Shown in pieces: positions 1 to 37,200 of a stretch of 37,200 bases of DNA. The DNA is from a virus (taxonomy: Duplodnaviria > Heunggongvirae > Uroviricota > Caudoviricetes). How positions within the stretch are numbered: position 1 is the first letter of the stretch; every line of letters begins with the position of its first letter. Both the position numbers and the translations under genes were made by a program. The stretch lies in the IMG/VR virus record IMGVR_UViG_2526164668_000026. One strand, 5' to 3'. The notes under the pieces are model-generated. The model did no database searches. It saw nothing but the letters and a program-made list of their open reading frames with translations, and was not told where the DNA came from.

Positions 1-1002
1 TTACCCTCTATTGTCAAAAGGATTCAATTCAACAGCAGCCTCTAAATGACCTGGAGCAAAATGCGCATAACGCATAGTCATTTTTATATCGCTATGCCCC
101 AGTATTTTTTGCAACACAAGAATATTTCCGCCCCGCATCATAAAATGACTGGCAAACGTGTGACGTAGCACATGAGTTAATTGCCCATCAGGAAGCTCGA
201 TCTTCGCTCTCTTAATTGCAGCGTCAAAAGCCTCATAACATGGTGAAAATAGCGCTCCTCGTTTTTTGGGAAGCATAGCCTGCAATTGAGGTGAAATCGG
301 TACAGTGCGGTTCTTCTTTCCTTTAGTTTTAACAAATGTGATTCGACCGGGCAGTACTTGAGATTGCTTTAATCCTTCTGCTTCACTCCACCGAGCACCA
401 GTCGCAAGCCCAATACGGACAACAACCCCCAAATCTTTATTCCGTGACTCATCACACGCAATCAGAAGGCGTTCAATCTCATCTACATACAGAAACGCCA
501 GTTCCTTTTCTTCCTCACGAAACTTGCGAATACCAGTCAGGGGGTTTTCACCAGACCACTCCCCAAGGCGCTTCAGTTCGGCAAAAACAGCATGTAGATA
601 TGACTGCTCGCGATTAACGGTTGCTTCACTAAGTTTTTTCTTCCCCTTGGGATTCCATTCTCCTGATAGCCTTCTTTCCCGATAAGTGGCAAACATATTT
701 TTGTCAAACTGAGAAGCAAATGGATCTCCCAGCCTGGAACAAATCGCCTCAAGTTTGACTTTGCGCTCTGCACCAGAGGACAAGGTTTTACCGTACATCT
801 CAAACCAACGAGCAATCAACTCAGAAAGACGAGGACCAGAACCATCTTGAAACTCGTCTCCAACTCTACTATTCATTAAACGGCGCTCATAAGAGAGCGC
901 CTCACTTTTTGTCGCAAACTGTTTACGAATGCGTTTTCCCGATGCCCCGTAGGGATAACATTCGCAAAGCCATTTACCTGATGGAATCTTACGAACCGAC
1001 AT
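1..1002 (-). CDS. int: Phage tyrosine integrase (P2/186-like)
   Basis: 333-aa ORF with C-terminal tyrosine-recombinase catalytic region (..ATGARWSE.., ..HVLRHTFASHF.., ..LGHSDIKMTMRYAH); sits at the prophage end downstream of the repressor operon. Confidence 0.9.
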   Translation of the reverse strand: MSVRKIPSGKWLCECYPYGASGKRIRKQFATKSEALSYERRLMNSRVGDEFQDGSGPRLSELIARWFEMYGKTLSSGAERKVKLEAICSRLGDPFASQFDKNMFATYRERRLSGEWNPKGKKKLSEATVNREQSYLHAVFAELKRLGEWSGENPLTGIRKFREEEKELAFLYVDEIERLLIACDESRNKDLGVVVRIGLATGARWSEAEGLKQSQVLPGRITFVKTKGKKNRTVPISPQLQAMLPKKRGALFSPCYEAFDAAIKRAKIELPDGQLTHVLRHTFASHFMMRGGNILVLQKILGHSDIKMTMRYAHFAPGHLEAAVELNPFDNRG

Positions 1003-1007
1003 TTTAG

Positions 1008-1355
1008 TTACTTATCACATAAATCAAATGCAGCCTTAGTGACATCCCCCAGACTCTTTTTTAACCCTGGGGCGGCATCATTATCTAGCCAAAATGGATT
1101 ATTGTTATCTAACGGTAACGCACCAAATGTTTTACCTTTTATTCGAGCCAAACCTGTAAGTGCATATAACTTATTATCGTCAAAATTCATCACATAAGGA
1201 TTACCATCAAGACACTGTAATTGAACCTCATCAGTATTAAATGGCCATACCCCATTGAAACTCTCACGTTCAATAGTTTTAAAAGGCATTGCGACGGCGG
1301 AAAAAGAAAACATAGATAAAAAAGTAACTAATAGTTGAACCTTTTTTACTTTCAT
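1008..1355 (-). CDS. Small secreted/periplasmic protein (signal peptide; resembles YebY/DUF2511-type proteins by recollection)
   Basis: 115-aa ORF with hydrophobic N-terminal signal-like segment (LLVTFLSMFSFSAVA), two Cys; lies between repressor operon and int on the same strand. Confidence 0.5.
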   Translation of the reverse strand: MKVKKVQLLVTFLSMFSFSAVAMPFKTIERESFNGVWPFNTDEVQLQCLDGNPYVMNFDDNKLYALTGLARIKGKTFGALPLDNNNPFWLDNDAAPGLKKSLGDVTKAAFDLCDK

Positions 1356-1384
1356 ATCATTACCTCAATTTAGCTCAAGTAAGA

Positions 1385-2035
1385 TTACAAATTAAAAAAC
1401 GCCCTAGAAATGACACCGCCTACCAAAACCCCTACGCAGATAAAGAATATTATTTCTTTTGGATAAAGTCGGATTAATTCTGAAGCACGAAGTCGGACCT
1501 CTGGTAAGGTCGAACTCTCTGTGTGGCTTGATGCCGATTGTTGCTCTAACCACGACAATGCAGACTGTAACTGAGAACGAGTAAGATCGTTTAAACGTCC
1601 TGTACCGAAATTGATATGGCAATACCGCAGAAGTTTTTGTCGAAGTCCACAGTCTTCACTGTTACGTAGTAATAAACTTACAAGAGCCTTACAGGCATCA
1701 TGATCTTTACATCGCTCAAGCATTGCATGCAGAAAACTCTCCGCTGTTTTATATTGATTTACTGTCATATCATCAATACCAGCTACACCAATCTCCGCAT
1801 GTACTTTTTGCCAAATAATAAACGCTTCAGTATTGCTAGCTTCTGCAATAGCAGCAACCAAGCTATTTAGCTCCTTACGCTGAGCCTTAAGCAAAGGGCG
1901 ATCGTCATCATCATTATTCGAAGGGATTGCGATATTGACAGTATGAGAACCATCATATCGCTCTATCTGAATATTCTTTTCGTGAAAATCACGCCCAGCA
2001 ACGCGATTGTTTGAACCGTTTGAGTTGACGGCCAT
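1385..2035 (-). CDS. Hypothetical membrane-anchored protein (C-terminal TM helix), lysogeny-operon cargo
   Basis: 216-aa ORF; C-terminal hydrophobic stretch IIFFICVGVLVGGVISRAFF; N-terminal NNRVAGRDF motif echoes the C-terminus of the upstream repressor; 13 bp downstream of the repressor stop on the same strand. Confidence 0.55.
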   Translation of the reverse strand: MAVNSNGSNNRVAGRDFHEKNIQIERYDGSHTVNIAIPSNNDDDDRPLLKAQRKELNSLVAAIAEASNTEAFIIWQKVHAEIGVAGIDDMTVNQYKTAESFLHAMLERCKDHDACKALVSLLLRNSEDCGLRQKLLRYCHINFGTGRLNDLTRSQLQSALSWLEQQSASSHTESSTLPEVRLRASELIRLYPKEIIFFICVGVLVGGVISRAFFNL

Positions 2036-2050
2036 GTCACCTCCCTACTA

Positions 2051-2455
2051 TCACCTACCCTTAGTTTCGTTATAGTCACGACCAGCGATACGGTTATTAC
2101 CACCAGAAATATTTAACTCACGTCCTGATGGCTGAGTTTCCTTTTCACTGATCGCACCTTTTAAAGCCCCAATCACCGCGTTTTTCACATCTAACGAAGC
2201 TGCTCGAAAGCGAGTAATCAACTCCTGCTCATCATCGTTATAAGTTTCAGGTGAGTGAATTCCCAACACAACATACTGAACATCAAGGCCAAAACGAGAC
2301 AGCGCTGCCAAATACGCAGCATCAGGAAAGCTATCTCCTTTCTCATATCTAAGCTGAGTTAGCTTTTTGACTCCACCAATGTCGCTCATGGCAACTTGAC
2401 TAAGTCCCAATCTTTCCCTTTCCTCACGCAACCGCTGACCAATATCATTTTTCAT
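2051..2455 (-). CDS. Immunity repressor, XRE/cI-type helix-turn-helix
   Basis: 134-aa ORF with N-terminal HTH (QRLREERERLGLSQVAMSDIGG...); divergent from the early operon; operator-like dyad in the intergenic region. Confidence 0.75.
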   Translation of the reverse strand: MKNDIGQRLREERERLGLSQVAMSDIGGVKKLTQLRYEKGDSFPDAAYLAALSRFGLDVQYVVLGIHSPETYNDDEQELITRFRAASLDVKNAVIGALKGAISEKETQPSGRELNISGGNNRIAGRDYNETKGR

Positions 2456-2464
2456 ACAAAAACC

Positions 2465-2493
2465 TTGACAGGTATCTTTTTTGATACCAAAAT
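2465..2493 (+). promoter_or_regulatory. Candidate early promoter (TTGACA -17 bp- CAAAAT) with embedded operator dyad GGTATC-N6-GATACC
   Basis: TTGACA at 2465-2470, 17-bp spacer, CAAAAT at 2488-2493; perfect inverted repeat ggtatc/gatacc at 2471-2488 inside the spacer; located between divergent repressor and early genes. Confidence 0.4.
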
Positions 2494-2530
2494 GATTTCA
2501 CGAGCTATTAGATGATCACAATATACCACT

Positions 2531-2737
2531 ATGAAACAAGTTCTTCACGATACCAGATCACGCATTCCGCGTAACACCGCCACAGGTCCAAGACTGGCAC
2601 TTCGGCTGTCCCTCGAGGAGCGAGCCGTCATTGATGAAATGGCAGCTAAAGAACAACGCTCATCCTCTAACATGGCGCGCATGATCTTCCTTCGCGGCCT
2701 AGAGCTAACCCAGAAAGAACAAAACAAATCTTCCTGA
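2531..2737 (+). CDS. First early-operon protein (Cox/Apl position; small putative DNA-binding regulator)
   Basis: 68-aa ORF, first gene rightward of the repressor; basic, helix-rich sequence; function assigned only by position. Confidence 0.4.
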   Translation: MKQVLHDTRSRIPRNTATGPRLALRLSLEERAVIDEMAAKEQRSSSNMARMIFLRGLELTQKEQNKSS

Positions 2738-2753
2738 TCAGGAGGCTAGTGGG

Positions 2754-2957
2754 ATGTCAGGTATAACCATCAATATCAATGTGAATGCCCCCTATGTATC
2801 CCTGCAGAAATATGCAGAGATAACAGGTATCCCTCTTAATACGTGCAAAAAGATGTTGGCTGACGGTCGAATTATTATCCGCCCCAAACGCGCCAAAATG
2901 GAAAAGCCTGAAGTAAACCTTGTGGCGATGTTAAAAGACGCTTTGGCTAACAGCTAA
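2754..2957 (+). CDS. Small early protein, putative HTH DNA-binding
   Basis: 67-aa ORF; GGGA RBS-like sequence just upstream; segment YAEITGIPLNTCKKMLADGRI resembles an HTH. Confidence 0.4.
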   Translation: MSGITININVNAPYVSLQKYAEITGIPLNTCKKMLADGRIIIRPKRAKMEKPEVNLVAMLKDALANS

Positions 2958-2978
2958 AACAATGAACAGAGCACCATC

Positions 2979-3329
2979 ATGAAAAAAAACGCTAATAATC
3001 CATACTCCAAATTTCGTAATGGCGTAGAACGCCATGTACACCACGTCGCTACCAGTGCATCACGTAGTAACAGTCGCTATAACCTGAACGAGACGCACGC
3101 AACACCGGATGGCCACGCTGTAAAACAAATCGGCGAGCATGCCTGGCTGATTGAGAAAGCTGGAATCGTGGTCCACAAATGCCCACGCAATCCGTTTACC
3201 GGAAACCGCATTTTTGCATTGAACTGCGGCGACAATCACTTCGGGCAGGATTTCACATTATACGAAGCACTTCGCACGGTTGATCGTCTGCTTCGCGGGC
3301 AAAGTTTTATTAAACAGGCTGATTTATAA
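2979..3329 (+). CDS. Hypothetical early protein
   Basis: 116-aa ORF in the early operon, same strand, tight spacing. Confidence 0.45.
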   Translation: MKKNANNPYSKFRNGVERHVHHVATSASRSNSRYNLNETHATPDGHAVKQIGEHAWLIEKAGIVVHKCPRNPFTGNRIFALNCGDNHFGQDFTLYEALRTVDRLLRGQSFIKQADL

Positions 3330-3352
3330 CAGGTGCTTTATGACCAAAGAGC

Positions 3353-3619
3353 ATGCACAAGGTGTATTTATCCGTTTTATTGATTTTCGCGGTGAACTGT
3401 TATTACGCGCATCAGCCATTGACGGAGTTGTTCCATCCGAAAAAAAACGCAGCTACTTACGTTTATCTGAACGGTACGCGCCTGACTGTGGAGCTTCCGT
3501 ACCAAACCGTACGAGAAATCATTAGCGAAGCTGAAAAGGCACGTCAGGTTAATGGCGATGAACCCTATATCGAAATTATTTGTATGGATTCAGAAGCTGA
3601 AATTCAGAAAGCAGATTAA
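3353..3619 (+). CDS. Hypothetical early protein
   Basis: 88-aa ORF in the early operon; the overlapping alternative frame 3280..3525 is less likely. Confidence 0.4.
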   Translation: MHKVYLSVLLIFAVNCYYAHQPLTELFHPKKNAATYVYLNGTRLTVELPYQTVREIISEAEKARQVNGDEPYIEIICMDSEAEIQKAD

Positions 3620-3630
3620 AGGGCGTTGCG

Positions 3631-3873
3631 ATGGGCAAAGAATATAAAACTCTCATTAACAAAGCACTTGAACGATTTTATTTTCGCTTAAGTGCATCAG
3701 GCGCTCATGCTGAACATGCAGCCCGTGACTCATTGACCAGGGCAATCCGGAGTTTGTATGACGTTGCTTTTTACGCTGATGATCTGGATGCACTTAACGA
3801 ACTTTCCGAGCTGATCTGTGCCGCAGAATGCGGGGAACACATTGAACCGTATAAGCTGGGGAATATCGCATGA
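3631..3873 (+). CDS. Hypothetical early protein
   Basis: 80-aa ORF preceded by an RBS-like AAGGG; stop overlaps the next start (ATGA). Confidence 0.45.
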   Translation: MGKEYKTLINKALERFYFRLSASGAHAEHAARDSLTRAIRSLYDVAFYADDLDALNELSELICAAECGEHIEPYKLGNIA

Positions 3874-3983
3874 GTATATTTATCTCATGGCTTGTTCTGA
3901 TTATTTCGGTGGCCTGCGCCATTGGGATTATGCGAATTATTCATTCAGTAAAAAAGATTGAACGCTTTTTCACTGACAAATAA
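3870..3983 (+). CDS. Candidate small single-pass membrane protein (37 aa)
   Basis: ATG at 3870 overlaps the preceding stop (ATGA coupling); translation MSIFISWLVLIISVACAIGIMRIIHSVKKIERFFTDK is one hydrophobic helix plus a basic tail; below the ORF-track size cut-off. Confidence 0.3.
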   Translation: MSIFISWLVLIISVACAIGIMRIIHSVKKIERFFTDK

Positions 3984-4075
3984 CAGCTTAAACAAAACAC
4001 CAGATTAAACCCGAAAACCTGAAAACTATCCGCATTCGCGGAGGTATTCGCACACGTAAATAACGGAGATATAAA

Positions 4076-4492
4076 ATGAACGCAAAAGAAAAAAATATTA
4101 TCAATACATTAAAAATAGTGTCAGCAGAGCAAGACAAGCTGTCCAGGGCAGCCCAGAAAGATAATCAACATATGGCAGCGCTTTACGCACTGACCATCGC
4201 AATAGCCACCTCTGAAGCAGCCAAAGTTATTGAGGAACAGAGCAAAGAAATCGACACTCTTAAAACACAGTCAACAGTTGCAGCCATGAATCCGTCCAGC
4301 ATTGGACGCTGCATTTATATTCTTGGTTCAGCAATGATGCTGCAATACACCATTATTGCCGAACTGCACGGCAAATACCTGATAACGCCTTACCACACAA
4401 AAGAGTCTGAGCTTCTGACAAATCTCCGCCTGATAGAACGCTCTCAAGCTGTATTCATTGATGACGCGCAACGTGCCGTATTTAACGCATAG
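4076..4492 (+). CDS. Hypothetical early protein
   Basis: 138-aa ORF with GGAG RBS upstream (..aacGGAGatataaaATG). Confidence 0.5.
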   Translation: MNAKEKNIINTLKIVSAEQDKLSRAAQKDNQHMAALYALTIAIATSEAAKVIEEQSKEIDTLKTQSTVAAMNPSSIGRCIYILGSAMMLQYTIIAELHGKYLITPYHTKESELLTNLRLIERSQAVFIDDAQRAVFNA

Positions 4493-4515
4493 GGTTACTG
4501 GACAAAGGGGGCGCA

Positions 4516-4719
4516 ATGGCAATTAAGCATTTTTCCGTCGTTCGCTTTACCTCCAGAGGGCGCGAATACGAGGTCGACGAACGCCTGATTACCACTATCG
4601 ACAAACATCGTTCGGAAAAGGATGCGCACCACATCTACCTCACTGACGGCACTTATTTCTGCGCCACCAACGTGGCGCGGGTGAATCTTATCCGACAAGT
4701 ACAGGAGCCACGCAGATGA
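4516..4719 (+). CDS. Hypothetical early protein
   Basis: 67-aa ORF with RBS-like AAGGGGG upstream; coupled to the next ORF. Confidence 0.4.
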   Translation: MAIKHFSVVRFTSRGREYEVDERLITTIDKHRSEKDAHHIYLTDGTYFCATNVARVNLIRQVQEPRR

Positions 4720-4982
4720 CCATTCTGGACTACATCGCTACTCATCCGGGGTGTAGCGGCGGAGAGATCGCCGCAGCACTGAATACTCCAACCACAGCCA
4801 TTAATGCTGAGTTACGCCAACTTTGGCGCGGCGGCTTAGTCATCAGAACAAACCGCAGCACAGGTGGTCGCGCTCGCAAAACTGGAGGCCAGGCTTCTTA
4901 CCACGTAAACCCGATGCCGTTCGGGTGTAGCAATCCACTTACTCACATGTTTAACCAGCTACTGAAGGAAGCCAGAACATGA
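4716..4982 (+). CDS. Hypothetical small DNA-binding (winged-helix-like) protein
   Basis: 88-aa ORF; start overlaps the previous stop; N-terminal segment resembles a winged-helix fold. Confidence 0.45.
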   Translation: MTILDYIATHPGCSGGEIAAALNTPTTAINAELRQLWRGGLVIRTNRSTGGRARKTGGQASYHVNPMPFGCSNPLTHMFNQLLKEART

Positions 4983-5269
4983 GCACCATCAACCACCAGA
5001 AGCTACGCGAACTGGCATTTGCCCTGCAACGAATGGCAACGCCTCAAAAATTACTGGCATTTCGCGCAATGCTCTCGCCGTCTGCTGTGCTGGCACTGCT
5101 GGATCAGCTGGAGCACGCCAGAACCACGGCTCCTGCCATTCGCCTCACGCTCCATCATGAAATCGCTGATTTCTGCGCAACGCTGGGGGCACCTGGCGAA
5201 CCGGAAACGCCGGAAGCAATGCAGCAAGAGCTGCTGCAACGCATCGATAACGTTTTTGATTTTTTCTGA
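4979..5269 (+). CDS. Hypothetical early protein
   Basis: 96-aa ORF; start overlaps the previous stop (ATGA). Confidence 0.45.
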   Translation: MSTINHQKLRELAFALQRMATPQKLLAFRAMLSPSAVLALLDQLEHARTTAPAIRLTLHHEIADFCATLGAPGEPETPEAMQQELLQRIDNVFDFF

Positions 5270-5599
5270 ACCAGTAAGAAACCAGAACATGCACACACAA
5301 AAAAACCGCTTGCCATGCCTCAATCGGTCAGGTTACATTTCCGCTGCACCTCATAAAACGGGTGCCGGGATTCTCAACCCGATACAGAGCAAAGCGCATA
5401 ACCGCGCAAGCGGTTTTTTTGTGCGTACTGTATTGCCACGTCTTTTTCGCGTCAGAATTATGGCGGGGCGTACGGGGCCGACTTCGGTCGGGCCGGATTC
5501 TTTGCTCTCCGGTGTTGAGAACCCTGTACGTCTCGCCACCCCGAGATTCTCAACTCTGGATGGTGAGTTATTTCTATCACCGAGCAAAGAGGCCACACC

Positions 5600-5830
5600 A
5601 TGGCAGACCGCAAACAGCACCGCGCTATCGCGGAGCGTCGTCACATCCAGACTGAAATCAACCACAGACTTTCCCGCGCATCACGCGTCGCGCAAATCAT
5701 GCACATCAATATGCTGCATGAGCGCAGCCACGCACTATCAAACATTTATTCCGCCTCTGTTTTCAGCTATCTGGCGGATGATCTGCACGAGCTTCAACAG
5801 CTCATCCAGCAGCAAAACAAACTCCATTAA
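5600..5830 (+). CDS. Hypothetical early protein
   Basis: 76-aa ORF with RBS-like AGAGG upstream; follows a structured non-coding region. Confidence 0.4.
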   Translation: MADRKQHRAIAERRHIQTEINHRLSRASRVAQIMHINMLHERSHALSNIYSASVFSYLADDLHELQQLIQQQNKLH

Positions 5831-5902
5831 TTCCTGTTCCGGGCCTTTCCTGCACCTTGCGGCGGGAGGCCTTCGCACATCTGTAACAAGAGGATTGCCG
5901 CA

Positions 5903-6268
5903 ATGATTCTCGCCAACGACTTTCTTGAATACCTGCTCAACACAGAACGTGATCTTGCCGCTCGCGTGCGTGATCGTTATGACATGTACCTGAAATCCCT
6001 GCCTGTACCGCAGCTCGCTGACGGAAAGATTGTTATTGATGGTCGCTACATGATTGACAGCCACGAGGGAAATTACAGGCTTTACCGCATTGAAGGTGGC
6101 ACCCCGTCCGTTATTGGCATTTACCAGCGCCCATCCTCTGCAATCGTCGATGTGATTGCCGACAGCATCCGCATCACACATCGCCATGCCGACACAGAAG
6201 ACACCGTGCTGGAAATTCAGCGGCTGGCTACAGTCTGCCGCGACACCCTGAATGGCATGACGAAGTAA
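5903..6268 (+). CDS. Hypothetical early protein immediately upstream of the replication gene
   Basis: 121-aa ORF, same strand and close to gene A. Confidence 0.45.
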   Translation: MILANDFLEYLLNTERDLAARVRDRYDMYLKSLPVPQLADGKIVIDGRYMIDSHEGNYRLYRIEGGTPSVIGIYQRPSSAIVDVIADSIRITHRHADTEDTVLEIQRLATVCRDTLNGMTK

Positions 6269-6274
6269 ATCACT

Positions 6275-9037
6275 ATGACGGCAGAGTACATCAGGGACTG
6301 GCAACAACCGCGCCACGCAGTGGGGCGTGAAGGAACGGGGATCCCCGCTCCTGAATCCGCGCTTTCCTCCTGGCTGGATGCCTACCGGGTAGAGAACGAG
6401 CGCCGCCAGGAAATGGCTGATGCGGCGTTCTCCGCCACGCCGCTGGGCAACCTGATTAATAAAAGCCTGGACGCACAGGAAAAACAGGACAAAACCATCA
6501 CACTGGCAGGAGACGCCAGAAAACAGGCACGCGGCGCGGTGGATGAAGCCATGGCCTCGCTGCGCCTGCTGCCGTCCTATCTGCGCGATCCGCTTATTCG
6601 CCACCTCTCCTTCCTGCGCAAAAAACAGGAAGCCGATCGCCGGAAAGGCAAAAAGAGCTGGCAGGCGGAACGCTATGCACGCGGAACCCTGCGCAAAATA
6701 TTCGAACGTCTGGATAGCACTGACGGACGCTGGCTGACACCGGGTTATCGCTCCCTTGCCGGACGCGAACGCCTGGACGATTTGCTTTACCTGCCGCAGC
6801 TCAACAAACACCAGATACAGACGCTGGCCACCATGACGGCGGCGATGTTCAGCAGCACCTTCGAAAAACTCTGCGATGGCTTTGGCGCGACCGATGGCGA
6901 GCTGACCATGGATGTAACCCTGAAGGCGTATCAGATGCTGGCCCGCATGGCGTTACACCTGCACGCCATGCCTCCACATTATGACGCACTGACAACAGAC
7001 AAAGACCGGAGGAACGAACCGGACACGGAGCTGCTGCCGGGCGCAATCCTTCGCCTGACCTGTGCGGAATGGTGGAAACGCAAACTGTGGCTGTTACGTT
7101 GCGAGTGGAGAGAAGAACAACTCCGCGCCGCCTGTCTGGTTTCCAGAAAAACATCACCCTATCTGAGCCAGGACGCGTTAAGCGAGTTTCGCGCACAGCG
7201 CGAGAAAACACGCGATTTCCTGAAAAGTTTCATGCTGGAAAATGAAGACGGGTTCACGATTGATCTCGAGACAGTGTATTACGCGGGAGTAAGTAACCCG
7301 GTTCACCGTAAGGCAGAAATGATGGCCACCATGAAGGGGTTGGAACTTCTGGCCGAAGCCCGTGGCGACAAAGCGGTGTTTCTGACTGTCACCTGCCCGT
7401 CAAAATACCACGCCACAACGGAGAACGGTCATCCGAATCCCAAATGGAACGGGGCCACAATGCGCGACTCCAGCGATTACCTGGTTAACACGTTTTTTGC
7501 GGCGGTCCGCAAAAAACTGAACCGCGACGGCCTGCGCTGGTATGGCATCCGCACGGTGGAGCCTCATCATGACGGCACCGTGCACTGGCATATGATGGTC
7601 TTTGCACATCCGGAAGAAATCGACACCATTGTGTCCCATACCCGCGATATTGCCATTCAGGAAGACCGCCACGAGCTGGGCAATGATATTACTCCGCGCT
7701 TTAAGGTGGAGTATGTCGACGGCTCAAAAGGCACGCCAACCAGCTACATCGCCACCTACATCGGAAAGAACCTGGACAGCCGCGCCGTGGATGGCATCGA
7801 CCCGAAAACGGGCAAGCCACGCGTGGACCACGAAACCGGAAAATCAATGGCCGAGAGCGTGGAGCGCGCCATCGGCTGGGCGCGCCTTCACCGGGTCCGT
7901 CAGTTCCAGTTCTTTGGCATCCCCTCCCGTCAGGTGTGGCGTGAACTGCGCCGCCTTGCCAGCCAGATGGCACGCAATCCGGAAGGCCCGCAACGGCTGA
8001 AAGATGATGCAATGGATGCGGTACTCGCTGCCGCCGATGCCGGGTGTTTTGCCACCTACATTAAAAAACAGGGTGGCGTGCTTGTTCCACGCAAGGACTA
8101 CCTGATTCGCACCGCCTACGACCTCGCAGATGAGCTGAACGATTACGGCGAACAGAGCGTACAGATTTACGGAATCTGGTCACCACTCATCGGGGAATCC
8201 TCCCGTGTGTGCACGCATCCGGATAACTGGAAGCTAGTAAGACGTAAACCGGAAGCGGAAGACAGCGCCCGCGAAAATGGTTTTGACCTTCAGGGCGGCC
8301 CTGCCGCCCCTTGGACTCGTGGCAATAACTGTCCCCGTGTACAGGAAACAGACAACAACAGGACAGAACAGCCGGAAGAACGGCCAGCACTGTGGCCGCA
8401 GCTTCCTGACGGCGTTGATGTGGATGAATGGATGCGCTCACTGAAACGGCACGAACGCCGGGCGCTGATGCGTTCGCTGCGTGACAAACAGGCAAAAAAC
8501 AGCAGTGATGAAATGCAGAGCTGGACACAGAGCCGCAAACAGCAGCGGCCTTTGCCTGATAACCACGAATTACTCGCTAAAGAATGGCGGGAATCTGCCG
8601 AATCTCTCGGCCTGCATATCGGTGAACAGCAGATGCAGCACCTGTTACGGGGCGGCAGCTTGTACGTTGACGGCAGCATCATTGCACCACAGGGATTTGA
8701 AATTGTACGCAAACCGGATACCCGCCCGGACAGCCGAATCACGCAGCTCTGGCAGCGCCTGAGCCGTAATCACGGCGTAAGCAGCACGGAGATCCGCCAT
8801 AACCCGGTCGCCAGCTATCTGGAACAGCTGGGGGCATCAGACCCCAAAGCCGCCGCACGCCTGGCATCCACACTTCAGCAGGACCAGAACACCATGAAAA
8901 CCCCCGTTACTGTGCTTTCTGACATGCTGCGCGCCATTCACGACACAGAGCACACACAAAGAATCTGTGAAACAACCGAACGCGCCTGCCACAAAGCTGA
9001 CCTACTGCGAAGAGGAGTAAAGAGTGGGAACAAATAA
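6275..9037 (+). CDS. A: Replication initiation protein A (HUH rolling-circle endonuclease, P2 gpA-like)
   Basis: 920-aa ORF; HUH motif (..GTVHWHMMVFAHPEE..) followed by a tyrosine pair (..YIATYIGKN..); last large gene of the early operon. Confidence 0.85.
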   Translation: MTAEYIRDWQQPRHAVGREGTGIPAPESALSSWLDAYRVENERRQEMADAAFSATPLGNLINKSLDAQEKQDKTITLAGDARKQARGAVDEAMASLRLLPSYLRDPLIRHLSFLRKKQEADRRKGKKSWQAERYARGTLRKIFERLDSTDGRWLTPGYRSLAGRERLDDLLYLPQLNKHQIQTLATMTAAMFSSTFEKLCDGFGATDGELTMDVTLKAYQMLARMALHLHAMPPHYDALTTDKDRRNEPDTELLPGAILRLTCAEWWKRKLWLLRCEWREEQLRAACLVSRKTSPYLSQDALSEFRAQREKTRDFLKSFMLENEDGFTIDLETVYYAGVSNPVHRKAEMMATMKGLELLAEARGDKAVFLTVTCPSKYHATTENGHPNPKWNGATMRDSSDYLVNTFFAAVRKKLNRDGLRWYGIRTVEPHHDGTVHWHMMVFAHPEEIDTIVSHTRDIAIQEDRHELGNDITPRFKVEYVDGSKGTPTSYIATYIGKNLDSRAVDGIDPKTGKPRVDHETGKSMAESVERAIGWARLHRVRQFQFFGIPSRQVWRELRRLASQMARNPEGPQRLKDDAMDAVLAAADAGCFATYIKKQGGVLVPRKDYLIRTAYDLADELNDYGEQSVQIYGIWSPLIGESSRVCTHPDNWKLVRRKPEAEDSARENGFDLQGGPAAPWTRGNNCPRVQETDNNRTEQPEERPALWPQLPDGVDVDEWMRSLKRHERRALMRSLRDKQAKNSSDEMQSWTQSRKQQRPLPDNHELLAKEWRESAESLGLHIGEQQMQHLLRGGSLYVDGSIIAPQGFEIVRKPDTRPDSRITQLWQRLSRNHGVSSTEIRHNPVASYLEQLGASDPKAAARLASTLQQDQNTMKTPVTVLSDMLRAIHDTEHTQRICETTERACHKADLLRRGVKSGNK

Positions 9038-9257
9038 TCAAAAGAAACGGAGTTTGAAAATCAAATGATAAATAAAAGAAGGATATTCACACAGAACATG
9101 TGTATCTATGAAATGCCAATAAAATTAAATTGGTATGGACCACAAACTATGTAACATAGTGGGCTTAAACAACTTCAAATAATAAAAATAAGTAAAGCCC
9201 TAAGTCCAATCATTTAAGGCTTCAATTATCTTAGTGATTAAATATGACTCACAGTTC

Positions 9258-10622
9258 TTATTTTATAGTCATATTAGCTATTGATGTGGAAATATTAAAG
9301 ATATGGTTATATTCAAACGCAAAATCACCTTCTATACGCTGAACATAACTTCCCTTTTCATTACGTAATAGTTTTAATGTTTCTTTATCGATGTAATAAT
9401 AATCCAATAGTTCTTTAAGCAATTTAATTTCCGTCTTTGATGAAAAATAATCAGATTTTATATTAAGTAATTCTAATATCTCTTCAGAAGACATTTCCTT
9501 CTTAAGTAGTCGATTTAACATATCTGGAGAAGTTACTTTCAAGAAACAAACCAATGCTAATGCAATCATATAATAATTATCATCATTATTCGCTATACAC
9601 GTATGATTATCCACTACAAGCATAGTTGAAATACATCGTTCAACTTCTCGCAGCGAGCAATTATTGGTTTCAATCAAGCATGATAAGACTCTTACAAAAG
9701 CACCATCTGTATTAATACCTAGAGAGTGATTCTGTTGTAGAGTTTTTTTAATATACGTTGTAATCGTTGTTTTGTTAGATGCTTGTAACACCATAGAGTC
9801 ATACATATTTATTTTGGGCAAAGAAAACCAATAATGAATAAATTTATTCAAGTACAGACCAGTATTGATATCACCATATTTATATGCAATTCCCTTTTCA
9901 AATTGCTCTCGATTCATTACCAATAAGAAAACCATACCTTTCACAGAAAAAAGATGCTTAATTTTTTCCAATAGCTCTAGAGAATAATCTGGGCGGGCTC
10001 GATCAAGTTCATCAATAATAATCAAGGTTTTTCTCTTTGTATTTGTATATATTTCTTCTAAAGCTTTTTTAAAGTCAGCAATTGAGTTTTTTTCCTGCTC
10101 CATGGATTTTATTTTCTCTTCAACAAAAGACTCTAACTCACTATTAATGGAATCGCTAACTGTTTTTCCTGCCTCATCAAGAGCAGAACCATTCACAACA
10201 CCTGCTGTCAGGGTTGTAATAGCTACCTTTGCACCTCCGATTAATATTTTTGCACCTATTTTCTTACCAGTTTTAATAATGCGATCAGCTACATCTTCGG
10301 CCTCTACTCCTCTGTGTTTTAGTAAATTATATAGTTCAGATGATATTGAAATAAATGGATCTGATTGATAATCATTTTCAAATGCATCGAAATAAACAAC
10401 ATCTATATATTCACTATTAGTTAATTCTAATTCTGATTTTAACATCTTAACAAATGATGTTTTACCGCTACCCCATATATCATCTAACGCAAAAACCAAA
10501 TTTGAGTCAGGAGCATTAATAATAAGCCGTATCATTTGATCATATAATGTCTTACGATTAAATATGTCAGATGTAATATCAAAACCATTCTCAAAACCAT
10601 TCTGATTAGTAGTTATATTCAT
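9258..10622 (-). CDS. KAP-family P-loop NTPase (candidate stand-alone anti-phage defence gene)
   Basis: 454-aa ORF; Walker A DDIWGSGKTSF, Walker B LIIIDELDRA, hydrophobic Gly-rich insert (IGAKILIGGAKVAITTLTAGVV) between them as in KAP NTPases; GGAG RBS 5 nt upstream of ATG; sits in a visibly AT-rich island at the position of P2 tin/old. Confidence 0.8.
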   Translation of the reverse strand: MNITTNQNGFENGFDITSDIFNRKTLYDQMIRLIINAPDSNLVFALDDIWGSGKTSFVKMLKSELELTNSEYIDVVYFDAFENDYQSDPFISISSELYNLLKHRGVEAEDVADRIIKTGKKIGAKILIGGAKVAITTLTAGVVNGSALDEAGKTVSDSINSELESFVEEKIKSMEQEKNSIADFKKALEEIYTNTKRKTLIIIDELDRARPDYSLELLEKIKHLFSVKGMVFLLVMNREQFEKGIAYKYGDINTGLYLNKFIHYWFSLPKINMYDSMVLQASNKTTITTYIKKTLQQNHSLGINTDGAFVRVLSCLIETNNCSLREVERCISTMLVVDNHTCIANNDDNYYMIALALVCFLKVTSPDMLNRLLKKEMSSEEILELLNIKSDYFSSKTEIKLLKELLDYYYIDKETLKLLRNEKGSYVQRIEGDFAFEYNHIFNISTSIANMTIK

Positions 10623-11426
10623 AGTAACTCCATTTTTTCCTTATTGAAATTAAATTAGCATTATAAACAAACACTCTCATTAAAAAAGCAAACGAATAAT
10701 AATGATTTATGATATCTTGCTATTTATCTAAAAAATTTGCAATCACAAAAAATCATATAATTAATTAAAGGTTCTTCATGCTGAAAAATAGTTATCAAAT
10801 AGTATATAGTATTGTTTTTAATTGAATGCCATAATAATTACCTTAGTCCTTTAAAACTTCCAACGATGTGGCCCCAGTTATACAGTCACATATCAAGTCC
10901 TGAAACAGTATGCACATCAAATAGGGTTATGAATCTTTTTTCATATCTTGCGATCATTAAAATCTTCTCTGCTACGAGCAAATTTACCATCCGTTCTTTA
11001 CGTAGAAAACAGCACGATACACACTGCACAATAGTGCACAAATTTGCACAATTTTTTTGAACGACTTTTTGCCCTTCCGGCCCGCGTGGCGGCTGGATCC
11101 GTCAGGGATCCGTGCGTGCACAAAAAAACGCGCTTTTTCTGCGCGCAGGTGACGGGGGAACAGCCCGCGTTTCAGGGGGTAAATAGCGTTCCCTTAACGA
11201 TGTCGCAGCGACACGACAGAATGGCCGTATTTCTCACGCTGAGCGTGAAAAATACGTGAGGGATTCTGATTTGATGGGGTGAAAGGTAAGGCCGTCAAAA
11301 TCGCACTGAGGCGGCGAGAACATGCAGTCAACGCGGTGGGATTGCGTAAGAGTCTGAACGTCGATGGTGGCGATAAACTGGAAGGCGTCGTGAAATTATC
11401 TGACTGATACAGGAGCTGGAGAGTCG

Positions 11427-11449
11427 GGGCATAAATTTTTTATGCCCCG
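11427..11449 (-). terminator. Stem-loop terminator downstream of portal gene Q
   Basis: Palindrome ggggcataaa..tttatgcccc with central T-run, just downstream (minus strand) of the Q stop. Confidence 0.45.
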
Positions 11450-11475
11450 GCGAAGCAGCAGACAAGCGAAGCGCG

Positions 11476-12522
11476 TCAGGATGTGGGCTGGATGTCTAAC
11501 AGTGCGTAAGGGTTAAAGCGGATCACCTCTTCGCCAAACCAGTCATTGATGTGCTTCATGGCCTCCATGACGGGCATCAGCTCGTTAATTGCGTAAACCC
11601 GCGCGGCCTTCTCCACATCACCAAACGCACTTTTTTCACCCGGCATCGCCCCCATCAGTTGCGGCGGAACGCGGTGCGCAGCCAGCACATCATCACGGGA
11701 TGCCGCCTTAACATTCATGAACTCATCCTTTGCGGTGATCTGCTGGAACGGCAAAATTTGCACCCCCTCTTTGCCCCCGTTGGGCGCATGAATGAGCACG
11801 TTTTTAAACGCACCGCCACCACGTGCACCCTGTAGCGTTTCTTTCAGGGAGTCCATGCTTTCGCGGTTTACCTGCGCTGCACCGATGTAGATGATGCACC
11901 CGGCGTGGGATCCGTTGTCGTAATACAGTTTTCTGAACATGTCCGCCGAATGAGACAGGCTGGCCGAGAGTAATGCGCCGAGATATTCCGGCATGCCGTA
12001 GATTTCCTGGTTAATGTCAGGATTCATCAGGTGGCACACTTTGCCAGGGCGAAACTGAAACGCGTCCTTACCATCCTGCACATACCACCATGATTCAAGA
12101 TCGCTTCCGCGTCGCATGTATTTCGCCAGGGCGTGCCGTAATTTAAGCGGTTCGCCGAGCATATTGCTTCGAAGCTCAAGGAATGCGTTACCGAACACAA
12201 ACCAGTCCAGCGCCAGCGCCGAGAAATCCTGCCGGGAAAGCAGCGGGTGCGGAATATAGCAACCGAGCAATACATTGCGCTTAAAGTAAAGCGCAGACTG
12301 ATGCCAGGACGTTTGCCGGGCAGCTCTTGCCAGACCGTACCAGTCCACCGGGGTTTCATACCACCGCCCGTTATCAGCACAGTACATATTGTCCAGCAAA
12401 TCATGCCCGGTCAGGCGATAAGGACCATCAAATGTGAATGCACTGAGCGACGATTCTTTCCTGAGCGCATCAGCGAGATCAATGCGTGAACTCATGCGCA
12501 CTTTTTTATTTTTTCTGCTCAT
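11476..12522 (-). CDS. Q: Portal protein (P2 gpQ-like)
   Basis: 348-aa ORF, leftward, adjacent to and overlapping the terminase ATPase gene, as in P2 Q-P. Confidence 0.85.
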   Translation of the reverse strand: MSRKNKKVRMSSRIDLADALRKESSLSAFTFDGPYRLTGHDLLDNMYCADNGRWYETPVDWYGLARAARQTSWHQSALYFKRNVLLGCYIPHPLLSRQDFSALALDWFVFGNAFLELRSNMLGEPLKLRHALAKYMRRGSDLESWWYVQDGKDAFQFRPGKVCHLMNPDINQEIYGMPEYLGALLSASLSHSADMFRKLYYDNGSHAGCIIYIGAAQVNRESMDSLKETLQGARGGGAFKNVLIHAPNGGKEGVQILPFQQITAKDEFMNVKAASRDDVLAAHRVPPQLMGAMPGEKSAFGDVEKAARVYAINELMPVMEAMKHINDWFGEEVIRFNPYALLDIQPTS

Positions 12523-14273
12523 CAGAACTCCATAACCGTGAAACGCTCGTTTTCTCCTTCGCCGCCAATCGGTTCGTTAATGACAGCAAGCATGGTTGCC
12601 CACGCAAGGTCGCCGTGGCTGATCCCCCTCGCGCGGTCCGTTTCGTAAGTGATAAAACCGCCCGGTGTTTTCACCTTACGCACGGCGTTAAAGGCCGCGA
12701 CCAGCTCGCGTTCGGCGCGATCGTATTCCCACCGCCCGGCACGCATTATTTGCAGCATTTTCAGTACCAGCGACCGTTTTGATGACAGCGTGAAGGTGTA
12801 CGGAATAGCAGCAGGGAAAAACCGTTTCACTATCTGATAAACAGCCTCCCCGTTCCCGCCCGTCACATCAATGCCGATGTGTTCCACGTTGTAGCGATAC
12901 GTGAACTCTTCAATGACTCTGGCCTGTTCTTCAAACTCCAGCCCCTGAACGCGTCGCGTCTCCACCGTTCGAAAACGGCCACCAGGAACAGCCGGAGGAA
13001 CCACCACGGACACTGCGCCGCTGTCGCCGTTTCCACTGCTGCCGTTTGCGTCATACCCAATCCATACCGGACGATTCCCCATCGGGCGGGGAGCAAAAGG
13101 TTTCCAGTCTTTCCAGTCGTCGTATCCGTCAACACCGCAGCCAATCAGGATATTCAGGTTAAATGCCGATTCCCCTTCGCGGACAAACTCACACATATAG
13201 AGATTGAGGAACTCGTCTTCGGTGTTTTCATCACGAATTTCGTCGATATCGGTGTGTTTCCAGCCGTGATTAACCACATCTTCCAGCGTGACAATTTGCC
13301 GCCACGTCCGGTCAGGGCAGATAAGCCCGTTATGCAGCGTTTTCCAGTCCACAGAAAAACGCTGGCGTTTATGCGAGGCCTTTTTCTCGTTCCAGCGGTC
13401 GCCGTTCCAGTAGGCGTATGCCTCGTGCGTTTCGGTGGATGGCGTGGAGAAGTAGGTGCGCCGCAGTCCGCTGAGGGTTGCCATAGCGCCAGCCACCTTG
13501 CGCAGTTCAGCAAAGCGACTGACCCAGAAAAATTCATCAAAATAAAAATTGCCCGTATAGGACTGTGCCGACGCAGCAGAAGTGCCGAGAAAATGCAGCT
13601 CTGCGCCGTTGGAGAGGATGATTTTATCGCCCCCTTTCAGCTCCACATCAACTTCAGCCGCGGCCTTCTGAATAATGCTTTTAAACTGGAACGCCTGACG
13701 ACGCGACGCAGACAAAAAAATCTGGTTACGCTGGTAAGGTTGCGCCACATCGTCACGCAGCGCCATCAGCAGTGCTTCCTGTGCAAAATACCAGGTCGCC
13801 CCAATCTGTCGGGATTTCAGGATCATCCTGTTACGTATCCCGGCTTCCCTGCAAAGGGTCAGGGAGTCAAACCAGCCCCGCTGATGCCACTCCAGCCTGC
13901 TGATGATTTTTTCCCGCAGTGCGGCAATCTGTTCCGGCGTGAAATGATTTTTGAGTTTTTTCGCCCGGCCTTTCTTTCCTGCGGCCATCACATCCGGCTG
14001 ACCATCATGCAGCTTTTTAAGCTGCCGGGTCAGCAGGTCTATTTCCTTAAAGTCACCGCCTGTTTTATTCTGTTTTTCAGTAAGCTGGATGAGGCGCGCA
14101 TCGATGGACTGCGTGACACGCTGCACGGGTGGCGTTTCATCCCACTGGTCACGTTTTTTCCACGCATAAATCGTGTTCGGGTTTATTCCCATCAGACGTG
14201 ATATTTCTGCGGGCGGATAACCCTGCCAGTAAAGTTGCCGCGCACGCTGGCGCACAAAAGCGTCCTGAATCAT
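12522..14273 (-). CDS. P: Terminase large (ATPase) subunit (P2 gpP-like)
   Basis: 583-aa ORF; leftward, paired with portal gene and divergent from the scaffold/capsid operon. Confidence 0.85.
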   Translation of the reverse strand: MIQDAFVRQRARQLYWQGYPPAEISRLMGINPNTIYAWKKRDQWDETPPVQRVTQSIDARLIQLTEKQNKTGGDFKEIDLLTRQLKKLHDGQPDVMAAGKKGRAKKLKNHFTPEQIAALREKIISRLEWHQRGWFDSLTLCREAGIRNRMILKSRQIGATWYFAQEALLMALRDDVAQPYQRNQIFLSASRRQAFQFKSIIQKAAAEVDVELKGGDKIILSNGAELHFLGTSAASAQSYTGNFYFDEFFWVSRFAELRKVAGAMATLSGLRRTYFSTPSTETHEAYAYWNGDRWNEKKASHKRQRFSVDWKTLHNGLICPDRTWRQIVTLEDVVNHGWKHTDIDEIRDENTEDEFLNLYMCEFVREGESAFNLNILIGCGVDGYDDWKDWKPFAPRPMGNRPVWIGYDANGSSGNGDSGAVSVVVPPAVPGGRFRTVETRRVQGLEFEEQARVIEEFTYRYNVEHIGIDVTGGNGEAVYQIVKRFFPAAIPYTFTLSSKRSLVLKMLQIMRAGRWEYDRAERELVAAFNAVRKVKTPGGFITYETDRARGISHGDLAWATMLAVINEPIGGEGENERFTVMEF

Positions 14274-14427
14274 TGCTCCCCCTGAGTAATTACAGGAAGA
14301 TTACCCGCGCGCGAAACTGTTCTCCTTAACCCCCTGTTCTGGCCGTTTTCTTACAACAAAAGCCCTTTGTATCAGCCTGTTACGCTTTGCCATCATGACT
14401 GAAGAACCAGTCAGAGGGGCAAAAACT

Positions 14428-15264
14428 ATGGCTAATGAAAAAAAGACATCCCGCAAAAAGTTTCGCGTGGCTGTCTCCGGATCAACTGTTGATGGCCGTG
14501 AAATCAGTCCGGTGCATCTGCGTGAAGCCGCCGAGAACTTCAACCCGGATGTTTACGCTGCCCGCGTGAACGTTGAGCACTATCTCTCGCCATGCCCGTC
14601 AAGCGAATTTTCCGCAATGGGCGATGTCACCGCACTGAGTACGGAAGACATTACGGAAGGTCCGCTGGCCGGACGTACTGCGCTGTATGCAGAAATCGAA
14701 CCGACCGAGCGCATGAAGCAGCTTGTCGCTGACGGCAAGAAAATCTATTCCAGTATCGAACTGCACCCGCAGTTCTCAGTTAACGGGCGCGCCTATCTGG
14801 TCGGGCTGGCGATGACCGACACCCCGGCAAGCCTGGGCACTGAGCGCCTGAAATTCACGGCACAGCAACGTCAGGCAGTAATGACGTTCAACAGTGTCCA
14901 GGGTGAAGCACCGCTTATCTCCGAAGCCATCGAGTCTGAAATCATCGAAATGGCAGAACAACGCCAGGAAGAAGGCACCCAGTGGTTTAACCGCGTAATG
15001 GGGATTATTGGTCGTGGCCGCAAAGCGGATGACGCCAGTTTCTCCCGTATTCAGGAAGCGCTGGAAGGCGTCGCAACGTCACAGGCCGACATTATCGACC
15101 GTTTTAATGTGCTGGAAACCCGCCATCAGCAGGACCGCCAGAAAATCACGTCACTGACCACAGAGCTGACGGCACTGAAGGAAAAACTGCGCACGCAGGA
15201 CGGCGATCCGCAGAACCGCTTCACCGCAACGGGCGCAGCCTCCGACCAGCTGGCTGACTTCTGA
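14428..15264 (+). CDS. O: Capsid scaffolding protein (P2 gpO-like)
   Basis: Start chosen at ATG 14428 (MANEKKTSRKKFRVAVSGSTVDGREISP.., GAGGGG RBS upstream), matching the gpO N-terminal pattern; the ORF-track start at 14395 is probably too early. Confidence 0.85.
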   Translation: MANEKKTSRKKFRVAVSGSTVDGREISPVHLREAAENFNPDVYAARVNVEHYLSPCPSSEFSAMGDVTALSTEDITEGPLAGRTALYAEIEPTERMKQLVADGKKIYSSIELHPQFSVNGRAYLVGLAMTDTPASLGTERLKFTAQQRQAVMTFNSVQGEAPLISEAIESEIIEMAEQRQEEGTQWFNRVMGIIGRGRKADDASFSRIQEALEGVATSQADIIDRFNVLETRHQQDRQKITSLTTELTALKEKLRTQDGDPQNRFTATGAASDQLADF

Positions 15265-15287
15265 TAAGACAAAGGAGCAAATTTTTT

Positions 15288-16340
15288 ATGAATCTGGTGA
15301 TGTCAGATATTACCCGCAACAAGCTGGGTTGCTATATGGCGCAGCAGGCGTCGCTTAACAATATCCCGGTTTCTGCACTGGTATCGCGATTTACCGTGGA
15401 ACCCGCGGTGCAGCAGCGTTTTGAAAACGCCTCAAAGGAAAGTACCGAATTTACGAAAAGAATTAACGTGATCGGCGTGACCGACCAGAAAGGCGAAAAA
15501 ATCCTCCTGGATACCACAGGACCGATTGCGCGCACGAATACCAGTTATGACGGAACAAAACGCCGTAACCCGAATAACGTGGTTGATCTGAAAAACCGCA
15601 AATACCAGTGCGAACAGGTGAACTACGACACGTTTATTTCGTATCCGCAGCTTGATGCCTGGTCGGCACACCCTGATTTTCAGTCCCGCATCAGCGCACA
15701 GATTGCCCGGCAGGTGGCACTTGACCGCATCATGATCGGTTTCAACGGCACGTCTCACGCGGATGAGTCCAACTTCAGCACCAACAAGCTGCTTCAGGAC
15801 GTTAACGTGGGGTGGCTGGAGCACATCAGAACCGACGCCAACGAGCGCGTTATGAATGACGTGACGTTGACCTCACGCAACATGGACAACACCGTGGCGC
15901 ACGCGGGTAAGTATGCGAACGCTGATGCACTGGTACAGGACGCACGCTCATCCCTGCTGGATGAATGGCACAAGGAAGCTGACGACCTCGTGGTGATTAT
16001 GGGGCGCAACCTGTTTAACTCGCTGCGTCTGCCCGTGCTGAACAGCATCAGCGGCCAGAATCCCAATGCGGAATTACTTGCCGGGCAGCTCATCCTGTCA
16101 TCGCGCACCATTGGCGGGCTGGGCGTGTTCCTTGCGCCGTTCTTCCCGGATGCAACGATGCTGATCACCTCGTTCAACAACCTGTCGATTTACTGGCAGA
16201 AAGGTTCAATGCGTCGTCTGATGAAAGACGAACCGGAATACAACCGCATCGCCACCTACCAGTCCATCAATGACGCTTATGTCGTTGAAGACTATGGCAA
16301 GTGCGCGATGGTCACTGGCCTGAAGTTCGCCGACAGCTAA
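15288..16340 (+). CDS. N: Major capsid protein (P2 gpN-like)
   Basis: 350-aa ORF directly after the scaffold gene with AAAGGAG RBS. Confidence 0.9.
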   Translation: MNLVMSDITRNKLGCYMAQQASLNNIPVSALVSRFTVEPAVQQRFENASKESTEFTKRINVIGVTDQKGEKILLDTTGPIARTNTSYDGTKRRNPNNVVDLKNRKYQCEQVNYDTFISYPQLDAWSAHPDFQSRISAQIARQVALDRIMIGFNGTSHADESNFSTNKLLQDVNVGWLEHIRTDANERVMNDVTLTSRNMDNTVAHAGKYANADALVQDARSSLLDEWHKEADDLVVIMGRNLFNSLRLPVLNSISGQNPNAELLAGQLILSSRTIGGLGVFLAPFFPDATMLITSFNNLSIYWQKGSMRRLMKDEPEYNRIATYQSINDAYVVEDYGKCAMVTGLKFADS

Positions 16341-16385
16341 TCAACTCACGGCGGGCATCATGCCCGCCTGTAACGGAGAGAAAAA

Positions 16386-17186
16386 ATGATTACTCCTGCA
16401 CAGCAACACTGGCAGAACGTGATGGCACAGCGCGCAGGCCGGGCGAATGAAGGCGTGGACCACGCCGCGCGTACCGCGCATGAAGAGGTGCTGTATCGTC
16501 TGCGTCTGGCACAGGCACGGCTTAAGGGCGTACAGGCCAGAAGCGCGAAAGCCGCCATCAAAAAAGAGTTATTGCCGGACTTTTCCGGCTGGATTGAGGG
16601 AACGCTGGAGGCTGACGGCGGGCAGCAGGATGAAGTGATTGCCACGCTGATGGTGTGGGCGATTGACTGCGGCGATCTTCCGCTGGCGCTGCGTATTGGT
16701 GCATATGTGGTCCGTCACAACCTCATCATGCCGGATAACTTTGGACGTACTGCTGCCACGGTACTGACCGAAGAAATCTGCAACCCGGTACTGACGCAGG
16801 CCGGGACGGATGCCGACGCGGATTTATCCGCCTTTATCGAACCACTGGACACACTTTGGGAAATTGTCGCCAACCAGGACATGCCGGACGAAGTGCGCGC
16901 CAAATTATGCAAGGCGTGTGCCTTTGCCCGTCGTGGCCTGACCGATGCAGACAGCATGGCCTCATCACTGAAGCTGCTGCGCGAAGCGATGCACCTGAAC
17001 CCGAACGCAGGTGTGAAACGCGAGATTGCAACCCTTTCCCGCGCCCTGAAAAAAGCCGATTCCGCAGGCACATCAGAAGACGCCAGCGCACAGCAGGCGC
17101 AGGACGAAAGCAGCAAAAGTAAAAAGACAACGCGGAAGCCTGCAACACGAAAAACCACCGCGACGCAGAAGGCGAAGCGCGGTTAA
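16386..17186 (+). CDS. M: Terminase small/endonuclease subunit (P2 gpM-like)
   Basis: 266-aa ORF following the capsid gene; highly basic C-terminal tail (KKTTRKPATRKTTATQKAKRG). Confidence 0.8.
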   Translation: MITPAQQHWQNVMAQRAGRANEGVDHAARTAHEEVLYRLRLAQARLKGVQARSAKAAIKKELLPDFSGWIEGTLEADGGQQDEVIATLMVWAIDCGDLPLALRIGAYVVRHNLIMPDNFGRTAATVLTEEICNPVLTQAGTDADADLSAFIEPLDTLWEIVANQDMPDEVRAKLCKACAFARRGLTDADSMASSLKLLREAMHLNPNAGVKREIATLSRALKKADSAGTSEDASAQQAQDESSKSKKTTRKPATRKTTATQKAKRG

Positions 17187-17203
17187 CGACTGACCCCGTC
17201 AGC

Positions 17204-17276
17204 GGGCGGCGTGCGCGGTGTTCCGGTTTGACTCCGTGACCGTTTACACCGCGCACCCACCGCCCGATTTTTTTCA
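17204..17276 (+). terminator. Long imperfect stem-loop followed by a T-run between M and L (candidate terminator/attenuator)
   Basis: cgggcggcgtgcgcggtg (17204-17221) pairs with caccgcgcacccaccgcccg (17249-17268), followed by attttttt. Confidence 0.4.
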
Positions 17277-17288
17277 GGAGTGAACCCC

Positions 17289-17783
17289 ATGAGTATGGTT
17301 GCCAGAACTGAACCAGGACCCGCAGAGGACGACATCACCGATACCGATGATGGCGACACTCGCATTTCAGCAGGTGCATTCTGGCCGGATATTGTGCTGC
17401 GCGAGCTGCGTCTGGCGGTACGACTGCCGGGCCGCGTGACCACCTCCCGCCTGCTGCATACTGCCACCGGGGCTGTGGCACACGTTACCCGCGAGTTGGA
17501 AGCATGGCAGCAGGAACAGCAGGCGGCTGGCCATCAGACGCTGGCCGATGTTCCGGCACCCGTAATTAACGGAGAAAGCGTCAATCTCTGGCACTGGCGC
17601 AATGCGGTTTACACCGCCACACGCGCCCTGATTCTGGAGCGTTACCGCGATGCGGACACAACGGATAAGGGCGACCGCCGGGCGGACGCACTGGATATAC
17701 AGACATCGGATTTGTGGCGTGATGTGAGCTGGGCCATCTCTGACATTCTGTGCCGCCCACGAATCTTTGCGGAGTTGTGCTGA
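17289..17783 (+). CDS. L: Head completion/stabilisation protein (P2 gpL-like)
   Basis: ATG at 17289 preceded by CAGGAG RBS; position after M as in P2. Confidence 0.75.
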   Translation: MSMVARTEPGPAEDDITDTDDGDTRISAGAFWPDIVLRELRLAVRLPGRVTTSRLLHTATGAVAHVTRELEAWQQEQQAAGHQTLADVPAPVINGESVNLWHWRNAVYTATRALILERYRDADTTDKGDRRADALDIQTSDLWRDVSWAISDILCRPRIFAELC

Positions 17784-17983
17784 TGAAAGTAAAGGCACTG
17801 GAAGGCGACACCGTGGATTCGCTCTGTTTCCGGTACTACGGCACGACGCAGGGCGTCACCGAAAAGGTGCTGGATGCCAACCCCGGACTCTGTCAGCAGG
17901 TATTTCTGGACGCCGGGCAGGAAGTGGAGATGCCGGAGCCGGAGAAGAAGAAACGAGAAATGATTCAGTTGTGGGGGGAGTAG
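17783..17983 (+). CDS. X: Tail protein X (P2 gpX-like)
   Basis: MKVKALEGDTVDSLCFRYYGTTQGVTEKVLDANPGL.. matches the gpX pattern; ATG overlaps the L stop (TGATG). Confidence 0.7.
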   Translation: MKVKALEGDTVDSLCFRYYGTTQGVTEKVLDANPGLCQQVFLDAGQEVEMPEPEKKKREMIQLWGE

Positions 17984-17985
17984 CA

Positions 17986-18309
17986 GTGAGCACCATTCAA
18001 ACAGGGATCACAGAGCAGGTTATTGCGTGGCTCTTTGACCACCTGCCAACGGTGTATGCAGTAGGCGCGGCGGTCAGCATTTCCGCGCTGATGAGTCTTT
18101 ATGACGGACGAACACTGGTTCAGACCGTAACGGGATCGCTGGCGTGCGGCGTTCTTGCCATGGCCGTGGCCGGGTCGTTGCGCTTCTTCGGGTTTCCTGA
18201 AGATGCCGTGACGTTTATCGGCGCATCAATCGGTTTTATGGGTGCAGAGAAAGCACGCGACAAGGTTATTGCGGCCTTTAATCGCAGGGTGAAGGAGAAG
18301 GACGAATGA
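17986..18309 (+). CDS. Holin (three predicted TM segments, charged C-terminus)
   Basis: GTG start after the X stop; three hydrophobic segments and KARDKVIAAFNRRVKEKDE tail; immediately upstream of the endolysin. Confidence 0.6.
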   Translation: MSTIQTGITEQVIAWLFDHLPTVYAVGAAVSISALMSLYDGRTLVQTVTGSLACGVLAMAVAGSLRFFGFPEDAVTFIGASIGFMGAEKARDKVIAAFNRRVKEKDE

Positions 18310-18698
18310 GCAACACATTTAAATTCAGCAGCCGGAGCGAAAAGAATTTGCAGGGCGTAAATCCTGATCTGGTGAAAGTGACCCGACGGGCACTGGAAAT
18401 CTCGGAAGTGGATTTTGGTATCACCGAAGGGTTGCGCAGCCGTTACCGCCAGAAGCAACTTGTGGCCACGGGTAAGAGCCAGACCATGAACAGCCGCCAC
18501 CTTACGGGGCATGCCGTGGATGTTGTGGCTTATATCGGCAGCCAGGTGTCATGGGAATGGCCGCTGTACGAAAAAATCGCAGCAGCATTCAGACAGGCCA
18601 GCCGGGAACTGAATATTCCGGTGGAATGGGGCGGCGACTGGAAGACCCTGAAAGACGGACCGCATTTTCAGTTACCGCACGGAGTTTATCCGGCATGA
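18306..18698 (+). CDS. Endolysin, peptidase M15-type (L-alanyl-D-glutamate peptidase family)
   Basis: 130-aa ORF with metal-binding-like pattern (..SRHLTGHAVDV.. ..GPHFQL); lysis-cassette position. Confidence 0.75.
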   Translation: MSNTFKFSSRSEKNLQGVNPDLVKVTRRALEISEVDFGITEGLRSRYRQKQLVATGKSQTMNSRHLTGHAVDVVAYIGSQVSWEWPLYEKIAAAFRQASRELNIPVEWGGDWKTLKDGPHFQLPHGVYPA

Positions 18699-19102
18699 AG
18701 CTCTGGCCCACGCTGGGCGTCGCTTTTCTTCTGATTGCCGCCTGGGGAGCATCCATGCGTCTGTCGTGGTCACTGGGCCGGGAGAACGCCAGAAACGAAG
18801 CGCAGGCCAGCACCCTGAAAAGTACCGTCGACACCCTGAATATCATCAGCGCCGGGGTACAGGATATGCAGCAGGTGCTGGCACAACTCCGCGCGGAAAA
18901 TCAGCAACGCAATCAGGACGGAGAGGCCAGACGTGAACAGCTACGCAACGATATTGCAAAAGATGAATGCGCCCACGCTTTGCCTGACGCTCGTTTTACT
19001 GACAGGTTGCGCAGGCACGCAGAACGCGCCACGGCCAGCGCCGTCAGTCCGGCTTATACCGCAGACGCTGACCATACCGGTAATGCCTCCCCCCTTCCCT
19101 GA
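18695..19102 (+). CDS. i-spanin (Rz/LysB-like)
   Basis: ATG overlaps the endolysin stop (ATGA); N-terminal TM (LWPTLGVAFLLIAAWGA), then a Gln/Arg-rich coiled-coil-like region. Confidence 0.7.
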   Translation: MKLWPTLGVAFLLIAAWGASMRLSWSLGRENARNEAQASTLKSTVDTLNIISAGVQDMQQVLAQLRAENQQRNQDGEARREQLRNDIAKDECAHALPDARFTDRLRRHAERATASAVSPAYTADADHTGNASPLP

Positions 19103-19253
19103 TACTCCCACATGGGGAAATCTCGGTATATGGGGCGACCGCCTTCTGGATGCACTGGAAACCTGTAACGCGGATAAACGGGCCATTGAATTACTGGAAC
19201 AGCGCAGGCTGCAACGACTGAACAACGAGGACAACAACCATGCTGAAAACTGA
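18963..19253 (+). CDS. o-spanin (Rz1/LysC-like lipoprotein), overlapping the i-spanin in another frame
   Basis: MNAPTLCLTLVLLTGCAG.. with lipobox LLTGC, Pro-rich mature region; begins inside the i-spanin gene and extends past its end. Confidence 0.65.
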   Translation: MNAPTLCLTLVLLTGCAGTQNAPRPAPSVRLIPQTLTIPVMPPPFPDTPTWGNLGIWGDRLLDALETCNADKRAIELLEQRRLQRLNNEDNNHAEN

Positions 19254-19707
19254 TTCCCTGCGTGAAGCCATGACCCGTTCATGCCGATGGTGTCAGGCCA
19301 ACCCGGAAAAATTCACCATTTTCGTGGAGAGCGGCAACATTGAAACGACCGGAGAAACGCCCTCGTTTGTTTACCGCTATCAGATGGTGATGTTTGTCAT
19401 GGATTACGCCGGGGAGCTGGACGACCTCACGCTGCCGCTACTGGCGTGGTTATCAGAAAATCAGCCACAGTTGTTGCTCAATCCGGAGCGTAATCAGGAC
19501 ATCAAATTCTCCGCCGTTATCAATGACGATGACAGCGCCGATCTCCTGTTTACGCTCCCTCTGCGGGAACGCGTTCGCATCACGCGCAGCAGTCAGGGCA
19601 CGCCGCAGGCAGAACACCTGCCGGAGCCAAAACCCCGCCTGCCATCTTCCGAAGGCGACTGGTCGCATGTATTCCAGGATGTGACGTGGGGTGAAAGCGA
19701 TGGATAA
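19240..19707 (+). CDS. R: Tail completion protein (P2 gpR-like)
   Basis: 155-aa ORF in the canonical position after the lysis genes. Confidence 0.75.
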   Translation: MLKTDSLREAMTRSCRWCQANPEKFTIFVESGNIETTGETPSFVYRYQMVMFVMDYAGELDDLTLPLLAWLSENQPQLLLNPERNQDIKFSAVINDDDSADLLFTLPLRERVRITRSSQGTPQAEHLPEPKPRLPSSEGDWSHVFQDVTWGESDG

Positions 19708-20335
19708 GGCATTCACCCGCGTGGATGAAACCTTTGAGGCCATCCGCGACAGCCTGAATCAGCAGGCCATCAATAACATCGCCAGAAAGCTGGCACAGGA
19801 TTTACGCCGCGCCCAGCAGGCGCGTATCCGGTCACAAAAAGCGCCGGACGGGACTGCGTGGACACCACGCAGACGCCGCGTAACCCGGATACAGGAACGC
19901 ATTCGCTTTATCTGGAATAACGAAGCACGCACGCTGAAAAACTGGCATCACGACACGGGGAAATACGGGCGAACCATTACCGGGTGGGATGAGGATAAAA
20001 ATAATATCCGCACGTTTTACCGGGATGACATCAACCGTTTTCTGGAAATACGCACCCGGCGCATCAACCAGGACAGCACAAAGCGCGTCCCCATGTTCGT
20101 AAAACTGCGCACCGCCCGCTACCTGAAAGCCCGTGCAGATGCTTCCGGTGTGACGGTGGGTTACAGCGGCGTGGCCGCACGTATTGCCCGCGTTCATCAG
20201 TTCGGTGAGCGCGATCAGGTTGCGCCGGGCATTTTCACCGATTACCCGGTACGTGAGCTGCTGGGTATCAGCCAGGCAGATGAGCGCCTGATTTATAACA
20301 CGGTGCTGGGCCGGATTGCGGAGGCTGTACGGTGA
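19691..20335 (+). CDS. S: Tail completion/virion morphogenesis protein (P2 gpS-like)
   Basis: 214-aa ORF after R; exact start uncertain (possibly ATG at 19700). Confidence 0.75.
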   Translation: MKAMDKAFTRVDETFEAIRDSLNQQAINNIARKLAQDLRRAQQARIRSQKAPDGTAWTPRRRRVTRIQERIRFIWNNEARTLKNWHHDTGKYGRTITGWDEDKNNIRTFYRDDINRFLEIRTRRINQDSTKRVPMFVKLRTARYLKARADASGVTVGYSGVAARIARVHQFGERDQVAPGIFTDYPVRELLGISQADERLIYNTVLGRIAEAVR

Positions 20336-20913
20336 GCGCAGAACTCATGCGACTGCTGAGCAATATCATCCGCACCGGGATCATCTCTGAAGTTGATGAG
20401 AAGTCCTGGCGCGTGCGCGTTCGCAGCGGCGAACTGGAAACAGGCTGGTTGCGCTGGAACACCACGCGCGCGGGAGCCTTCAATGTGTGGCTGCCGCCAT
20501 CACCAGGCGAACAGGTGGTAATTGCCTGCATTGGCGGCAACCCGGAAACCGCCATGATAATTGGTAGCCTGTGGAGTGATGCCAGTCCGGCCCCCGGCAA
20601 AAGCCTGAAAGAAATCGTGGTCAGCGCGCCGGATGGCGCGGTGTTCCGCTACGACGCGGACGCAGGCGCACTGAGCGCCAGCGGCATGAAAACAGCCACC
20701 CTGCAGGCATCCGTCAGCGTGACACTGGATACGCCCGTCGTGGAATGCACAGACCTTCTGAGAACAGCGACGCTTGACGTCACAAAAGGGGGAAAGATGA
20801 GCGGCAATATCACGCATAGCGGCGGCGATTTCACCTCAAACGGCATCACAGTGCATACGCATAAGCACGGTGGCGTTAAAGGTGGCAGCGATTCGACAGG
20901 AGGCCCGCAGTGA
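20332..20913 (+). CDS. V: Baseplate spike/assembly protein (P2 gpV-like)
   Basis: 193-aa ORF with Gly-rich C-terminus (HTHKHGGVKGGSDSTGGPQ); canonical position. Confidence 0.8.
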   Translation: MSAELMRLLSNIIRTGIISEVDEKSWRVRVRSGELETGWLRWNTTRAGAFNVWLPPSPGEQVVIACIGGNPETAMIIGSLWSDASPAPGKSLKEIVVSAPDGAVFRYDADAGALSASGMKTATLQASVSVTLDTPVVECTDLLRTATLDVTKGGKMSGNITHSGGDFTSNGITVHTHKHGGVKGGSDSTGGPQ

Positions 20914-21260
20914 CAACCCGCTACACAGGAATGAATCCGGACGGGACGGGAAACCTGAACGATACGGAGCACCTGAAACAGTCAGTCAGGGACATCCTGA
21001 CCACCCCGCTGGCAAGCCGGGTTATGCGACGGGAATATGGCAGCCTTGTGCCTGATTTAATTGACGAACCCATGAATAACACAACTCGTCTGCAATGCAT
21101 GAGTGCTGCCGTGATTGCGCTGACACGATGGGAACCCCGCATTGCCCTGGACGCCATCGACGTTGTCTGGAAGGCAGGAGGCCGCGCCGGGGTGACGCTG
21201 TCGGGCACTGTCATGCAGACCATGCAGAATGTTGAATTAACCATCACGCTAAGGGAGTAA
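20910..21260 (+). CDS. W: Baseplate wedge protein (P2 gpW-like)
   Basis: 116-aa ORF coupled to V; canonical position. Confidence 0.8.
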   Translation: MTTRYTGMNPDGTGNLNDTEHLKQSVRDILTTPLASRVMRREYGSLVPDLIDEPMNNTTRLQCMSAAVIALTRWEPRIALDAIDVVWKAGGRAGVTLSGTVMQTMQNVELTITLRE

Positions 21261-21263
21261 ATC

Positions 21264-22160
21264 ATGCCTGCTGTTGACCTTTCCCAGTTACCGGAACCCG
21301 CCATCATCGCGGAGCCTGATTTTGAGGCAATTCTGGCTGACACAAAGGCCATGATGATTGCGTCCTATCCTGCCGAACAGCGTGAAGCCGTCTCCGCCGC
21401 GCTGGAGCTGGAATCGGAACCCCTGAACGTTATCGCTCAAACCATGTCTTTTCGTGAAATGCTGTTACGCCAGCGGGTCAATGAGGGTGCACGCGCCTGC
21501 ATGCTAAGCCACAGCGCCGGGACAGACCTGGACAACCTCGCGGGCAATATGAACACAAAGCGCCTGGTTATCACTCCGGCAACGGATACCACCGACGCAG
21601 TGATGGAAAGTGACACCTCGCTGAGACTGCGGGCGCAACGGGCGTACGACGGCCTGAGTGTTGCTGGCCCGTCAGGTGCATACGAGTATTTTGCACGCAG
21701 CGCCAGCGGTCTGGTACGCGATGCGCGGGCCATCAGCCCGTCTCCGGCCAACGTGACGGTTTCCATCCTGTCCACTGAGGGCGACGGCACAGCAACGGAG
21801 GCGTTGCTTAATACCGTTCGCGCCGTTCTGAATGCAGAGGATACCCGCCCGGTGGCCGACCGCCTGACCGTACAGAGTGCCAGAATCGTGACATGGCGGC
21901 TGAATGCAAAACTGTACTTTTACCCCGGCCCGGAATCCGAACCTATTCTGGCCGCGGCTGAATCGTCGTTCAGGAAGTGGCTGGCTGAGCAGGGGCTTAT
22001 CGGTCAGGACGTGGCGTTGTCCGCCATTGCTGCCGCACTGCATGTGCACGGTGTGCAACGCGTGGAGATAATCGAACCCACACAGAATATGGCCATCAGC
22101 GACATACAGGCGGCGCGCTGTGAGTCATTCACCATCAGCGAAGGTGGACGCAATGAGTAA
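21264..22160 (+). CDS. J: Baseplate protein (P2 gpJ-like)
   Basis: 298-aa ORF following W. Confidence 0.8.
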   Translation: MPAVDLSQLPEPAIIAEPDFEAILADTKAMMIASYPAEQREAVSAALELESEPLNVIAQTMSFREMLLRQRVNEGARACMLSHSAGTDLDNLAGNMNTKRLVITPATDTTDAVMESDTSLRLRAQRAYDGLSVAGPSGAYEYFARSASGLVRDARAISPSPANVTVSILSTEGDGTATEALLNTVRAVLNAEDTRPVADRLTVQSARIVTWRLNAKLYFYPGPESEPILAAAESSFRKWLAEQGLIGQDVALSAIAAALHVHGVQRVEIIEPTQNMAISDIQAARCESFTISEGGRNE

Positions 22161-22683
22161 TTCACTGTTACCACCATCAGCCAGCAATTTCATGCGTTGT
22201 GCCGAAGCCGTCGGAACACGCATTACAGACATTCCGGTAGACCTCAACACGCTGTGGTCGCCGGACACCTGCCCGGTGCATCTGCTGCCTTATCTCGCCT
22301 GGGCATTTTCCGTTGACCGCTGGGATCGCAACTGGCCGGAAGAGACAAAGCGACAGGTGATTCGTGATGCATGGCTGATACACCGACACAAAGGGACCAT
22401 CAGCGCACTGCGCCGGGCCATTGAGCCGCTGGGATACCTCATTCGTGTGTCTGAGTGGTGGGAGTTCGGCGGAGAACCGGGAACATTTACCGTTGAAGTC
22501 GGCACGCTGGACAGTGGCGTGACGGAGGAAATGTATCTGGAAATGGAGCGGTTGATTGCTGATGCCCGCCCGGTCAGCCGCCACATGACAGGGCTGAATA
22601 TCATTCAGGAGATCCCGGGGGATATTTTCGCGGCGGCAGCAACTTACGACGGTGAAGTCATTACCATTTATCCAGGCGATTAA
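22153..22683 (+). CDS. I: Baseplate/tail fibre attachment protein (P2 gpI-like)
   Basis: ATG at 22153 overlaps the J stop (MSNSLLPPSAS..); the ORF-track start at 22120 is probably too early. Confidence 0.75.
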   Translation: MSNSLLPPSASNFMRCAEAVGTRITDIPVDLNTLWSPDTCPVHLLPYLAWAFSVDRWDRNWPEETKRQVIRDAWLIHRHKGTISALRRAIEPLGYLIRVSEWWEFGGEPGTFTVEVGTLDSGVTEEMYLEMERLIADARPVSRHMTGLNIIQEIPGDIFAAAATYDGEVITIYPGD

Positions 22684-22685
22684 GC

Positions 22686-24914
22686 ATGAGTACCACAACA
22701 CGAAAATTTAAAACCGTTATCACCGATACGGGTGCAAAAAAATTAGCTCAGGCAGCCGCGCCAGATGGTAAGCCTGTCCGCCTGACTCATATGGCCGTGG
22801 GCGACGGTGGCGGCACGTTGCCCACACCAGACAGTAAGCAGACCCGTCTGGTGCATGAGGTGTGGCGACATACTGTTAATCGCGTCATCCTGGACGCAAC
22901 ACATCAGAACCGCATTATTGCGGAGCTGGTTATTCCTCCTGAAACGGGCGGATTCTGGATCCGGGAAATTGGTGTATTTGATGAGCACGGCGATTTAATC
23001 GCGGTGGGCAATACTGCCGAAAGTTACAAACCAACCGTTGCCGAGGGGTCCGGACGTGCACAAACATTTCGCACCATTCTGACCGTATCCAGCACTGCCA
23101 CCGTGGCGCTTACCGTGGATAACACCATGGTGATGGCCACAGTGGATTACGTGGATGACAAACTGAAAGAGCATGAACAGTCACGACGTCACCCGGACGC
23201 CTCGCTGACCGCAAAAGGCTTTGTTCAACTCAGTAGCGCCACTAACAGCGTGTCTGAAACGCAGGCTGCAACGCCGAAAGCAGTAAAGGCCGCGTATGAT
23301 CTTGCTAACGGTAAATATACTGCGCAGGATGCCAGCACGACGCGAAAAGGCCTTGTCCAGCTCAGTAGCGCCACCAACAGCACGTCTGAAACGCAGGCTG
23401 CAACGCCGAAAGCAGTAAAGGCCGCGTATGACCTTGCTAACGCAAAATATACCGCTCAGGACGCTACGACGGCACAAAAAGGGATAGTCCAGCTCAGTAG
23501 TGCCACCAACAGCACGTCTGAAACACTGGCCGCGACATCGAAAGCGGTTAAGGCGGTAATGGATGAAACGAACAAGAAAGCGCCCTTAAACAGTCCTGCG
23601 TTGACCGGAACGCCAACAACGCCAACTGCGCGACAGGGAACGAATAATACCCAAATCGCAAGCACGGCTTTCGTTATGGCTGCGATTGCCGCCCTTGTAG
23701 ATTCGTCACCTGACGCACTGAATACGCTGAACGAGTTAGCGGCGGCGCTGGGAAACGACCCGAATTTTGCGACCACCATGACTAACGCGCTTGCGGGTAA
23801 GCAACCGAAAGATGCCACCCTGACGGCGCTGGCCGGGCTTGCTACTGCGGCAGACAAGTTTCCGTATTTTACGGGGAATGATGTCGCCAGCCTGGCAACC
23901 CTGACAAAAGTCGGGCGGGATATTCTTGCGAAATCGACCGTTGCCGCCGTTATCGAATACCTCGGTTTACAAGAAACGGTAAATCAGGCTTCTGGCGCAT
24001 TACAGAAAAACCAGAACGGCGCAGATATTCCAGGAAAAGATACCTTCACAAAAAATATTGGTGCATGTCGCGCTTTTCACAGTGCTATTAGTACAGGGGC
24101 AGGGAACTGGACAACGGCACAATTGATTGAATGGCTGGATTCTCAAGGGGCATTCAATCACCCATACTGGATGTGCAAATGTTCATGGTCATACGGCAAT
24201 AATAAAATTATTACCGATACTGGCTGTGGAACTATTCATCTTGCAGGTTGCGTTATTGAGGTTATGGGTAATAAAGGTGCCATGACCATCCGTGTAACAA
24301 CACCAAGCACTTCCACCGGAGGCGGCATCACTAACGCTCAATTCACTTATATTAATCATGGTGATGCTTATGCTCCTGGCTGGCGAAGAGACTACAACAC
24401 GAAAAACCAGCAGCCTGCATTTGCTTTAGGGCAAACAGGAAGCAGGGTTGCAAATGATAAAGCTGTTGGCTGGAACTGGAATAGCGGCGTTTATGATGCA
24501 GATATCAGTGGCGCATCGACATTAATCCTCCACTTTAATATGAATGCGGGGAGTTGCCCTGCTGTACAGTTCCGCGTGAATTATAAAAACGGCGGTATCT
24601 TTTATCGTTCAGCGCGTGATGGTTATGGCTTTGAAGCTAACTGGTCAGAGTTTTACACCACAACCCGCAAACCCTCTGCGGGGGATGTTGGTGCATATAC
24701 GCAGGCAGAATGTAACTCAAGGTTTATTACAGGTATTCGCCTGGGCGGTCTGTCATCTGTTCAGACATGGAATGGTCCCGGCTGGTCTGACAGGTCAGGT
24801 TATGTCGTTACAGGTTCAGTTAACGGAAACCGTGATGAATTAATTGATACAACACAGGCAAGGCCAATTCAGTATTGCATTAATGGAACGTGGTATAACG
24901 CGGGGAGTATTTAA
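22686..24914 (+). CDS. H: Tail fibre protein (P2 gpH-like); C-terminal third lies inside the invertible segment
   Basis: 742-aa ORF; three tandem ~44-aa fibre repeats; reads across the left crossover site at 23950-23975; followed by the assembly chaperone gene. Confidence 0.9.
23217..23585 (+). repeat. Three tandem ~132-bp coding repeats within H
   Basis: Units start at 23217, 23349 and 23481 (ggc[tc]ttgt[tc]ca[ag]ctcagtagcgcca...); encode [11 protein letters not shown].SET.AAT.KAVKA... Confidence 0.85.
23950..23975. promoter_or_regulatory. Left crossover site of the invertible segment (gix/cix/hix-like)
   Basis: ttatcgaatacc-tc-ggtttacaagaa is an imperfect 12-2-12 dyad and the inverted partner of the site at 27009-27034; it starts an ~85-bp inverted repeat (23950-24037 vs 26947-27034). 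Confidence 0.7.
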
Positions 24915-24916
24915 TC

Positions 24917-25450
24917 ATGATGCACTTAAAAAACATTACTGCTGGCAATCCTAAAACGAAAGAACAATACCAGCTAACAAAGCAATTTAACATCAAATGG
25001 CTTTATTCAGATGATGGAAAAAACTGGTATGAGGAACAAAAGAACTTTCAGCCTGATACGTTGAAAATGGTCTATGACCGTAACGGCGTTATTATTTGTA
25101 TTGAAAAGGATGTTTCAGCAATTAATCCAGAAGGCGCAAGCGTCGTTGAGGTTCCTGATATTACAGCAAATCGCCGGGCTGATATTTCGGGTAAATGGAT
25201 GTTCAAAGATGGCGTAGTGGTAAAGCGAACTTATACCGAGGAAGAGCAGAGGCAGCAGGCGGAAAATGAAAAGCAAAGCCTGCTACAGCTCGTCAGGGAT
25301 AAAGCCCAGCTATGGGACTCACAGCTACGGCTGGGCATCATTTCCGACGAGAATAAACAAAAATTAACCGAGTGGATGCTCTATGCGCAGAAAGTCGAAT
25401 CTACAGACACTTCCAGCCTGCCAGTAACGTTTCCCGAACAACCAGAATGA
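24917..25450 (+). CDS. G: Tail fibre assembly chaperone (P2 gpG-like), active orientation
   Basis: 177-aa ORF directly after H; N-terminus [24 protein letters not shown] nearly identical to the convergent minus-strand paralogue. Confidence 0.85.
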
Positions 25451-25477
25451 GGCAAGGCCCGCTATCGGGCCTTAATT

Positions 25478-26005
25478 TTACTCTGGTTTTTGTGGCCATT
25501 CTGGCTTTGCCGTATCCACACGGCTGACCAGAACACTGTAGCGTTCCCATGCTTCCAGTCGTGTGCGCTCCTCGTCTGTTGCCATATTCAGCCTGACAGC
25601 GCGTTCCAGCGGCTGGATGACTGATTCAGCTTCGGAAAGCAATGCGGCCTTTTGTAATTCGGCCTGTTGTTGCTGTTCGTCTGCCGTATAAATCCGTTTA
25701 ACTACAGCTCCATCCTTAAACATCCACTTACCGGAATCATCAGCGCGGCGGTTGGCTGTAATATCGGGAACCTCAACGACGCTAAAACCTTCAGGGTTAA
25801 GCGTGGAGGCATCTCTAGTGATGGCGACAATAATATTATTTGCATCGTAAACAATCTTTATTGTGTCTGGCTGAAAGTTTTTCACTTCCTCATACCAGTT
25901 TTTTTCGTCCTCGGAGTAAAGCCAGATGACTCCGTACTTCTTTGTTAACTCATACTGTTCCAGTGTTTTAGCGTTACCCGCTTTTATGTTCTTTAAGTGC
26001 ATCAT
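25478..26005 (-). CDS. Alternative tail fibre assembly chaperone (G'), in the invertible segment
   Basis: 175-aa ORF, N-terminus [24 protein letters not shown]; convergent with G. Confidence 0.8.
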
Positions 26006-26006
26006 A

Positions 26007-26984
26007 TTAAACGCTCGCTACATTATACCAAGTGCCATTTATATACTTTTGAACGGGTCTGTAATAAACGCCCGCTATATTATCGGCAGAATTGGACCCT
26101 GTATCCTGAACATTAATACCAGACAATACATGACCTGACGGGCACTGGAAATTCCATGTTTGCCAGTTGTTCACTCCATAATATTGCTGTGAACCAAGTC
26201 GAACATCTTTCACATAACGGGAATCAAAGTTACCGTAATCTGAGGGATTAACACGACCTGTAATATTTATGGTTTTATTACTTTGAATACTGCCGGAGAC
26301 AAAGCGCATAACATGGACGTTATTAGCATAAACATCCAGATACCCGTCGCCATTTTGTTTAAATCCCGTGTCATTATCACCCAAAACAATCGAGTTACCA
26401 CCAAGAGCACTGGATGTTCCGATGCCCAGTGCACCATTCAATTGACCGCCAGATAATGACAACGCCCCAACCTCAGCAGCAGTCGGTTTAATGTGCGAAC
26501 TGTAAATTACATATACAGTTCCATCTGTCAGGCCTGTTGGTTTATTCGCTGTATAAGTTGGTGATGTATGAATCGTTACGCTGGCGTTACTGGTATAATC
26601 CCACTGAATATTAACACCTGTGGCGTAATTACCTATTTCAACATAAACATCATAGGTATCACCGGATGTATTCACCCATGCAAAATTAGTAAATCCAACC
26701 GAGGTCCGTCGCCATAATGCACCAGTAATACCTTTTGGATTTCCATTTCCGGCACGCAGAACCAGCTCAGAGATGCCTGCTTGATGCGGGGAGCCAACGT
26801 TAAACCCTGCGCCACCAATCAGGCTTATGTAAACCACGGAACTGGCTTGTGGCATTGTTACAGTTGCCAGTTTGAACCATCCTGCACCACCATTAAAAGA
26901 CATGGTTGTTGAATTTGTTGCTCCAATATTGCGCAGGAATAATCTTTTATCAGGAATATCTGCGCCATTCTGGTTTTTCTGCAA
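26007..26984 (-). CDS. Alternative tail fibre C-terminal cassette (fused to H only after inversion)
   Basis: 325-aa ORF beginning [11 protein letters not shown].., the same peptide that H reads just inside the left crossover site (..[15 protein letters not shown]..); no upstream gene on its strand. Confidence 0.75.
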
Positions 26985-27008
26985 CGCACCAGAAGCCTGA
27001 TTTACCGT

Positions 27009-27034
27009 TTCCTGTAAACCGAGGTTTTAGATAA
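27009..27034. promoter_or_regulatory. Right crossover site of the invertible segment (gix-like)
   Basis: ttcctgtaaacc-ga-ggttttagataa, 12-2-12 dyad, inverted relative to the 23950-23975 site; 55 bp upstream of the invertase start. Confidence 0.75.
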
Positions 27035-27088
27035 TGGCCGTTTCTGACCTGCATGGCATGATTTACGCTTTTGGACGGGAGATTCAGC

Positions 27089-27676
27089 GTGCTGATTGGC
27101 TATGTAAGGGTATCAACAAATGACCAGAATACAGACCTGCAACGAAACGCTCTTGTTTGTGCAGGATGTGAACAAATATTTGAAGATAAATTAAGCGGGA
27201 CAAAGACAGACCGACCGGGATTAAAACGCGCTTTAAAGCGTCTTCAAAAAGGTGACACGCTGGTTGTCTGGAAACTGGATCGCCTCGGGCGAAGCATGAA
27301 ACATCTGATTTCTCTCGTCGGGGAACTACGGGAGCGAGGGATTAATTTTCGCAGTCTGACCGACAGCATAGATACATCTTCTCCAATGGGGCGTTTTTTC
27401 TTCCACGTGATGGGTGCCCTGGCTGAAATGGAACGTGAATTAATTGTTGAACGTACACTGGCCGGACTGGCAGCAGCGCGCGCACGGGGGCGCACAGGCG
27501 GACGTCGCCCGAAGCTGACAAAAGAACAGCATGAGCAAATAGCAAGGCTGATTAAAAACGGTCACGACAGAAAACAACTGGCAATAATTTACGGCATTGG
27601 TACATCGACGATTTATCGTTACCACCCCGCAGGAGAATCAAGCGGAACAATAGAGAAGAGTCAGAAAACAAAATAA
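27089..27676 (+). CDS. Serine DNA invertase (Pin/Gin/Cin/Hin family)
   Basis: Protein from GTG 27089 begins MLIGYVRVSTNDQNTDLQRNAL.. (catalytic Ser in VRVSTNDQ), C-terminal HTH (GIGTSTIYRY); beside the invertible segment. The ORF-track start 27071 is probably too early. Confidence 0.9.
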   Translation: MLIGYVRVSTNDQNTDLQRNALVCAGCEQIFEDKLSGTKTDRPGLKRALKRLQKGDTLVVWKLDRLGRSMKHLISLVGELRERGINFRSLTDSIDTSSPMGRFFFHVMGALAEMERELIVERTLAGLAAARARGRTGGRRPKLTKEQHEQIARLIKNGHDRKQLAIIYGIGTSTIYRYHPAGESSGTIEKSQKTK

Positions 27677-27678
27677 CC

Positions 27679-27706
27679 GCTAATCTGACCATTAGCGGTT
27701 TTTGTG
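27679..27706. terminator. Bidirectional terminator between the convergent invertase and gpU genes
   Basis: Hairpin ccgctaat-ctgacc-attagcgg flanked by T-runs on both strands. Confidence 0.5.
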
Positions 27707-27711
27707 TTAAA

Positions 27712-28206
27712 TCAGAACAGCCCTTTAACTGAACTGGCCGCGCTGTTAAGAGATGATGTCACCTTATCTTTGAAGCCGGACAGCATATCGCTGAACGATG
27801 AGGATTGCAGGCGCTCCCGCAAATCCTCATCACAGCGTTCAAGGGTCAGTGAAAATTCTATCTTTTTCGCCTTACCGTAGCGATCAAACTCGGAACGGGT
27901 CGTATTCGTTCCGGTCAGGACATACATGCCGTAAATCTGCCCGACACCATCAATCAGAGGCCAGGGGCGTCCTGTATATGCCTGCGTGGTCAGCAACGAA
28001 AGCGACACTTCGCCACCTGTAATTTCAGGATAAAGCACACCAGAAAGAACGATGCGATCATCGCCTGCCCCGATATACTGCCAGCTTGCTGAACGGTTAA
28101 CGCGTTCATTTTTCACATGCCGCCAGCTTTTGTTTTGCTGTAACTGCTGATGCGGCAACGTGCGCAGCTCAAAAACAAACATGCCGTAGATCATCATCAT
28201 GGCCAT
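27712..28206 (-). CDS. U: Tail protein U (P2 gpU-like)
   Basis: 164-aa ORF; MAMMMIYGMFVFELRT..VLSGVLYPEITGGEVSL.. matches the gpU pattern; directly downstream of the tape-measure gene. Confidence 0.8.
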   Translation of the reverse strand: MAMMMIYGMFVFELRTLPHQQLQQNKSWRHVKNERVNRSASWQYIGAGDDRIVLSGVLYPEITGGEVSLSLLTTQAYTGRPWPLIDGVGQIYGMYVLTGTNTTRSEFDRYGKAKKIEFSLTLERCDEDLRERLQSSSFSDMLSGFKDKVTSSLNSAASSVKGLF

Positions 28207-28212
28207 GACTCC

Positions 28213-31056
28213 TCAATCTTTATCGTAAAAACTGCCACGCCCGGCACGGGCGCGCCGTTCCATTTCTGCCCTGACCATTTCACCGACCAGTTTCGCCAGT
28301 TCGCGGGGATTCTGCGTAACAACGTTATGCAGATGAACATGAATTTCACCACCAAATCCGGAGGCAACAGGCTCCCGGTTACGGGAAGTTACAGGAACTG
28401 ATGCCACTGGAGATCGTATGGCCTCCGCCACCGGGCGGGAGCTGGCCGCAACAACAGGGACCAGCGCCGGAGGCAGCGGAGCCGGGACCACGGGGGTGAT
28501 ATTAATTGCGGGGGCAGGCTTACTGACCTGCGCAATCTTCCGCTCCTGCCACTCCCCACGAACAGCAAGTGCGCGGGGCAGGTTCTTAAAGACAATATCG
28601 CCGGGGCCAATGCGTTTTTTCGTCTCATCAACCAGCTTACCTGTGTTATCAGCAATTTTGCTGAGTCTGCGCAGCGTACCGGTATTGCTGTCTGTGAGCG
28701 GTTTATTGTCTTTGGGGTTATCACCTCCGGTGCCATTGCCATTTTCCACAGGCTTCGGCGGATTGATTTTCGCCAGGTCCCCCTGAAGCAAGGCAACCTT
28801 GTCCTGAAGAATGGCCGCACGCTGTGCGTCTTCGATTTTCTTGCGCGCCCTTTCCGCTTCATCCGGAAGGACGCCAAGTTTTTCAAGTATCCACGCCAGC
28901 GTATCCAGCAGCATTTTTGCAGGTGTCAGAACAAGCTGTAACGCACCGCCAAGAACGTTACCGAATATCTCGCCAGCACTGGTACATTTATCCAGCGTTT
29001 CCTTGCTGGACTCCATCGGTGACAGCAGCGATTTAAACCAGTTAAACACCTGGCTGATCCCGCTCCCAATTGCGTCAAAAACAGGACCAAACCGTTCAAA
29101 GGTTTCGCGCAACGGGGTCAGCCTTTCCATAATCCCGCTGAACACCCCGGCAAAAAATGCCCTGATGGGATCCCAGTATTTCCAGATAAGAACGGCAGCT
29201 CCGGCAAGCGCAGCCACGATAAGACCAACCGGACTGAACAGCGCCCCGATAGTGCCTCCCAGCAAAGAAACAGAACCCGTCACCATTCCCCACAGCGCAG
29301 GCAACACCCTGATGACATTCATTGACCGGGTAAGAATGTCGAAACCAAGACGCAAGGTGGCCAGCTTCCCGTAAAGCACCCCAATAACCAGCGACAACGA
29401 GCCAATCGTTGCAGTCATTGCCAGCAACGCACCGCCTGCTATCAGTAGCTGGCGCGTCAGTACCGGATGGGCCTGCGCCAGCGAGGTGATTTTTTCAAGC
29501 ACCCGCGTGAGCCACTGCGTGACAGAACGCAGCGGACCGTCAACCAGATCACTGATGCGAATACGAAGACCTTCCCATGCGCTGTCGAGATTTTTCAGGT
29601 CCCCATCAAGATTATCGGCCATTACTTTTGCAACGCGATCGGCCTCTCCCCTTGCCCCCTGCAATTCTCTGGTCAGTTTTTGCAGCTCTCCTGAACCAGC
29701 CGCCGCAACAAGCGTCTGCAAACCAACGAACGCCTCTTCTCCGGCGATGTCCTTGAAGAAGGAGACCTGGTCCACCTGTCCGTATTTTTGTGTCGCCTTA
29801 TAGAGATCAAGCAGCACATCCTCCATCGGGCGCATTTTGCCTCTGGCGTCAGCAACTGACACCCCCAGCTCTTTCAGCGCATCAGCCGCAGCTTTTGGCG
29901 GTGATGCAAGGCGGGACAGACTTGCGCGCATGGCCGTACCAGCATCGCTTCCACGAAGGCCATTATTGGCAAGCATCCCGGCCATGGCCGCCGCTTCTTC
30001 AAGACTGATACCAAGTTTTGCGGCAACCGGACCGGTATACTTCATGGTTTCGCCCAGCGCGCGTAAATCAGTATTGGTCCGGGTGAATGCCGCTGTCAGC
30101 GTATCGCCAACCCGGTCCATTTGATCGGCTGTCAGGTTGAACTGTGTGAGGATATTGGAGCCTATATCCGCCGTCTCGCCGAGTTCGACGCCACCTGCCA
30201 GCGCCATATTAAGAACACCGGGCAATGCGGCCTGAATGGCCTGCGGAGTAAAACCAGCCATTGCCAGAAAGCTCTGCCCACTGGCGGCATCACTCGCAGT
30301 AAACTGTGTTTCAGAGCCAAGTTTTAACGCCTGCTCACGCAGCGCCTTAAACTGCGGGCTGTTTTTGTCGATTCGCGTCAGTGCCTGAACACGGGACATC
30401 TCTTTGCCGAACCCGATCGCAGGCTGCAAAAAACGCCCGGCAGCATAGCCGCCAGCCGCTGCAGCACCAATTGCCAGCGCACCACCTGTTTTCAGTTTTC
30501 CCGCGGTTTCCTGCGCGCGCGAATACCGCTCACGCGCCCGCGTTACACGCGCAAGCGCCTGCCGTTCGCGTTCAAGCTGGTTGTTGTACTGTTCGGTGCG
30601 TCTGATGGCCTGCTGGATGGTGTTATCGCTGCCTGTCAGGGAAATGCCGTGGCGTTTCAGCTCTCCGCCAAGTTCCCGCATTTTCTGAATTTCCCGTGTG
30701 CGCGATTCATTCAGGCGTTCAAGCCGGGTGCTTAACTGCTGCATCAGCTTTTGTTGTTTTTCGCTGAGCACTGTACCCGTGCGTTGTAACTGATTAAGGG
30801 CGTTAAGCTGGCGTCGTGCTTTCACGATACCCGCATCCGCTTTACTGACAGCGTCGCGGGCGAGCTCAAATGAACGCGCCTGACGCTCGAGATTTTTGAT
30901 CGCCCCCTGCGTTCGCTGGATGGAGTCACCAAACTGCCCCATCAGGCGGCGGGCGTTTTCGGCAGGCCGGGTCAGCCTGTCAACGGCGCTGAAAGCGACC
31001 CGGATATCAAGAGTCTTCATTGTCTGCACTCCCGCTGCGAAGTGCCGCCCGCTCAC
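28213..31056 (-). CDS. T: Tail tape measure protein (P2 gpT-like)
   Basis: 947-aa ORF, coiled-coil-rich N-terminal half, Gly/Ala-rich hydrophobic central region; follows E/E'. Confidence 0.85.
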   Translation of the reverse strand: MSGRHFAAGVQTMKTLDIRVAFSAVDRLTRPAENARRLMGQFGDSIQRTQGAIKNLERQARSFELARDAVSKADAGIVKARRQLNALNQLQRTGTVLSEKQQKLMQQLSTRLERLNESRTREIQKMRELGGELKRHGISLTGSDNTIQQAIRRTEQYNNQLERERQALARVTRARERYSRAQETAGKLKTGGALAIGAAAAGGYAAGRFLQPAIGFGKEMSRVQALTRIDKNSPQFKALREQALKLGSETQFTASDAASGQSFLAMAGFTPQAIQAALPGVLNMALAGGVELGETADIGSNILTQFNLTADQMDRVGDTLTAAFTRTNTDLRALGETMKYTGPVAAKLGISLEEAAAMAGMLANNGLRGSDAGTAMRASLSRLASPPKAAADALKELGVSVADARGKMRPMEDVLLDLYKATQKYGQVDQVSFFKDIAGEEAFVGLQTLVAAAGSGELQKLTRELQGARGEADRVAKVMADNLDGDLKNLDSAWEGLRIRISDLVDGPLRSVTQWLTRVLEKITSLAQAHPVLTRQLLIAGGALLAMTATIGSLSLVIGVLYGKLATLRLGFDILTRSMNVIRVLPALWGMVTGSVSLLGGTIGALFSPVGLIVAALAGAAVLIWKYWDPIRAFFAGVFSGIMERLTPLRETFERFGPVFDAIGSGISQVFNWFKSLLSPMESSKETLDKCTSAGEIFGNVLGGALQLVLTPAKMLLDTLAWILEKLGVLPDEAERARKKIEDAQRAAILQDKVALLQGDLAKINPPKPVENGNGTGGDNPKDNKPLTDSNTGTLRRLSKIADNTGKLVDETKKRIGPGDIVFKNLPRALAVRGEWQERKIAQVSKPAPAINITPVVPAPLPPALVPVVAASSRPVAEAIRSPVASVPVTSRNREPVASGFGGEIHVHLHNVVTQNPRELAKLVGEMVRAEMERRARAGRGSFYDKD

Positions 31057-31536
31057 GCCAGCTAACCACTTCGCCGGGCGTCATCATGAAGATTTCGGCG
31101 GGCGACCAGTTAAAAATAACGGCAATATCTGCCACAAAGTCTTCTATGTGCTCAAAGCACACAACCGTGATCAGGCTTCCGTCGCCTGTTCGTTCTTCCC
31201 GCCAGAGTCCGCACCGCTCAAAAAATTTACGGCAACCACACATAACTGAATAAAGTCACAGGATGCCATTTTTTTGATCGTCACTTCATCCAGTCGCGGT
31301 GATGTCACGCGTGACAGCAGCGTAAACATGGATTCCGCTTTCAGATTCAGCACATCAGACAGCGACAAATCTCGCAGAGATCCAGCCTGCTCAATAGCTC
31401 CGGTGATCTCCACATACGTGATTTTTTCGCCGCCTCGCTCAATTGGTTGGGTAAGTTTTACGCCACGCTCACTGGTTTCTTTCACAGTGTCAGCAACGAC
31501 CGTGTTTTCGTTATCGATGTTTTTCGTCTCTTTCAT
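31007..31536 (-). CDS. E: Tail assembly chaperone E and its -1 frameshift extension E+E' (gpE ends at 31171; frameshifted product ends at 31007)
   Basis: gpE ORF 31171..31536 (AGGAG RBS); slippery heptamer T-TTT-TTG in the E frame (plus-strand caaaaaa at 31219-31225); the -1 frame continues ..NFFERCGLWREERTGDG.. to a stop at 31007. Confidence 0.8.
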
Positions 31537-31590
31537 CAGGAAACTCCTTTCAGTCAGAGGCGACGCACTGCGCCGCCTGCATATTACTTA

Positions 31591-32103
31591 TCAGCCAAGC
31601 CCAAGCGCGGAACGGATGCGATCGGGCACAATGTCCTTGCCGTCCTTCCGGTAAATGAAGTTCAGCAGGTCAATCTCCCACAACGGGCGATCGTTAACAC
31701 TCAGCTTGTAGTAGGTGTTTTTAATGGCGTAAGTGTGTGATGTGGCTTCGCCCTGTTTGGCTTCCCCCATATCAATTTCCGTCACACGTCCGCGCATTTC
31801 GACTTCATACAGGTCGCTTTCTGCATCGGTGTAGTATTCACCCGCAAAACGCAGCAGCGTGCCGTCAATCGTGCCGCCATACTTAAGGAACAGCTCACGA
31901 ACTGCGCCCCCCATGACAAAGCTCGCATCAAGCGCGGAGTCGTCCAGACCGAGATCAATACTTACCGCACCCATCATGCCGCCCCCCCGGTAGCTGTCGG
32001 TTTTGCGCGTCAGTTTGGGCAGAGTGACGGACGTCACCTTACCCACTTCGTTTTCACCATCCACAAACAGCGTAAAAAAGCGAAGATGTTTTGGCACAGC
32101 CAT
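31591..32103 (-). CDS. FII: Tail tube protein (P2 gpFII-like)
   Basis: 170-aa ORF; start overlaps the sheath stop. Confidence 0.85.
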   Translation of the reverse strand: MAVPKHLRFFTLFVDGENEVGKVTSVTLPKLTRKTDSYRGGGMMGAVSIDLGLDDSALDASFVMGGAVRELFLKYGGTIDGTLLRFAGEYYTDAESDLYEVEMRGRVTEIDMGEAKQGEATSHTYAIKNTYYKLSVNDRPLWEIDLLNFIYRKDGKDIVPDRIRSALGLG

Positions 32104-33287
32104 CAGGCACCTCCCAGCACCGCAAATGCGGGTTCAAAGTATTCATCAGTAAACGTCTGGTAAAGCTCCATGTCTTCCAGTGGCGGAACGGGCGTATATT
32201 TGTAGCGAATACGCACACGCCCCTGACGTAAATCCGTGGTGCTGTTATCCACCACGTCATACCAGCACTCCGCACCAATCAGTTTCCCGGCAGTAACCAG
32301 TGAATCCAGTTTTGCCCTGATGGCACTGATAACATCCTTCACGTTCGCAGGCGTCAGTGGACTGTCGATGGTTTCAAACTGCGCTTCCGCAATTGAATCA
32401 GCCAGCACCTGTGCGGTTCGGGTATACACCTCAAAGATGTAGGCGTTCGTTTCCGGTGTGCGGTTGCCCCAGAAGCGGAACCCGTTGCGACGAATAATGG
32501 TCGTGATTTCTTTGTTGTTGAGGCTGTTGGCATCGCTGTCTTCGGCCTGCAACGACCAGAACACATGCCTCGACATCCCCAGCACATTTTTAACCGGAAC
32601 GTTGGACAGTGATTTGTGCCACCCCTGCTCATGGTCAATGTACGCACGAAGGCCGCACGCATAGGCAGGCGCGGGGAACGTTTCGTTTTTGCCAGTTTTC
32701 GGGTTGTAGGCGATGAAGTCCGGCCATAAGAGCATCACCTCACGTTCGTTGAATTTCTGGCGGTAGGTAATCGCCTCTGCCATCGTGTTACAGCCGTGAC
32801 ATGAGGCATACACAAACGCGCGCAGTTTACCCGCAATCACGCACAGGGATTTTGTTACCGCCTCCGTGTCCAGCTCCGGCGCGGCCAGAATACGCGGACG
32901 GTATCCGATGCTTTCATCCTGCTCTGCAACAAGCAGCGCATACATCCCCGTATAGCTGCCGTCAGATTCAGAACCACCGATAACCAGTTGATCCTGCGTT
33001 TTTCCGTCTTCTTCTTTGTGTTCAGCCACGCGAACGACGATCACCTTTGTGCTCACCTGGTCTGCGATGGCCTTAAGCGCACGATAAAGCGTCCCCGTTG
33101 TCCCGCATTTTCCCAGCACGTCATTGACGCGGGTCAGCAGTGTGGGCTTGTTCAGCGGGAACAGCTTCGCGTCCGCATCATCCGCCGTTGCCACGATACC
33201 GATAACACTGGAATCAACATCGTTAATCGCTGTTACCAGGTCGGTATTTTCCGTAACACGGGCACCATGAAAACGAGTTTCACTCAT
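32103..33287 (-). CDS. FI: Contractile tail sheath protein (P2 gpFI-like)
   Basis: 394-aa ORF, first gene of the leftward FI-FII-E-T-U block. Confidence 0.85.
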   Translation of the reverse strand: MSETRFHGARVTENTDLVTAINDVDSSVIGIVATADDADAKLFPLNKPTLLTRVNDVLGKCGTTGTLYRALKAIADQVSTKVIVVRVAEHKEEDGKTQDQLVIGGSESDGSYTGMYALLVAEQDESIGYRPRILAAPELDTEAVTKSLCVIAGKLRAFVYASCHGCNTMAEAITYRQKFNEREVMLLWPDFIAYNPKTGKNETFPAPAYACGLRAYIDHEQGWHKSLSNVPVKNVLGMSRHVFWSLQAEDSDANSLNNKEITTIIRRNGFRFWGNRTPETNAYIFEVYTRTAQVLADSIAEAQFETIDSPLTPANVKDVISAIRAKLDSLVTAGKLIGAECWYDVVDNSTTDLRQGRVRIRYKYTPVPPLEDMELYQTFTDEYFEPAFAVLGGA

Positions 33288-33444
33288 AGCTTCAGCCCCT
33301 TGTATCCGTTAAATGATTCGGCAACAATCATCACCCACCACGCGCGTAATCTCACCCCTGCGCCGTTCTCCCGCCACGGCGACAACAAAAAGCAGTAACC
33401 CCCTCCGCACGCACATGCGACCATGCCGCACAGGGAGGGAACAG

Positions 33445-34554
33445 ATGACCGACACCACCATGCAATTGCTCAGTCAGGGCACAGACCCCGTGAAAATGCC
33501 GGATTTTGATATTCTCGCGGAGGGTAAAACGCTGTCAGGCGTGGCAGAGCGCCTGATGAGCCTGTCACTGACCGACAACCGGGGATTTGAAGCGGACCAG
33601 CTCACCATCACGCTGGATGATGCGGATGGTCAGTTGCAGCTACCGCCACGGGGCGCGCGCCTGACGGTTCTCATTGGCTGGAAAGGAGAACCGCTGACAG
33701 AAAAAGGCACTTACATTGTTGATGAAATCGCTCACGAAGGACCGCCGGACAGGCTGACTGTTTCAGCCAGAAGCGCAGATTTCCGGGATGAATTTAACGT
33801 TAAACGTGAGGTGTCCTGGCATGATGTGACCGTTGAGCGTGTGGTATCCGCCATCGCTCATCGGTATGGTCTGAAACCGCAAATCAGCGAAATGCTGATG
33901 GATATCGAAATCGACCACGCCGACCAGACCGAAGAAAGCGACATGTCCTTCCTTACGCGCATGGCGGAAATGCTGGGCGCAATCACCACGGTAAAAAGCG
34001 GTAATCTGTTATTCATCATGCCCGGCGGTGGCGTGAACGCACAGGGCCAGCCGTTGCCATCGTTCGCCATCACACGCAGTAGCGGCGATCGCCATCAGTT
34101 CCGCATTGCTGACCGCGAGGCGTATACGGGGGTACGCGCTTACTGGCTTGATCTTAATTACGGGAAAAAGAAAAAAGTCAGCGTGAAACGCCGCAAACCG
34201 CCACAACCGAAAAAAGAGAAAAGCAGCAGCCGTGAAGGTGATTATATGGAAGGCGCGGAAGGCAATGTGTTTGTGTTACGCAAGACTTATCAGAACGAGC
34301 AGGCAGCAAGACGCGCAGCGGCGGCAAAGTGGCAACAACTACAACGCGGAGCCGCATCATTCTCCATCACGCTGGCACGTGGACGAGCAGAACTCTACCC
34401 CGAAATGCATGGCACGGTAACAGGATTTAAAAGCGAGATTGATAATCAGGACTGGATTATTGCAAAAGCCGAGCACACCATTGATAACAGCGGCTTTACC
34501 ACGCAGCTTGAGCTTGAGGCAAAAATCCCGGAATGGATAGCGGAAACAGAGTGA
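33445..34554 (+). CDS. D: Late control/tail protein D (P2 gpD-like)
   Basis: Start chosen at ATG 33445 (GGGAGGGA RBS; MTDTTMQLLSQG..); the ORF-track start 33313 gives an unlikely N-terminal extension. Confidence 0.8.
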   Translation: MTDTTMQLLSQGTDPVKMPDFDILAEGKTLSGVAERLMSLSLTDNRGFEADQLTITLDDADGQLQLPPRGARLTVLIGWKGEPLTEKGTYIVDEIAHEGPPDRLTVSARSADFRDEFNVKREVSWHDVTVERVVSAIAHRYGLKPQISEMLMDIEIDHADQTEESDMSFLTRMAEMLGAITTVKSGNLLFIMPGGGVNAQGQPLPSFAITRSSGDRHQFRIADREAYTGVRAYWLDLNYGKKKKVSVKRRKPPQPKKEKSSSREGDYMEGAEGNVFVLRKTYQNEQAARRAAAAKWQQLQRGAASFSITLARGRAELYPEMHGTVTGFKSEIDNQDWIIAKAEHTIDNSGFTTQLELEAKIPEWIAETE

Positions 34555-34596
34555 GCAACTTAGAATAGCGGCAGCACCACGTTAAAGGAGGTCGCT

Positions 34597-34857
34597 ATGT
34601 TCCGTTGTCCGCTTTGTGGCGCATCTGCCCGTATCCGCACCAGTCGTCCGGAAAATGATTCAAACACCGTGCGGCAAAAGTATTACCAGTGTAACAACCT
34701 GGAATGCGGCGTATGCTTCTCAACACTGGAAGCTTTCCATAAATTCACATCGAAACACGCCTCCGGCGTTCACTCATCAGAAGGTATCCCGTGGCATGAG
34801 CTGCCAGCTTCACACAGGGGAAACAATCAGATGAGTTTGCCTTTACCTCAGAATTAA
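34597..34857 (+). CDS. ogr: Ogr/Delta-type zinc-finger late transcription activator
   Basis: MFRCPLCGASARIRTSR...YYQCNNLECG gives the C-x2-C...C-x4-C zinc-finger pattern; last phage gene, after D. Confidence 0.8.
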   Translation: MFRCPLCGASARIRTSRPENDSNTVRQKYYQCNNLECGVCFSTLEAFHKFTSKHASGVHSSEGIPWHELPASHRGNNQMSLPLPQN

Positions 34858-35046
34858 CAGGCAGAATTGCCGGAGTAACAAAAAAGCGATAGATTACGTG
34901 CGGGTGCCTTTCGGCTGATGGTCGGAGGGAATACCCGAAGGCCGGATGTGGAAAGGCCCCGGAAAACATTTCTGTTTAACCGAGGCCCTAACCCGTCAAC
35001 CTAGCAAGTGATAGGTTAGCGCCTCTCCAACAAAGGAGCAAGCGCT

Positions 35047-35187
35047 ATGTCGCAAAAATCGCTTACGGCCATCACGTTCTGCGTGACGGTAATCCTCATC
35101 ATCTGGATGCTGCACGGTTCGCTGTGTGAAATACGGATGAGCTTCTGGGGAGCGGAGTTTGCGGCGTTCTTACAGTGTAAGCAGTAA
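35047..35187 (+). CDS. Hok/Gef-family type I toxin (46 aa)
   Basis: MSQKSLTAITFCVTVILIIWMLHGSLCEIRMSFWGAEFAAFLQCKQ: one TM helix then the conserved SLCE..AAF..C motif; AAGGAG RBS; long structured leader upstream; terminator downstream. Confidence 0.7.
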   Translation: MSQKSLTAITFCVTVILIIWMLHGSLCEIRMSFWGAEFAAFLQCKQ

Positions 35188-35275
35188 GGAAACCGCGACG
35201 GGGAGGCAACTCCCCGTCAATCGGTTGCTAGGGTAAGGCCGATAAGGCACCCTATCTCATAGGCATGAATAACAA

Positions 35276-35308
35276 CCCCGCAGCGTAAAAACTGCGGGGT
35301 TTCTTTTT
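35276..35308 (+). terminator. Rho-independent terminator after the hok-like gene
   Basis: ccccgcag-cgtaaaaa-ctgcgggg followed by tttcttttt. Confidence 0.6.
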
Positions 35309-35376
35309 GGAACTCTCACTAGCTAGTGAGCCGTTAACTGCACATAATGCTCGCACAACAAATCAGTTAAAAGAGA

Positions 35377-35658
35377 TTACTCAGCATTCTCCTGCTTCCA
35401 TTGCCGGATCATTTCATCGGTAACATCACTTTCATAACATACCACGTCATACCCTCCAGTACGGCTATATGCACTGCGTCCACCACATCTACTACCATTC
35501 CTTGCATGATTATACGGACACGCACAATTGCCTGGATAAGATTCAATGGATTCTTTAATTATTTCTTTCTTGATCTGAGCATCTGACTTTCCTGTTGCTG
35601 CATACCCACTAAAAGATACCAAACAAAGGCAGATTGCCATTAATAAACCACATCGCAT
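35377..35658 (-). CDS. Hypothetical Cys-rich secreted protein
   Basis: ORF with signal-peptide-like N-terminus (MRCGLLMAICLCLVSFSGYA) and several Cys; start chosen at the internal Met of the longer ORF 35377..35772; weak RBS. Confidence 0.35.
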   Translation of the reverse strand: MRCGLLMAICLCLVSFSGYAATGKSDAQIKKEIIKESIESYPGNCACPYNHARNGSRCGGRSAYSRTGGYDVVCYESDVTDEMIRQWKQENAE

Positions 35659-36131
35659 ACCGATACACTCTATTACTAACCAATCATAGCCCACATCATA
35701 AAATCGAGATGAGGAGTACAACACCTTTAACAAGAAGGTGCCATCACGATAATATGCCGTGCAATTCATCAAAAAAAAGATCTATATCAAAGAGATAGAG
35801 TTATTATCAGTGCTGCAGACATCAGCATTCGAGGCAGCAGAAAGACAGTAAATCTAACGAATTTGTCTTTTTCTCAGGATGTTGTCAGATTAAAAAAGAT
35901 AGAGTAGCGCAGACACCTTTTGGTGGATGGTAGGAGGAAAAATGAAGTTGAGTGGGAAGATCCCAGAAAAAACTTTGGTTTAACCAAGGCCCTAGTTCAA
36001 TATGCGAAATGCAGATGAGTTGCAGGAGAGTTTTGCTTCACCCTTAGAGTTTAAACAGACGTGTACTATCATTATTTCTGCATATCGCCACACCATCGCC
36101 ACTTTACCGCCATTTAACAAAATACAAATAC

Positions 36132-36153
36132 AAAAAACCACCCGAAGGTGGTT
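36132..36153 (-). terminator. Rho-independent terminator of the glyW-cysT-leuZ tRNA operon
   Basis: On minus strand aaccacc-ttcg-ggtggtt followed by tttttt; about 45 bp downstream of leuZ. Confidence 0.6.
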
Positions 36154-36197
36154 TCACGACACTGCTTATTGCTTTGATTTTATTCTTATCTTTCCCA

Positions 36198-36284
36198 TGG
36201 TACCCGGAGCGGGACTTGAACCCGCACAGCGCGAACGCCGAGGGATTTTAAATCCCTTGTGTCTACCGATTCCACCATCCGGGC
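36198..36284 (-). tRNA. leuZ: tRNA-Leu (anticodon UAA)
   Basis: Reverse complement gives GCCCGGATGGTGGAATCGGTAGACACAAGGGATTTAAAATCCC...CCGGGTACCA, 87 nt with CCA end. Confidence 0.9.
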
Positions 36285-36296
36285 TCGGGAAGAAAG

Positions 36297-36370
36297 TGGA
36301 GGCGCGTTCCGGAGTCGAACCGGACTAGACGGATTTGCAATCCGCTACATAACCGCTTTGTTAACGCGCC
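36297..36370 (-). tRNA. cysT: tRNA-Cys (anticodon GCA)
   Basis: Reverse complement gives GGCGCGTTAACAAAGCGGTTATGTAGCGGATTGCAAATCCGTC...CGCGCCTCCA, 74 nt. Confidence 0.9.
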
Positions 36371-36424
36371 AAATTCTTCAGGCCTTTCAGCCAGACATCC
36401 GCTTGACGCCGATGTCTTTTAAAC

Positions 36425-36500
<76 letters not shown>

Positions 36501-36651
36501 ATTCATCAAGCAATCAGTTAATCACTTGATTTTATTATCGTCTGGCAATCAGTGCCGCCGTTCGATGCGTTGCATTCTACTTACCTGGCGCGATGAGTCA
36601 ACGATATTTTTCACCACTTTTGATCGTTTGCTGAAAATTACGCCGAAACGA

Positions 36652-37200
36652 TCACTGATCAAGCAAATCTGCACGCGCAGCGCTCAAATATTGCAACATT
36701 GACCACAGAGTCAGTACCGCAGCCACAAAGAAAAGTGCAATACCGGCGTACTCAACCCAAATGTTCGGACGCCACAGCAGCCAGGCCAACGCCACCATCT
36801 GGGCAGTGGTTTTCACTTTCCCAATCCAGGAGACAGCCACGCTACTGCGTTTACCCAACTCCGCCATCCATTCGCGTAGCGCAGAAATAATAATTTCACG
36901 GGCGATCATCGTTGCCGCCGGTAGGGTCACCCACCAGCTGTGATAATGCTCGGTTACCAGCACCATGGCGATAGCCACGAGAACTTTATCTGCTACAGGG
37001 TCAAGGAAAGCACCAAACCGGGTACTCTGGTTCCAGCGGCGTGCCAGAAAACCATCGAACCAGTCAGTCACCGCCGCGACGCAGAAAATGAGCGCGGCGG
37101 CAAACGGCGACCAGGTGACAGGCAGATAAAAGACCAATACAAAGAATGGGATAAGGATGACACGGAACAGTGTAAGCAACGTAGGGATATTAAATTGCAT
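36652..37200 (-). CDS. pgsA: CDP-diacylglycerol--glycerol-3-phosphate 3-phosphatidyltransferase
   Basis: 182-aa [31 protein letters not shown].. recognised as enterobacterial PgsA; upstream of glyW-cysT-leuZ as in E. coli; start codon at the window edge. Confidence 0.9.

What the first reader, a model, noticed from the sequence alone, without database searches (positions are those of the whole stretch)
1008..2455. Two extra genes inside the repressor-integrase operon; the membrane protein starts with a motif that mirrors the repressor C-terminus
Seen in sequence: between the XRE-type repressor (2051..2455) and int (1..1002), on the same strand and tightly spaced, lie a 216-aa protein with a C-terminal TM helix (1385..2035) and a 115-aa signal-peptide protein (1008..1355). 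The repressor ends ..NISGGNNRIAGRDYNETKGR and the next protein begins MAVNSNGSNNRVAGRDFHEKN..; the shared NNR(I/V)AGRD(Y/F).E block is encoded by different codons, so it is conserved at the protein level rather than being a recent DNA duplication. Inference: genes co-transcribed with the repressor are expressed in the lysogen, so these are candidates for superinfection exclusion, immunity modulation or lysogenic conversion. The shared motif could be a common interaction or degradation tag. In P2 as I recall it, C and int are adjacent with no genes in between.
Basis: partly seen in the sequence, partly recalled or inferred. Interest (0 to 1): 0.55.

Follow-up and report, generated by a model that had tools for sequence, protein, structure and literature searches.

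The report
Repressor and membrane partner share tag
In this P2-like E. coli prophage, and in many P2-like and Mu-like phages, the repressor's floppy C-terminal tail carries the same short glycine/asparagine-rich motif as the N-terminus of the membrane-anchored protein encoded next to it. The pairing suggests an undescribed link between the lysogeny switch and the cell membrane.

Summary
Four tightly spaced minus-strand genes have no terminator-like site between them: XRE repressor, 216-aa protein, 115-aa protein and integrase. The repressor tail (LNISGGNNRIAGRDYNETK) and the head of the 216-aa protein (VNSNGSNNRVAGRDFHEKN) share a motif written in different codons.

The two "extra" genes differ in kind. 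The 115-aa secreted DUF2511/YebY-like protein sits in a variable cargo slot next to int, a known hotspot position. The 216-aa protein is a phage relative of the host tail-anchored protein Flk: a disordered head, a helical Flk_N domain and a C-terminal membrane anchor. It is a fixed partner of this repressor type.

All 45 related P2-like loci with an intact upstream gene show the pairing. In Mu-like phages (B3, BcepMu, KS10 and uncultured ones) homologous repressors carry other tail motifs, and the downstream Flk_N-related protein mirrors each one. Cognate pairing beat all but 2 of 500,000 permutations. Both copies are under purifying selection and are predicted disordered. Their composition is G/N/Q/V/I-rich and K/P/L-poor.

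The best reading is a homotypic docking motif that couples the repressor to a membrane protein. An amyloid-like signalling version is not excluded. No interaction was tested. I found no prior description.

The parts
2051..2455 (-). XRE-type prophage repressor, 134 aa: HTH core (about residues 5-64), two further helices (74-105) and a disordered tail (101-134).
   Evidence: PHROG phrog_8 transcriptional regulator, E 2.5e-14. Pfam HTH_31/HTH_3 hits fall below the gathering cut-off. It lies divergent to the Arc-like and Cox-like genes. The AlphaFold2 model has pLDDT <50 for residues 101-134.
2060..2116 (-). Tail motif of the repressor, residues 114-132 (LNISGGNNRIAGRDYNETK), followed by the basic end GR.
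   Evidence: Sequence. Conserved as ..SGxGNRxAGRD[YF]NExKK in homologous repressors. pN/pS is 0.215.
2036..2050 (-). Junction: the repressor stop TGA (2051..2053) is followed by TAG TAG GGAGGTGAC and then ATG. That is two more in-frame stops and a GGAGG Shine-Dalgarno for the next gene.
   Evidence: Read from the sequence. Gap length and frame vary between loci, from 8 to 55 nt, so a read-through fusion is excluded.
1385..2035 (-). 216-aa Flk_N-family tail-anchored membrane protein, the conserved partner of the repressor.
   Evidence: Homologues carry the precomputed Pfam family PF27202, Flk_N. NCBIfam Flk model E 8.6e-16 over residues 37-166. phrog_5825 E 4e-103. AlphaFold2 model.
1973..2029 (-). 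Head motif of the 216-aa protein, residues 3-21 (VNSNGSNNRVAGRDFHEKN). It lies within a disordered beta-prone N-terminal region (residues 1-40, nt 1916..2035) that continues with IQIERYDGSHTVNIAIPS.
   Evidence: Sequence. Nearly invariant G7, N10, R11, D16 and E19 across the family. pLDDT <50 for residues 1-40. pN/pS is 0.249.
1511..1900 (-). Helical Flk_N domain, residues about 46-175.
   Evidence: AlphaFold2 helices 50-67, 71-82, 92-125, 129-143 and 153-175, with pLDDT mostly 77-94. Matches the Flk model.
1391..1468 (-). C-terminal tail-anchor transmembrane helix, residues about 190-215.
   Evidence: Kyte-Doolittle maximum 2.36 at residues 195-213. AlphaFold2 helix 192-215. Host Flk is an experimentally established tail-anchored protein (PMC6794478).
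1008..1355 (-). 115-aa secreted DUF2511/YebY-like protein, occupying the variable cargo slot between the Flk_N gene and int. The signal peptide is about residues 1-22 (nt 1290..1355).
   Evidence: Pfam DUF2511, 28.4 bits against a cut-off of 21. phrog_2950 E 8.7e-40. PDB YebY 7N0J, E 0.0027. The slot holds at least 10 unrelated gene families in related loci.
1..1002 (-). Tyrosine integrase, the last gene of the unit.
   Evidence: Pfam Int_N and Phage_integrase. phrog_1.
2456..2530 (.). Divergent control region between the repressor and the early operon: Arc-like gene 2531..2737 (+) and Cox-like gene 2754..2957 (+).
   Evidence: A sigma-70-like site TTGACA-17-CAAAAT lies at 2465..2493 on the plus strand. 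PHROG assigns the Arc-like repressor and the Cox-like excisionase/repressor.

Best explanation
**What the parts are.** The repressor and the 216-aa protein form a two-part immunity module. The repressor is an XRE-type DNA-binding protein whose last ~30 residues are a flexible tail ending in a ~20-residue G/N-rich motif. The next gene encodes a phage relative of the host protein Flk. It has the same motif on a flexible N-terminal head, then a cytoplasmic helical Flk_N domain, then a C-terminal tail anchor in the inner membrane.

**Proposed mechanism (inferred, not shown).** The two copies of the motif pair with each other, beta-strand to beta-strand. Part of the repressor pool is thereby docked to, or controlled by, the membrane protein. 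This would couple repressor availability or stability, and hence maintenance of lysogeny or induction, to something that happens at the membrane.

**Shown here.**
- The pairing is conserved.
- It co-varies by motif class across distant phages.
- Both copies are under purifying selection.
- Tail-less homologous repressors lack the partner (one locus examined).

**Inferred.** Direct binding, cytoplasmic exposure of the head, the direction of signalling, and expression of the unit in the lysogen.

**The third gene.** The 115-aa DUF2511 gene is separate. It is cargo in the variable slot next to int.
For: 1. **Conservation in P2-like loci.** In 11 genome loci and 34 metagenome loci, every locus with an intact upstream ORF has a repressor ending ..NRxAGRD[YF].E.. 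directly before a Flk_N gene starting MxVNSxGxxNRxAGRDFxE.
2. **Other motif classes in Mu-like phages.** Homologous repressors carry different tails, and the downstream Flk_N-related protein mirrors each one:
   - Pectobacterium: QIFNGDISGQFAGNQIIN / QEFNGTAQGQFSSRDIIN
   - Gilliamella: GQIAGGNIY / EQIAGRDIY
   - Pseudomonas: QQFNGPVGTVTSGDVVN / QQFHDRVHQVAAGDIKN
   - L022: QTFHGSVGQSVAGSITN / QDFHGEVGQAAGGDINN
   - B3: NRTAGRDFHE / NIVAGRDFIE
   - KS10: VASGSGITQVG / MSASGFGIIQVAG
   - BcepMu: QVFHGSVGQAV / QEFNKPVGQAI
3. **Statistics.** Across 12 diverse pairs the cognate score sum is 501, against 325 +/- 35 for permuted pairings. Only 2 of 500,000 permutations reach it. Control segments score 14-31.
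4. **Negative control.** A homologous but tail-less repressor in a 186/P2-like prophage has no Flk_N gene downstream.
5. **Selection.** pN/pS is 0.215 for the tail and 0.249 for the head, at pS 0.7-0.8.
6. **Disorder.** Both motif regions are predicted disordered in the monomers, as expected for segments that fold on binding.
7. **Against a single host reader.** Different classes occur in phages of one species (P. aeruginosa B3 versus the L018 type). KS10 and BcepMu coexist as prophages in B. cenocepacia J2315 (PMC2628397).
8. **A possible natural fusion.** One weak hit (P0379, E 8.8e-4) has HTH, an N/G/I-rich stretch and Flk_N in a single chain.
9. **Topology.** Host Flk is a proven tail-anchored protein (PMC6794478), so the head is inferred to face the cytoplasm, where the repressor is.
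Against: - No interaction was tested or modelled.
- Within the NRxAGRD class the variable positions of tail and head do not track each other. Tail NRV pairs with head NRT, NRI or NRN. The invariant core could therefore equally be read by a third factor.
- Classes of the FHGxVGQ type cross-match. The cognate head is the best match for only 5 of 12 tails.
- The biological output is unknown: sequestration, stabilisation, induction or cell killing.
- Lysogen expression is inferred from layout only.
- Nothing is known about what the Flk_N domain binds. The fold search gave no significant match.
Confidence: 0.55

Rival explanations
1. Amyloid-like (prion-like) signalling. The shared motif is a templating cross-beta element of the kind described for adjacent gene pairs in fungi and bacteria. 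Clustering of one partner nucleates the beta fold in the other. This would switch off the repressor (induction) or activate the membrane protein (abortive infection). It is a special case of direct homotypic contact.
For: The pair meets the bioinformatic criteria used to define bacterial amyloid signalling sequences:
- The genes are adjacent and collinear with very short spacing.
- A motif of 15 residues or more is shared between the C-terminus of one product and the N-terminus of the next.
- There are several motif families (criteria; data).
- Composition is G 15%, V 11%, N 10.5%, I 10% and Q 7.5%, with L 1.8%, K 1.4% and P 0.6%. This matches the reported enrichment in Q/N/G/V/I and depletion in K/P/L.
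- The membrane partner often carries two or more pseudo-repeats where the repressor has one. Examples are L011, P0282, P0300 and BcepMu gp18. Single versus double repeats are also described for such pairs.

An E. coli precedent exists in Bab/Agp BASS11.
Against: - No amyloid or aggregation assay or predictor was available.
- AlphaFold2 gives only disorder.
- The core NRxAGRD[YF]xE is rich in charged residues.
- Neither partner is an NLR, Bell or other known immune domain.
- The repressor and its partner are presumably co-expressed constantly in lysogens, so an irreversible templating switch needs an extra trigger that is not identified.
Confidence: 0.18
2. Shared recognition tag for a third factor. 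Both proteins display the same short linear motif because both are read by one protease, adaptor or phage-encoded antirepressor. The membrane protein then acts as a decoy or competitor that sets repressor turnover.
For: - Both motifs lie in disordered termini.
- The core is invariant within a class, without pairwise tracking.
- The repressor tails end in basic residues (NENKK, NKKNK, RRRKTK, GAKKKK, GKGKKRK). This loosely recalls the basic C motif-2 ClpX signal, and Mu repressor has a C-terminal ClpX recognition region (PMC3983244).
Against: - Several very different motif classes exist in phages of the same host species, and two classes coexist in one strain. A host factor would have to read them all.
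- No third copy of the motif, and no obvious reader, is encoded in the window.
- The only genes shared by the P2-like and Mu-like contexts are the two partners themselves.
- The tails lack the terminal hydrophobic residue of the C motif-2 consensus.
Confidence: 0.17
3. Toxin-antitoxin-like addiction pair. The membrane protein is potentially harmful when its head self-associates. The repressor tail caps it, so loss of the repressor (curing, or attack by another phage) releases a membrane toxin.
For: - The gene order (HTH protein first, partner second, tightly coupled) matches many type II systems. That order is recalled from general knowledge.
- Weak hits of the repressor to the MqsA and HipB-type antitoxin HTH families.
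- Pseudo-repeats in the heads suggest self-association.
Against: - No evidence of toxicity.
- The host paralogue Flk is a benign regulator.
- No PADLOC hit for the 216-aa protein.
- Some partners lack a membrane anchor (KS10 gp12, the L024 partner).
Confidence: 0.07
4. Evolutionary leftover or chance. The motif is a relic of a gene fission with an overlapping duplication, or a chance similarity, with no present function.
For: One single-chain HTH-motif-Flk_N protein exists (P0379), so fission or fusion events have happened in this family.
Against: - Purifying selection acts on both copies at saturated synonymous divergence.
- The pairing is kept in 45 of 45 class-A loci and in every Mu-like locus examined.
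- Class-level co-variation: 2 of 500,000 permutations.
- Chance is excluded in the window: 0 of 500 shuffles.
Confidence: 0.03

Closest known systems
Amyloid signalling motif pairs (fungal HET-S/NWD2; bacterial BASS1-10 in Bell/NLR pairs; E. coli Bab/Agp BASS11)
   Same: Adjacent collinear genes with tiny spacing. A ~20-25-residue motif is shared by the C-terminus of one product and the N-terminus of the next. There are several motif families, a G/N/Q/V/I-rich and K/P/L-poor composition, pseudo-repeats on one side, and one partner acting at a membrane (searches compared).
   Different: The partners here are a transcriptional repressor and a Flk_N tail-anchored protein, not an NLR/TPR sensor and a Bell/HeLo pore-former. 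The BASS screen looked only at Bell/NLR pairs, and the papers do not mention repressors, HTH or Flk. The commonest core here, NRxAGRD[YF]xE, is more charged. Amyloid formation is untested.
Host Flk (flagella biosynthesis regulator, tail-anchored inner-membrane protein)
   Same: The helical Flk_N domain (NCBIfam Flk E 8.6e-16 over residues 37-166; pairwise 22% identity over 112 residues) and a C-terminal tail anchor (PMC6794478).
   Different: The score of 58 bits is far below the Flk equivalog cut-off of 353. Host Flk proteins are ~330 aa with two Flk_N-like stretches. They start MQPxSGP.. without the motif. As far as I know, their genes are not next to a repressor. The role of Flk in flagellar export control is recalled from memory and has no evident link to a prophage switch.
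Variable accessory-gene slot between repressor and integrase in P2-related phages (K139-like cI-int hotspot; minor P2 hotspot between integrase and primase)
   Same: The 115-aa DUF2511 gene lies in a slot next to int whose content changes from locus to locus. Such a hotspot is described between cI and int of K139-like phages (PMC9122126) and between integrase and primase in P2-like prophages (PMC13586616).
   Different: Here the slot lies after a conserved repressor-partner gene, so only the third gene turns over. Most cargo genes have no known defence domain. The only hits are weak BRCT / PDC-S48 matches, and none was found for DUF2511.
Phage Mu repressor C-terminal tail controlling ClpXP degradation
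   Same: A flexible C-terminal tail of a transposable-phage repressor acts as a regulatory handle (PMC3983244; details from memory). The tails here end in basic residues.
   Different: Mu Rep is not an XRE protein and has no matching partner gene. The tails here do not fit the C motif-2 consensus. The distinctive feature, a mirrored motif on the neighbouring membrane protein, has no counterpart in Mu as far as I know.
Lysogen-expressed genes co-transcribed with a repressor (lambda cI-rexA-rexB; K139 cI-glo)
   Same: Genes placed downstream of the repressor in the same unit, at least one encoding a membrane protein (layout; the lambda and K139 examples are from memory).
   Different: No sequence relation. 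Those systems have no shared terminal motif between the repressor and the downstream product.

Membership tests
Flk_N family (Pfam PF27202) | Match to the Flk_N domain model | tested here: met
   All close homologues carry precomputed PF27202, named Flk_N. The window protein matches the NCBIfam Flk model over residues 37-166, E 8.6e-16. PF27202 is absent from the local Pfam copy, so the window protein itself could not be scanned against it.
Flk_N family (Pfam PF27202) | C-terminal tail-anchor transmembrane helix with almost no residues after it | tested here: met
   Hydropathy maximum 2.36 at residues 195-213 of 216. AlphaFold2 helix 192-215. Conserved G202 and G206 lie within a hydrophobic stretch across the family.
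Flk proper (NCBIfam NF007987 equivalog, flagella biosynthesis regulator) | Score above the curated equivalog cut-off; ~330 aa with two Flk_N-like stretches | tested here: not met
   58.1 bits against a cut-off of 353, with one stretch only, in a 216-aa protein. Some database entries that name homologues 'flagella biosynthesis regulator' are over-annotated.
XRE-family phage repressor | Helix-turn-helix DNA-binding domain | tested here: inconclusive
   Pfam HTH_31, 23.2 bits against a cut-off of 27; HTH_3, 19.1 against 23. However, PHROG phrog_8 gives E 2.5e-14, the RstR/DicA families give E ~5e-6, and AlphaFold2 predicts five short helices at residues 5-64 with pLDDT ~90. Homologues are annotated as repressors in KS10, BcepMu and B3.
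XRE-family phage repressor | Position divergent to the early lytic operon, upstream of int | tested here: met
   The Arc-like and Cox-like genes diverge from it across 2456..2530, and int lies downstream.
Bacterial amyloid signalling sequence (BASS) gene pair | Adjacent collinear genes, short spacing, with a motif of 15 residues or more shared by the C-terminus of one product and the N-terminus of the other | tested here: met
   15-nt gap in the window. 19 aligned residues with z 8.8. The same holds in all related loci. Criteria as given.
Bacterial amyloid signalling sequence (BASS) gene pair | Composition enriched in Q/N/G/V/I and depleted in K/P/L | tested here: met
   G 15.2, V 10.9, N 10.5, I 10.3 and Q 7.5%; L 1.8, K 1.4 and P 0.6% over 506 motif residues from 11 pairs. 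Reference statement.
Bacterial amyloid signalling sequence (BASS) gene pair | Partners are an NLR-type (or other immune) sensor and a Bell-type or other cell-death effector | tested here: not met
   The partners are an XRE repressor and a Flk_N protein. No PADLOC hit for the 216-aa protein.
Bacterial amyloid signalling sequence (BASS) gene pair | The motif forms amyloid fibrils or prion-like foci and transmits the fold between partners | not testable with these tools
   This needs peptides, ThT, electron microscopy and GFP-foci assays. AlphaFold2 monomers show only low-confidence coil.
Prophage variable (defence/moron) hotspot between repressor module and int | Flanked by conserved genes, with high turnover of unrelated cargo | tested here: met
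   At least 10 unrelated products occupy the slot between the Flk_N gene and int in 45 loci. The hotspot position is described.
Prophage variable (defence/moron) hotspot between repressor module and int | Cargo includes recognised anti-phage systems | tested here: inconclusive
   Only partial hits of two cargo proteins to candidate PDC-S48, via a BRCT domain. Nothing for DUF2511.
DUF2511 / YebY family | Pfam DUF2511 match above the gathering score | tested here: met
   28.4 bits against a cut-off of 21, covering residues 28-113. YebY structure 7N0J, E 0.0027. phrog_2950.
Type II toxin-antitoxin pair | Growth inhibition by the second gene product, neutralised by the first | not testable with these tools
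   No assay possible. Only weak HTH similarity to the MqsA and HipB-type antitoxin families.

The most novel reading that the evidence does not exclude
The matched motifs are a prion-like (cross-beta templating) signalling element that connects a temperate-phage repressor to a tail-anchored membrane protein. A membrane or envelope event could then flip the lysis-lysogeny switch, or loss or clustering of the repressor could fire a membrane effector, by fold templating rather than by proteolysis or a classical antirepressor. The many motif classes would keep co-resident prophages insulated from one another.
Probability: 0.18. Interest if true: 0.9.

Novelty: new variant of a known kind. Interest (0 to 1): 0.72.

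Why it matters
**Prevalence.** The 1.5-kb module is present in 521 of 5,426 complete E. coli genomes, including many O157:H7 strains. Related modules occur in classical, tractable phages (B3, BcepMu, KS10) and across Enterobacterales, Orbales, Pseudomonas and Burkholderia.

**If the tail and head really pair.**
- These phages would have a repressor whose activity is wired to an inner-membrane protein. That input to the lysis-lysogeny decision is distinct from RecA-type cleavage and from soluble antirepressors.
- The rule "adjacent genes share a terminal motif" would extend from immune sensor/effector pairs to a transcription factor.
- A set of apparently orthogonal ~20-residue docking tags would become available.

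**Annotation.** Homologues named "flagella biosynthesis regulator" are phage proteins, and the 216-aa gene is left unannotated in the reference phage record.

**Accessory-gene hunting.** Only the third gene is cargo.

Tried and rejected
**Explanations considered and rejected or left without support**
1. **Read-through or frameshift fusion of the two ORFs.** In the window they are in the same frame, but three stops in a row separate them (TGA TAG TAG). In other loci the gap (8-55 nt) and the frame vary.
2. **Recent DNA duplication or gene conversion.** Only 33 of 57 nt are identical, and most identical residues use different codons.
3. **Residue-level co-variation within the NRxAGRD class.** None is visible. 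Only class-level co-variation holds.
4. **A third copy of the motif elsewhere in the prophage.** None in any frame.

**Searches and analyses that gave nothing**
5. **Known defence systems.** PADLOC gave nothing for the 216-aa and 115-aa proteins, and only generic HTH hits for the repressor.
6. **Fold search of the 216-aa model against the PDB.** No significant match. The best hit was an Stl/Sak complex chain at E 0.86 over 66 columns, which I did not interpret. A profile search of the PDB found nothing.
8. **Collecting distant loci from viral contigs.** Two alignments were too diverse to search, and one scan gave only two loci. tblastn of the Pseudomonas-type partner against isolated phages found nothing.
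9. **Literature searches.** Searches for prophage + repressor + amyloid signalling, and for Flk + prophage + repressor, found no description. The KS10 genome paper lists gp12 as having no significant match.
Full report
**1.
The gaps are 5, 29 and 15 nt, each downstream gene has its own Shine-Dalgarno sequence, and no terminator-like site lies in 900..2800.

The repressor ends ..LNISGGNNRIAGRDYNETKGR and the next protein begins MAVNSNGSNNRVAGRDFHEKN. Ten of 19 aligned residues are identical, but only 33 of 57 nucleotides are. Only 4 of the 10 identical residues share a codon. The tail/head alignment scores 62, against 22 +/- 4.5 for shuffled heads (0 of 500 shuffles reach it). The strict motif occurs nowhere else in any of the six frames of the window.

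**2. What the genes are.**
The window is a P2-like prophage. It is 98% identical to Escherichia phage 520873 (Peduoviridae, Xuanwuvirus), whose record leaves both small genes unannotated. It is integrated beside the tRNA Leu-Cys-Gly cluster and pgsA.

- **Repressor.** An XRE-type protein (phrog_8, E 2.5e-14), placed divergent to Arc-like and Cox-like early genes. AlphaFold2 gives a confident helical core (residues 5-105) and a tail (101-134) with pLDDT below 50.
- **115-aa protein.** It has a signal peptide and is a DUF2511/YebY-like protein.
- **216-aa protein.** It belongs to the Flk_N family (PF27202). It matches the NCBIfam model of the host protein Flk over residues 37-166 (E 8.6e-16), but at 58 bits against an equivalog cut-off of 353. 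It is therefore a phage relative of Flk, not Flk itself. Its model shows a disordered head (1-40), a helical domain (50-175) and a C-terminal membrane helix (192-215). Host Flk is an experimentally established tail-anchored inner-membrane protein (PMC6794478), so the head is inferred to face the cytoplasm.

**3. The pairing is a family trait, and the two "extra" genes differ in kind.**
The 216-aa family is widespread in Enterobacterales, and its head motif is nearly invariant down to 60% identity. I examined 11 loci from species genomes and 34 from metagenomes, all P2-like. Every locus with an intact upstream ORF has a repressor ending ..SGxGNRxAGRD[YF]NExKK, followed 8-55 nt later by MxVNSxGxxNRxAGRDFxE.

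The repressor DNA-binding regions differ between loci while the tail stays the same. By contrast, the gene between the Flk_N gene and int changes from locus to locus. It is DUF2511 in some. In others it is:
- an acidic protein of 81-108 aa,
- a membrane protein of 242-244 aa,
- a protein of 291-298 aa,
- a 292-aa BRCT protein,
- a secreted protein of 128-137 aa,
- and further unrelated products.

That is a cargo slot. A hotspot between cI and int is described for K139-like P2 relatives (PMC9122126), and a minor one between integrase and primase for P2-like prophages (PMC13586616).

**4. Other motif classes, mirrored each time.**
Homologues of the repressor fall into groups with different C-terminal tails. 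I looked up their loci. They are Mu-like transposable prophages of Pectobacterium, Gilliamella, Pseudomonas and uncultured bacteria, plus the isolated phages B3, KS10 and BcepMu. In each, the gene after the repressor encodes a Flk_N-related protein whose N-terminus mirrors that repressor's tail.

| Source | Repressor tail | Partner head |
|---|---|---|
| Pectobacterium | QIFNGDISGQFAGNQIIN | QEFNGTAQGQFSSRDIIN |
| L022 | QTFHGSVGQSVAGSITNKSGVTFNVG | QDFHGEVGQAAGGDINNYGVNISFV |
| B3 | ISVTGDGNRTAGRDFHE | IEVTGSNNIVAGRDFIE |
| KS10 | VASGSGITQVG | MSASGFGIIQVAG |
| BcepMu | QVFHGSVGQAV | QEFNKPVGQAI |

The partner bodies vary:
- full Flk_N plus tail anchor;
- Flk_N without an anchor (KS10 gp12);
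- motif plus a partial Flk_N region plus two membrane helices (B3 ORF20);
- motif plus half of Flk_N plus a membrane helix plus a periplasmic domain (BcepMu gp18).

Over 12 diverse pairs the summed cognate score is 501, against 325 +/- 35 for permuted pairings. Only 2 of 500,000 permutations reach it, and control segments score 14-31. A homologous repressor without a tail, in a 186/P2-like prophage, has no Flk_N gene after it.

**5. Nature of the motif.**
- Both copies are under purifying selection (pN/pS 0.215 and 0.249, at pS 0.7-0.8).
- Both are predicted disordered in the monomers.
- Pooled motif residues are G 15%, V 11%, N 10.5%, I 10% and Q 7.5%, with L 1.8%, K 1.4% and P 0.6%.
- Several partner heads contain two or more pseudo-repeats where the repressor has one.
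- The repressor tails end in a short basic stretch.
- Read-through is excluded, because there are three consecutive stops here and the frame varies elsewhere.

**6. Most likely mechanism.**
The repressor tail and the partner head are most likely a cognate homotypic docking pair. Through it, a membrane-anchored Flk_N protein binds or controls the repressor. Shown here are conservation, class-level co-variation, selection, the co-occurrence rule and disorder. Inferred are direct binding, cytoplasmic topology, the direction of the effect and expression in the lysogen.

Against a single host reader such as a protease, I count two points. Very different classes occur in phages of one species (B3 and the L018 type in P. 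aeruginosa). KS10 and BcepMu coexist as prophages in one B. cenocepacia strain (PMC2628397). This looks like insulation between co-resident prophages.

One weak hit joins HTH, an N/G/I-rich stretch and Flk_N in a single chain (P0379, E 8.8e-4). Another joins the Flk_N protein to a periplasmic domain that resembles, by eye, the third gene product of locus L022 (P0274). This hints that some third genes may work with the membrane partner.

Weaknesses:
- No interaction was modelled or tested.
- There is no residue-level tracking within the main class.
- The FHGxVGQ classes cross-match.

Rivals, with my weights: amyloid-like templating as a special case (0.18), a shared tag for a third factor (0.17), a toxin-antitoxin-like pair (0.07), and a relic or chance (0.03).

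**7. Comparison with known systems.**
The closest formal parallel is the amyloid signalling motif pair. This includes fungal HET-S/NWD2, bacterial BASS1-10 in Bell/NLR pairs (bioRxiv 10.1101/2020.01.06.895854) and E. coli Bab/Agp BASS11 (bioRxiv 10.1101/2024.11.07.622273).

The present pairs meet the genomic, positional and compositional criteria. They fail the partner-domain criterion, and amyloid formation cannot be tested here, so I do not file them as BASS. Those papers do not mention repressors, HTH or Flk, and full-text searches found no description of this pairing.

The 216-aa protein is a member of the Flk_N family but is not Flk. The DUF2511 gene occupies a known type of hotspot.

**8. 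Verdict.**
I rate this a new variant of a known kind, namely paired terminal motifs on adjacent gene products, here on a phage repressor and a membrane protein. It is of substantial interest because it is common, phylogenetically broad, unannotated, and testable in classical phages.

Noticed in passing
window 9258..10622 (-): A 454-aa KAP-family P-loop NTPase lies between the replication gene A (6275..9037) and the portal-side late genes. This is the classical P2 gpA-gpQ defence hotspot. It matches the PADLOC candidate system PDC-S20 (E 8e-76), with weaker hits to PifA and QatA.
   Followed up: partly
window 27071..27676 (+), with 25478..26005 (-) and 26007..26984 (-): A serine recombinase (Resolvase + HTH_7) sits next to a tail-fibre assembly gene and a 325-aa ORF on the opposite strand. 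The layout looks like a Gin/Cin-type invertible tail-fibre (host-range) segment. Inverted repeats were not searched.
   Followed up: partly
window 36198..36500 (-) and 36652..37200 (-): tRNA-Leu(taa), tRNA-Cys(gca) and tRNA-Gly(gcc) are followed by pgsA (CDP-alcohol phosphatidyltransferase). This is host flank, so the prophage end and attachment site lie just before about 36200. A pgsA-like ORF also flanks the related loci L002 and L004.
   Followed up: partly
L001 (NC_049344.1, Escherichia phage 520873) 2040..3080: The reference phage record annotates neither the Flk_N gene nor the DUF2511 gene, and it splits int into two CDS. tblastn needs three pieces to cover the 216-aa protein, so the record probably carries frameshift errors.
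   Followed up: partly
P0274 (318 aa) compared with L022:2917-3321: One Flk_N protein continues past its membrane helix into a periplasmic domain (..LPAIRHEFPGLDKYAAEF..). By eye, this resembles the separate secreted third-gene product of L022 (..LPAIRQACPGLDKYSQSF..). It is a possible fusion link between the membrane partner and some 'cargo' genes.
   Followed up: no
P0379 (239 aa): A single chain carries an XRE HTH, an N/G/I-rich stretch (VNIAGSNSGNINIDN) and an Flk_N-like domain, with no membrane anchor. It is a weak hit (E 8.8e-4) from a low-GC organism. It may be a natural fusion of the two partners.
   Followed up: partly
P0350 and P0377; phrog_245 hit of window 1385..2035: The first half of the Flk_N domain (PLxxxQRxxLxxLV...W..VHxxxGV) also occurs after Rha/Ant-like N-terminal regions and weakly matches the PHROG 'anti-repressor Ant' family (E 0.004). 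This sub-domain may be shared with antirepressor-type proteins.
   Followed up: no
L012:3069-3455 and L012:3697-3966 (Candidatus Arsenophonus triatominarum): Two repressor-like ORFs in tandem lie upstream of one Flk_N gene. One is full-length and one is truncated, and both end in ..QRIAGRDYNE(T/R)K. The endosymbiont genome appears degenerate (transposase fragments nearby).
   Followed up: no
Repressor C-termini in window 2054..2062 and loci L014, L016, L023, L024, L027, L028: Immediately after the shared motif nearly all repressor tails end in a short basic run (KGR, NENKK, NKKNK, RRRKTK, GAKKKK, GKKPKK, TGKK, GKGKKRK). The membrane partners have no such run. It could be a lipid- or DNA-binding patch or part of a degron.
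   Followed up: no
L016 compared with L017 (Gilliamella prophages): In L017 the Flk_N gene is split into two ORFs (53 aa and 92 aa), whereas it is intact in L016 with an identical repressor. This is a natural knockout of the partner that could be compared phenotypically.
   Followed up: no

Follow-up and report, generated by a model that had tools for sequence, protein, structure and literature searches.

Two regulatory RNAs of the IsrK and C4 families within the early operon of a P88-like prophage of the P2 family

Background

What is encoded in an early-operon interval in which no convincing gene is found? The question is raised by positions 5270-5600 of the window, i.e. the whole stretch of 37,200 nucleotides that was analysed (IMG/VR record IMGVR_UViG_2526164668_000026). 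The interval belongs to a prophage of the P2 family that resembles P88 (Xuanwuvirus, Peduoviridae). The genes are arranged as integrase, HTH repressor (134 aa, 2051-2455) and a rightward operon, the end of which comprises a MarR-type winged-helix gene (4716-4982), an Ead-like ORF, the interval in question, a 76-aa ORF, orf121 and gpA. An original prediction, made from the sequence letters, had noticed inverted repeats, a hairpin and a repeated motif, and had proposed a structured small RNA, an internal terminator or antiterminator toward the replication genes, or binding sites for a DNA-binding protein encoded upstream.

The structured small RNA was the correct choice, and in fact there are two: the gap at 5270-5600 encodes two phage regulatory RNAs, one IsrK/seqA-like and one C4/CI-like antisense RNA, both recognized by Rfam models. 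We are highly confident in reading the interval as a "second immunity" cassette built on antisense RNA, of the type known from P1 immI and P4 immunity, which a P88-like P2-family prophage of E. coli carries as an accessory part of its early operon. Most likely, the IsrK-like and C4-like RNAs keep an anti-repressor gene off. IsrK and C4 have been equated with seqA and CI of P4 and with the systems of P1, P7 and N15 (PMC3632133, PMC10111431). Both RNAs are already annotated in at least one GenBank phage record; a literature search found no paper on the cassette in P88-like phages.

Results and discussion

Two RNA families side by side

The isrK and C4 models of Rfam matched next to each other on the plus strand, both over the full length and above the curated thresholds. 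These family assignments, the folds, the layout of the sites and the co-variation of all six sites are direct results of the analysis. Site names follow the P1 annotation (a1, b1, c4, a2, b2). The IsrK-like RNA and the region 5' of it present the following features:

5310-5339, plus strand: promoter-like site, -35 TTGCCA (5310-5315), 18-nt spacer, -10 TACATT (5334-5339)
5346-5420, plus strand: IsrK/P4-seqA-like RNA (Rfam RF01394, 63.1 bits against a gathering score of 50, full length)
5346-5365, plus strand: IsrK hairpin 1
5366-5381, plus strand: IsrK hairpin 2, with site a1 in the loop
5369-5378, plus strand: site a1, GAUUCUCAAC, in the loop of IsrK hairpin 2
5386-5394, plus strand: site b1, AGAGCAAAG, single-stranded in IsrK
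5400-5420, plus strand: IsrK intrinsic terminator AACCGC-GCAA-GCGGUU-U5 (terminator scan)

Folded on its own, the segment 5346-5420 formed two hairpins and the terminator (-24.2 kcal/mol, z -3.1). The score above the threshold, the two 5' hairpins and the intrinsic terminator place this RNA in RF01394; it also carries a1 and b1, copies of the C4 targets, and is located directly 5' of the C4-like RNA. The -10 element of the promoter-like site ends 6 nt 5' of the IsrK 5' end, and transcription is predicted from the sequence to start around G5346. In the sequences of P4, N15 and Stx phages, similar -35 and -10 hexamers precede the 5' end of IsrK by an equal distance. P1 also has similar hexamers 5' of a1/b1, and a promoter, P1c4, is annotated in P1. 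A promoter of its own and Hfq binding characterise the isrK RNA; in the window the promoter-like site occupies the homologous position. A second promoter-like site (TTGCCA-17-AATTAT, 5433-5461) was considered as a promoter for the C4-like RNA and rejected: its -35 element reads TCGCCA in many relatives, and its start would fall within the C4 stem.

The second RNA begins 35 nt downstream of the first and has these features:

5456-5543, plus strand: C4/P4-CI-like antisense RNA (Rfam RF01695, 78.5 bits against a gathering score of 45, model positions 1-87 of 87)
16-17 bp, plus strand: C4 closing stem, enclosing two hairpins
5478-5491, plus strand: C4 UUCG hairpin CCGAC-UUCG-GUCGG, the first internal hairpin
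5492-5513, plus strand: C4 hairpin 2, with b' in the loop
5500-5508, plus strand: site b', CUUUGCUCU, in the loop of C4 hairpin 2
5514-5521, plus strand: site a', GUUGAGAA, in the C4 single-stranded junction

The UUCG hairpin had been seen in the original prediction, 1 nt off at 5477-5490. The mature C4-like RNA is predicted to extend from about 5462 to 5540, its ends being placed by homology to those annotated for P1; the minimum free energy fold of this segment is the family consensus (-47.1 kcal/mol, z -5.3). RNA folding, a check proposed together with the original prediction, yielded for both RNAs the structures expected of their families. The C4-like RNA shows the long closing stem, the two hairpins and the single-stranded loop and junction of its family, the latter two being complementary to the downstream sites a2 and b2, of which b2 covers a ribosome-binding site. 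Among 40 relatives the internal stems were 99.8 % paired, with 4 compensatory pairs. The C4 RNA of P1 is excised by RNase P. For the present RNA, an excision from a longer precursor, with RNase P acting at the 5' end and a stable product of about 77 nt, is suggested by two hints only: the tRNA-like stem with ACC behind it, and homology to the P1 ends as annotated.

Antisense and target sites co-vary

Site a, GAUUCUCAAC, pairs with the C4 junction a', and site b, (A)GAGCAAAG(A), pairs with the hairpin-2 loop b'. Downstream of the C4-like RNA both sites recur on the mRNA:

5545-5554, plus strand: target site a2, GAUUCUCAAC, on the mRNA, 5 nt past the predicted C4 3' end
5582-5590, plus strand: target site b2, GAGCAAAGA, overlapping the Shine-Dalgarno sequence AAGAGG (5587-5592)

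The Shine-Dalgarno sequence is located 7 nt 5' of the ATG at 5600, the start of the 76-aa, epsilon-like ORF. The order a1-b1-C4-a2-b2 and the spacing are the same as in the curated annotation of P1. In a fold of the unprocessed transcript 5346-5620, the C4 loop forms a helix with b2 and the Shine-Dalgarno sequence is buried.

The a sites are the repeated motif GATTCTCAAC of the original prediction. Its two direct copies had been placed correctly (5369-5378 and 5545-5554); the inverted copy was 3 nt off, at 5511-5520 instead of 5514-5523, where it has one mismatch. A second triplet had been missed: AGAGCAAAG at 5386-5394, its complement at 5500-5508 and GAGCAAAGA at 5582-5590. Neither the nature of the repeated motif as an antisense and target set nor the second set over the ribosome-binding site of the next gene had been recognised. 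The number of copies is not significant by itself: the whole window contained five matches to GATTCTCAAC with at most one mismatch, and 11 of 100 shuffled sequences reached five. The meaning comes from clustering and co-variation.

For the covariance analysis, 80 IMG/VR loci were gathered via the downstream protein and 40 distinct sequences were aligned; a wider set with more distant loci comprised 166 loci with 62 distinct cassettes. Between C4 and a2/b2, 95 % of the cells were paired in the 40 distinct close relatives, and in 153 cells both partners had changed, compared with 46 ± 5 after shuffling (none of 500 reached the observed number). The covariation score was 0.62, while slid partners attained at most 0.17. 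Pairing between C4 and a1/b1 was similar, with 92 % of the cells paired, 164 changed on both sides (0 of 500 shuffles) and a score of 0.575. The 62 distinct cassettes presented 27 combinations made from 9 a-types and 17 b-types, and pairing was kept almost always: all site copies match each other in nearly every one of these cassettes. The concerted change of the sites in 27 combinations is direct evidence that RNA-RNA pairing is under selection, and the site alleles represent a diversifying specificity. Covariance had been proposed as a check on the original prediction; it was positive for sites a and b and for the C4 stems, and weak for the long inverted repeat treated below. Whether C4 might act in trans on one further copy of AGAGCAAAG, at 4239-4247, was also examined; this copy does not follow the type of the C4 loop and is regarded as a chance match.

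The epsilon-like gene and the prophage context

Three genes follow the RNAs in the same transcription unit:

5600-5830, plus strand: epsilon-like ORF, 76 aa (Pfam PF25738, 33.8 bits against a cut-off of 27)
5903-6268, plus strand: orf121, downstream, same transcription unit
6275-9037, plus strand: replication endonuclease gpA, downstream, same transcription unit

The 76-aa ORF shares 34 % identity over 50 aa with P4 epsilon (E 4e-10) and is named "derepression protein" in RefSeq. By sequence similarity, it is a homologue of the P4 epsilon "derepression" (anti-repressor) family, and it is predicted to be the gene that is translationally blocked by the C4-like RNA. A terminator scan of 5150-5950 detected no plus-strand terminator at 5600-5950, and orf121 and gpA are possible indirect targets via polarity or termination. 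Proteins of the P4 epsilon family are characterised by binding and inactivating a P2-type C repressor. P88 has an epsilon-like protein of about 90 % identity. The annotated repressor of P88, however, is a 93-aa "C protein", compared with the 134-aa HTH protein of the window. The target of the epsilon-like protein is thus uncertain, the two repressors having been compared by size only.

In Xuanwuvirus 520873 both RNAs and the epsilon-like gene are missing and the winged-helix gene is directly followed by the orf121 homologue. Hence, the block represents an accessory cassette. Among the more distant relatives the upstream genes vary, but the epsilon-like gene always comes after the RNA block and before gpA. 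In the closest relatives the flanking genes are about 95 % identical and the RNA block about 85 %. A contig search with the epsilon-like protein retrieved two loci only. The isrK and C4 tandem also occurs in P88, vB_EcoM-705R2, Citrobacter phage Shae_phiSM, several Stx and other lambdoid phages, N15 and P4. A 1.6-kb stretch with the cassette was matched in 1298 of 5426 complete E. coli genomes, 351 records having at least 99 % identity. Copies with 99.4 % identity are present in E. coli O157:H7 strains, PV15-279 and TR01 among them. What had been a gap in the annotation becomes a defined regulatory module, and roughly one in four complete E. coli genomes of the search matches the stretch around it.

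Proposed function of the cassette

The two RNAs probably decide on the expression of the anti-repressor of a P2-like prophage, perhaps also on that of the replication gene. From the sequence and from the homologous systems we infer the use of the cassette promoter, the RNA processing, the translation block and the effect on gene A. Transcription would start around 5346 from the promoter at 5310-5339. Most transcripts would end at the intrinsic terminator (5400-5420), releasing a 75-nt IsrK/seqA-like RNA that displays a1 and b1. Read-through transcripts would carry the C4/CI-like RNA, to be cut out as the mature form of about 5462-5540. Its junction a' and its loop b' would pair with a2 (5545-5554) and b2 (5582-5590) of the mRNA. 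With the Shine-Dalgarno sequence covered at b2, the epsilon-like anti-repressor (5600-5830) would remain untranslated, and transcription into orf121 and the replication gene A would be curtailed, by analogy with P1, P4 and N15. The sites a1 and b1 of IsrK may act as target mimics that pair with the same C4 segments, compete for C4 and so set the switch point. In P1, C4 represses Ant synthesis (PMC8546580, PMC8198154), and the IsrK RNA of Gifsy-1 activates in trans (PMC4825925). As this short RNA activates and does not repress, the net sign in vivo depends on the RNA ratios and is unreadable from the sequence.

Two variants are compatible with this proposal and differ in the step that matters most. 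In the first, pairing of the C4/CI-like RNA with the flanking sites leads, as in P4, to premature termination of the constitutive transcripts from the cassette promoter before orf121 and gene A, and the cassette is chiefly a replication lock in the lysogen. We consider this possible, with a chance clearly below even. The isrK and C4 models match seqA and CI of P4, and the succession of promoter, seqA-like RNA, CI-like RNA, epsilon homologue, small ORF and replication gene is that of the P4 left operon. In P4, CI and seqA act in early transcription termination ahead of the replication gene (PMC10111431; PMC4825925 discussion), and in the window no plus-strand terminator was found between the epsilon-like gene and orf121 in the scan of 5150-5950. 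However, the only intrinsic terminator precedes C4 and is not located 3' of the targets. A termination of the P4 type would be predicted here by analogy. Moreover, the cassette-less Xuanwuvirus expresses the orf121-gpA pair directly after the winged-helix gene, thus gene A needs no cassette. With regard to the original prediction of an internal terminator or antiterminator toward the replication genes, the terminator is present, whereas an effect on gene A would follow from the analogy.

The second variant takes Gifsy-1 as a model: the long transcript is silenced in cis, and an abundant IsrK-like RNA pairs in trans and opens the ribosome-binding site, which switches the anti-repressor on as an induction trigger. 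This mechanism has been demonstrated experimentally for the homologous isrK-orf45-anrP locus (PMC4825925). The buried Shine-Dalgarno sequence in the cis fold of 5346-5620 would fit, and a1/b1 of IsrK have the same sequences as a2/b2 and are able to compete for C4. Against it stands that in Gifsy-1 the anti-repressor is coupled to an ORF that starts about 107 nt past the 5' end of IsrK and the translation of which is required (PMC4825925). By our own mapping, the matching position would be the ATG at 5460, which lies in another frame than the epsilon-like gene and whose own frame is broken in some relatives. For the present cassette we regard this variant as unlikely, though worth keeping in view beside the translation block by C4.

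A long inverted repeat joins the promoter-like site and the terminator

The perfect 15-nt inverted repeat of the original prediction was found exactly at its coordinates, AAAAAAACCGCTTGC at 5299-5313 with the exact complement at 5406-5420. Two matches were present, against 0.01 expected from shuffled sequences. With one mismatch the repeat extends to 21 nt (5293-5313 / 5406-5426):

5293-5313, plus strand: 5' arm, 5' of the cassette transcription start, overlapping the -35 hexamer
5406-5426, plus strand: 3' arm, comprising the terminator loop, the 3' strand, the U-tract and 6 further nt

Within the 15-nt repeat, the 3' arm thus belongs to the IsrK intrinsic terminator, and the 5' arm is complementary to the 3' half, the loop and the U-tract of this terminator. 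The 5' arm is conserved at the left edge of all gpA-linked cassettes despite differing upstream genes; in the lambdoid, N15 and P4 copies it is absent, the longest match being at most 9 nt. Since the 5' arm lies 5' of the cassette start, only RNAs arriving from the early promoter would carry it.

An anti-terminator would be conceivable on this basis: the 5' arm of transcripts from the early promoter would pair with the IsrK terminator and permit read-through to gene A, while cassette-promoter RNAs, with their 5' ends within the loop, would be without the arm and would stop at the terminator. For an RNA from 5346, the calculated probability of the terminator hairpin at equilibrium is 0.97. For an RNA from 5285 it is 0.001 with the allele of the window and 0.2 with the commoner GCCA-loop allele, even before the U-tract has emerged, and the minimum free energy structure exchanges the terminator for a long helix of about 20 bp. 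The restriction of the arm to gpA-linked cassettes, every one of which has it, points in the same direction, and at two outer pairs of the repeat both partners differ between the E. coli and the Salmonella subgroup. Copies without the 5' arm may use antitermination or head their own operon. To our knowledge, P2-like phages have no N- or Q-type antitermination.

The covariation of the inverted repeat is weak, however. None was seen in the 40 close relatives; in the wider set it amounts to about one event, and one slid control scores equally high. The central pair 5311-5408 that makes the repeat "perfect" is present in only 5 of 40 sequences. During transcription a local hairpin with a 4-nt loop usually beats a helix that closes a 92-nt loop, and the terminator may win kinetically. 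The long helix is equally compatible with an RNase III site or with the terminator of an antisense transcript. We therefore rate the anti-terminator as rather unlikely. A wider proposal is more speculative and, in our estimate, improbable: P2-like cassettes would have acquired a sensor for the origin of the transcript, in which the 5' arm cancels the IsrK terminator so that lytic transcripts reach gene A, while cassette-promoter transcripts terminate and feed the immunity RNAs; the at least 27 two-site specificities would then constitute a combinatorial immunity code among P2-like phages and perhaps P4-like satellites. An inverton, i.e. an invertible promoter bounded by the 15-nt repeat, was rejected: no flipped 92-nt segment was noticed in the 166 gpA-linked loci (62 distinct modules), which is weak evidence, as the pattern searches covered the forward orientation only.

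Neither operator sites nor a coding region

The repeated motifs had also been proposed as operator sites of a DNA-binding protein encoded upstream, for example the MarR-type winged-helix protein (4716-4982), the gene of which is close to the repeats. This reading did not stand and is highly improbable. The copies co-vary as Watson-Crick or GU partners in 27 combinations, including the inverted copy inside a structured RNA; in the closest relatives the RNA block has diverged more than the flanking genes; and P1, P4 and N15 present the same motif logic, all without the winged-helix protein.

The interval 5270-5600 is not coding. Variable columns were distributed over the codon phases as 32/37/35 in the interval, against 27/23/39 in the neighbouring gene, and relatives carry frame-breaking indels of 1-2 nt. 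The interval is non-coding on account of the missing codon periodicity together with these indels, and the RefSeq record examined has no CDS in the gap. The original prediction had found no convincing ORF there and had dismissed the ORF at 5019..5906 as spurious, both rightly: this ORF lacks periodicity, and in several relatives the frame from ATG 5460, which forms its 3' part, is interrupted. That one of the ORFs 5019..5906, 5362..5655 (plus strand) or 5351..5665 (minus strand) is nevertheless a protein-coding gene, as in some GenBank records (a 205-aa plus-strand CDS over the region in 705R2, a 62-aa minus-strand CDS in P88), can practically be dismissed, since the two annotations conflict with each other, RefSeq has neither, the frame from ATG 5460 is interrupted in the relatives L034, L080 and L013 (L091 has the same 1-nt deletion as L080) and the conservation of the interval is explained by the two RNA families. 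The ATG at 5460, located in the C4 leader, was also rejected as the start of an orf45-like coupled ORF: its frame differs from that of the epsilon-like gene and is not maintained in several relatives. The frame from this ATG ends in an ATGA overlap with the start of orf121, which is probably a coincidence.

Comparison with known systems

The closest counterpart of the RNA module is immI of P1 and P7, where the c4 antisense RNA with the sites a1, b1, a2 and b2 controls icd-ant (Citron & Schuster 1990/1992, as cited in PMC8546580, PMC8198154). Common to both are the RNA family RF01695, the order a1-b1-C4-a2-b2, a' in the junction and b' in the loop of hairpin 2. In both, b2 covers the ribosome-binding site of the first downstream ORF, in P1 that of icd according to the annotation, and the output, predicted in the present case, is the control of an anti-repressor. 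Different specificity alleles exist in both, as in P1 versus P7. The differences concern the surroundings. P1 carries c4-a1b1 plus C4 (Rfam), so that its upstream element matches c4-a1b1 (RF03163), whereas the present one is isrK (RF01394). The genes downstream are icd-ant1/2 in P1 and a P4-epsilon homologue here, and the 76-aa ORF gave no alignment with P1 Icd. As the first downstream ORF belongs to the P4 epsilon family and is not Icd, the RNA module is common with P1, but the operon is not that of P1. In P1 the module forms a separate operon with a C1 operator, while here it is located inside a P2-type early operon before gene A.

The immunity region of P4 consists of the promoter PLE, seqA, the CI RNA (seqB) and seqC, followed by epsilon, orf151 and alpha. 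The position of the promoter, the epsilon homologue downstream and the replication gene next to it are shared with the cassette. In contrast, the spacer between the two RNAs has 107 nt in P4 and 35 nt here, CI of P4 is located within the kil/eta reading frames and acts by transcription termination, the replication gene is the alpha primase and not gpA, and no similarity was found between orf121 and orf151 of P4. P4 lacks the arm resembling an anti-terminator on the 5' side. It is a satellite, whereas the present element is a complete phage of the helper type.

The locus isrK-orf45(STnc1160)-anrP of Gifsy-1 (PMC4825925) contains the founding member of RF01394. Like the proposed cassette, it has one promoter giving a short terminated RNA and a read-through mRNA, an anti-repressor downstream and a long form silenced in cis. 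It differs in belonging to a lambdoid prophage, with AnrP as the anti-repressor and AntQ as the output, and in its need for the translation of orf45, the start of which falls by our mapping into the C4 leader, where the frame is not conserved in the present case. The anti-immunity locus of N15 (cA RNA, an icd-like gene and antA) likewise has the pair of isrK and C4 before an anti-repressor operon and a junction site GUUGAGAA/UUCUCAAC of the type found in the window; it differs in the other downstream genes, in the linear plasmid-prophage and in the missing 5' arm.

The cassette is thus an ordinary member of a known system, and nothing in it alters the known workings of C4/IsrK systems. Particular to it are the partnership with a P4-epsilon homologue in a helper-type phage, the location immediately before gene A, the numerous re-assorting specificity alleles and the additional 5' arm. 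The co-varying specificity alleles represent natural compensatory mutants for RNA-RNA recognition. The immunity and epsilon block of the P4 satellite is linked to a homologous block in helper-type phages, which bears on the exchange of control modules between satellite and helper.

Re-assortment of the recognition sites and the tandem cassette

The two complementary recognition sites of the C4-like antisense RNA, one in its junction and one in the loop of hairpin 2, re-assort independently in a comparison of window positions 5369-5590 with 62 related cassettes (L019-L181). Nine types of junction site and 17 types of loop site were present in 27 observed combinations, on backbones that are otherwise near-identical. 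The identity to the relatives was about 85 % for the RNA block, whereas the flanking genes reached about 95 %. The related locus L112 (IMG/VR UViG_2825488710_000003) carries a tandem arrangement of two complete modules of isrK-like RNA and C4. The modules are separated by about 680 bp, differ in the specificities of their a and b sites, and are followed by a single epsilon-like gene downstream of both. The left arms of the long inverted repeat marking these modules are located as follows:

L112, 221: 5' arm of one module
L112, 900: 5' arm of the other module

Additional elements around the RNA block

Two further elements were found in the window:

5433-5461: second promoter-like match, TTGCCA-17-AATTAT, directly before C4
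4239-4247: additional exact copy of AGAGCAAAG, within the ORF 4076..4492

The -35 element of the promoter-like match is not conserved, many relatives having TCGCCA. The additional motif copy is a chance match, since among the relatives it showed no covariation with the type of C4 loop.

Other genes and RNAs were located elsewhere in the window or in other phage sequences:

L001, 9476-10754: ParM-like segregation and partition/stability genes, in the window directly downstream of the replication endonuclease gene gpA
Window, 36198-36500, minus strand: tRNA-Leu(taa), tRNA-Cys and tRNA-Gly cluster
L011 (phage TL-2011c), 2523-2606: sRNA-Xcc1 (RF02221), full-length Rfam match, 79.6 bits

Segregation and partition genes are an unusual cargo for an integrated phage, here a P2-like prophage. 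The integrase gene (1-1002) and the tRNA cluster lie at opposite ends of the window, and the cluster is probably the chromosomal flank or attachment region. The sRNA-Xcc1 match is situated about 850 nt downstream of the C4 of the same phage and is flanked by genes for a regulator and an anti-repressor.

Epsilon-like gene and the ATG of the C4 leader

In the epsilon-like gene (5600-5830), 27, 23 and 39 columns were variable at the first, second and third codon positions, respectively. The first two positions vary nearly as much as the third, which hints at relaxed or diversifying selection. The gene is about 90 % identical in P88, where the annotated repressor gene has a different size. In the window, an alternative frame starts at the ATG of the conserved leader of C4:

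5460-5906: frame of 148 codons

This frame overlaps the epsilon-like gene, shares an ATGA between its end and the start of orf121, and is interrupted in some relatives. In lambdoid phages and N15 (L006-L010), the ATG of the leader AAUUAUGG shares its reading frame with the antirepressor/icd-like ORF that follows.

Follow-up and report, generated by a model that had tools for sequence, protein, structure and literature searches.

Several stand-alone NTPases with a KAP-like core are known to act in anti-phage defence. PifA of the F plasmid, the founder of the KAP group, is without transmembrane helices (TMHs) and excludes T7 by depolarising the membrane and causing nucleotides to leak (PMC13001434). 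EF_KAP is a validated KAP defence protein for which Walker B is required (PMC12632615), and Tmn, of the YobI family, is a validated defence protein that forms a decamer, with RIIB sensing, ATP turnover and Mg2+ export (PMC13001434). More recently Reve, a single-gene KAP/AAA_22 protein of P4-satellite hotspots, was reported to be protective, lowering the EOP of Drexlerviridae to as little as 2.5e-6 (Moura de Sousa et al. 2026 preprint). Related ATPases also serve as subunits of multi-gene systems, as do QatA in QatABCD and RdrA, the heptameric ring ATPase of RADAR. Finally, PADLOC lists PDC-S20 (models PDLC04956-04959), a single-gene family of ~450-aa proteins, as a computational candidate only; our literature search found no experimental test or mechanism of it. 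The record of such PADLOC candidates is mixed: one study found 4 of 8 to be positive, another 0 of 2.

In P2-like phages, the stretch from the replication endonuclease gene to portal/cos has been described as the tin/old defence hotspot (Vassallo et al. preprint; Rousset et al. 2022). Of 21 E. coli systems newly selected in one study, 4 reside there (Vassallo et al. preprint). Many systems of this hotspot are also reported by Rousset et al. (2022), in whose supplementary table KAP_NTPase is listed 69 times among hotspot cargo.

Here we describe kap, a gene located in this interval of a P88-like (P2-family) prophage of E. coli, within a window of 37,200 nucleotides, the whole stretch of DNA analysed. 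We estimate at roughly 60% the probability that the AT-rich block around kap is horizontally acquired one-gene cargo whose product is a compact PDC-S20-type KAP ATPase without transmembrane (TM) helices, its most likely role being to protect the lysogen from other phages. The data behind this reading concern gene integrity, family, location, modularity and selection. kap is a real and probably stand-alone candidate defence gene, one more member of PDC-S20, at a hotspot already described.

The AT-rich block between gene A and cos

kap lies between gene A and the portal gene, the position that defines cargo of this hotspot, as the initial annotation had proposed. The features of the locus are as follows.

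6275-9037, plus strand: gene A, replication endonuclease and left border of the hotspot (92-98% DNA identity to P88-like replication genes over query positions 1-2735; same annotation in the APEC copy)
9051-11021, no strand: AT-rich cargo cassette at the gene A/cos hotspot of the P88-like prophage, delimited by the GC drop and the break in P88 homology
9258-10622, minus strand: kap, 454-aa KAP-family P-loop NTPase of PADLOC candidate family PDC-S20 (Pfam, PADLOC and phrog profile matches)
10886-11021, minus strand: relic of an earlier cargo gene, 5' region and first 34 codons (ATG at 10990, stop at 10886)
11025-11178, no strand: phage backbone adjoining the cassette, conserved across P2-like loci from several genera
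11476-12522, minus strand: portal gene Q, which together with cos forms the right border of the hotspot (annotated phage portal protein in the near-identical APEC prophage; arrangement common to all P2-like loci examined)

The block of ~1.97 kb has 25-35% GC, compared with 53-60% in its flanks. In four 500-bp windows across 9001-11000 the GC fraction is 0.28-0.32, against 0.53-0.60 on either side; taken by sub-parts, the cassette has 0.25-0.35 and the flanks 0.53-0.57. The kap ORF has a GC3 of 0.22, gene A one of 0.64 and the portal gene one of 0.62. DNA comparison showed that backbone homology to phage P88 ends at ~9050 and restarts at 11022. Thus the region first singled out as AT-rich is indeed so, and its original borders (9038-11050) were nearly exact. 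The view that it is cargo also gained ground, in that the block is a swapped cassette standing in for the ParM/partition genes of P88. Phages P88, 569R5 and P884B11 carry different genes in the slot between gene A and cos; the closest phage relatives have a ParM/partition cassette there, with no defence match, so location alone is no proof of defence. A 99.3%-identical block was present in one of 5426 complete E. coli genomes, that of APEC E12053. The cassette was found in two prophages that carry different integration modules.

The backbone beside the cassette has a triple TTGTGCA repeat/palindrome at 11025-11060 and a conserved cos-like GC-rich block at ~11116-11178, and a terminator scan placed a terminator-like site after the portal operon at 11146-11128 on the minus strand. 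At the inner edge of this border, window positions 10900-11021 match ~966 E. coli genomes at 60-89% identity, overlapping there with the first part of a hypothetical gene that P88-like prophages carry on the minus strand. The region 10623-11040, upstream of kap, had been read as non-coding; this holds insofar as no partner gene is found there, but its distal 122 bp (10900-11021) are the relic 5' end of another cargo gene. For the same reason a 51-aa ORF at 10886-11041 was rejected as a partner, being the truncated start of that older gene. No other gene-like ORF of at least 60 aa was present in the block according to the ORF list, and RefSeq annotates none in the APEC E12053 copy, in line with what had been visible at the outset. 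Rfam searches for ncRNA in the leader and trailer of kap gave only chance miR-430 matches (E=0.12 and 0.34), and no meaningful repeats were found in either. Cassette turnover at the P2 hotspot is cleanly illustrated by this locus, whose junctions are exact and which retains a fossil of the previous cargo gene.

The kap gene and its protein family

The kap ORF is intact, with an ATG start and 454 codons, and is accompanied by the following signals and motifs.

9176-9232, minus strand: terminator-like hairpin with U-rich tail, just past the kap stop (RNA fold)
9996-10025, minus strand: Walker B region LIIIDELDRA, residues 200-209 (D204, E205, D207 and R208 invariant in 56 homologues)
10452-10475, minus strand: Walker A WGSGKTSF, residues 50-57 (W50, G51, G53 and K54 invariant in 56 homologues)
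10628-10631, minus strand: Shine-Dalgarno GGAG, 5 nt before the kap ATG (direct sequence reading), the good ribosome-binding site of the initial annotation
10660-10665, minus strand: perfect TATAAT hexamer, a possible -10 with no good -35, ~38 nt upstream of the kap ATG (direct reading)

A consensus scan found no qualifying sigma-70 site on the coding strand of the leader. DNA of 25-30% GC is likely to be silenced by H-NS in E. coli. DNA similarity between the window and a copy encoding an 81%-identical protein is confined to the ORF plus 42 bp, and stops at 10664, at the TATAAT hexamer. Downstream of kap, the hairpin has an 11-bp core stem and 7 further pairs, followed by UUAUUUUUAUUAUUU; the z-score of the whole segment is only -1.4 and the strict scan did not call the hairpin.

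Comparison with the 81%-identical copy gave a dN/dS of 0.10, and a second value was 0.08; values of ~0.1 indicate that kap is under purifying selection. Between kap and its APEC copy there are 3 synonymous and 3 non-synonymous differences, and the APEC gene is undisrupted.

The KAP family assignment made at first is borne out by Pfam KAP_NTPase (PF07693), where the score is 132.9 bits and the cutoff 20 (residues 27-337 on profile positions 5-289 of 293; E=1.8e-38). Among PADLOC models, PDC-S20 PDLC04959 matches residues 17-417 on profile positions 17-404 of 464 (254 bits, E=8.1e-76), a second PDC-S20 model, PDLC04956, matches at E=1.3e-60, and phrog_8614 matches at E=1.3e-102. The profile search therefore placed the protein in a defence-candidate family instead of a housekeeping one. 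No characterised defence family had been nameable for the protein; a name does exist, PDC-S20, although it is that of a computational candidate only, with the same single-gene, ~450-aa architecture as kap and no structural difference from it. The Walker motifs reported earlier are sound as well, and their catalytic residues G51, G53, K54, D204 and E205 show no variation across 56 homologues. The PDC-S20-type family comprises 4463 representative clusters at E<=1e-30; among the top 150 of these, lengths are mostly 424-494 aa, bar six shorter, truncated entries. All the homologues sampled score as PDC-S20 too, distant ones at 1e-70 to 4e-90.

How kap relates to the described systems can be stated from profile, sequence and fold comparisons. 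Like PifA, it is a single gene on a mobile element with a KAP fold devoid of TM helices, and the PADLOC PifA model matches residues 39-275 (E=1.3e-16), albeit only over profile positions 38-260 of 720. The C-terminal region of that model has no counterpart in the 454-aa protein, and an identity with PifA was rejected because the NTPase core alone aligns. With Reve, kap shares PF07693 and PF13401, AT-richness and a P2/P4-type hotspot, but Reve is 586 aa long and matches PDC-S49. Identity with Reve (UnknownSys7 / pFD425) was rejected using the cloned ORF from the preprint supplement, which gave a blastp E of 0.07 over ~126 columns around Walker A, the mark of a relative at superfamily level only. 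Tmn resembles kap as a stand-alone P-loop NTPase with an insertion within the NTPase domain and no classical effector domain, but belongs to the YobI rather than the KAP family and has two true TM helices in its insert where kap has none; with no PADLOC Tmn match at E<=1 and no TM-grade segment, this identity was likewise rejected.

QatA has a KAP-type ATPase core like that of kap (PADLOC E=3e-13; NCBIfam E=8.5e-14), yet the score of 51.1 bits against a cutoff of 600, the QatA model lengths of 593-646 positions and the absence of QatB, QatC and QatD nearby led to its rejection. RdrA is the best solved-structure match, with a query-normalised TM of 0.41-0.46, but it is ~780-850 aa long and partners the RdrB deaminase, for which the kap locus has no gene; at 11-13% identity and with no second gene, the likeness is one of fold, and RdrA was rejected too. 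P2 tin and old occupy the same slot between gene A and cos/portal and follow the prophage-encoded exclusion logic proposed for kap, but have no sequence relation to it, the only PADLOC families of kap being PDC-S20, PifA and QatA.

The insert hairpin and a proposed effector step

An AlphaFold2 (AF2) model of the protein (pLDDT 79.5, pTM 0.74) gave RdrA rings of RADAR as the best PDB fold matches in Foldseek (E=2.7e-7), followed by ORC/Cdc6. Two parts of the model lie outside the conserved motifs.

9261-9812, minus strand: C-terminal half, residues 271-454, entirely helical and made up of an AAA+ lid plus a helical bundle, in which no effector fold is recognised
10038-10307, minus strand: helical hairpin between beta2 and the Walker B strand, residues 106-195 (AF2 helices 106-139 and 152-195)

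The tip of the hairpin (residues 126-163, nt 10134-10247) is Gly/Lys-rich and modelled at pLDDT <50. The initial annotation had taken this insert for the hydrophobic, Gly-rich hallmark of KAP NTPases. The insert is real (~106-195), but it does not form a TM pair: its maximum Kyte-Doolittle(19) value is 1.49, and K132, inside the segment, is 91% conserved. By hydropathy, then, the two or four TM helices of classic KAP proteins are lacking. Across the family only 4 of 56 members reach a KD(19) of at least 1.6 in the insert, the other 52 falling below it. Conservation is also high at G123 (93%), T139 (86%), G141 (80%) and G145 (82%).

For the defence activity, its trigger, oligomerisation and the effector step we infer the following course. 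The kap product would be expressed from the prophage without dependence on the late operon; a terminator-like site separates the portal gene from the cassette. It would idle as a monomer, ATP-bound or ATP-free. A phage product would then set off nucleotide-dependent assembly into a ring, as in the structural neighbours RdrA and ORC/Cdc6. The assembled ring might block infection via the hairpin of ~90 residues, the sole conserved non-ATPase element, with its Gly/Lys-rich and moderately hydrophobic tip. Our preferred guess for the effector step is a PifA-like action at the inner membrane, or runaway ATP turnover, either of which would lead to abortive infection or growth arrest; the membrane mechanism is speculative, since the insert is under the usual TM hydropathy threshold and contains a conserved Lys.

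A different effector step, which we consider unlikely, would have the kap ring act on nucleic acid, with Lys-rich hairpins at the position of the initiator insert of ORC/Cdc6/DnaA clamping phage DNA or RNA and so stopping replication or packaging. The placement of the insert between beta2 and Walker B would suit such a role, as would the best fold matches, which include RNA-loading states of RdrA and the DNA-binding ORC/Cdc6, the 77-91% conservation of K120, K121 and K132, and a hydrophobicity too weak for a TM segment. Nevertheless, the tip consists mostly of small and aliphatic residues (G, A, T, V, I, L) and its G141-x3-G145 spacing is more typical of membrane or helix packing; PifA, the closest validated sequence relative in PADLOC, works at the membrane; and neither a winged helix nor any other DNA-binding domain was detected in the C-terminal half.

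Whichever target is favoured, a broader proposal can be made, which we hold to be possible but on balance doubtful. PDC-S20 proteins may constitute a minimal, effector-less class of immune ATPases in which a Gly/Lys-rich hairpin in an ORC/RdrA-like core is itself an effector of a new kind, brought to bear on the membrane or phage nucleic acid once the ring assembles, the prophage copy being an isolated single-gene example.

Neighbours of kap homologues and other possible roles for kap

Six homologues were sampled, with 81, 69, 65, 63, 47 and 45% identity. Each of the six follows closely on portal/cos in a P2-like prophage, in the same slot between portal/cos and gene A; the prophages are of different lineages and come from E. 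coli, Enterobacter, Klebsiella and Salmonella. Between the homologue and gene A stand IetAS, an RmrA-like gene with DUF3368, AbiU, one 95-aa ORF, or nothing. Close homologues thus reside in phage hotspots, near IetAS, AbiU and Rosmer-like modules, rather than only outside them. Because homologues recur in the slot with varying neighbours or none, kap is best regarded as a one-gene module. This agrees with the single-gene organisation claimed for it initially and with the conserved DNA of ORF plus 42 bp; likewise, in accord with PDC-S20 as a single-gene family, no obligate conserved neighbour was seen in the P2-like loci examined.

The same loci bear on whether kap is instead a sensor or amplifier that needs a further system, whether one encoded in cis, as in other prophages, or one supplied in trans by this host, as with QatA in QatABCD, RdrA with RdrB, or Tmn boosting Gabija, Septu or PrrC. 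We consider this rather improbable. In three of the six sampled loci the homologue does stand beside another defence module (IetAS, Rosmer-like or AbiU). The kap protein has no effector fold, its nearest solved fold (RdrA) and its sequence relative QatA are multi-gene subunits, and Tmn synergises with ATPase-containing systems. However, the adjacent module differs each time, and there is none in the window or in the Klebsiella and Salmonella loci (L016, L019), while an E. coli locus (L027) has only the 95-aa ORF. No PADLOC system was found among nine accessory ORFs of the prophage, PADLOC classes PDC-S20 as single-gene, and the compact KAP-type proteins EF_KAP, Reve and PifA work alone.

Alternatively, kap could serve the prophage rather than immunity, by maintaining the lysogen, by controlling prophage replication or packaging next to cos, or as a host-physiology moron in a recombination-prone slot. 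It adjoins cos and the replication gene, its fold is like that of the replication-initiator clade ORC/Cdc6/DnaA, and the cassette stands in for the ParM/partition module of close relatives, so the slot carries maintenance functions too. But the family is not tied to P2 biology, as homologues of 35-39% identity occur in a relaxase-bearing island, a Vibrio chromosomal islet and a non-P2 Serratia region. Most P2-like phages do without kap, and just one genome among 5426 complete E. coli genomes has the island; this patchy, swap-prone, low-GC distribution is typical of defence cargo, and the profile matches are to defence-candidate models, with no replication or partition family among them. We therefore judge a prophage-serving role to be quite improbable.

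That kap is a decaying or non-functional hitchhiker in an AT-rich block of recombination junk, as the flanking relic and the lack of a strong promoter call might suggest, is very improbable and already largely refuted by the selection analysis (dN/dS ~0.1 at dS 1.2), given also an intact 454-codon frame, invariant catalytic motifs and an undisrupted, near-identical APEC copy.

Protection of the lysogen by a stand-alone kap is accordingly the reading that we prefer. If kap does protect, PDC-S20, a candidate family with thousands of members, would become a validated defence, and kap would be the fifth independently evolved stand-alone KAP-like NTPase defence, beside PifA, Tmn, EF_KAP and Reve. 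It would also provide a minimal protein of 454 aa, with no accessory domain, for the study of how ATPases sense and stop phages. If it does not, hotspot position and a KAP domain would be insufficient to infer defence.

A one-gene AT-rich cassette in a mosaic prophage

The window carries a P2-family prophage in E. coli, and its right flank (35700-37200), with pgsA and the leuZ-cysT-glyW tRNA cluster, is 99.9% identical to many E. coli chromosomes. GC content is 28-32% in four 500-bp windows over 9001-11000 vs 53-60% on both sides, and the sole credible gene between gene A and the portal gene is a 454-aa minus-strand ORF (9258-10622), designated here as kap. GGAG lies 5 nt upstream of its ATG, the Walker A (WGSGKTSF) and Walker B (LIIIDELD) motifs occupy residues 50-57 and 200-207, and GC3 is 0.22 (gene A, 0.64; portal gene, 0.62). 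The initial annotation, which had described an AT-rich block with one KAP gene, a ribosome-binding site and Walker motifs, was thus correct. Matches to the miR-430 Rfam model on both strands inside the ORF (9681-9750; E=0.12 and 0.34) fell far short of the gathering score and are attributed to chance in AT-rich DNA.

Features of the prophage and of the gene A-to-cos slot
6275-9037, plus strand: gene A, 92-98% DNA identity with replication genes of P88-like phages (Xuanwuvirus, Peduoviridae)
~9176-9232, minus strand: hairpin with U-tract 3' of the kap stop codon
10886-11021, minus strand: relic gene, 5' region and first 34 codons (ATG 10990, stop 10886)
11025-11060: triple TTGTGCA direct repeat/palindrome (AATAGTGCACAAATTTGCACAATTTT) beside cos, conserved backbone
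11146-11128, minus strand: terminator-like site after the portal operon, conserved backbone right of the block
Right of the cassette: GC-rich cos-like block, conserved backbone
11476-14273, minus strand: portal and large terminase genes
22686-24914, plus strand: main tail-fibre gene, upstream of the invertase segment
25478-26984, minus strand: tail-fibre and tail-fibre-assembly genes, adjoining the serine invertase in opposite orientation
27071-27676, plus strand: serine invertase (Resolvase + HTH_7)
8856-10131 of P88 (L003), 8900-10178 of L002 and 8900-10175 of L004 (the closest phage relatives): ParM and partition-protein pair in the gene A-to-cos slot

Comparison with phage P88 showed that backbone homology ends at ~9050 and restarts at 11022. 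In place of the 1.97-kb block, P88 has the gene A 3' end, genes for ParM and a partition protein, and two small ORFs; the same pair occupies the slot of phages vB_EcoM-569R5 and P884B11. The ParM/partition cassettes of L002, L003 and L004 had no PADLOC match, and hotspot cargo is therefore not always defence; the phages that bear them may have a plasmid-like maintenance option. The block is itself mosaic. Its right end, 10900-11021, has matches of 60-89% identity in ~966 of 5426 complete E. coli genomes, overlapping the start of a minus-strand hypothetical gene in P88-like prophages, and the relic at 10886-11021 is the fossil of earlier cargo, that gene having been truncated where the KAP cassette starts. 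The adjacent repeat/palindrome, kept in P2-like prophages of several genera, could be a binding site for terminase or a host factor, or a bidirectional terminator. On the other side of the block, the gene A ORF ends at 9037, within a stretch of P88 nucleotide homology that extends to ~9050 and in which P88 gene A is still open, so the replication protein has a shortened C-terminus beside the cassette junction (8990-9050), with 920 aa vs 940 aa in P88-like phages.

The complete island was found, at 99.3% identity, in only one of the 5426 complete E. coli genomes, APEC E12053, and in none of 50,697 phage records. The two prophages have in common only the backbone from gene A to the structural genes (97.5% over 16 kb); the integrase and immunity arm differs (window 1-6577), and the APEC E12053 prophage adjoins dmsABC, whereas that of the window adjoins tRNA-Leu/Cys/Gly and pgsA (36198-36500). 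Both are mosaic prophages with a common cargo-bearing segment.

Elsewhere in the prophage, three lower-GC minus-strand genes adjoining the integrase (1008-2455) encode a DUF2511 protein, a 216-aa protein with no family assigned and an HTH_31 protein with weak N-terminal RmrA-type similarity; PADLOC detected no system among them. They may constitute another accessory locus or else the immunity region. The segment 25478-27676 resembles Gin/Cin/Min-type invertible segments that determine host range.

Family assignment and predicted fold of the kap product

The protein matched Pfam KAP_NTPase with 132.9 bits (cutoff 20) and the PHROGs family phrog_8614, of unknown function (E=1e-102); the sole NCBIfam match, QatA, was sub-threshold (51 bits, cutoff 600). 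Four PADLOC models of the single-gene candidate family PDC-S20 were matched, the best at E=8.1e-76 over residues 17-417, with weaker matches to PifA (1.3e-16) and QatA (3e-13) confined to the core. The initial annotation named no characterised defence family; PDC-S20, a computational candidate, is the nearest named one. The name "PDC-S20" was found in no paper of the literature collection searched, and the experimental record of other PDC candidates is mixed, with four of eight protective in one study and neither of two in another.

A word-indexed search returned ~280 relatives across Enterobacterales; nearly all have ~450 aa and an annotation that goes no further than KAP or P-loop NTPase. 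When 1.84 billion representatives were searched with a profile, 21,115 matched at E<=1e-3, of which 4,463 reached E<=1e-30; nearly all of the best 150 were full-length (424-494 aa), six being shorter, truncated entries. Residues invariant in a 56-sequence alignment include G51, G53, K54, D204, E205, D207, R208, N237 and R325. Furthermore, dN/dS is 0.10 against an 81%-identical copy and 0.08 against a 69%-identical one, and all copies have a GC content of 30-34%, irrespective of host.

The AF2 model built from this alignment (pLDDT 79.5, pTM 0.74) opens with beta1 and Walker A. A helix, beta2 (73-79) and short helices lead into a long helical hairpin (106-139, 152-195); next come the Walker B strand (198-204), the remaining core and an all-helical C-terminal half. 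A PDB sequence search had no match. With Foldseek against the PDB, the top matches were RdrA rings of RADAR (E=2.7e-7, query-normalised TM 0.41-0.46, 11-13% identity), followed by ORC/Cdc6 and clamp-loader subunits. The hairpin tip (residues 126-163) has pLDDT <50 and contains many G, A, T, V, I and L residues; G123, K132, T139, G141 and G145 are conserved. The hydrophobic, Gly-rich insert had been read as the KAP hallmark; the Kyte-Doolittle(19) maximum of the tip is 1.49, however, and 1.6 is reached there in only 4 of 56 members, so the insert is not the transmembrane pair of classic KAP proteins or YobI. PifA likewise has a KAP fold free of transmembrane segments (PMC13001434).

Genomic context of the homologues

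Context provides the strongest argument. That the gene A-cos interval is a defence hotspot, as the initial annotation presumed, is backed by Rousset et al. 2022, who described such hotspots and, without assaying it, recorded KAP_NTPase 69 times as hotspot cargo in a supplementary table. Each of the six sampled homologues (45-81% identity) belongs to a P2-like prophage, with portal/cos just upstream of it and gene A downstream.

Homologues of kap and their neighbours (first six: between the KAP gene and gene A)
81%, metagenomic: IetS (3.5e-50) and IetA (2.6e-77)
69%, Enterobacter: RmrA-like ImmA/IrrE protein (5e-33) and DUF3368
65%, E. coli: one 95-aa ORF
63%, Klebsiella: AbiU-like AIPR protein (7e-33)
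47%, Klebsiella: nothing
45%, Salmonella (186-like): nothing
Distant: relaxase-bearing island, beside HxsD/radical-SAM genes
Distant: Vibrio islet by pheST
Distant: non-P2 Serratia region

The window and the 81% copy are similar in DNA over the ORF plus 42 bp only, and the mobile unit is therefore one gene. Defence cassettes are stacked between KAP gene and gene A in three homologue loci (L005 9551-12923, L008 9637-11290, L012 9550-11238), where the cargo is IetAS, an RmrA-like ImmA/IrrE protein paired with DUF3368, or an AbiU-like AIPR protein. Homologues at 35-39% identity are still PDC-S20 by HMM and are sited outside the P2 slot. One, 36% identical, from Pectobacterium (L024 9744-12515), lies in the relaxase-bearing island directly upstream of HxsD and two radical-SAM genes (His-Xaa-Ser type), with DUF4145 and DUF3800 genes nearby; this neighbourhood may be another defence island.

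Proposed function and significance

kap is an intact, selected, mobile one-gene ATPase cassette, situated in a documented defence hotspot, repeatedly found beside known defence modules and belonging to a defence-candidate family. Reading it as horizontally acquired hotspot cargo and a candidate one-gene defence was essentially right, and we estimate a probability of about 0.6 that kap alone protects against phages. The gene would be expressed from the prophage, and its product would sense a phage product, assemble in a nucleotide-dependent manner into a ring, like RdrA and ORC, and stop infection through the inserted hairpin. For the outcome we favour a PifA-like membrane or energy collapse, because of the residues that make up the tip, the G-x3-G motif and the example of PifA, although confidence in any particular effector step is low. 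A nucleic-acid clamp is a serious alternative, since the insert takes the position of the initiator-specific helical insert in ORC/Cdc6/DnaA and has conserved lysines, and since RNA-loading states are known for RdrA. As a third possibility, kap may depend on a partner system.

Membership in the validated KAP-type systems was rejected in each case. Reve, a single-gene KAP/AAA_22 system of P4 hotspots, protects against Drexlerviridae with EOP down to 2.5e-6 (Moura de Sousa et al. 2026 preprint); its 586-aa ORF, taken from the preprint supplement for direct comparison, can be aligned to the window protein just in the Walker A region (E=0.07), and its PADLOC match is PDC-S49 rather than PDC-S20. 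Tmn, of the YobI family, forms a decamer and carries two inserted TM helices; it senses RIIB, consumes ATP and exports Mg2+ (PMC13001434), and its PADLOC model had no match to the window protein. EF_KAP of Enterococcus combines TM helices at the N-terminus with a long C-terminal effector region and requires its Walker B motif (PMC12632615). The general logic is common to all four: a stand-alone NTPase on a mobile element, without a canonical effector.

To the specialist this finding is expected rather than surprising, as KAP-type genes at the P2 tin/old hotspot are already known, named by Pfam in published hotspot tables and covered by a PADLOC candidate model. The value of kap lies in representing a very large uncharacterised family in clean, minimal and testable form, and its locus exemplifies cassette turnover with a visible fossil junction.

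Follow-up and report, generated by a model that had tools for sequence, protein, structure and literature searches.

In the G segment of phage Mu, a constant tail-fiber part is followed by two cassettes in the order tip-chaperone/chaperone'-tip' and then by the invertase gene, gin. The C segment of P1 and P7, with the invertase Cin, shares the organization and cassette families of the locus described here, and in both the enhancer lies inside the invertase gene. The mechanism of Gin, its Ser9 residue, and the Fis independence of its M114V variant have been described (PMC3575834). Within the P2 family, a Hin-family invertase flips the tail-fiber C-terminus in EPEC E2348/69 (Goldberg et al., 2014) and in Salmonella Fels-2 (Fin), two systems that we liken to the present locus by description. 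For P2-like prophages of EPEC E2348/69, read-pair and PCR evidence for inversion is available, and both orientations coexist in clonal cultures as seen by sequencing and PCR (Goldberg et al., 2014, PMC4272514). One EPEC E2348/69 locus has three repeats and four states in a shufflon-like arrangement, whereas the present locus has only two sites. Here, we analyzed a 37,200-nt stretch of viral DNA (IMG/VR record IMGVR_UViG_2526164668_000026; the window), which very probably carries, in a P88-like Escherichia coli prophage, a switch with two states that acts on phage host range through Gin-type site-specific inversion.

The P88-like prophage and its relatives

The prophage is P88-like (Peduoviridae, Xuanwuvirus) and belongs to E. 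coli. The original prediction had called it P2-like, which is correct for the family, but it is not P2 proper and the switch is usual in its genus. It is apparently intact, with uninterrupted genes for integrase, replication, portal, terminase, capsid, lysis, baseplate, sheath, tube, tape measure, and D. P88-like relatives (the Xuanwuvirus members P88, 503458, 520873, P884B11, and Citrobacter phiSM, and matching E. coli prophages) have the same whole-genome layout and show 95-96% nucleotide identity to the window across 66-85% of its first 22 kb. In these relatives, the annotated order H-G-G'-H'-invertase-gpU (the last on the minus strand) is that of the window and the invertases are 92-99.5% identical to its invertase, and the inversion switch is the norm in Xuanwuvirus. 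P88 and phiSM, both close relatives of the window prophage, are inducible, active phages (PMC6456863). Cassette content differs from member to member; 503458/520873 and GPT24-02 carry other tips at the positions corresponding to 23976-24415 and/or 26067-26995. A KAP-NTPase cargo gene in the window also takes the place of the ParM and partition genes of 520873 and P88.

Canonical P2 (NC_070906.1, Peduovirus) shares the baseplate/fiber order V-W-J-I-H-G with the window, but it has one fixed fiber tip and a small ORF 3' of G; there is no invertase after G, in agreement with the expectation that P2 lacks such a switch. While FI-FII-E-T-U-D lie on the H strand in P2, the FI-to-U block of the window is on the opposite strand, and this tail module downstream of the switch is inverted relative to P2 in Xuanwuvirus.

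The predicted invertible segment and its two cassettes

The invertible segment spans 3.06 kb (23964-27020) and consists of two convergent cassettes, each with a fiber tip and its own chaperone. As had been proposed, the H C-terminus and a 177-aa chaperone are on the plus strand, and a 175-aa chaperone and a 325-aa fiber-tip ORF are on the minus strand. The constant part of the 742-aa H ORF (codons 1-425; 22686-23961, plus strand) is common to both switch states, and the crossover core falls within codon 426. H matches Pfam Phage_tail_fib at its N-terminus (1.4e-53) and has Phage_fiber_2 repeats (6.9e-61), and the constant part contains three 132-nt tandem repeats (23213-23608).

The variable cassette currently joined to constant H (Hv, 316 aa; 23964-24914, plus strand) is of the Mu S'/P1 S' type, sharing 89% of its residues with Mu S' and 95% with P1 S'v but just 27% with Mu S. 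Its co-transcribed chaperone G (177 aa; 24917-25450, plus strand; Pfam Caudo_TAP, 1.5e-36) is of the Mu U' type, with 97% identity to Mu U' and 94% to P1 U'. A G+C-rich terminator-like hairpin, identified as a pattern match, lies at the segment center between the convergent chaperone genes (25454-25473, plus strand); its stem has 8 pairs, of which 6 are G-C, and AATTTTACTC comes next. On the minus strand, the silent chaperone G' (175 aa; 25478-26005; Caudo_TAP, 2.8e-37) is of the Mu U/P1 U type (89% identical to Mu U and 91% to P1 U), and the silent variable cassette H'v (337 aa from the core; 26007-27020) has no start codon of its own. The frame continues without a stop as far as the site, so the "M" given to the minus-strand tip ORF is a mere TTG from ORF calling. 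No stop codons or frameshifts were found in the silent cassette. H'v has little resemblance to Mu S and P1 Sv (about 34% identity); it is 85% identical to the fiber tip of Mu-like Yersinia phages, and over its last 166 residues (172-337) it shares about 83% identity with the C-terminus of P2 gpH. We thus rejected a reading of the two tips as a Mu S/S' pair, since the silent cassette encodes a different tip.

In silico inversion at the cores joined the silent tip to H in frame and changed the product from 742 to 763 aa, so that the tip swap anticipated from the layout was borne out. The same 11-residue peptide is encoded just inside both sites, as originally noted, and the H and H' proteins begin to diverge at residue 450. 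After inversion, G' lies directly 3' of H' and would then be expressed. The length of 763 aa is that of the annotated fiber of E. coli VCSW5, which has the opposite orientation. The suspected AT richness of the cassettes was also confirmed; the G+C content is 44.6% in the segment (45.5% in Hv) versus 54.6% in constant H, and 58.2% in the baseplate genes.

Recombination sites, invertase, and predicted enhancer

Two 26-bp sites were recovered in inverted orientation at the predicted positions. The left site (23950-23975, plus strand) reads TTATCGAATACC-TC-GGTTTACAAGAA with its 2-bp core at 23962-23963, and the right site (27009-27034, minus strand) reads TTCCTGTAAACC-GA-GGTTTTAGATAA in plus-strand letters, with its core at 27021-27022; its reverse complement is TTATCTAAAACC-TC-GGTTTACAGGAA. 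Aligned with Mu gix (TTATCCAAAACCTCGGTTTACAGGAA), the left site matches at 23 and the right site at 25 of the 26 positions, and both have the TC core of Mu gix, while P1 cix has a TT/AA core and a different outer half-site. A degenerate pattern built from both sites matched only these two places in the 37.2 kb and had no match in any of 100 dinucleotide-preserving shuffles (0 expected by chance). Both sites head the arms of an inverted repeat (23946-24038 and 26946-27038), which had been estimated at about 85 bp and measures 93 nt with 88% complementarity and a longest perfect run of 23 nt; that of Mu is 34 nt. The left arm encodes 23 aa common to both fiber forms (aa 427-449).

A serine DNA invertase of 195 aa (27089-27676, plus strand; Pfam Resolvase, 1.3e-50; HTH_7, 9.2e-14) is encoded 54 nt outside the right site, directly adjacent as described originally. 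A TTG start at 27071 was rejected in favor of the GTG at 27089 (MLIGYVRVS...), the start annotated in RefSeq relatives. The enzyme shares 82% identity with Mu Gin and 73% with P1 Cin, matches the Gin crystal structures (PDB 4M6F/3UJ3) with E values of about 1e-100, and retains Ser9 and Met114. It is full length, and its catalytic-domain residues are all as in Gin except for one K/R change. In contrast, its C-terminal HTH domain is of the P88 type, 100% identical to the P88 invertase and different in type from the DNA-binding domain of Mu Gin, with about 50% DNA identity beyond nt 360. We therefore infer its recognition of the window's sites from flipped P88-type relatives. A simple scan found no sigma-70-like promoter between the right site and the invertase start, which counts against an active switch.

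The predicted recombinational enhancer (27107-27178, plus strand) lies inside the 5' end of the invertase gene, where it had been expected. It is identical to the same stretch of Mu gin at 72/72 positions, the first 113 nt of the two genes being 99% identical, and matches the enhancer annotated in the P1 record (cin) at 55/72. Two Fis-consensus matches (27111-27125 and 27159-27173) lie 48 nt apart, and their gene positions, 23 and 71, are the same in the window, gin, and cin. A bidirectional terminator-like hairpin (27675-27700), an inverted repeat with a 10-pair stem and T-runs on both strands, separates the convergent invertase and gpU genes.

The proposed likeness to the Mu G and P1 C segments thus holds for layout, sites, invertase, and chaperones, and the sequence supports a switch of the Gin/Cin/Pin/Hin type, in that the defining features that can be tested in this way are all present: the sites are gix-like, the serine invertase is intact, the enhancer stretch is identical to that of Mu, and the tip swap is in frame. 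The systems nevertheless differ. Mu is a transposable phage with com/mom beside its invertase gene, whereas the window's phage is a P2-family myovirus with gpU there, and its silent tip, which has a P2 gpH-like end, is 34% identical to the second tip S of Mu. In P1, the cassettes are close to those of the window (Hv 95% to S'v, G 94% to U', G' 91% to U), but cin is found at the segment's other end and the C segment is 4.2 kb.

Inversion among related prophages and alternative explanations

In E. coli VCSW5, the flanks are colinear with the window, and 23946-27038 aligns on the minus strand with 92% identity. Among complete E. coli genomes with at least 80% coverage, 48 have the window arrangement and 53 the opposite one. 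The strongest support for the switch comes from the near-clonal pairs 95JB1/95NR1 and O145 RM9467-C1/RM9872, in which the homologous segment is exactly inverted as the only difference within each pair. When the segment is inverted in silico at the cores, the members of each pair match each other with 0 mismatches across 11,124 nt, and the invertase of these prophages has 92% identity to that of the window. Because their repeat arms are identical for about 70-73 nt around the core, the crossover can be placed within this stretch but no more precisely at the 2-bp core. This would fit RecA-dependent homologous recombination between the roughly 90-nt inverted repeats, with the invertase being incidental, which we nonetheless regard as highly unlikely. 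The 23-nt perfect run of the window's own repeat would be a poor substrate, and such recombination leaves unexplained the conserved 26-bp sites, the common core, the adjoining invertase, and the enhancer. Moreover, the near-equal frequency of the two orientations and the flipping of two independent clonal lineages suggest a high-rate programmed event.

Somewhat less improbable, though still unlikely, is that the module was inherited intact and no longer flips in the window lysogen, leaving the fiber fixed as the S' type, for example because the invertase is unexpressed or its diverged DNA-binding domain is mismatched to the slightly asymmetric left site. The promoter scan, the 3/26 differences of the left site from Mu gix, and the divergence of the C-terminal domain from Gin point in this direction; against it stand the full-length invertase with its nearly unchanged catalytic domain, the Mu-identical enhancer, the open silent cassette, and outer half-sites that are the same as those of the flipped 95JB1/95NR1 and O145 prophages. 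We give very little credence to the idea that the module chiefly benefits the host, for instance through action in trans on invertible segments of other resident prophages, instead of switching the host range of a viable phage. Gin-family invertases are established to cross-complement, Fels-2 Fin reportedly acts in trans on hix in Salmonella (Kutsukake, 2006, cited in PMC4272514), and an E. coli genome can contain up to 17 places like the window region. However, the prophage looks complete, its close relatives P88 and phiSM are active phages, and action in trans would add to the fiber switch in cis without replacing it. A Gin-type switch that probably still flips in the window strain is therefore our preferred reading.

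Proposed mechanism and implications

The proposed mechanism is modeled on the established action of Gin, Hin, and Cin. Invertase dimers would bind both inverted 26-bp gix-like sites, and host Fis, on which inversion in this strain probably depends, would bind the two sites 48 bp apart in the enhancer within the first ~90 bp of the invertase gene. On supercoiled DNA, the sites would then come together with the enhancer in an invertasome, in which Ser9 would cut both strands at the TC cores with a 2-bp stagger, one subunit pair would rotate by 180 degrees, and the ends would be rejoined, so that the 3.06-kb segment (23964-27020) flips. Late transcription from the V-W-J-I-H operon would read constant H (aa 1-426) and one of two tips: in the present state Hv with chaperone G, corresponding to Mu S'/U' or the "G(-)" type, and in the alternative state H'v, with its P2 gpH-like distal end, with chaperone G'. 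Virions made on induction would thus bear one or the other receptor-binding tip, and the switch would change the host range. The receptor specificities of the tips, and the hosts that each may recognize, are suggested by what is known of Mu, P1, and P2.

Flipping in P2-like E. coli prophages has already been published with read and PCR data. The switch mechanism itself has been known since phage Mu and is already annotated in close relatives, and the system in this prophage is an ordinary one rather than new.

Phylogenetic position of the prophage

Over its first 22 kb, the window aligned with phage 520873 (85% covered, 95.7% identity) and with P88 (75% covered, 96.2% identity), both of which belong to the genus Xuanwuvirus of the Peduoviridae. 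The annotated genomes of these P88-like phages share the gene order of the window, namely ...V W J I H G, G' H', a DNA invertase, an opposite-strand tail block (gpU, tape measure, E, tube, and sheath), and D, where H is the tail-fiber gene and G the gene of its chaperone. In P2 proper, in contrast, H-G is followed by a small ORF (Z/fun) and then by FI-FII-E-T-U-D, all on one strand, with a single fixed fiber and without an invertase; the window differs in carrying FI-to-U on the opposite strand and the invertase module after G. By nucleotide similarity and synteny, the prophage is thus assigned to Xuanwuvirus. The original prediction of a P2-like prophage is refined accordingly to a P88-like one, and its remark that canonical P2 has no such switch agrees with the P2 record, which shows no invertase. 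A Mu or P1 remnant was rejected because both flanks are P88-like.

The host is identified as E. coli from the right flank, which contains tRNA-Leu/Cys/Gly and pgsA and matches many E. coli chromosomes at 100% identity. An integrase gene is present at the left edge of the window (1-1002, - strand), and the right edge (36198-36500 and 36652-37200, both - strand) carries the host genes for tRNA-Leu(taa), tRNA-Cys, tRNA-Gly, and pgsA, which places the prophage beside the leuZ-cysT-glyW cluster. The prophage looks complete, and among its relatives P88 and phiSM are temperate and active (PMC6456863).

Between the replication and portal genes, 9258-10622 (- strand) encodes a 454-aa KAP-family P-loop NTPase (Pfam, 1.8e-38), which matches the PADLOC candidate defense family PDC-S20 (E = 8e-76). 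It is located within a window-specific stretch (9051-11024) at which ParM and a partition protein are encoded in 520873 and P88, and the locus looks like a cargo or defense hotspot swap. In the early region, adjacent Rfam matches above the gathering score were obtained for the isrK Hfq-binding sRNA (5346-5420, + strand, 63 bits) and a C4 antisense RNA (5456-5543, + strand, 78.5 bits). Both are inside 4988-5787, a stretch without alignment to phage 520873, and may represent a P1/P7-type antisense immunity element.

Recombination sites

Two 26-bp sites in inverted orientation were found where the original prediction had placed them, each composed of two 12-bp half-sites and, in its own orientation, a 2-bp TC core. 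The left site (23950-23975) reads TTATCGAATACC-TC-GGTTTACAAGAA and is identical at 23/26 positions to gix, the site of the Mu invertase Gin (TTATCCAAAACCTCGGTTTACAGGAA in the Mu record); the right site (27009-27034), reading TTATCTAAAACC-TC-GGTTTACAGGAA on the - strand, is identical at 25/26. The TC core is common to the window sites and Mu gix, whereas the core of P1 cix differs from it, and alignment thus bears out the proposed crossover sites. The inverted repeat headed by the sites is also present and measures 93 nt (23946-24038/26946-27038, 88% complementary).

A degenerate pattern modeled on the two sites and allowing up to three mismatches matched only twice in the 37.2 kb and in 0 of 100 shuffles. 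No third recombination site was found in the window with this pattern or in a scan for the central dyad and core motif, which gave, besides the two sites, a single 1-mismatch match at 35969, outside the module. Because there are only two full site matches, the segment is a two-site system. Shufflon-like fiber switches, such as p15B Min and the EPEC three-repeat locus, have at least three sites and more than two arrangements, and a switch of this kind was ruled out by the two sites of the window.

Invertase and putative enhancer

Outside the right site, 27089-27676 (+ strand) encodes a 195-aa serine invertase, as had been proposed, with a Resolvase domain (Pfam, 1.3e-50, aa 3-135) and an HTH_7 domain (9.2e-14, aa 138-181). 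Among PDB entries, it matched Gin (E ~1e-100) and the DNA-binding domain of Hin (1HCR, 5e-12); its identity with the invertase of phage 503458 is 93%, compared with 82% for Mu Gin and 73% for P1 Cin. Its GTG start at 27089 (MLIGYVRVST...) corresponds to the start in the RefSeq annotations of the relatives examined, for which reason TTG at 27071 was rejected. The alignment showed that the nucleophile Ser9 (MLIGYVRVS9T...) and Met114 (...ALAEM114ERE) are kept; in Gin, Ser9 is catalytic and the M114V substitution makes the enzyme Fis-independent (PMC3575834). Nucleotides 1-360 of the gene are 90-100% identical to Mu gin and the remainder ~50%, while the C-terminal part of the protein is 100% identical to the P88 invertase. 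Judged from these identities, the gene is a recombinant mosaic of a gin-like 5' part and a P88-type C-terminal part. The C-terminal DNA-binding part resembles Hin-type helices (GIGTSTIYRY).

In the P1 record, the Cin enhancer is annotated at +19 to +90 of cin. The predicted enhancer in the window (27107-27178), located within the 5' end of the gene as had been expected, agrees with Mu gin at 72/72 positions and with P1 at 55/72. The window gene, gin, and cin all have degenerate Fis-consensus matches, taken as predicted Fis sites, at positions 23 and 71. The 48 nt between them is the spacing of the Fis sites in the Hin, Gin, and Cin enhancers, and the switch is probably Fis-dependent.

Tail-fiber cassettes and inversion in silico

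The + strand between the sites contains the 3' portion of the 742-aa tail-fiber gene H and the gene of the 177-aa chaperone G, and the - strand contains the gene of a 175-aa chaperone, G', and a 325-aa fiber-tip ORF. In Pfam searches, H showed a tail-collar N-terminal domain and Phage_fiber_2 repeats, and G and G' were both tail-fiber assembly proteins (Caudo_TAP); ORFs and Pfam thus agree with the proposal of an H C-terminus plus G on one strand and an alternative tip plus G' on the other. The segment is also more AT-rich than the constant part of H, as had been noticed, with GC contents of 44.6% and 54.6%, respectively, compared with 58.2% in the baseplate genes. At 23213-23608, constant H contains three tandem 132-nt (44-aa) repeats, the Phage_fiber_2 repeats of Pfam, in which the later copies share 86% and 61% identity with the first; in the P1 record, the annotation of the fiber gene S includes a 132-bp 'repeated element a1'.

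When the DNA between the cores was reverse-complemented in silico, H stayed open and became a 763-aa fiber, H', which equals H through residue 449 and continues with the silent tip, and G' (175 aa) followed directly. The crossover core falls within codon 426 of H, and the product was unchanged whichever side of the 2-bp core was chosen. Inversion would thus swap the tip in frame, as originally predicted, and each fiber form is followed by its own Caudo_TAP chaperone, which is the in-frame 3' exchange of invertible modules. The silent cassette has no start codon of its own, as expected when silent; the 'MQKNQ...' start of the minus-strand ORF was discarded as an artifact of ORF calling at a TTG. 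In RefSeq relatives, silent cassettes bear a PGAP pseudogene flag ('missing N-terminus'), an annotation artifact of invertible cassettes.

The segment DNA is ~88-94% identical to the Mu G, P1 C, P7, D108, and SfMu segments. The expressed tip (Hv) shares 89% identity with Mu S' and 95% with P1 S'v. Of the chaperones, G shares 97% identity with Mu U', and G' shares 89% and 91% with the U proteins of Mu and P1, respectively. The silent tip (H'v; 26007-27020, - strand) reaches only ~34% identity with Mu S and P1 Sv; over its full length it is 85% identical to the fiber tip of Mu-like Yersinia (Yersinia pestis) phages, and the P2 gpH end matches its last 166 residues at ~83% identity. By these comparisons, H'v is itself a hybrid, Yersinia-phage-type throughout and P2 gpH-like only at its end. 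The two tips, one of the Mu S' type and the other of the P2 gpH-end type, are 37% identical to each other. Because Hv and G are of the Mu S'/U' type and the silent tip is P2-like distally, the present state is 'G(-)-like', and the switch would lead to a P2-like-ended tip.

Inversion in related prophages

The junction as found in the window was present in 126 complete E. coli genomes, and the inverted junction predicted in silico was present in 19, at ~95% identity and annotated as one unbroken tail-fiber gene. E. coli VCSW5 carries the same prophage type with colinear flanks and the same cassette pair in the opposite orientation; window 23946-27038 aligned to its opposite strand with 92% identity over 3,103 nt, and its fiber is 763 aa long, matching the predicted H'. 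When 5-kb queries representing each orientation were used, 48 genomes were counted for the arrangement of the window and 53 for the opposite one, a genome being included at a coverage of at least 80% on one strand.

Two near-clonal pairs, the Adelaide isolates 95JB1/95NR1 and the O145 strains RM9467-C1/RM9872, gave the decisive result. In each pair, a homologous prophage occupies the same chromosomal position and the two chaperone genes are swapped in place and strand. When one member was inverted in silico at the 2-bp cores, it became the other member with 0 mismatches over 11,124 nt; such segments do flip. These prophages have the same outer half-sites as the window and an invertase with 92% identity to that of the window. 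Because the repeat arms in these prophages show no difference over ~70 nt around the core, the crossover is bracketed to ~73 nt rather than pinned to the core. In clonal cultures of EPEC E2348/69, invertible fiber loci of two P2-like prophages were found in both orientations by whole-genome sequencing, with PCR confirmation explicit for the e14 and four-variant loci (Goldberg et al., PMC4272514).

Mechanism and alternative explanations

Fis-assisted Gin-type inversion that switches the fiber tip and its chaperone best explains the observed anatomy, the homologies, the in-frame inversion product, and the exact inversions in close relatives. Inversion would exchange the last ~40% of the tail fiber together with the chaperone, and the phage progeny would then be of two adsorption types, according to the receptors that each tip would recognize. 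Recombination by RecA between the repeats could also invert the segment, but the longest perfect run in the window repeat is only 23 nt, and this route leaves the conserved site, the invertase, and the enhancer unexplained.

The switch might instead be frozen in the present strain, as a simple consensus scan between 27035 and 27088 found no invertase promoter and the left site has three changes from gix; every component is intact, however, and we infer that the switch is active. A mainly trans-acting or host-serving role of the invertase would add to the cis switch rather than replace it, and Gin-type inversion in cis remains the preferred reading.

Inverted tail module

The U-T-E-FII-FI tail module starts 36 nt after the invertase gene on the strand opposite to that of canonical P2, and D is oriented as in P2. 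The genes for gpU, the tape measure, E, the tube, and the sheath occupy 27712-33287 (- strand) and gpD 33313-34554 (+ strand), with the divergent start codons of sheath and D 25 nt apart. The same layout is seen in P88-like phages and E. coli prophages, indicating a genus trait. We consider it very improbable that the FI-to-U orientation is the remnant of a large inversion for which the invertase used a secondary site and which became fixed in the P88-like ancestor. A gix-like site at the FI/D boundary, sought as a relic of the large inversion, was not found. If the proposal were true, a host-range invertase would have reshaped how the late operons are organized throughout a phage genus. Separately, the Mu G(-)-type/P2-type tip pair may provide an uncharacterized host-range combination.

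Comparison with known invertible modules

Invertible tail-fiber host-range modules are represented by Mu G, P1 C, and e14 P, and the inversion mechanism has been textbook knowledge since Mu, P1, and Hin. By its sequence features, the present module is classified in the Gin/Cin/Pin/Hin inversion family, specifically among the invertible tail-fiber modules. It differs from that of Mu in its repeat (93 nt versus 34 nt in Mu), its second tip (P2 type), the DNA-binding domain of its invertase (P88-type), and the gene adjoining the invertase (gpU). Each of these differences is a variation within the modular exchange that has long been known for such fibers (Haggard-Ljungquist et al., 1992, as cited in PMC13100340).

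Several RefSeq phages and dozens of E. coli genomes carry annotations of this arrangement, at 92-99% identity. The papers on P88 and on P2-like diversity mention no invertase or inversion. Kutsukake reportedly described the Fin invertase of Fels-2 in 2006. The finding is correct but ordinary and already known, as the presence and activity of such switches are documented in P2-family E. coli prophages.

A survey of 79 invertase loci in species-representative genomes, in which a site-motif scan allowing up to six mismatches was too noisy for counts, revealed heterogeneous contexts. Prophages of the P2 order (H upstream, and gpU on the same strand ~5 kb downstream) and of the P88 order (gpU convergent just after the invertase) occurred in several Enterobacterales. 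At about 23 of the 79 loci, the contig breaks off 65-210 nt upstream of where the invertase starts, at the place of the inverted repeat, and draft assemblies seem to break systematically at such invertible segments.

The practical value of the finding is limited and it contains no new principle. It explains why automated annotation reports the silent cassette as a truncated pseudogene, and it is a warning for assemblies, in which the orientation of the segment is arbitrary. Phage induced from the lysogen would be a mixture of two adsorption types, which is relevant where the phage or its fibers serve typing, therapy, or tailocin engineering.

Follow-up and report, generated by a model that had tools for sequence, protein, structure and literature searches.

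In phages P2 and Fels-2, the tail genes are arranged in the order J-I-H-G-(cargo or invertase)-FI-FII-E-T-U-D-ogr and all run in one direction; an earlier note on the DNA studied here had described the P2 map, with FI-FII-E-T-U-D co-directional after G, correctly. Sheath, tube, tape measure and hub genes are likewise co-directional in more distant contractile-tail phages. The late promoters of P2 depend on the activator Ogr and on the C-terminal domain of the RNA polymerase alpha subunit, and carry a partial dyad, TGT-N12-ACA, near position −55, without a good −35 element.

A different layout is found in Escherichia phage P88 (NC_026014), the type species of Xuanwuvirus, and in its relatives phiSM (Shae_phiSM), Xuanwuvirus P884B11 and the E. 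coli phages 500465-2 and 520873. In this group, H, G, the inverted G'/H' and an invertase gene are accompanied by U-T-E'-E-FII-FI on the opposite strand, and by D and ogr, the last of which is unannotated in the P88 record. The layout can be read directly from public annotations, including that of the genus reference genome. Neither the inversion nor the gene orientation is mentioned in the searchable papers on P88, phiSM, SEN4 and P2-like phylogeny, and a paper on Xenorhabdus tailocins mentions inversion for fibre regions only. Here, we describe this arrangement in a complete P2-like prophage that makes up a stretch of 37,200 nt (the window), with tRNA-Leu(taa), tRNA-Cys, tRNA-Gly and a pgsA-like gene as its neighbours.

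The FI–U block and its flanks

Sequence comparison assigns the prophage to the P88-like phages of the genus Xuanwuvirus, family Peduoviridae, a placement drawn from tail-region identity and layout relative to P88. The window and P88 share 94.9% nucleotide identity over the aligning 72% of positions 24000–36000, a figure for the tail region, and their gene order and orientation there are identical. Over the 12-kb tail region, the window is 93–98% identical to P88, to phiSM of Citrobacter and to several phages of E. coli. Differences from the P88 group are limited to cargo and fibre details; in the window, D and ogr are not separated by cargo, and a KAP NTPase is encoded at 9258–10622. The genes of the block and its right flank are as follows.

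27712–28206, minus strand: U, gpU tail protein (PF06995, 1.5e-38), last gene of the inverted operon
28213–31056, minus strand: T, gpT tape measure (PF10145, 1.6e-56); the start is probably at 31020, the equivalent of the start in the P88 annotation
31007–31243, minus strand: E' frame, overlapping the 3' end of E; RefSeq has a "GpE family phage tail protein" at the equivalent place
31171–31536, minus strand: E, gpE tail assembly chaperone (tblastn identity 32% to P2 E and 96% to P88)
31591–32103, minus strand: FII, gpFII tail tube (PF04985, 7.5e-47)
32103–33287, minus strand: FI, gpFI tail sheath (PF04984, PF22671, PF17482), first gene of the inverted operon
33288–33444: FI–D spacer, 157 bp, from which FI and D diverge
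33445–34554, plus strand: D, gpD baseplate hub/late control D (PF05954, 2.1e-17), outside the block
34597–34857, plus strand: ogr, Ogr/Delta zinc-finger late activator (PF04606, 5.1e-14)

All six of FI, FII, T, U, D and the Ogr/Delta activator have Pfam matches above the gathering score, and these proteins are 33–49% identical to their P2 counterparts. E and the E' frame had no match in Pfam or NCBIfam, and we identify them because of their position, the tblastn matches to P2 and P88, and a slippery heptamer, TTTTTTG, at 31225–31219 within the E/E' overlap. From its sequence and place, the heptamer is the expected −1 frameshift site that would yield E and E'. A GGAGG ribosome-binding site precedes D. 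The open reading frames and Pfam matches agree, in coordinates and strands, with the earlier description of FI, FII, E/E', T and U on the minus strand and of H, G, D and ogr on the plus strand. Thus, the P2-type order, in which D directly follows U and all genes are co-directional with H and G, is not the order of the window.

At the left junction, U converges with an invertase gene on a common hairpin, just as the earlier note had described along with the divergence of FI and D over 157 bp.

27071–27676, plus strand: serine DNA invertase of the Gin/Pin/Cin type (PF00239, 1.5e-50; PF02796); the start in the P88 annotation is at the position equivalent to 27089
27675–27700, both strands: two-way intrinsic terminator hairpin at the left junction of the inverted block

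The hairpin, which lies between the invertase and U stop codons, has a 10-bp stem and is followed by a T-run on either strand; its folding energies on the two strands are −15.7 and −16.1 kcal/mol, with z scores of −4.6 and −3.9 relative to shuffled sequence. Such a two-way terminator would insulate the converging U and invertase/fibre transcripts from each other.

Distribution and origin of the inverted order

The inverted layout, with D diverging from FI, was present in P88, phiSM, SEN4, KSP20 and the Klebsiella phages Kp4848-1 and Kp4877-2. The sheath is 56% identical to the window's FI in Salmonella phage SEN4 (Senquatrovirus), 69% in Serratia phage KSP20 and about 70% in Klebsiella phages of Reipivirus and Reginaelenavirus, all of them inverted. 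Synteny with P2-like relatives thus identifies the inverted order as the norm in P88, SEN4, KSP20, phiSM, Reipivirus and Reginaelenavirus and, since the references of its lineage have the same orientation, the arrangement is unremarkable for a P88-like prophage, though different from that of P2. All 80 IMG/VR contigs retrieved by the sheath protein were inverted, the orientation of the block relative to D was the same in 74 of 74 nucleotide-level relatives, and 1102 of 5426 complete E. coli genomes (about a fifth) carry window positions 26400–35300 as one collinear match.

The earlier note had posed a choice between a fixed inversion and a mis-oriented assembly. An assembly error, in which the 5.6-kb block was wrongly oriented in this particular sequence, draws no support beyond the expectation raised by the P2 map, and it is contradicted by the identical orientation in P88, phiSM, the IMG/VR contigs and the E. 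coli genomes, by the same orientation in about 40 species-representative genomes of other genera, and by junctions that bear fitting signals, namely the two-way terminator and the divergent promoter spacer. We regard its probability as practically nil. Of the two readings, that of a fixed lineage inversion of about 5.6–5.7 kb therefore stands and that of mis-assembly falls, as the phages, IMG/VR contigs and E. coli genomes agree. The inverted block is genuine, and is neither a mis-assembly nor a recent flip.

The invertase gene abutting the block raises a separate question, which is bound up with the location of its recombination sites.

23950–23975, minus strand: left gix-like site, three mismatches to the gix 26-mer, inside the tail-fibre gene H and within the 93-nt inverted-repeat arm 23946–24038
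27009–27034, plus strand: right gix-like site, TTCCTGTAAACCGAGGTTTTAGATAA, one mismatch

This pair, which lies within 93-nt inverted repeats, bounds a fibre segment similar to the G segment of Mu and the C segment of P1, and not the FI–U block; the window contained no other gix-like 26-mer. The fibre cassette and invertase are 88–95% identical at the nucleotide level to the Mu G segment/Gin, P1 C segment/Cin and e14 Pin systems and, as in those systems, gix-like sites are present and both orientations occur among relatives, the fibre segment being flipped in six and unflipped in five close relatives. The system here acts on the fibre segment of about 3 kb only, and has no sites at the FI–U block. 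A relaxed gix search of the block junctions returned nothing convincing, the best 26-mers having 11–13 mismatches; the best junction match, 15 of 26 at 27708, was within background for the number of positions examined. Inverted repeats bracketing 27712–33287 were also not found, apart from short, low-identity chance pairs. The earlier statements that neither junction has a gix-like sequence and that a recent invertase-mediated event is unsupported are both borne out.

One could still suppose that the block is a second invertible segment, flipped now or recently by the neighbouring Gin/Pin-type enzyme, given that the invertase gene is intact and adjacent and that the enzyme is evidently active on the fibre segment. 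However, gix-like sites occur only at the fibre segment, no inverted repeat brackets the block, and block orientation is identical in all 74 close relatives, among which the fibre segment itself is found in both states. Moreover, many clade members lack any invertase and yet have the block in this orientation, and the same invertase cassette is present in co-directional phages, Fels-2 among them. Continuing inversion by this enzyme is thus exceedingly improbable, and the invertase is not responsible for the orientation of the FI–U block.

To place the inversion in the history of the group, we used a sheath alignment to scan bacterial genomes, each species being represented by one, and then determined the arrangement with tblastn. 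The surveyed loci comprise phage records and species-representative genomes. Where the sheath was at least 54% identical to that of the window, 48 of 48 loci were inverted. They are spread over more than 20 genera of Enterobacterales, including Salmonella, Citrobacter, Enterobacter, Kosakonia, Symbiopectobacterium, Mixta, Erwinia, Trabulsiella, Klebsiella, Raoultella, Brenneria, Pantoea, Serratia, Pectobacterium, Yokenella, Providencia, Photorhabdus, Morganella, Xenorhabdus, Yersinia and Dryocola. By contrast, the loci with sheath identity of 52% or less were co-directional without exception (40 of 40), and these include P2, Fels-2 and loci of the hosts Pseudomonas, Acinetobacter and Burkholderiales. 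The inverted set was monophyletic in trees of both D, which lies outside the block, and FI, which lies inside it, and no tip in either tree had a nearest neighbour of the opposite arrangement; both trees were built by neighbour joining, without bootstrapping, and were rooted at the midpoint. That the inverted loci are monophyletic points to one old inversion, and the simplest reading is a single ancient in-place inversion that became fixed in a deep branch of Peduoviridae from Enterobacterales.

Two other histories were weighed. The block could be a foreign tail module that was gained in the opposite orientation by illegitimate recombination; phage genomes are mosaic, and the adjoining fibre/invertase cassette, which is about 90% identical to those of Mu and P1 at the nucleotide level, has clearly been exchanged horizontally. 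An imported module is nevertheless hard to reconcile with the similar divergence from P2 of genes inside the block (FI 47%, FII 42% and U 46% identical) and in its flanks (D 49%, J 54% and I 61%), with the recovery of the same clade by the D and FI trees, and with an FI promoter geometry (see below) like that of co-directional relatives. We consider this history quite improbable, with the qualification that a replacement from a close relative at the root of the clade looks identical to an inversion. Alternatively, the divergent FI/D order could be ancestral and the P2-type order derived, a polarity on which midpoint rooting alone is silent. The co-directional loci, however, are paraphyletic and come from Pseudomonadales, Burkholderiales and many Enterobacterales, whereas the inverted loci make up a single clade restricted to Enterobacterales. 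The more distant contractile-tail phages, with their sheath-to-hub genes in one direction, also speak against a divergent ancestor. Because it is paraphyletic and found over far more hosts, the co-directional order is most likely the ancestral one, and the reverse polarity is likewise quite improbable. We therefore proceed with the single in-place inversion of an originally co-directional block.

The FI–D spacer

The earlier note had pointed to the spacer at 33288–33444 as the place to look for an Ogr-type dyad. One is indeed present, with a −10-like hexamer on each side, and a longer motif that includes it recurs at one other place in the window.

33367–33384, centre 33375.5: Ogr-type dyad, here TCT-N12-ACA, which the alignment of clade spacers shows as a conserved TGT-N12-ACA; part of the motif GTTCT-N12-ACAACAAAA at 33365–33390
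33327–33332, minus strand: predicted −10 hexamer of the FI promoter (PF), GATGAT, 34 nt from the dyad, with a predicted start at about 33320
33419–33424, plus strand: predicted −10 hexamer of D, GACCAT, 34 nt from the dyad, with a predicted start at about 33431
14336–14361, plus strand: second exact GTTCT-N12-ACAACAAAA, in the divergent P–O (terminase–scaffold) spacer

An exact search of the window for TGT-N12-ACA had given no match in the FI–D spacer, because the left half-site here is TCT; the dyad emerged from aligning the spacers of relatives. TCT is found in the window and its nearer relatives and differs from the TGT of the P2 consensus, while a perfect TGT-N12-ACA is present in 27 of 94 distinct spacers of relatives. 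The two predicted starts are each 55.5 bp from the dyad centre. Both hexamers are weak matches to TATAAT, and a σ70 consensus scan of 33288–33444 found no promoter, a result that is consistent with activator dependence and uninformative alone.

The symmetry of the spacer is conserved. We compared 92 distinct spacers with the dyad, many of which come from close relatives, so that the counts are inflated by non-independence. A hexamer of the form xAxxxT is found at a distance of exactly 34 nt from the dyad in 85 of them towards FI and in 83 towards D; at any other offset it occurs in at most 6, except for offset 37 on the FI side (51). The 34-nt pattern also holds across genus-level GTDB loci, and three Providencia loci had no dyad within one mismatch. 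As controls, we examined co-directional loci, in which the FI-side hexamer was present in 16 of 21 and a hexamer on the mirror (upstream) side in 1 of 21. Upstream of FI, the distance between dyad and start codon is 75–88 bp in the inverted clade and 78–85 bp in the co-directional clade. On this basis, two mirror-image late promoters with one common activator site are predicted in the FI–D spacer.

These comparisons bear differently on two proposals of the earlier note. That D has its own promoter is supported by the gene arrangement, as D starts after a 157-bp spacer in the window and abuts U, or lies within a few tens of bases of it, in most co-directional loci. The idea that FI is transcribed from a new late promoter, by contrast, does not hold, since the dyad distance and the 34-bp spacing to the −10 hexamer are alike in both clades. 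Because FI promoter geometry is the same in the two clades, the ancestral FI promoter appears to have moved with the block, and only the D-side element would be derived. The FI operon of the window and that of P2 and Fels-2 thus share their gene set, the E/E' slippery site, an Ogr-family activator, the 34-nt spacing from dyad to −10 hexamer and the distance of about 80–88 bp from dyad to FI start codon. In P2 and Fels-2, however, the operon is co-directional with the fibre genes, and D directly follows U and has no promoter of its own, whereas the window has FI–U inverted and D detached with an apparent mirror-image promoter, the proteins being 42–49% identical.

A precedent for such a spacer is found within the same genomes. 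The spacer between the divergent P and O genes of P2-like phages (about 154 bp in the window and 173 bp in P2) has one central Ogr-type dyad with −10-like hexamers 34–35 nt out on both sides. In P2, a single near-dyad lies at the centre of the O–P spacer, and an xAxxxT hexamer is found 34 nt from it in either direction; in the window, the P–O site is likewise flanked by −10-like hexamers on both sides, and its extended motif is that of the FI–D spacer. Exact copies of this 14-base motif occur in the window only in these two spacers. The P–O pair is ancestral to all P2-like phages and the FI–D pair is found only in the inverted clade, which suggests that the two-way late promoter is a native design of P2-like phages that was duplicated by the inversion. 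In E. coli, one dyad-symmetric CRP site midway between two outward-facing promoters can serve both. CRP belongs to a different activator family, and for Ogr the corresponding activation of divergent promoters from a single site is suggested by sequence geometry.

We propose that a segment comprising the FI late promoter, the Ogr-binding dyad and FI-FII-E/E'-T-U was inverted once in the ancestor of the clade. One breakpoint would lie between the end of the fibre/cargo module and the end of U, and the other in the stretch that separates the dyad from the start of D. Once inverted, the FI operon would retain its own promoter, and D, formerly read through from U, would find itself beyond the same dyad-symmetric activator site, where a mirror-image −10 element 34 bp from the dyad would serve it. 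Both divergent promoters would then depend for activation on a single Ogr site, centred about 55.5 bp from either predicted start, in the manner of the P–O design. Ogr binding at the dyad, initiation at the two predicted starts and two-way activation are the parts of this scheme that we infer from sequence. As a whole, a single fixed inversion in which the FI promoter was retained and D gained a mirror promoter from the common Ogr site is, in our judgement, a likely explanation of the data. We lean only slightly towards the further proposition that the inversion created a second two-way Ogr-dependent promoter, for FI–U and D, and that the symmetry of the site is what let the inversion be tolerated and become fixed.

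Block orientation and regulation in P2-like phages

For the annotation of the window, these results have little effect; it is an unexceptional P88-like element whose tail genes have the usual order of the genus, with nothing to correct. For the family, the orientation of FI–U provides a simple rule that divides enterobacterial P2-like phages and tailocin-like loci into two deep lineages, with sheath identity to that of the window marking the division (at least 54% versus at most 52%). The rule may help in classification, and also in prophage annotation pipelines that assume the P2 order. The mirror-symmetric spacer offers a testable natural case of one activator site for two divergent late promoters, and illustrates how regulation may be retained through the inversion of an operon.

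Invertible tail-fibre segment

The tail-fibre region of the window carries a Mu G / P1 C-type invertible segment, bounded by 93-nt inverted-repeat arms within which gix-like sites lie:
23946–27038: invertible tail-fibre segment
25478–26005, minus strand: alternative assembly gene, within the segment
26007–26984, minus strand: alternative fibre C-terminus, within the segment

The nucleotide identity of this segment to its counterparts in Mu, D108, P1, P7 and SfMu was 88–95%. Both orientations occur among close relatives, with the segment unflipped in five and flipped in six.

Variable cargo positions

The position that corresponds to the old/tin cargo slot of P2, here with a homologue of replication gene A on one side and the portal gene on the other, is held by a gene of low GC content (~30%), which may have an anti-phage or accessory role:
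9258–10622, minus strand: KAP-family P-loop NTPase (PF07693, 1.8e-38)

The interval that separates the fibre assembly gene from U is a further variable slot, occupied by the invertase in the window and by a family-9 glycosyltransferase in strain M11. The D–ogr slot is also a site of variable cargo in relatives (L169, 9455–11038; L170, 8523–9593), where the encoded proteins include a GmrSD restriction endonuclease and PIN-domain, DUF3800 and YecA-family proteins; in the window it is 42 bp long (34555–34596) and lacks cargo. Beyond ogr, the annotations of P88 and of RefSeq genomes include a Hok/Gef (MokW-like) toxin gene at the place equivalent to ~35040–35180 (plus strand) of the window, and the interval before the tRNA-Leu attachment end includes an additional reading frame, for which a Pfam search returned no significant match:
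35377–35772, minus strand: ORF of 131 aa, with a hydrophobic stretch near its N-terminus

Putative late-promoter regions, ogr and the inverted clade

Xenorhabdus and Photorhabdus, genera from which the tailocins xenorhabdicin and photorhabdicin are known, have P2-type loci (L117–L124 and L113) that fall in the inverted clade, with D diverging from FI and a sheath 58–61% identical to that of the window.

For the scaffold gene O, which diverges from the terminase gene P, the probable start is the ATG at 14428, upstream of which GAGGGG is found, rather than 14395 as in the mechanical ORF list. With this start, the P–O spacer would be ~154 bp, close to the length of the FI–D spacer. Both of these predicted late-promoter regions have TCT instead of TGT as the left half of the putative Ogr dyad (33367–33369 and 14338–14340), and TCT is also present in a subclade of relatives (L090–L101, L007, L100 and L106). 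The ogr protein is far more diverged than the structural genes, at 44–57% identity versus 70–83%. The stronger divergence of ogr and the TCT half-site hint that the activator and its site co-vary.

Follow-up and report, generated by a model that had tools for sequence, protein, structure and literature searches.

A predicted hok/sok module and a putative hok pseudogene between ogr and attR of a P88-like prophage

Between the late-gene activator gene ogr and the leuZ terminator, the window (i.e. the whole stretch of DNA analyzed, 37,200 nucleotides) carries a small Hok/Gef-type gene with a long leader and, about 1 kb away, a second sequence resembling that leader. This arrangement raises the question of which of the two copies belongs to a phage, whether the first represents a complete type I toxin-antitoxin locus, and what the second copy is. 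Based on the evidence set out below, we consider it about 85% probable that the window is a P88-like (Xuanwuvirus, P2 family) prophage inserted in the 3’ half of the E. coli tRNA gene leuZ, whose ogr-attR interval holds a hok/sok module, a moron and a dead hok gene. The original prediction that a prophage end, here that of a P2-like phage, carries a type I toxin locus beside a degenerate paralogue is thereby borne out, both by the Hok family matches and by the homology of the second copy to hok. The coordinates of all features are collected in Table 1.

Table 1 Features of the ogr-attR interval (window coordinates).
Feature	Position	Strand	Evidence or detail
ogr/delta late-gene activator	34597..34857	+	Pfam Ogr_Delta, 52.4 bits
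Predicted hok promoter	34867..34895	+	-35 TTGCCG (34867-34872), 17-nt spacer, -10 TAGATT (34890-34895)
Predicted full-length hok mRNA	34902..35309	+	Fold, Rfam, phage homology
Two short leader ORFs in mok position	34918..35011	+	34918-35004 (28 codons), 34946-35011 (21 codons)
Predicted Sok antisense unit	34950..35041	-	-35 TTGCTC (35041-35036), 17-nt spacer, -10 TAACCT (35018-35013)
RBS-sequestering hairpin	35017..35047	+	GGAG 35035-35038 pairs with CUCC 35025-35028
hok toxin gene, 46 aa	35047..35187	+	Pfam HOK_GEF, PHROG 251, RefSeq annotation
hok intrinsic terminator	35274..35309	+	Stem 35274-35301, then T run
Cargo (moron) gene, 93 aa from ATG	35377..35658	-	Predicted secreted protein, 4 Cys in mature part
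hok relic, segment A	35887..35995	+	Homologous to copy 1 ~34874-34990; nhmmer 33.5 bits, E = 8e-12
hok relic, segment B	35995..36058	+	Corresponds to hok codons 23-46 (copy 1 35114-35184), with 4-nt frameshifting deletion
Candidate integrase arm-type sites, ATCGCCAC x2	36084..36102	+	Starts 36084 and 36095 (11 nt apart)
attR core, 121 bp, identical to attL	36132..36252	.	Exact repeat of the int-proximal junction, strain A0 34/86

Prophage boundary and cargo slot

The interval is preceded by ogr, the gene with which the conserved part of the P2-type late region ends and which phages P88 and Chuche share at ~96% identity, and is followed by the attR core, which, according to the K-12 annotation, comprises the leuZ terminator together with 3’ETS-leuZ (36132-36197) and the 3’ half of leuZ (36198-36252). 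K-12, used here as the prophage-free reference, possesses a single copy of this 121-bp core, with its identity to the window beginning at 36132, and lacks the stretch 34858-36131 entirely, so that this stretch is not present there as ordinary host sequence. Both hallmarks by which a P2-family tRNA attachment site is recognized, being a direct repeat at the two ends and an intervening stretch which is absent where there is no prophage, were thus found. Since the 121-bp attL/attR repeat encloses both hok copies within the prophage, the two copies are phage-borne and neither of them forms the host junction. The earlier suggestion that one copy may mark the attR/host junction is therefore not sustained, and the question of which copy is phage-borne, previously regarded as undecidable from the window, is settled by the repeat and by the absence of the stretch from K-12. 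We rejected the possibility that 35311-36131 represents a host islet, or what is left of an older element outside the prophage, on the ground that the repeat brackets this stretch inside the prophage; in addition, every inspected genome with 35311-36131 carries prophage genes or IS-truncated prophage remains alongside. The sequence ATCGCCAC, present twice to the left of the core, is conserved among prophage variants and recurs in strain A0 34/86, in the P’ arm next to int, which is consistent with the pair being Int-binding sites.

Homology to the genomes of free P88-like phages stops at ~35310, i.e. at the hok terminator. The free phages P88 and Chuche have ogr and hok in common with the window but differ from it in the cargo that precedes attP and int, Chuche having a com/mom-like methyltransferase and P88 yet another small gene. 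In P88-like phages, the space from hok to attP is a cargo hot spot, occupied in the window by a gene for a predicted Cys-rich secreted protein, as had been noted from the small minus-strand ORF lying between the two copies. This ORF belongs to the function-unknown family PHROG 27544 (199 bits), is named “hypothetical” in RefSeq, is 96.5-97% identical among prophage variants, and matched no family in Pfam or NCBIfam; a Sclerostin match (E = 0.0095) fell below the cut-off and was dismissed as noise from Cys-rich sequence.

The hok gene and its predicted RNAs

The assignment of the 46-aa ORF to the Hok/Gef family, initially based on its sequence signature, was confirmed by matches to Pfam HOK_GEF (PF01848; 30.1 bits against a cut-off of 22, with residues 7-44 aligned to positions 5-42 of the 42-position profile) and to PHROG 251 (82.8 bits). 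The NCBIfam HokA and Hok models scored 35.8 and 23.6 bits, respectively, under their cut-offs of 89 and 73, and the protein is thus not an equivalog of HokA-E. Its translation, MSQKSLTAITFCVTVILIIWMLHGSLCEIRMSFWGAEFAAFLQCKQ, shows a hydrophobic helix in the N-terminal part and, after it, a short C-terminal segment that contains the conserved Cys (SLCEIR). The toxin itself is already known, being present in RefSeq (Hok/Gef family protein WP_000078920.1) and in phage records, and belonging to a catalogued peptide cluster. Peptide 72_1621, which differs from this Hok by V15A (45/46 residues identical), is listed in a 2026 preprint (Table S2 of 10.1101/2025.08.07.668861) as one of 45 homologs whose toxicity was assayed; only three named sequences of the 45 were non-toxic, 72_1621 not being one of them.

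Homologous hok loci were collected by means of DNA pattern scans, and the -10 hexamer of the predicted hok promoter as well as the GGGTGCC motif that follows it are conserved in 52 unique loci of this kind. A simple consensus promoter scan flagged neither the hok nor the Sok promoter. Transcription of hok is predicted, from the sequence, to start near 34902. In both the minimum free energy and centroid structures tac, at the 5’ end (34902-34916), is base-paired with fbi, at the 3’ end (35237-35252), and their motifs, GGGTGCC and GGCACCC, are conserved in homologs; the fold of 34902-35256, in which the ends are closed on each other, reaches -163 kcal/mol (z = -8.0, with 0/100 shuffles as good). 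The long structured leader originally proposed at 34883-35046 is supported by a match of 34902-35057 to Rfam sok RF01794, which covers the whole model (1-157) and scores 47.3 bits (E = 9e-9), below the gathering score of 59. Furthermore, over 34881-35252 the DNA is 82-83% identical to that of Stx-phage hok loci. The hairpin that sequesters the hok RBS was predicted to fold with -14.2 kcal/mol (z = -3.4), and the strong terminator noticed at 35276-35308 is indeed present, its stem containing 10 pairs of which 7 are G-C. Promoter, tac/fbi, RBS hairpin and terminator are all conserved in homologs.

On the opposite strand, the predicted Sok RNA is ~57 nt in length, extending from ~35006 to ~34950, and it is predicted to fold (z = -3.2) into a free 5’ tail and a G+C-rich stem-loop, with UUUCC coming after the latter. 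The hexamers of its promoter are conserved in homologs, though weak (3/6 consensus bases each), and their location agrees with that of the Sok promoter of plasmid R1.

By analogy with R1, hok mRNA would be a stable, constitutively made transcript that is kept inert by the pairing of its 5’ and 3’ ends, with the local hairpin around the hok RBS acting as a second lock; gradual 3’ trimming would then cause the mRNA to refold into a translatable form. The short-lived ~57-nt Sok RNA, transcribed from a promoter overlapping the hok RBS, would bind the leader and thereby lead to destruction of the hok mRNA. When the supply of Sok ends, either because the prophage is lost or because transcription is shut off, Hok would be made and the inner membrane would be depolarized.

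A departure from this scheme concerns mok. Contrary to what was expected from known hok loci, this allele carries no mok frame overlapping hok: no frame beginning with ATG, GTG or TTG reaches the hok RBS, the two short leader ORFs stop 42 and 35 nt upstream of the ATG of hok, and the reading frame open across the start of hok contains no ATG, GTG or TTG. In R1, mok starts at an AUG located after the conserved GAGG, and this AUG is lacking here. Among close relatives, 25 of 51 do have an overlapping frame, of 70-87 codons. In R1, premature mok stops upstream of hok abolish toxicity, mok translation being needed at least to the hok RBS (PMC9841398). Given that no mok frame extends to the hok RBS here, the live copy could be poorly translated, or its regulation could depart from that of R1.

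It may accordingly be asked if this hok gene is functionally silent and decaying like the chromosomal loci of K-12, with its mok truncated before the hok RBS. The fact that all start-codon-initiated frames end short of the hok RBS, a region up to which mok must be translated in R1, speaks for such silence, yet we regard it as unlikely in view of the strong purifying selection acting on Hok: pN/pS equals 0.07 across 24 unique alleles, and is 0.05 where an overlapping mok is lacking (16 unique ORFs) as compared to 0.09 where it is present. The conservation of the promoter, tac/fbi, RBS hairpin and terminator likewise argues against silence, while the neighboring true relic displays what decay looks like. 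It is conceivable, though we hold this tentatively and at well below even odds, that Hok is translated in this clade without the need for an overlapping mok, the coupling being achieved via the conserved ORF 34946-35011, which ends just 5’ of the hairpin sequestering the hok RBS, or by direct opening of that hairpin.

The second copy

The second stretch had been described as ~70% identical to the first leader over 35893-36000, a value that was reproduced: alignment of 34879-34990 with 35891-35994 gave 79 identical bases among 103 aligned, corresponding to ~70% when gaps are counted, and a local score of 55, as compared to a mean of 18.2 (sd 2.3, maximum 27) for shuffled sequences; no other match of this kind is present in the 37.2-kb window. 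Its description as a leader copy without a hok-like ORF stands insofar as no intact hok ORF is present; the copy is nevertheless more than a leader, since the putative decayed remains of hok codons 23-46 follow directly (35995-36058). An nhmmer profile built from 52 intact hok loci produced two collinear and abutting matches, with profile positions 29-148 matching 35887-35995 and positions 275-342 matching 35995-36058, while positions 149-274 are missing. Because segments A and B abut, 123 nt (copy 1 34991-35113) are missing from between them, and with this deletion the Sok promoter, the hok RBS, the start codon and the membrane-helix codons were removed.

Segment A retains tac, the leader, the region that corresponds to the stem of the Sok terminator, and the promoter, the latter with a 5-nt deletion in its spacer. 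Segment B is weakly significant within the window (E = 4.6e-4 in a search space of 5.5 kb) and its assignment draws mainly on less decayed, O157-type variants, in which it reaches E = ~6e-8 and still reads GSLCEIRRS, and on its collinearity with segment A. The same deletion junction was observed in all prophages with this attP arm in which segment B passes the threshold, and no intact or undeleted second hok was found among the loci sharing the leuZ-type P arm. The second copy thus appears to be a hok pseudogene with an internal deletion, left with no RBS, ATG, helix codons, 3’ UTR or terminator, and with a promoter spacer of 12 nt and a mutated tac. Following the 123-nt deletion, the relic would have decayed further through point changes, the 5-nt spacer deletion and the 4-nt frameshift, and it would yield neither toxin nor antitoxin.

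The relic is annotated in none of the records examined. A distant-mode blastn search of phages and plasmids retrieved no closer relatives beyond two large E. coli records, filed under plasmids, which carry the same relic; a comparison with Rfam gave no match even at E <= 10; and an 18-mer taken from the relic variant that has been preserved best had hits, across 185,579 species genomes, only in unrelated Bacteroidota and similar contigs. Between prophage variants the relic is 85-86% identical, whereas the region upstream of the cargo, the cargo ORF itself and the live hok reach 93-97%, and it is thus the fastest-diverging segment of the region, few lineages having been compared. The live hok is under purifying selection and the relic under relaxed constraint.

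Despite its decay, the relic might have acquired another role. Incorporation into the recombination site, as an extended P arm of attP bound by accessory proteins (IHF, Cox/excisionase, Fis), would fit the findings that the relic occurs only immediately left of the P arm, that every locus with this arm has it, and that it survives in IS-trimmed remnants reduced to relic, arm and core (L009, L012). These remnants are immobile, however, and are thus uninformative with regard to function; physical linkage alone would explain the constant position, the relic is the least conserved segment of the region, and the conserved candidate Int sites fall outside it. Between the relic and the 121-bp core to its right there are 74-245 bp, and the distance to any crossover point within that core is greater still. 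We therefore deem such co-option very unlikely. Even smaller credence is given to the relic being transcribed as an RNA, for instance a decoy titrating Sok or a regulator of the adjacent cargo gene, an option that we consider highly improbable: although it still matches, at ~77% identity, that portion of the hok leader to which the 3’ stem-loop of Sok is complementary, and leftover ORFs (35920-36018 and 35952-36047) cross the relic, the segment that would pair with the free 5’ tail of Sok is lost, the shortened promoter spacer, mutated tac and missing terminator disfavor a transcript, folding is not significant (z = -1.1 for the sense strand and z = -0.4 for the antisense remnant), Rfam yields no match, and divergence is high with no sign of constraint. 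The interpretation as a dead hok gene is therefore retained, its persistence being attributable to its position between the cargo gene and the attP arm.

Relation to known hok systems and significance

The live locus resembles hok/sok (parB) of plasmid R1, the type I toxin-antitoxin paradigm, in specifying a small Hok/Gef membrane toxin with an SLCEIR core, in its long leader with tac/fbi closure, in the sequestration of the hok RBS, in the (here predicted) antisense promoter overlapping that RBS, and in an antisense RNA predicted to consist of a free 5’ tail and a terminator stem-loop. It differs from R1 in being carried by a prophage rather than a plasmid, in the size of the toxin (46 as opposed to 52 aa), in its Rfam score being under the gathering value and in the lack of an overlapping mok. 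The two toxins are identical at 12 of 31 residues. Pedersen and Gerdes reportedly found in 1999 that hok loci on the K-12 chromosome have for the most part been inactivated.

Other prophage hok loci, i.e. the “MokW-like host killing” genes of P88-like (Xuanwuvirus) and Stx-converting phages as well as hokW-sokW, have PHROG 251 in common with the present gene. HokW, encoded by hokW-sokW on Sakai prophage Sp5, measures 51 aa and is 44% identical to R1 Hok (PMC8621323); considering this length, hokW-sokW, which has been studied experimentally, may be a different locus from the 46-aa Stx-phage gene matched here and is not equated with the present one. In a recent catalogue, from which degenerate coding sequences had been removed, 10% of the hok genes have a further hok gene within 2 kb, seemingly as a result of local duplication (10.1101/2025.08.07.668861). 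With a live copy and a dead copy 1 kb apart, the present arrangement is similar to hok islets and inactivated loci; unlike recent islet duplicates, the dead copy is ~70-77% identical and is separated by an unrelated cargo gene, and, unlike other degenerate hok loci, it appears to have lost the toxin start and the antitoxin promoter in one deletion that is fixed in a phage lineage.

Beyond annotation the significance of these findings is slight. What is new is the exact prophage boundary, with a 121-bp core that duplicates the 3’ETS-leuZ small RNA, a putative hok pseudogene that had gone unannotated and is fixed in a lineage of phages, and the finding that this allele has no classical mok frame. 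If Hok is indeed translated independently of an overlapping mok in this clade, it would represent an exception to the R1 rule that mok must be translated up to the hok RBS. The live hok with its apparently dead neighbor provides a built-in control for selection studies on type I loci.

The live hok module

The 46-aa ORF at 35047-35187 matches Pfam HOK_GEF at 30.1 bits (cut-off 22) and PHROG 251 ("MokW-like host killing") at 82.8 bits, and its product is named Hok/Gef family protein WP_000078920.1 in RefSeq, in agreement with the original prediction of a Hok-family toxin. The structured hok-type leader and strong terminator described around this ORF were likewise recovered, positions 34902-35057 covering the full Rfam sok model RF01794 (47.3 bits, E = 9e-9, below the gathering score of 59). 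The RNA spanning 34902-35256 has a predicted fold of -163 kcal/mol (z = -8.0), in which its first 15 nt are paired with 35237-35252, and this predicted 5'-3' pairing corresponds to the closure by tac and fbi described for hok mRNA of R1 (PMC9841398).

The -10 hexamer of hok and the GGGTGCC motif are kept across 52 unique homologous loci (IMG/VR). The predicted hok and Sok promoters are both weak relative to consensus, neither being flagged by a simple consensus promoter scan. The minus-strand Sok hexamers are located at the place corresponding to those of the R1 Sok promoter (TTGCGC-17-TATCCT). Among close alleles (IMG/VR loci L013-L132), indels and substitutions are found in leader stretch 34991-35004, and a leader hairpin displays at least one compensatory change in the opposite arm (CCTA/TAGG vs CCTT/AAGG). 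Because the variable stretch 34991-35004 faces the free 5' tail of predicted Sok, it may set antitoxin specificity. In two other IMG/VR viral contigs, L022 and L114, a hok-type leader (GGGTGCC ... GTTTAACCGAGGCCCTA) is followed by no hok ORF that can be recognised, and these may represent further decayed hok loci of other phages.

Coordinates of annotated and predicted features in the window
Feature	Position	Strand	Details
Phage integrase gene	1-1002	-	Pfam Int_N and Phage_integrase; window begins at its stop codon
DUF2511 protein, PHROG 2950	1008-1355	-	Accessory gene
216-aa protein, PHROG 5825 (unknown-function family)	1385-2035	-	Accessory gene
Repressor-like HTH gene	2051-2455	-	
ogr	34597-34857		End of late region
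Predicted hok promoter	34867-34872; 34890-34895		-35 TTGCCG; 17-nt spacer; -10 TAGATT; upstream of GGGTGCC at 34902
Leader ORF 1	34918-35004	+	Stop 42 nt short of hok ATG
Leader ORF 2	34946-35011	+	Stop 35 nt short of hok ATG
Predicted antisense RNA	~35006 to ~34950	-	Free 5' tail, G+C-rich stem-loop, UUUCC end; fold z = -3.2
RBS hairpin	35017-35047		Sequesters hok GGAG 35035-35038; predicted fold z = -3.4
Predicted Sok promoter	35041-35036; 35018-35013	-	TTGCTC; 17 nt; TAACCT
Terminator	35274-35301		10-pair stem, then T run
Cargo gene	35377-35658	-	93 aa, predicted signal peptide, motif GNCACPYNHARNGSRCGGRSAYSRTGG
Candidate integrase arm-type sites	36084-36102		ATCGCCAC, starts 36084 and 36095, 11 bp apart; P arm, just right of relic

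A second, decayed hok locus

The leader-like stretch about 1 kb beyond the live copy is the sole such match in the window when both strands are searched, 34879-34990 aligning with 35891-35994 at a local score of 55 vs 18.2 ± 2.3 (maximum 27) in shuffles. The original prediction regarded it as a degenerate paralogue consisting of a leader without an ORF; the paralogy stands, but the stretch is not a leader alone, since decayed codons 23-46 abut it. Using an nhmmer profile of 52 intact loci and the window's own copy, profile positions 29-148 were matched to 35887-35995 (E = 8e-12) and positions 275-342 to 35995-36058 (E = 4.6e-4 in the window, ~6e-8 in O157-type and related variants), the two matches following in the same order with no gap between them. 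Expressed in the coordinates of the live copy, this relic fuses 34874-34990 directly to 35114-35184, the deleted 123 nt comprising the Sok promoter and 5' end, the hok RBS, the ATG and codons 1-22 (the membrane helix). Codons 23-46 survive as a remnant with the reading SICEMQMS in the window, the O157-type variant having GSLCEIRRS at this place, and a 4-nt deletion further on causes a frameshift. The relic promoter spacer is 12 nt vs 17, GGGTGCC has become AGACACC, the 3' UTR is absent, no significant fold was obtained (z = -1.1 and -0.4), and no Rfam match was found at E <= 10. The second copy is a pseudogene, from which neither toxin nor antitoxin can come. Between prophage variants, the relic is 85-86% identical, and the live hok, the cargo ORF and its upstream region 93-97%.

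The relic is present in 652 of 5426 complete E. coli genomes and adjoins leuZ in every locus inspected, including prophages shortened by IS30, IS1 or IS3. Considering that all loci with the same P-arm sequence carry the deleted form, with no intact second copy among them, the 123-nt deletion is therefore older than the ~14% divergence of the carrier lineages. The prophage end is often hit by IS elements (L005, L010, the truncated remnants L009 and L012, and hits H19-H22): in O157:H7 (L005, L010) IS30 is found in place of gpD, ogr and hok, in two strains IS1 and IS3 cut the prophage back to the relic, and in O103:H2 and O121 strains an IS481-family element lies within the prophage-end stretch.

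Prophage boundary and cargo slots

It had been suggested that one hok copy may mark the attR/host junction, and that the phage-borne copy could not be decided; neither statement holds. The K-12 match to the window starts only at 36132, where K-12 is annotated with 3'ETS-leuZ and leuZ; 34858-36131 is absent from this prophage-free reference. Strain A0 34/86 carries the same prophage (99.9% identity across the hok region), and its junction beyond int contains a second leuZ 3' half, 3' trailer and terminator, followed by yecA. The attL/attR exact repeat is 121 bp, being located at 36132-36252 in the window and at ~1546-1666 in L006, the int-proximal junction locus of that strain; therefore, the prophage includes all of 34858-36131, and the host junction lies at neither of the hok copies. 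As the att core takes in the entire 3'ETS-leuZ small RNA together with the terminator of leuZ, this sponge-RNA sequence is duplicated in lysogens: intact leuZ is followed by the copy brought in by the phage, and the host copy is displaced to a place beside yecA. Immediately left of the terminator stem, the window has a run of A6 vs A7 in K-12 and attL. The arm-type word occurs once, as TATCGCCACTTT, in the P' arm beside int (L006), in the same orientation as the P-arm pair, and these repeats are candidate integrase arm-type binding sites.

The window contains a P2-type late region, with a gpD 99% identical to that of phage P88, and ends on the right with host genes leuZ, cysT, glyW and pgsA, the hok region spanning the final 1.3 kb of the prophage. 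In the free phages P88, Chuche, P884B11 and 500465-2, ogr and hok are 94-96% identical to the window, homology ending at the hok terminator (~35310); beyond it the sequences diverge, the place ahead of attP and int being taken by a com/mom-like methyltransferase in Chuche and by a different small gene in P88. The interval from the hok terminator to attP is thus a variable cargo slot, which in this lineage contains the relic and the gene for the small Cys-rich secreted protein, found on the minus strand between the copies as originally described. This protein matches PHROG 27544 (unknown-function family) over its full length at 199 bits, no Pfam or NCBIfam family being matched, and its gene is 96.5-97% conserved among prophage variants. 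At the left prophage end, two accessory genes sit between int and the repressor-like HTH gene (1008-2455, minus strand); the interval of the DUF2511 and 216-aa genes looks like another cargo slot. A hok locus 94% identical is present in NZ_CP148288.1 (hit H113; 34,461 bp, filed as an E. coli plasmid), the size of which points to a circular phage genome of the P2 family and not to a plasmid.

Mok frame, selection on Hok and role

The overlapping mok frame that had been expected is missing from this allele: both leader ORFs stop before the hok ATG, and no ATG, GTG or TTG was found in the frame open across the hok start. Of the 51 unique close alleles that possess a hok ORF, 25 show an overlapping frame of 70-87 codons and 26 lack it, which traces to small indels in a variable stretch of the leader. 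In R1, translation of mok has to extend to the hok RBS or beyond (PMC9841398), and this allele would be silent if it followed the same requirement. Purifying selection on the Hok peptide is nevertheless strong in both allele classes (pN/pS of 0.05 without and 0.09 with the overlapping frame; 0.07 overall, pS = 0.12, 24 unique ORFs), from which we conclude that the toxin is probably expressed under some condition, with a coupling that would differ from that of R1. That Hok translation is controlled independently of mok in this prophage clade is proposed tentatively and appears rather unlikely.

The observations of the original prediction were thus confirmed and its interpretation partly supported. 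[quoted passage not shown] Table S2 of that study includes, among 45 homologs tested, 72_1621, identical to this Hok at 45/46 residues, and only three named sequences, none of them 72_1621, were non-toxic; both this kind of locus and, for the most part, this particular locus were therefore known before. No annotation of the relic, the exact att core or the missing mok frame was found in the records examined.

Judged from homology, selection and predicted folds, the live module most likely works as a hok/sok system, for which we infer the transcripts, their processing and the role. A stable hok mRNA would be produced and held inert in a closed fold until activated by slow 3' trimming, and a labile antisense RNA would continually clear the activated mRNA, so that Hok would kill once antisense supply fails. 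The module may serve prophage retention; alternatively, it may assist lysis or keep other phages out, functions reported for hokW-sokW of prophage Sp5 (PMC8621323).
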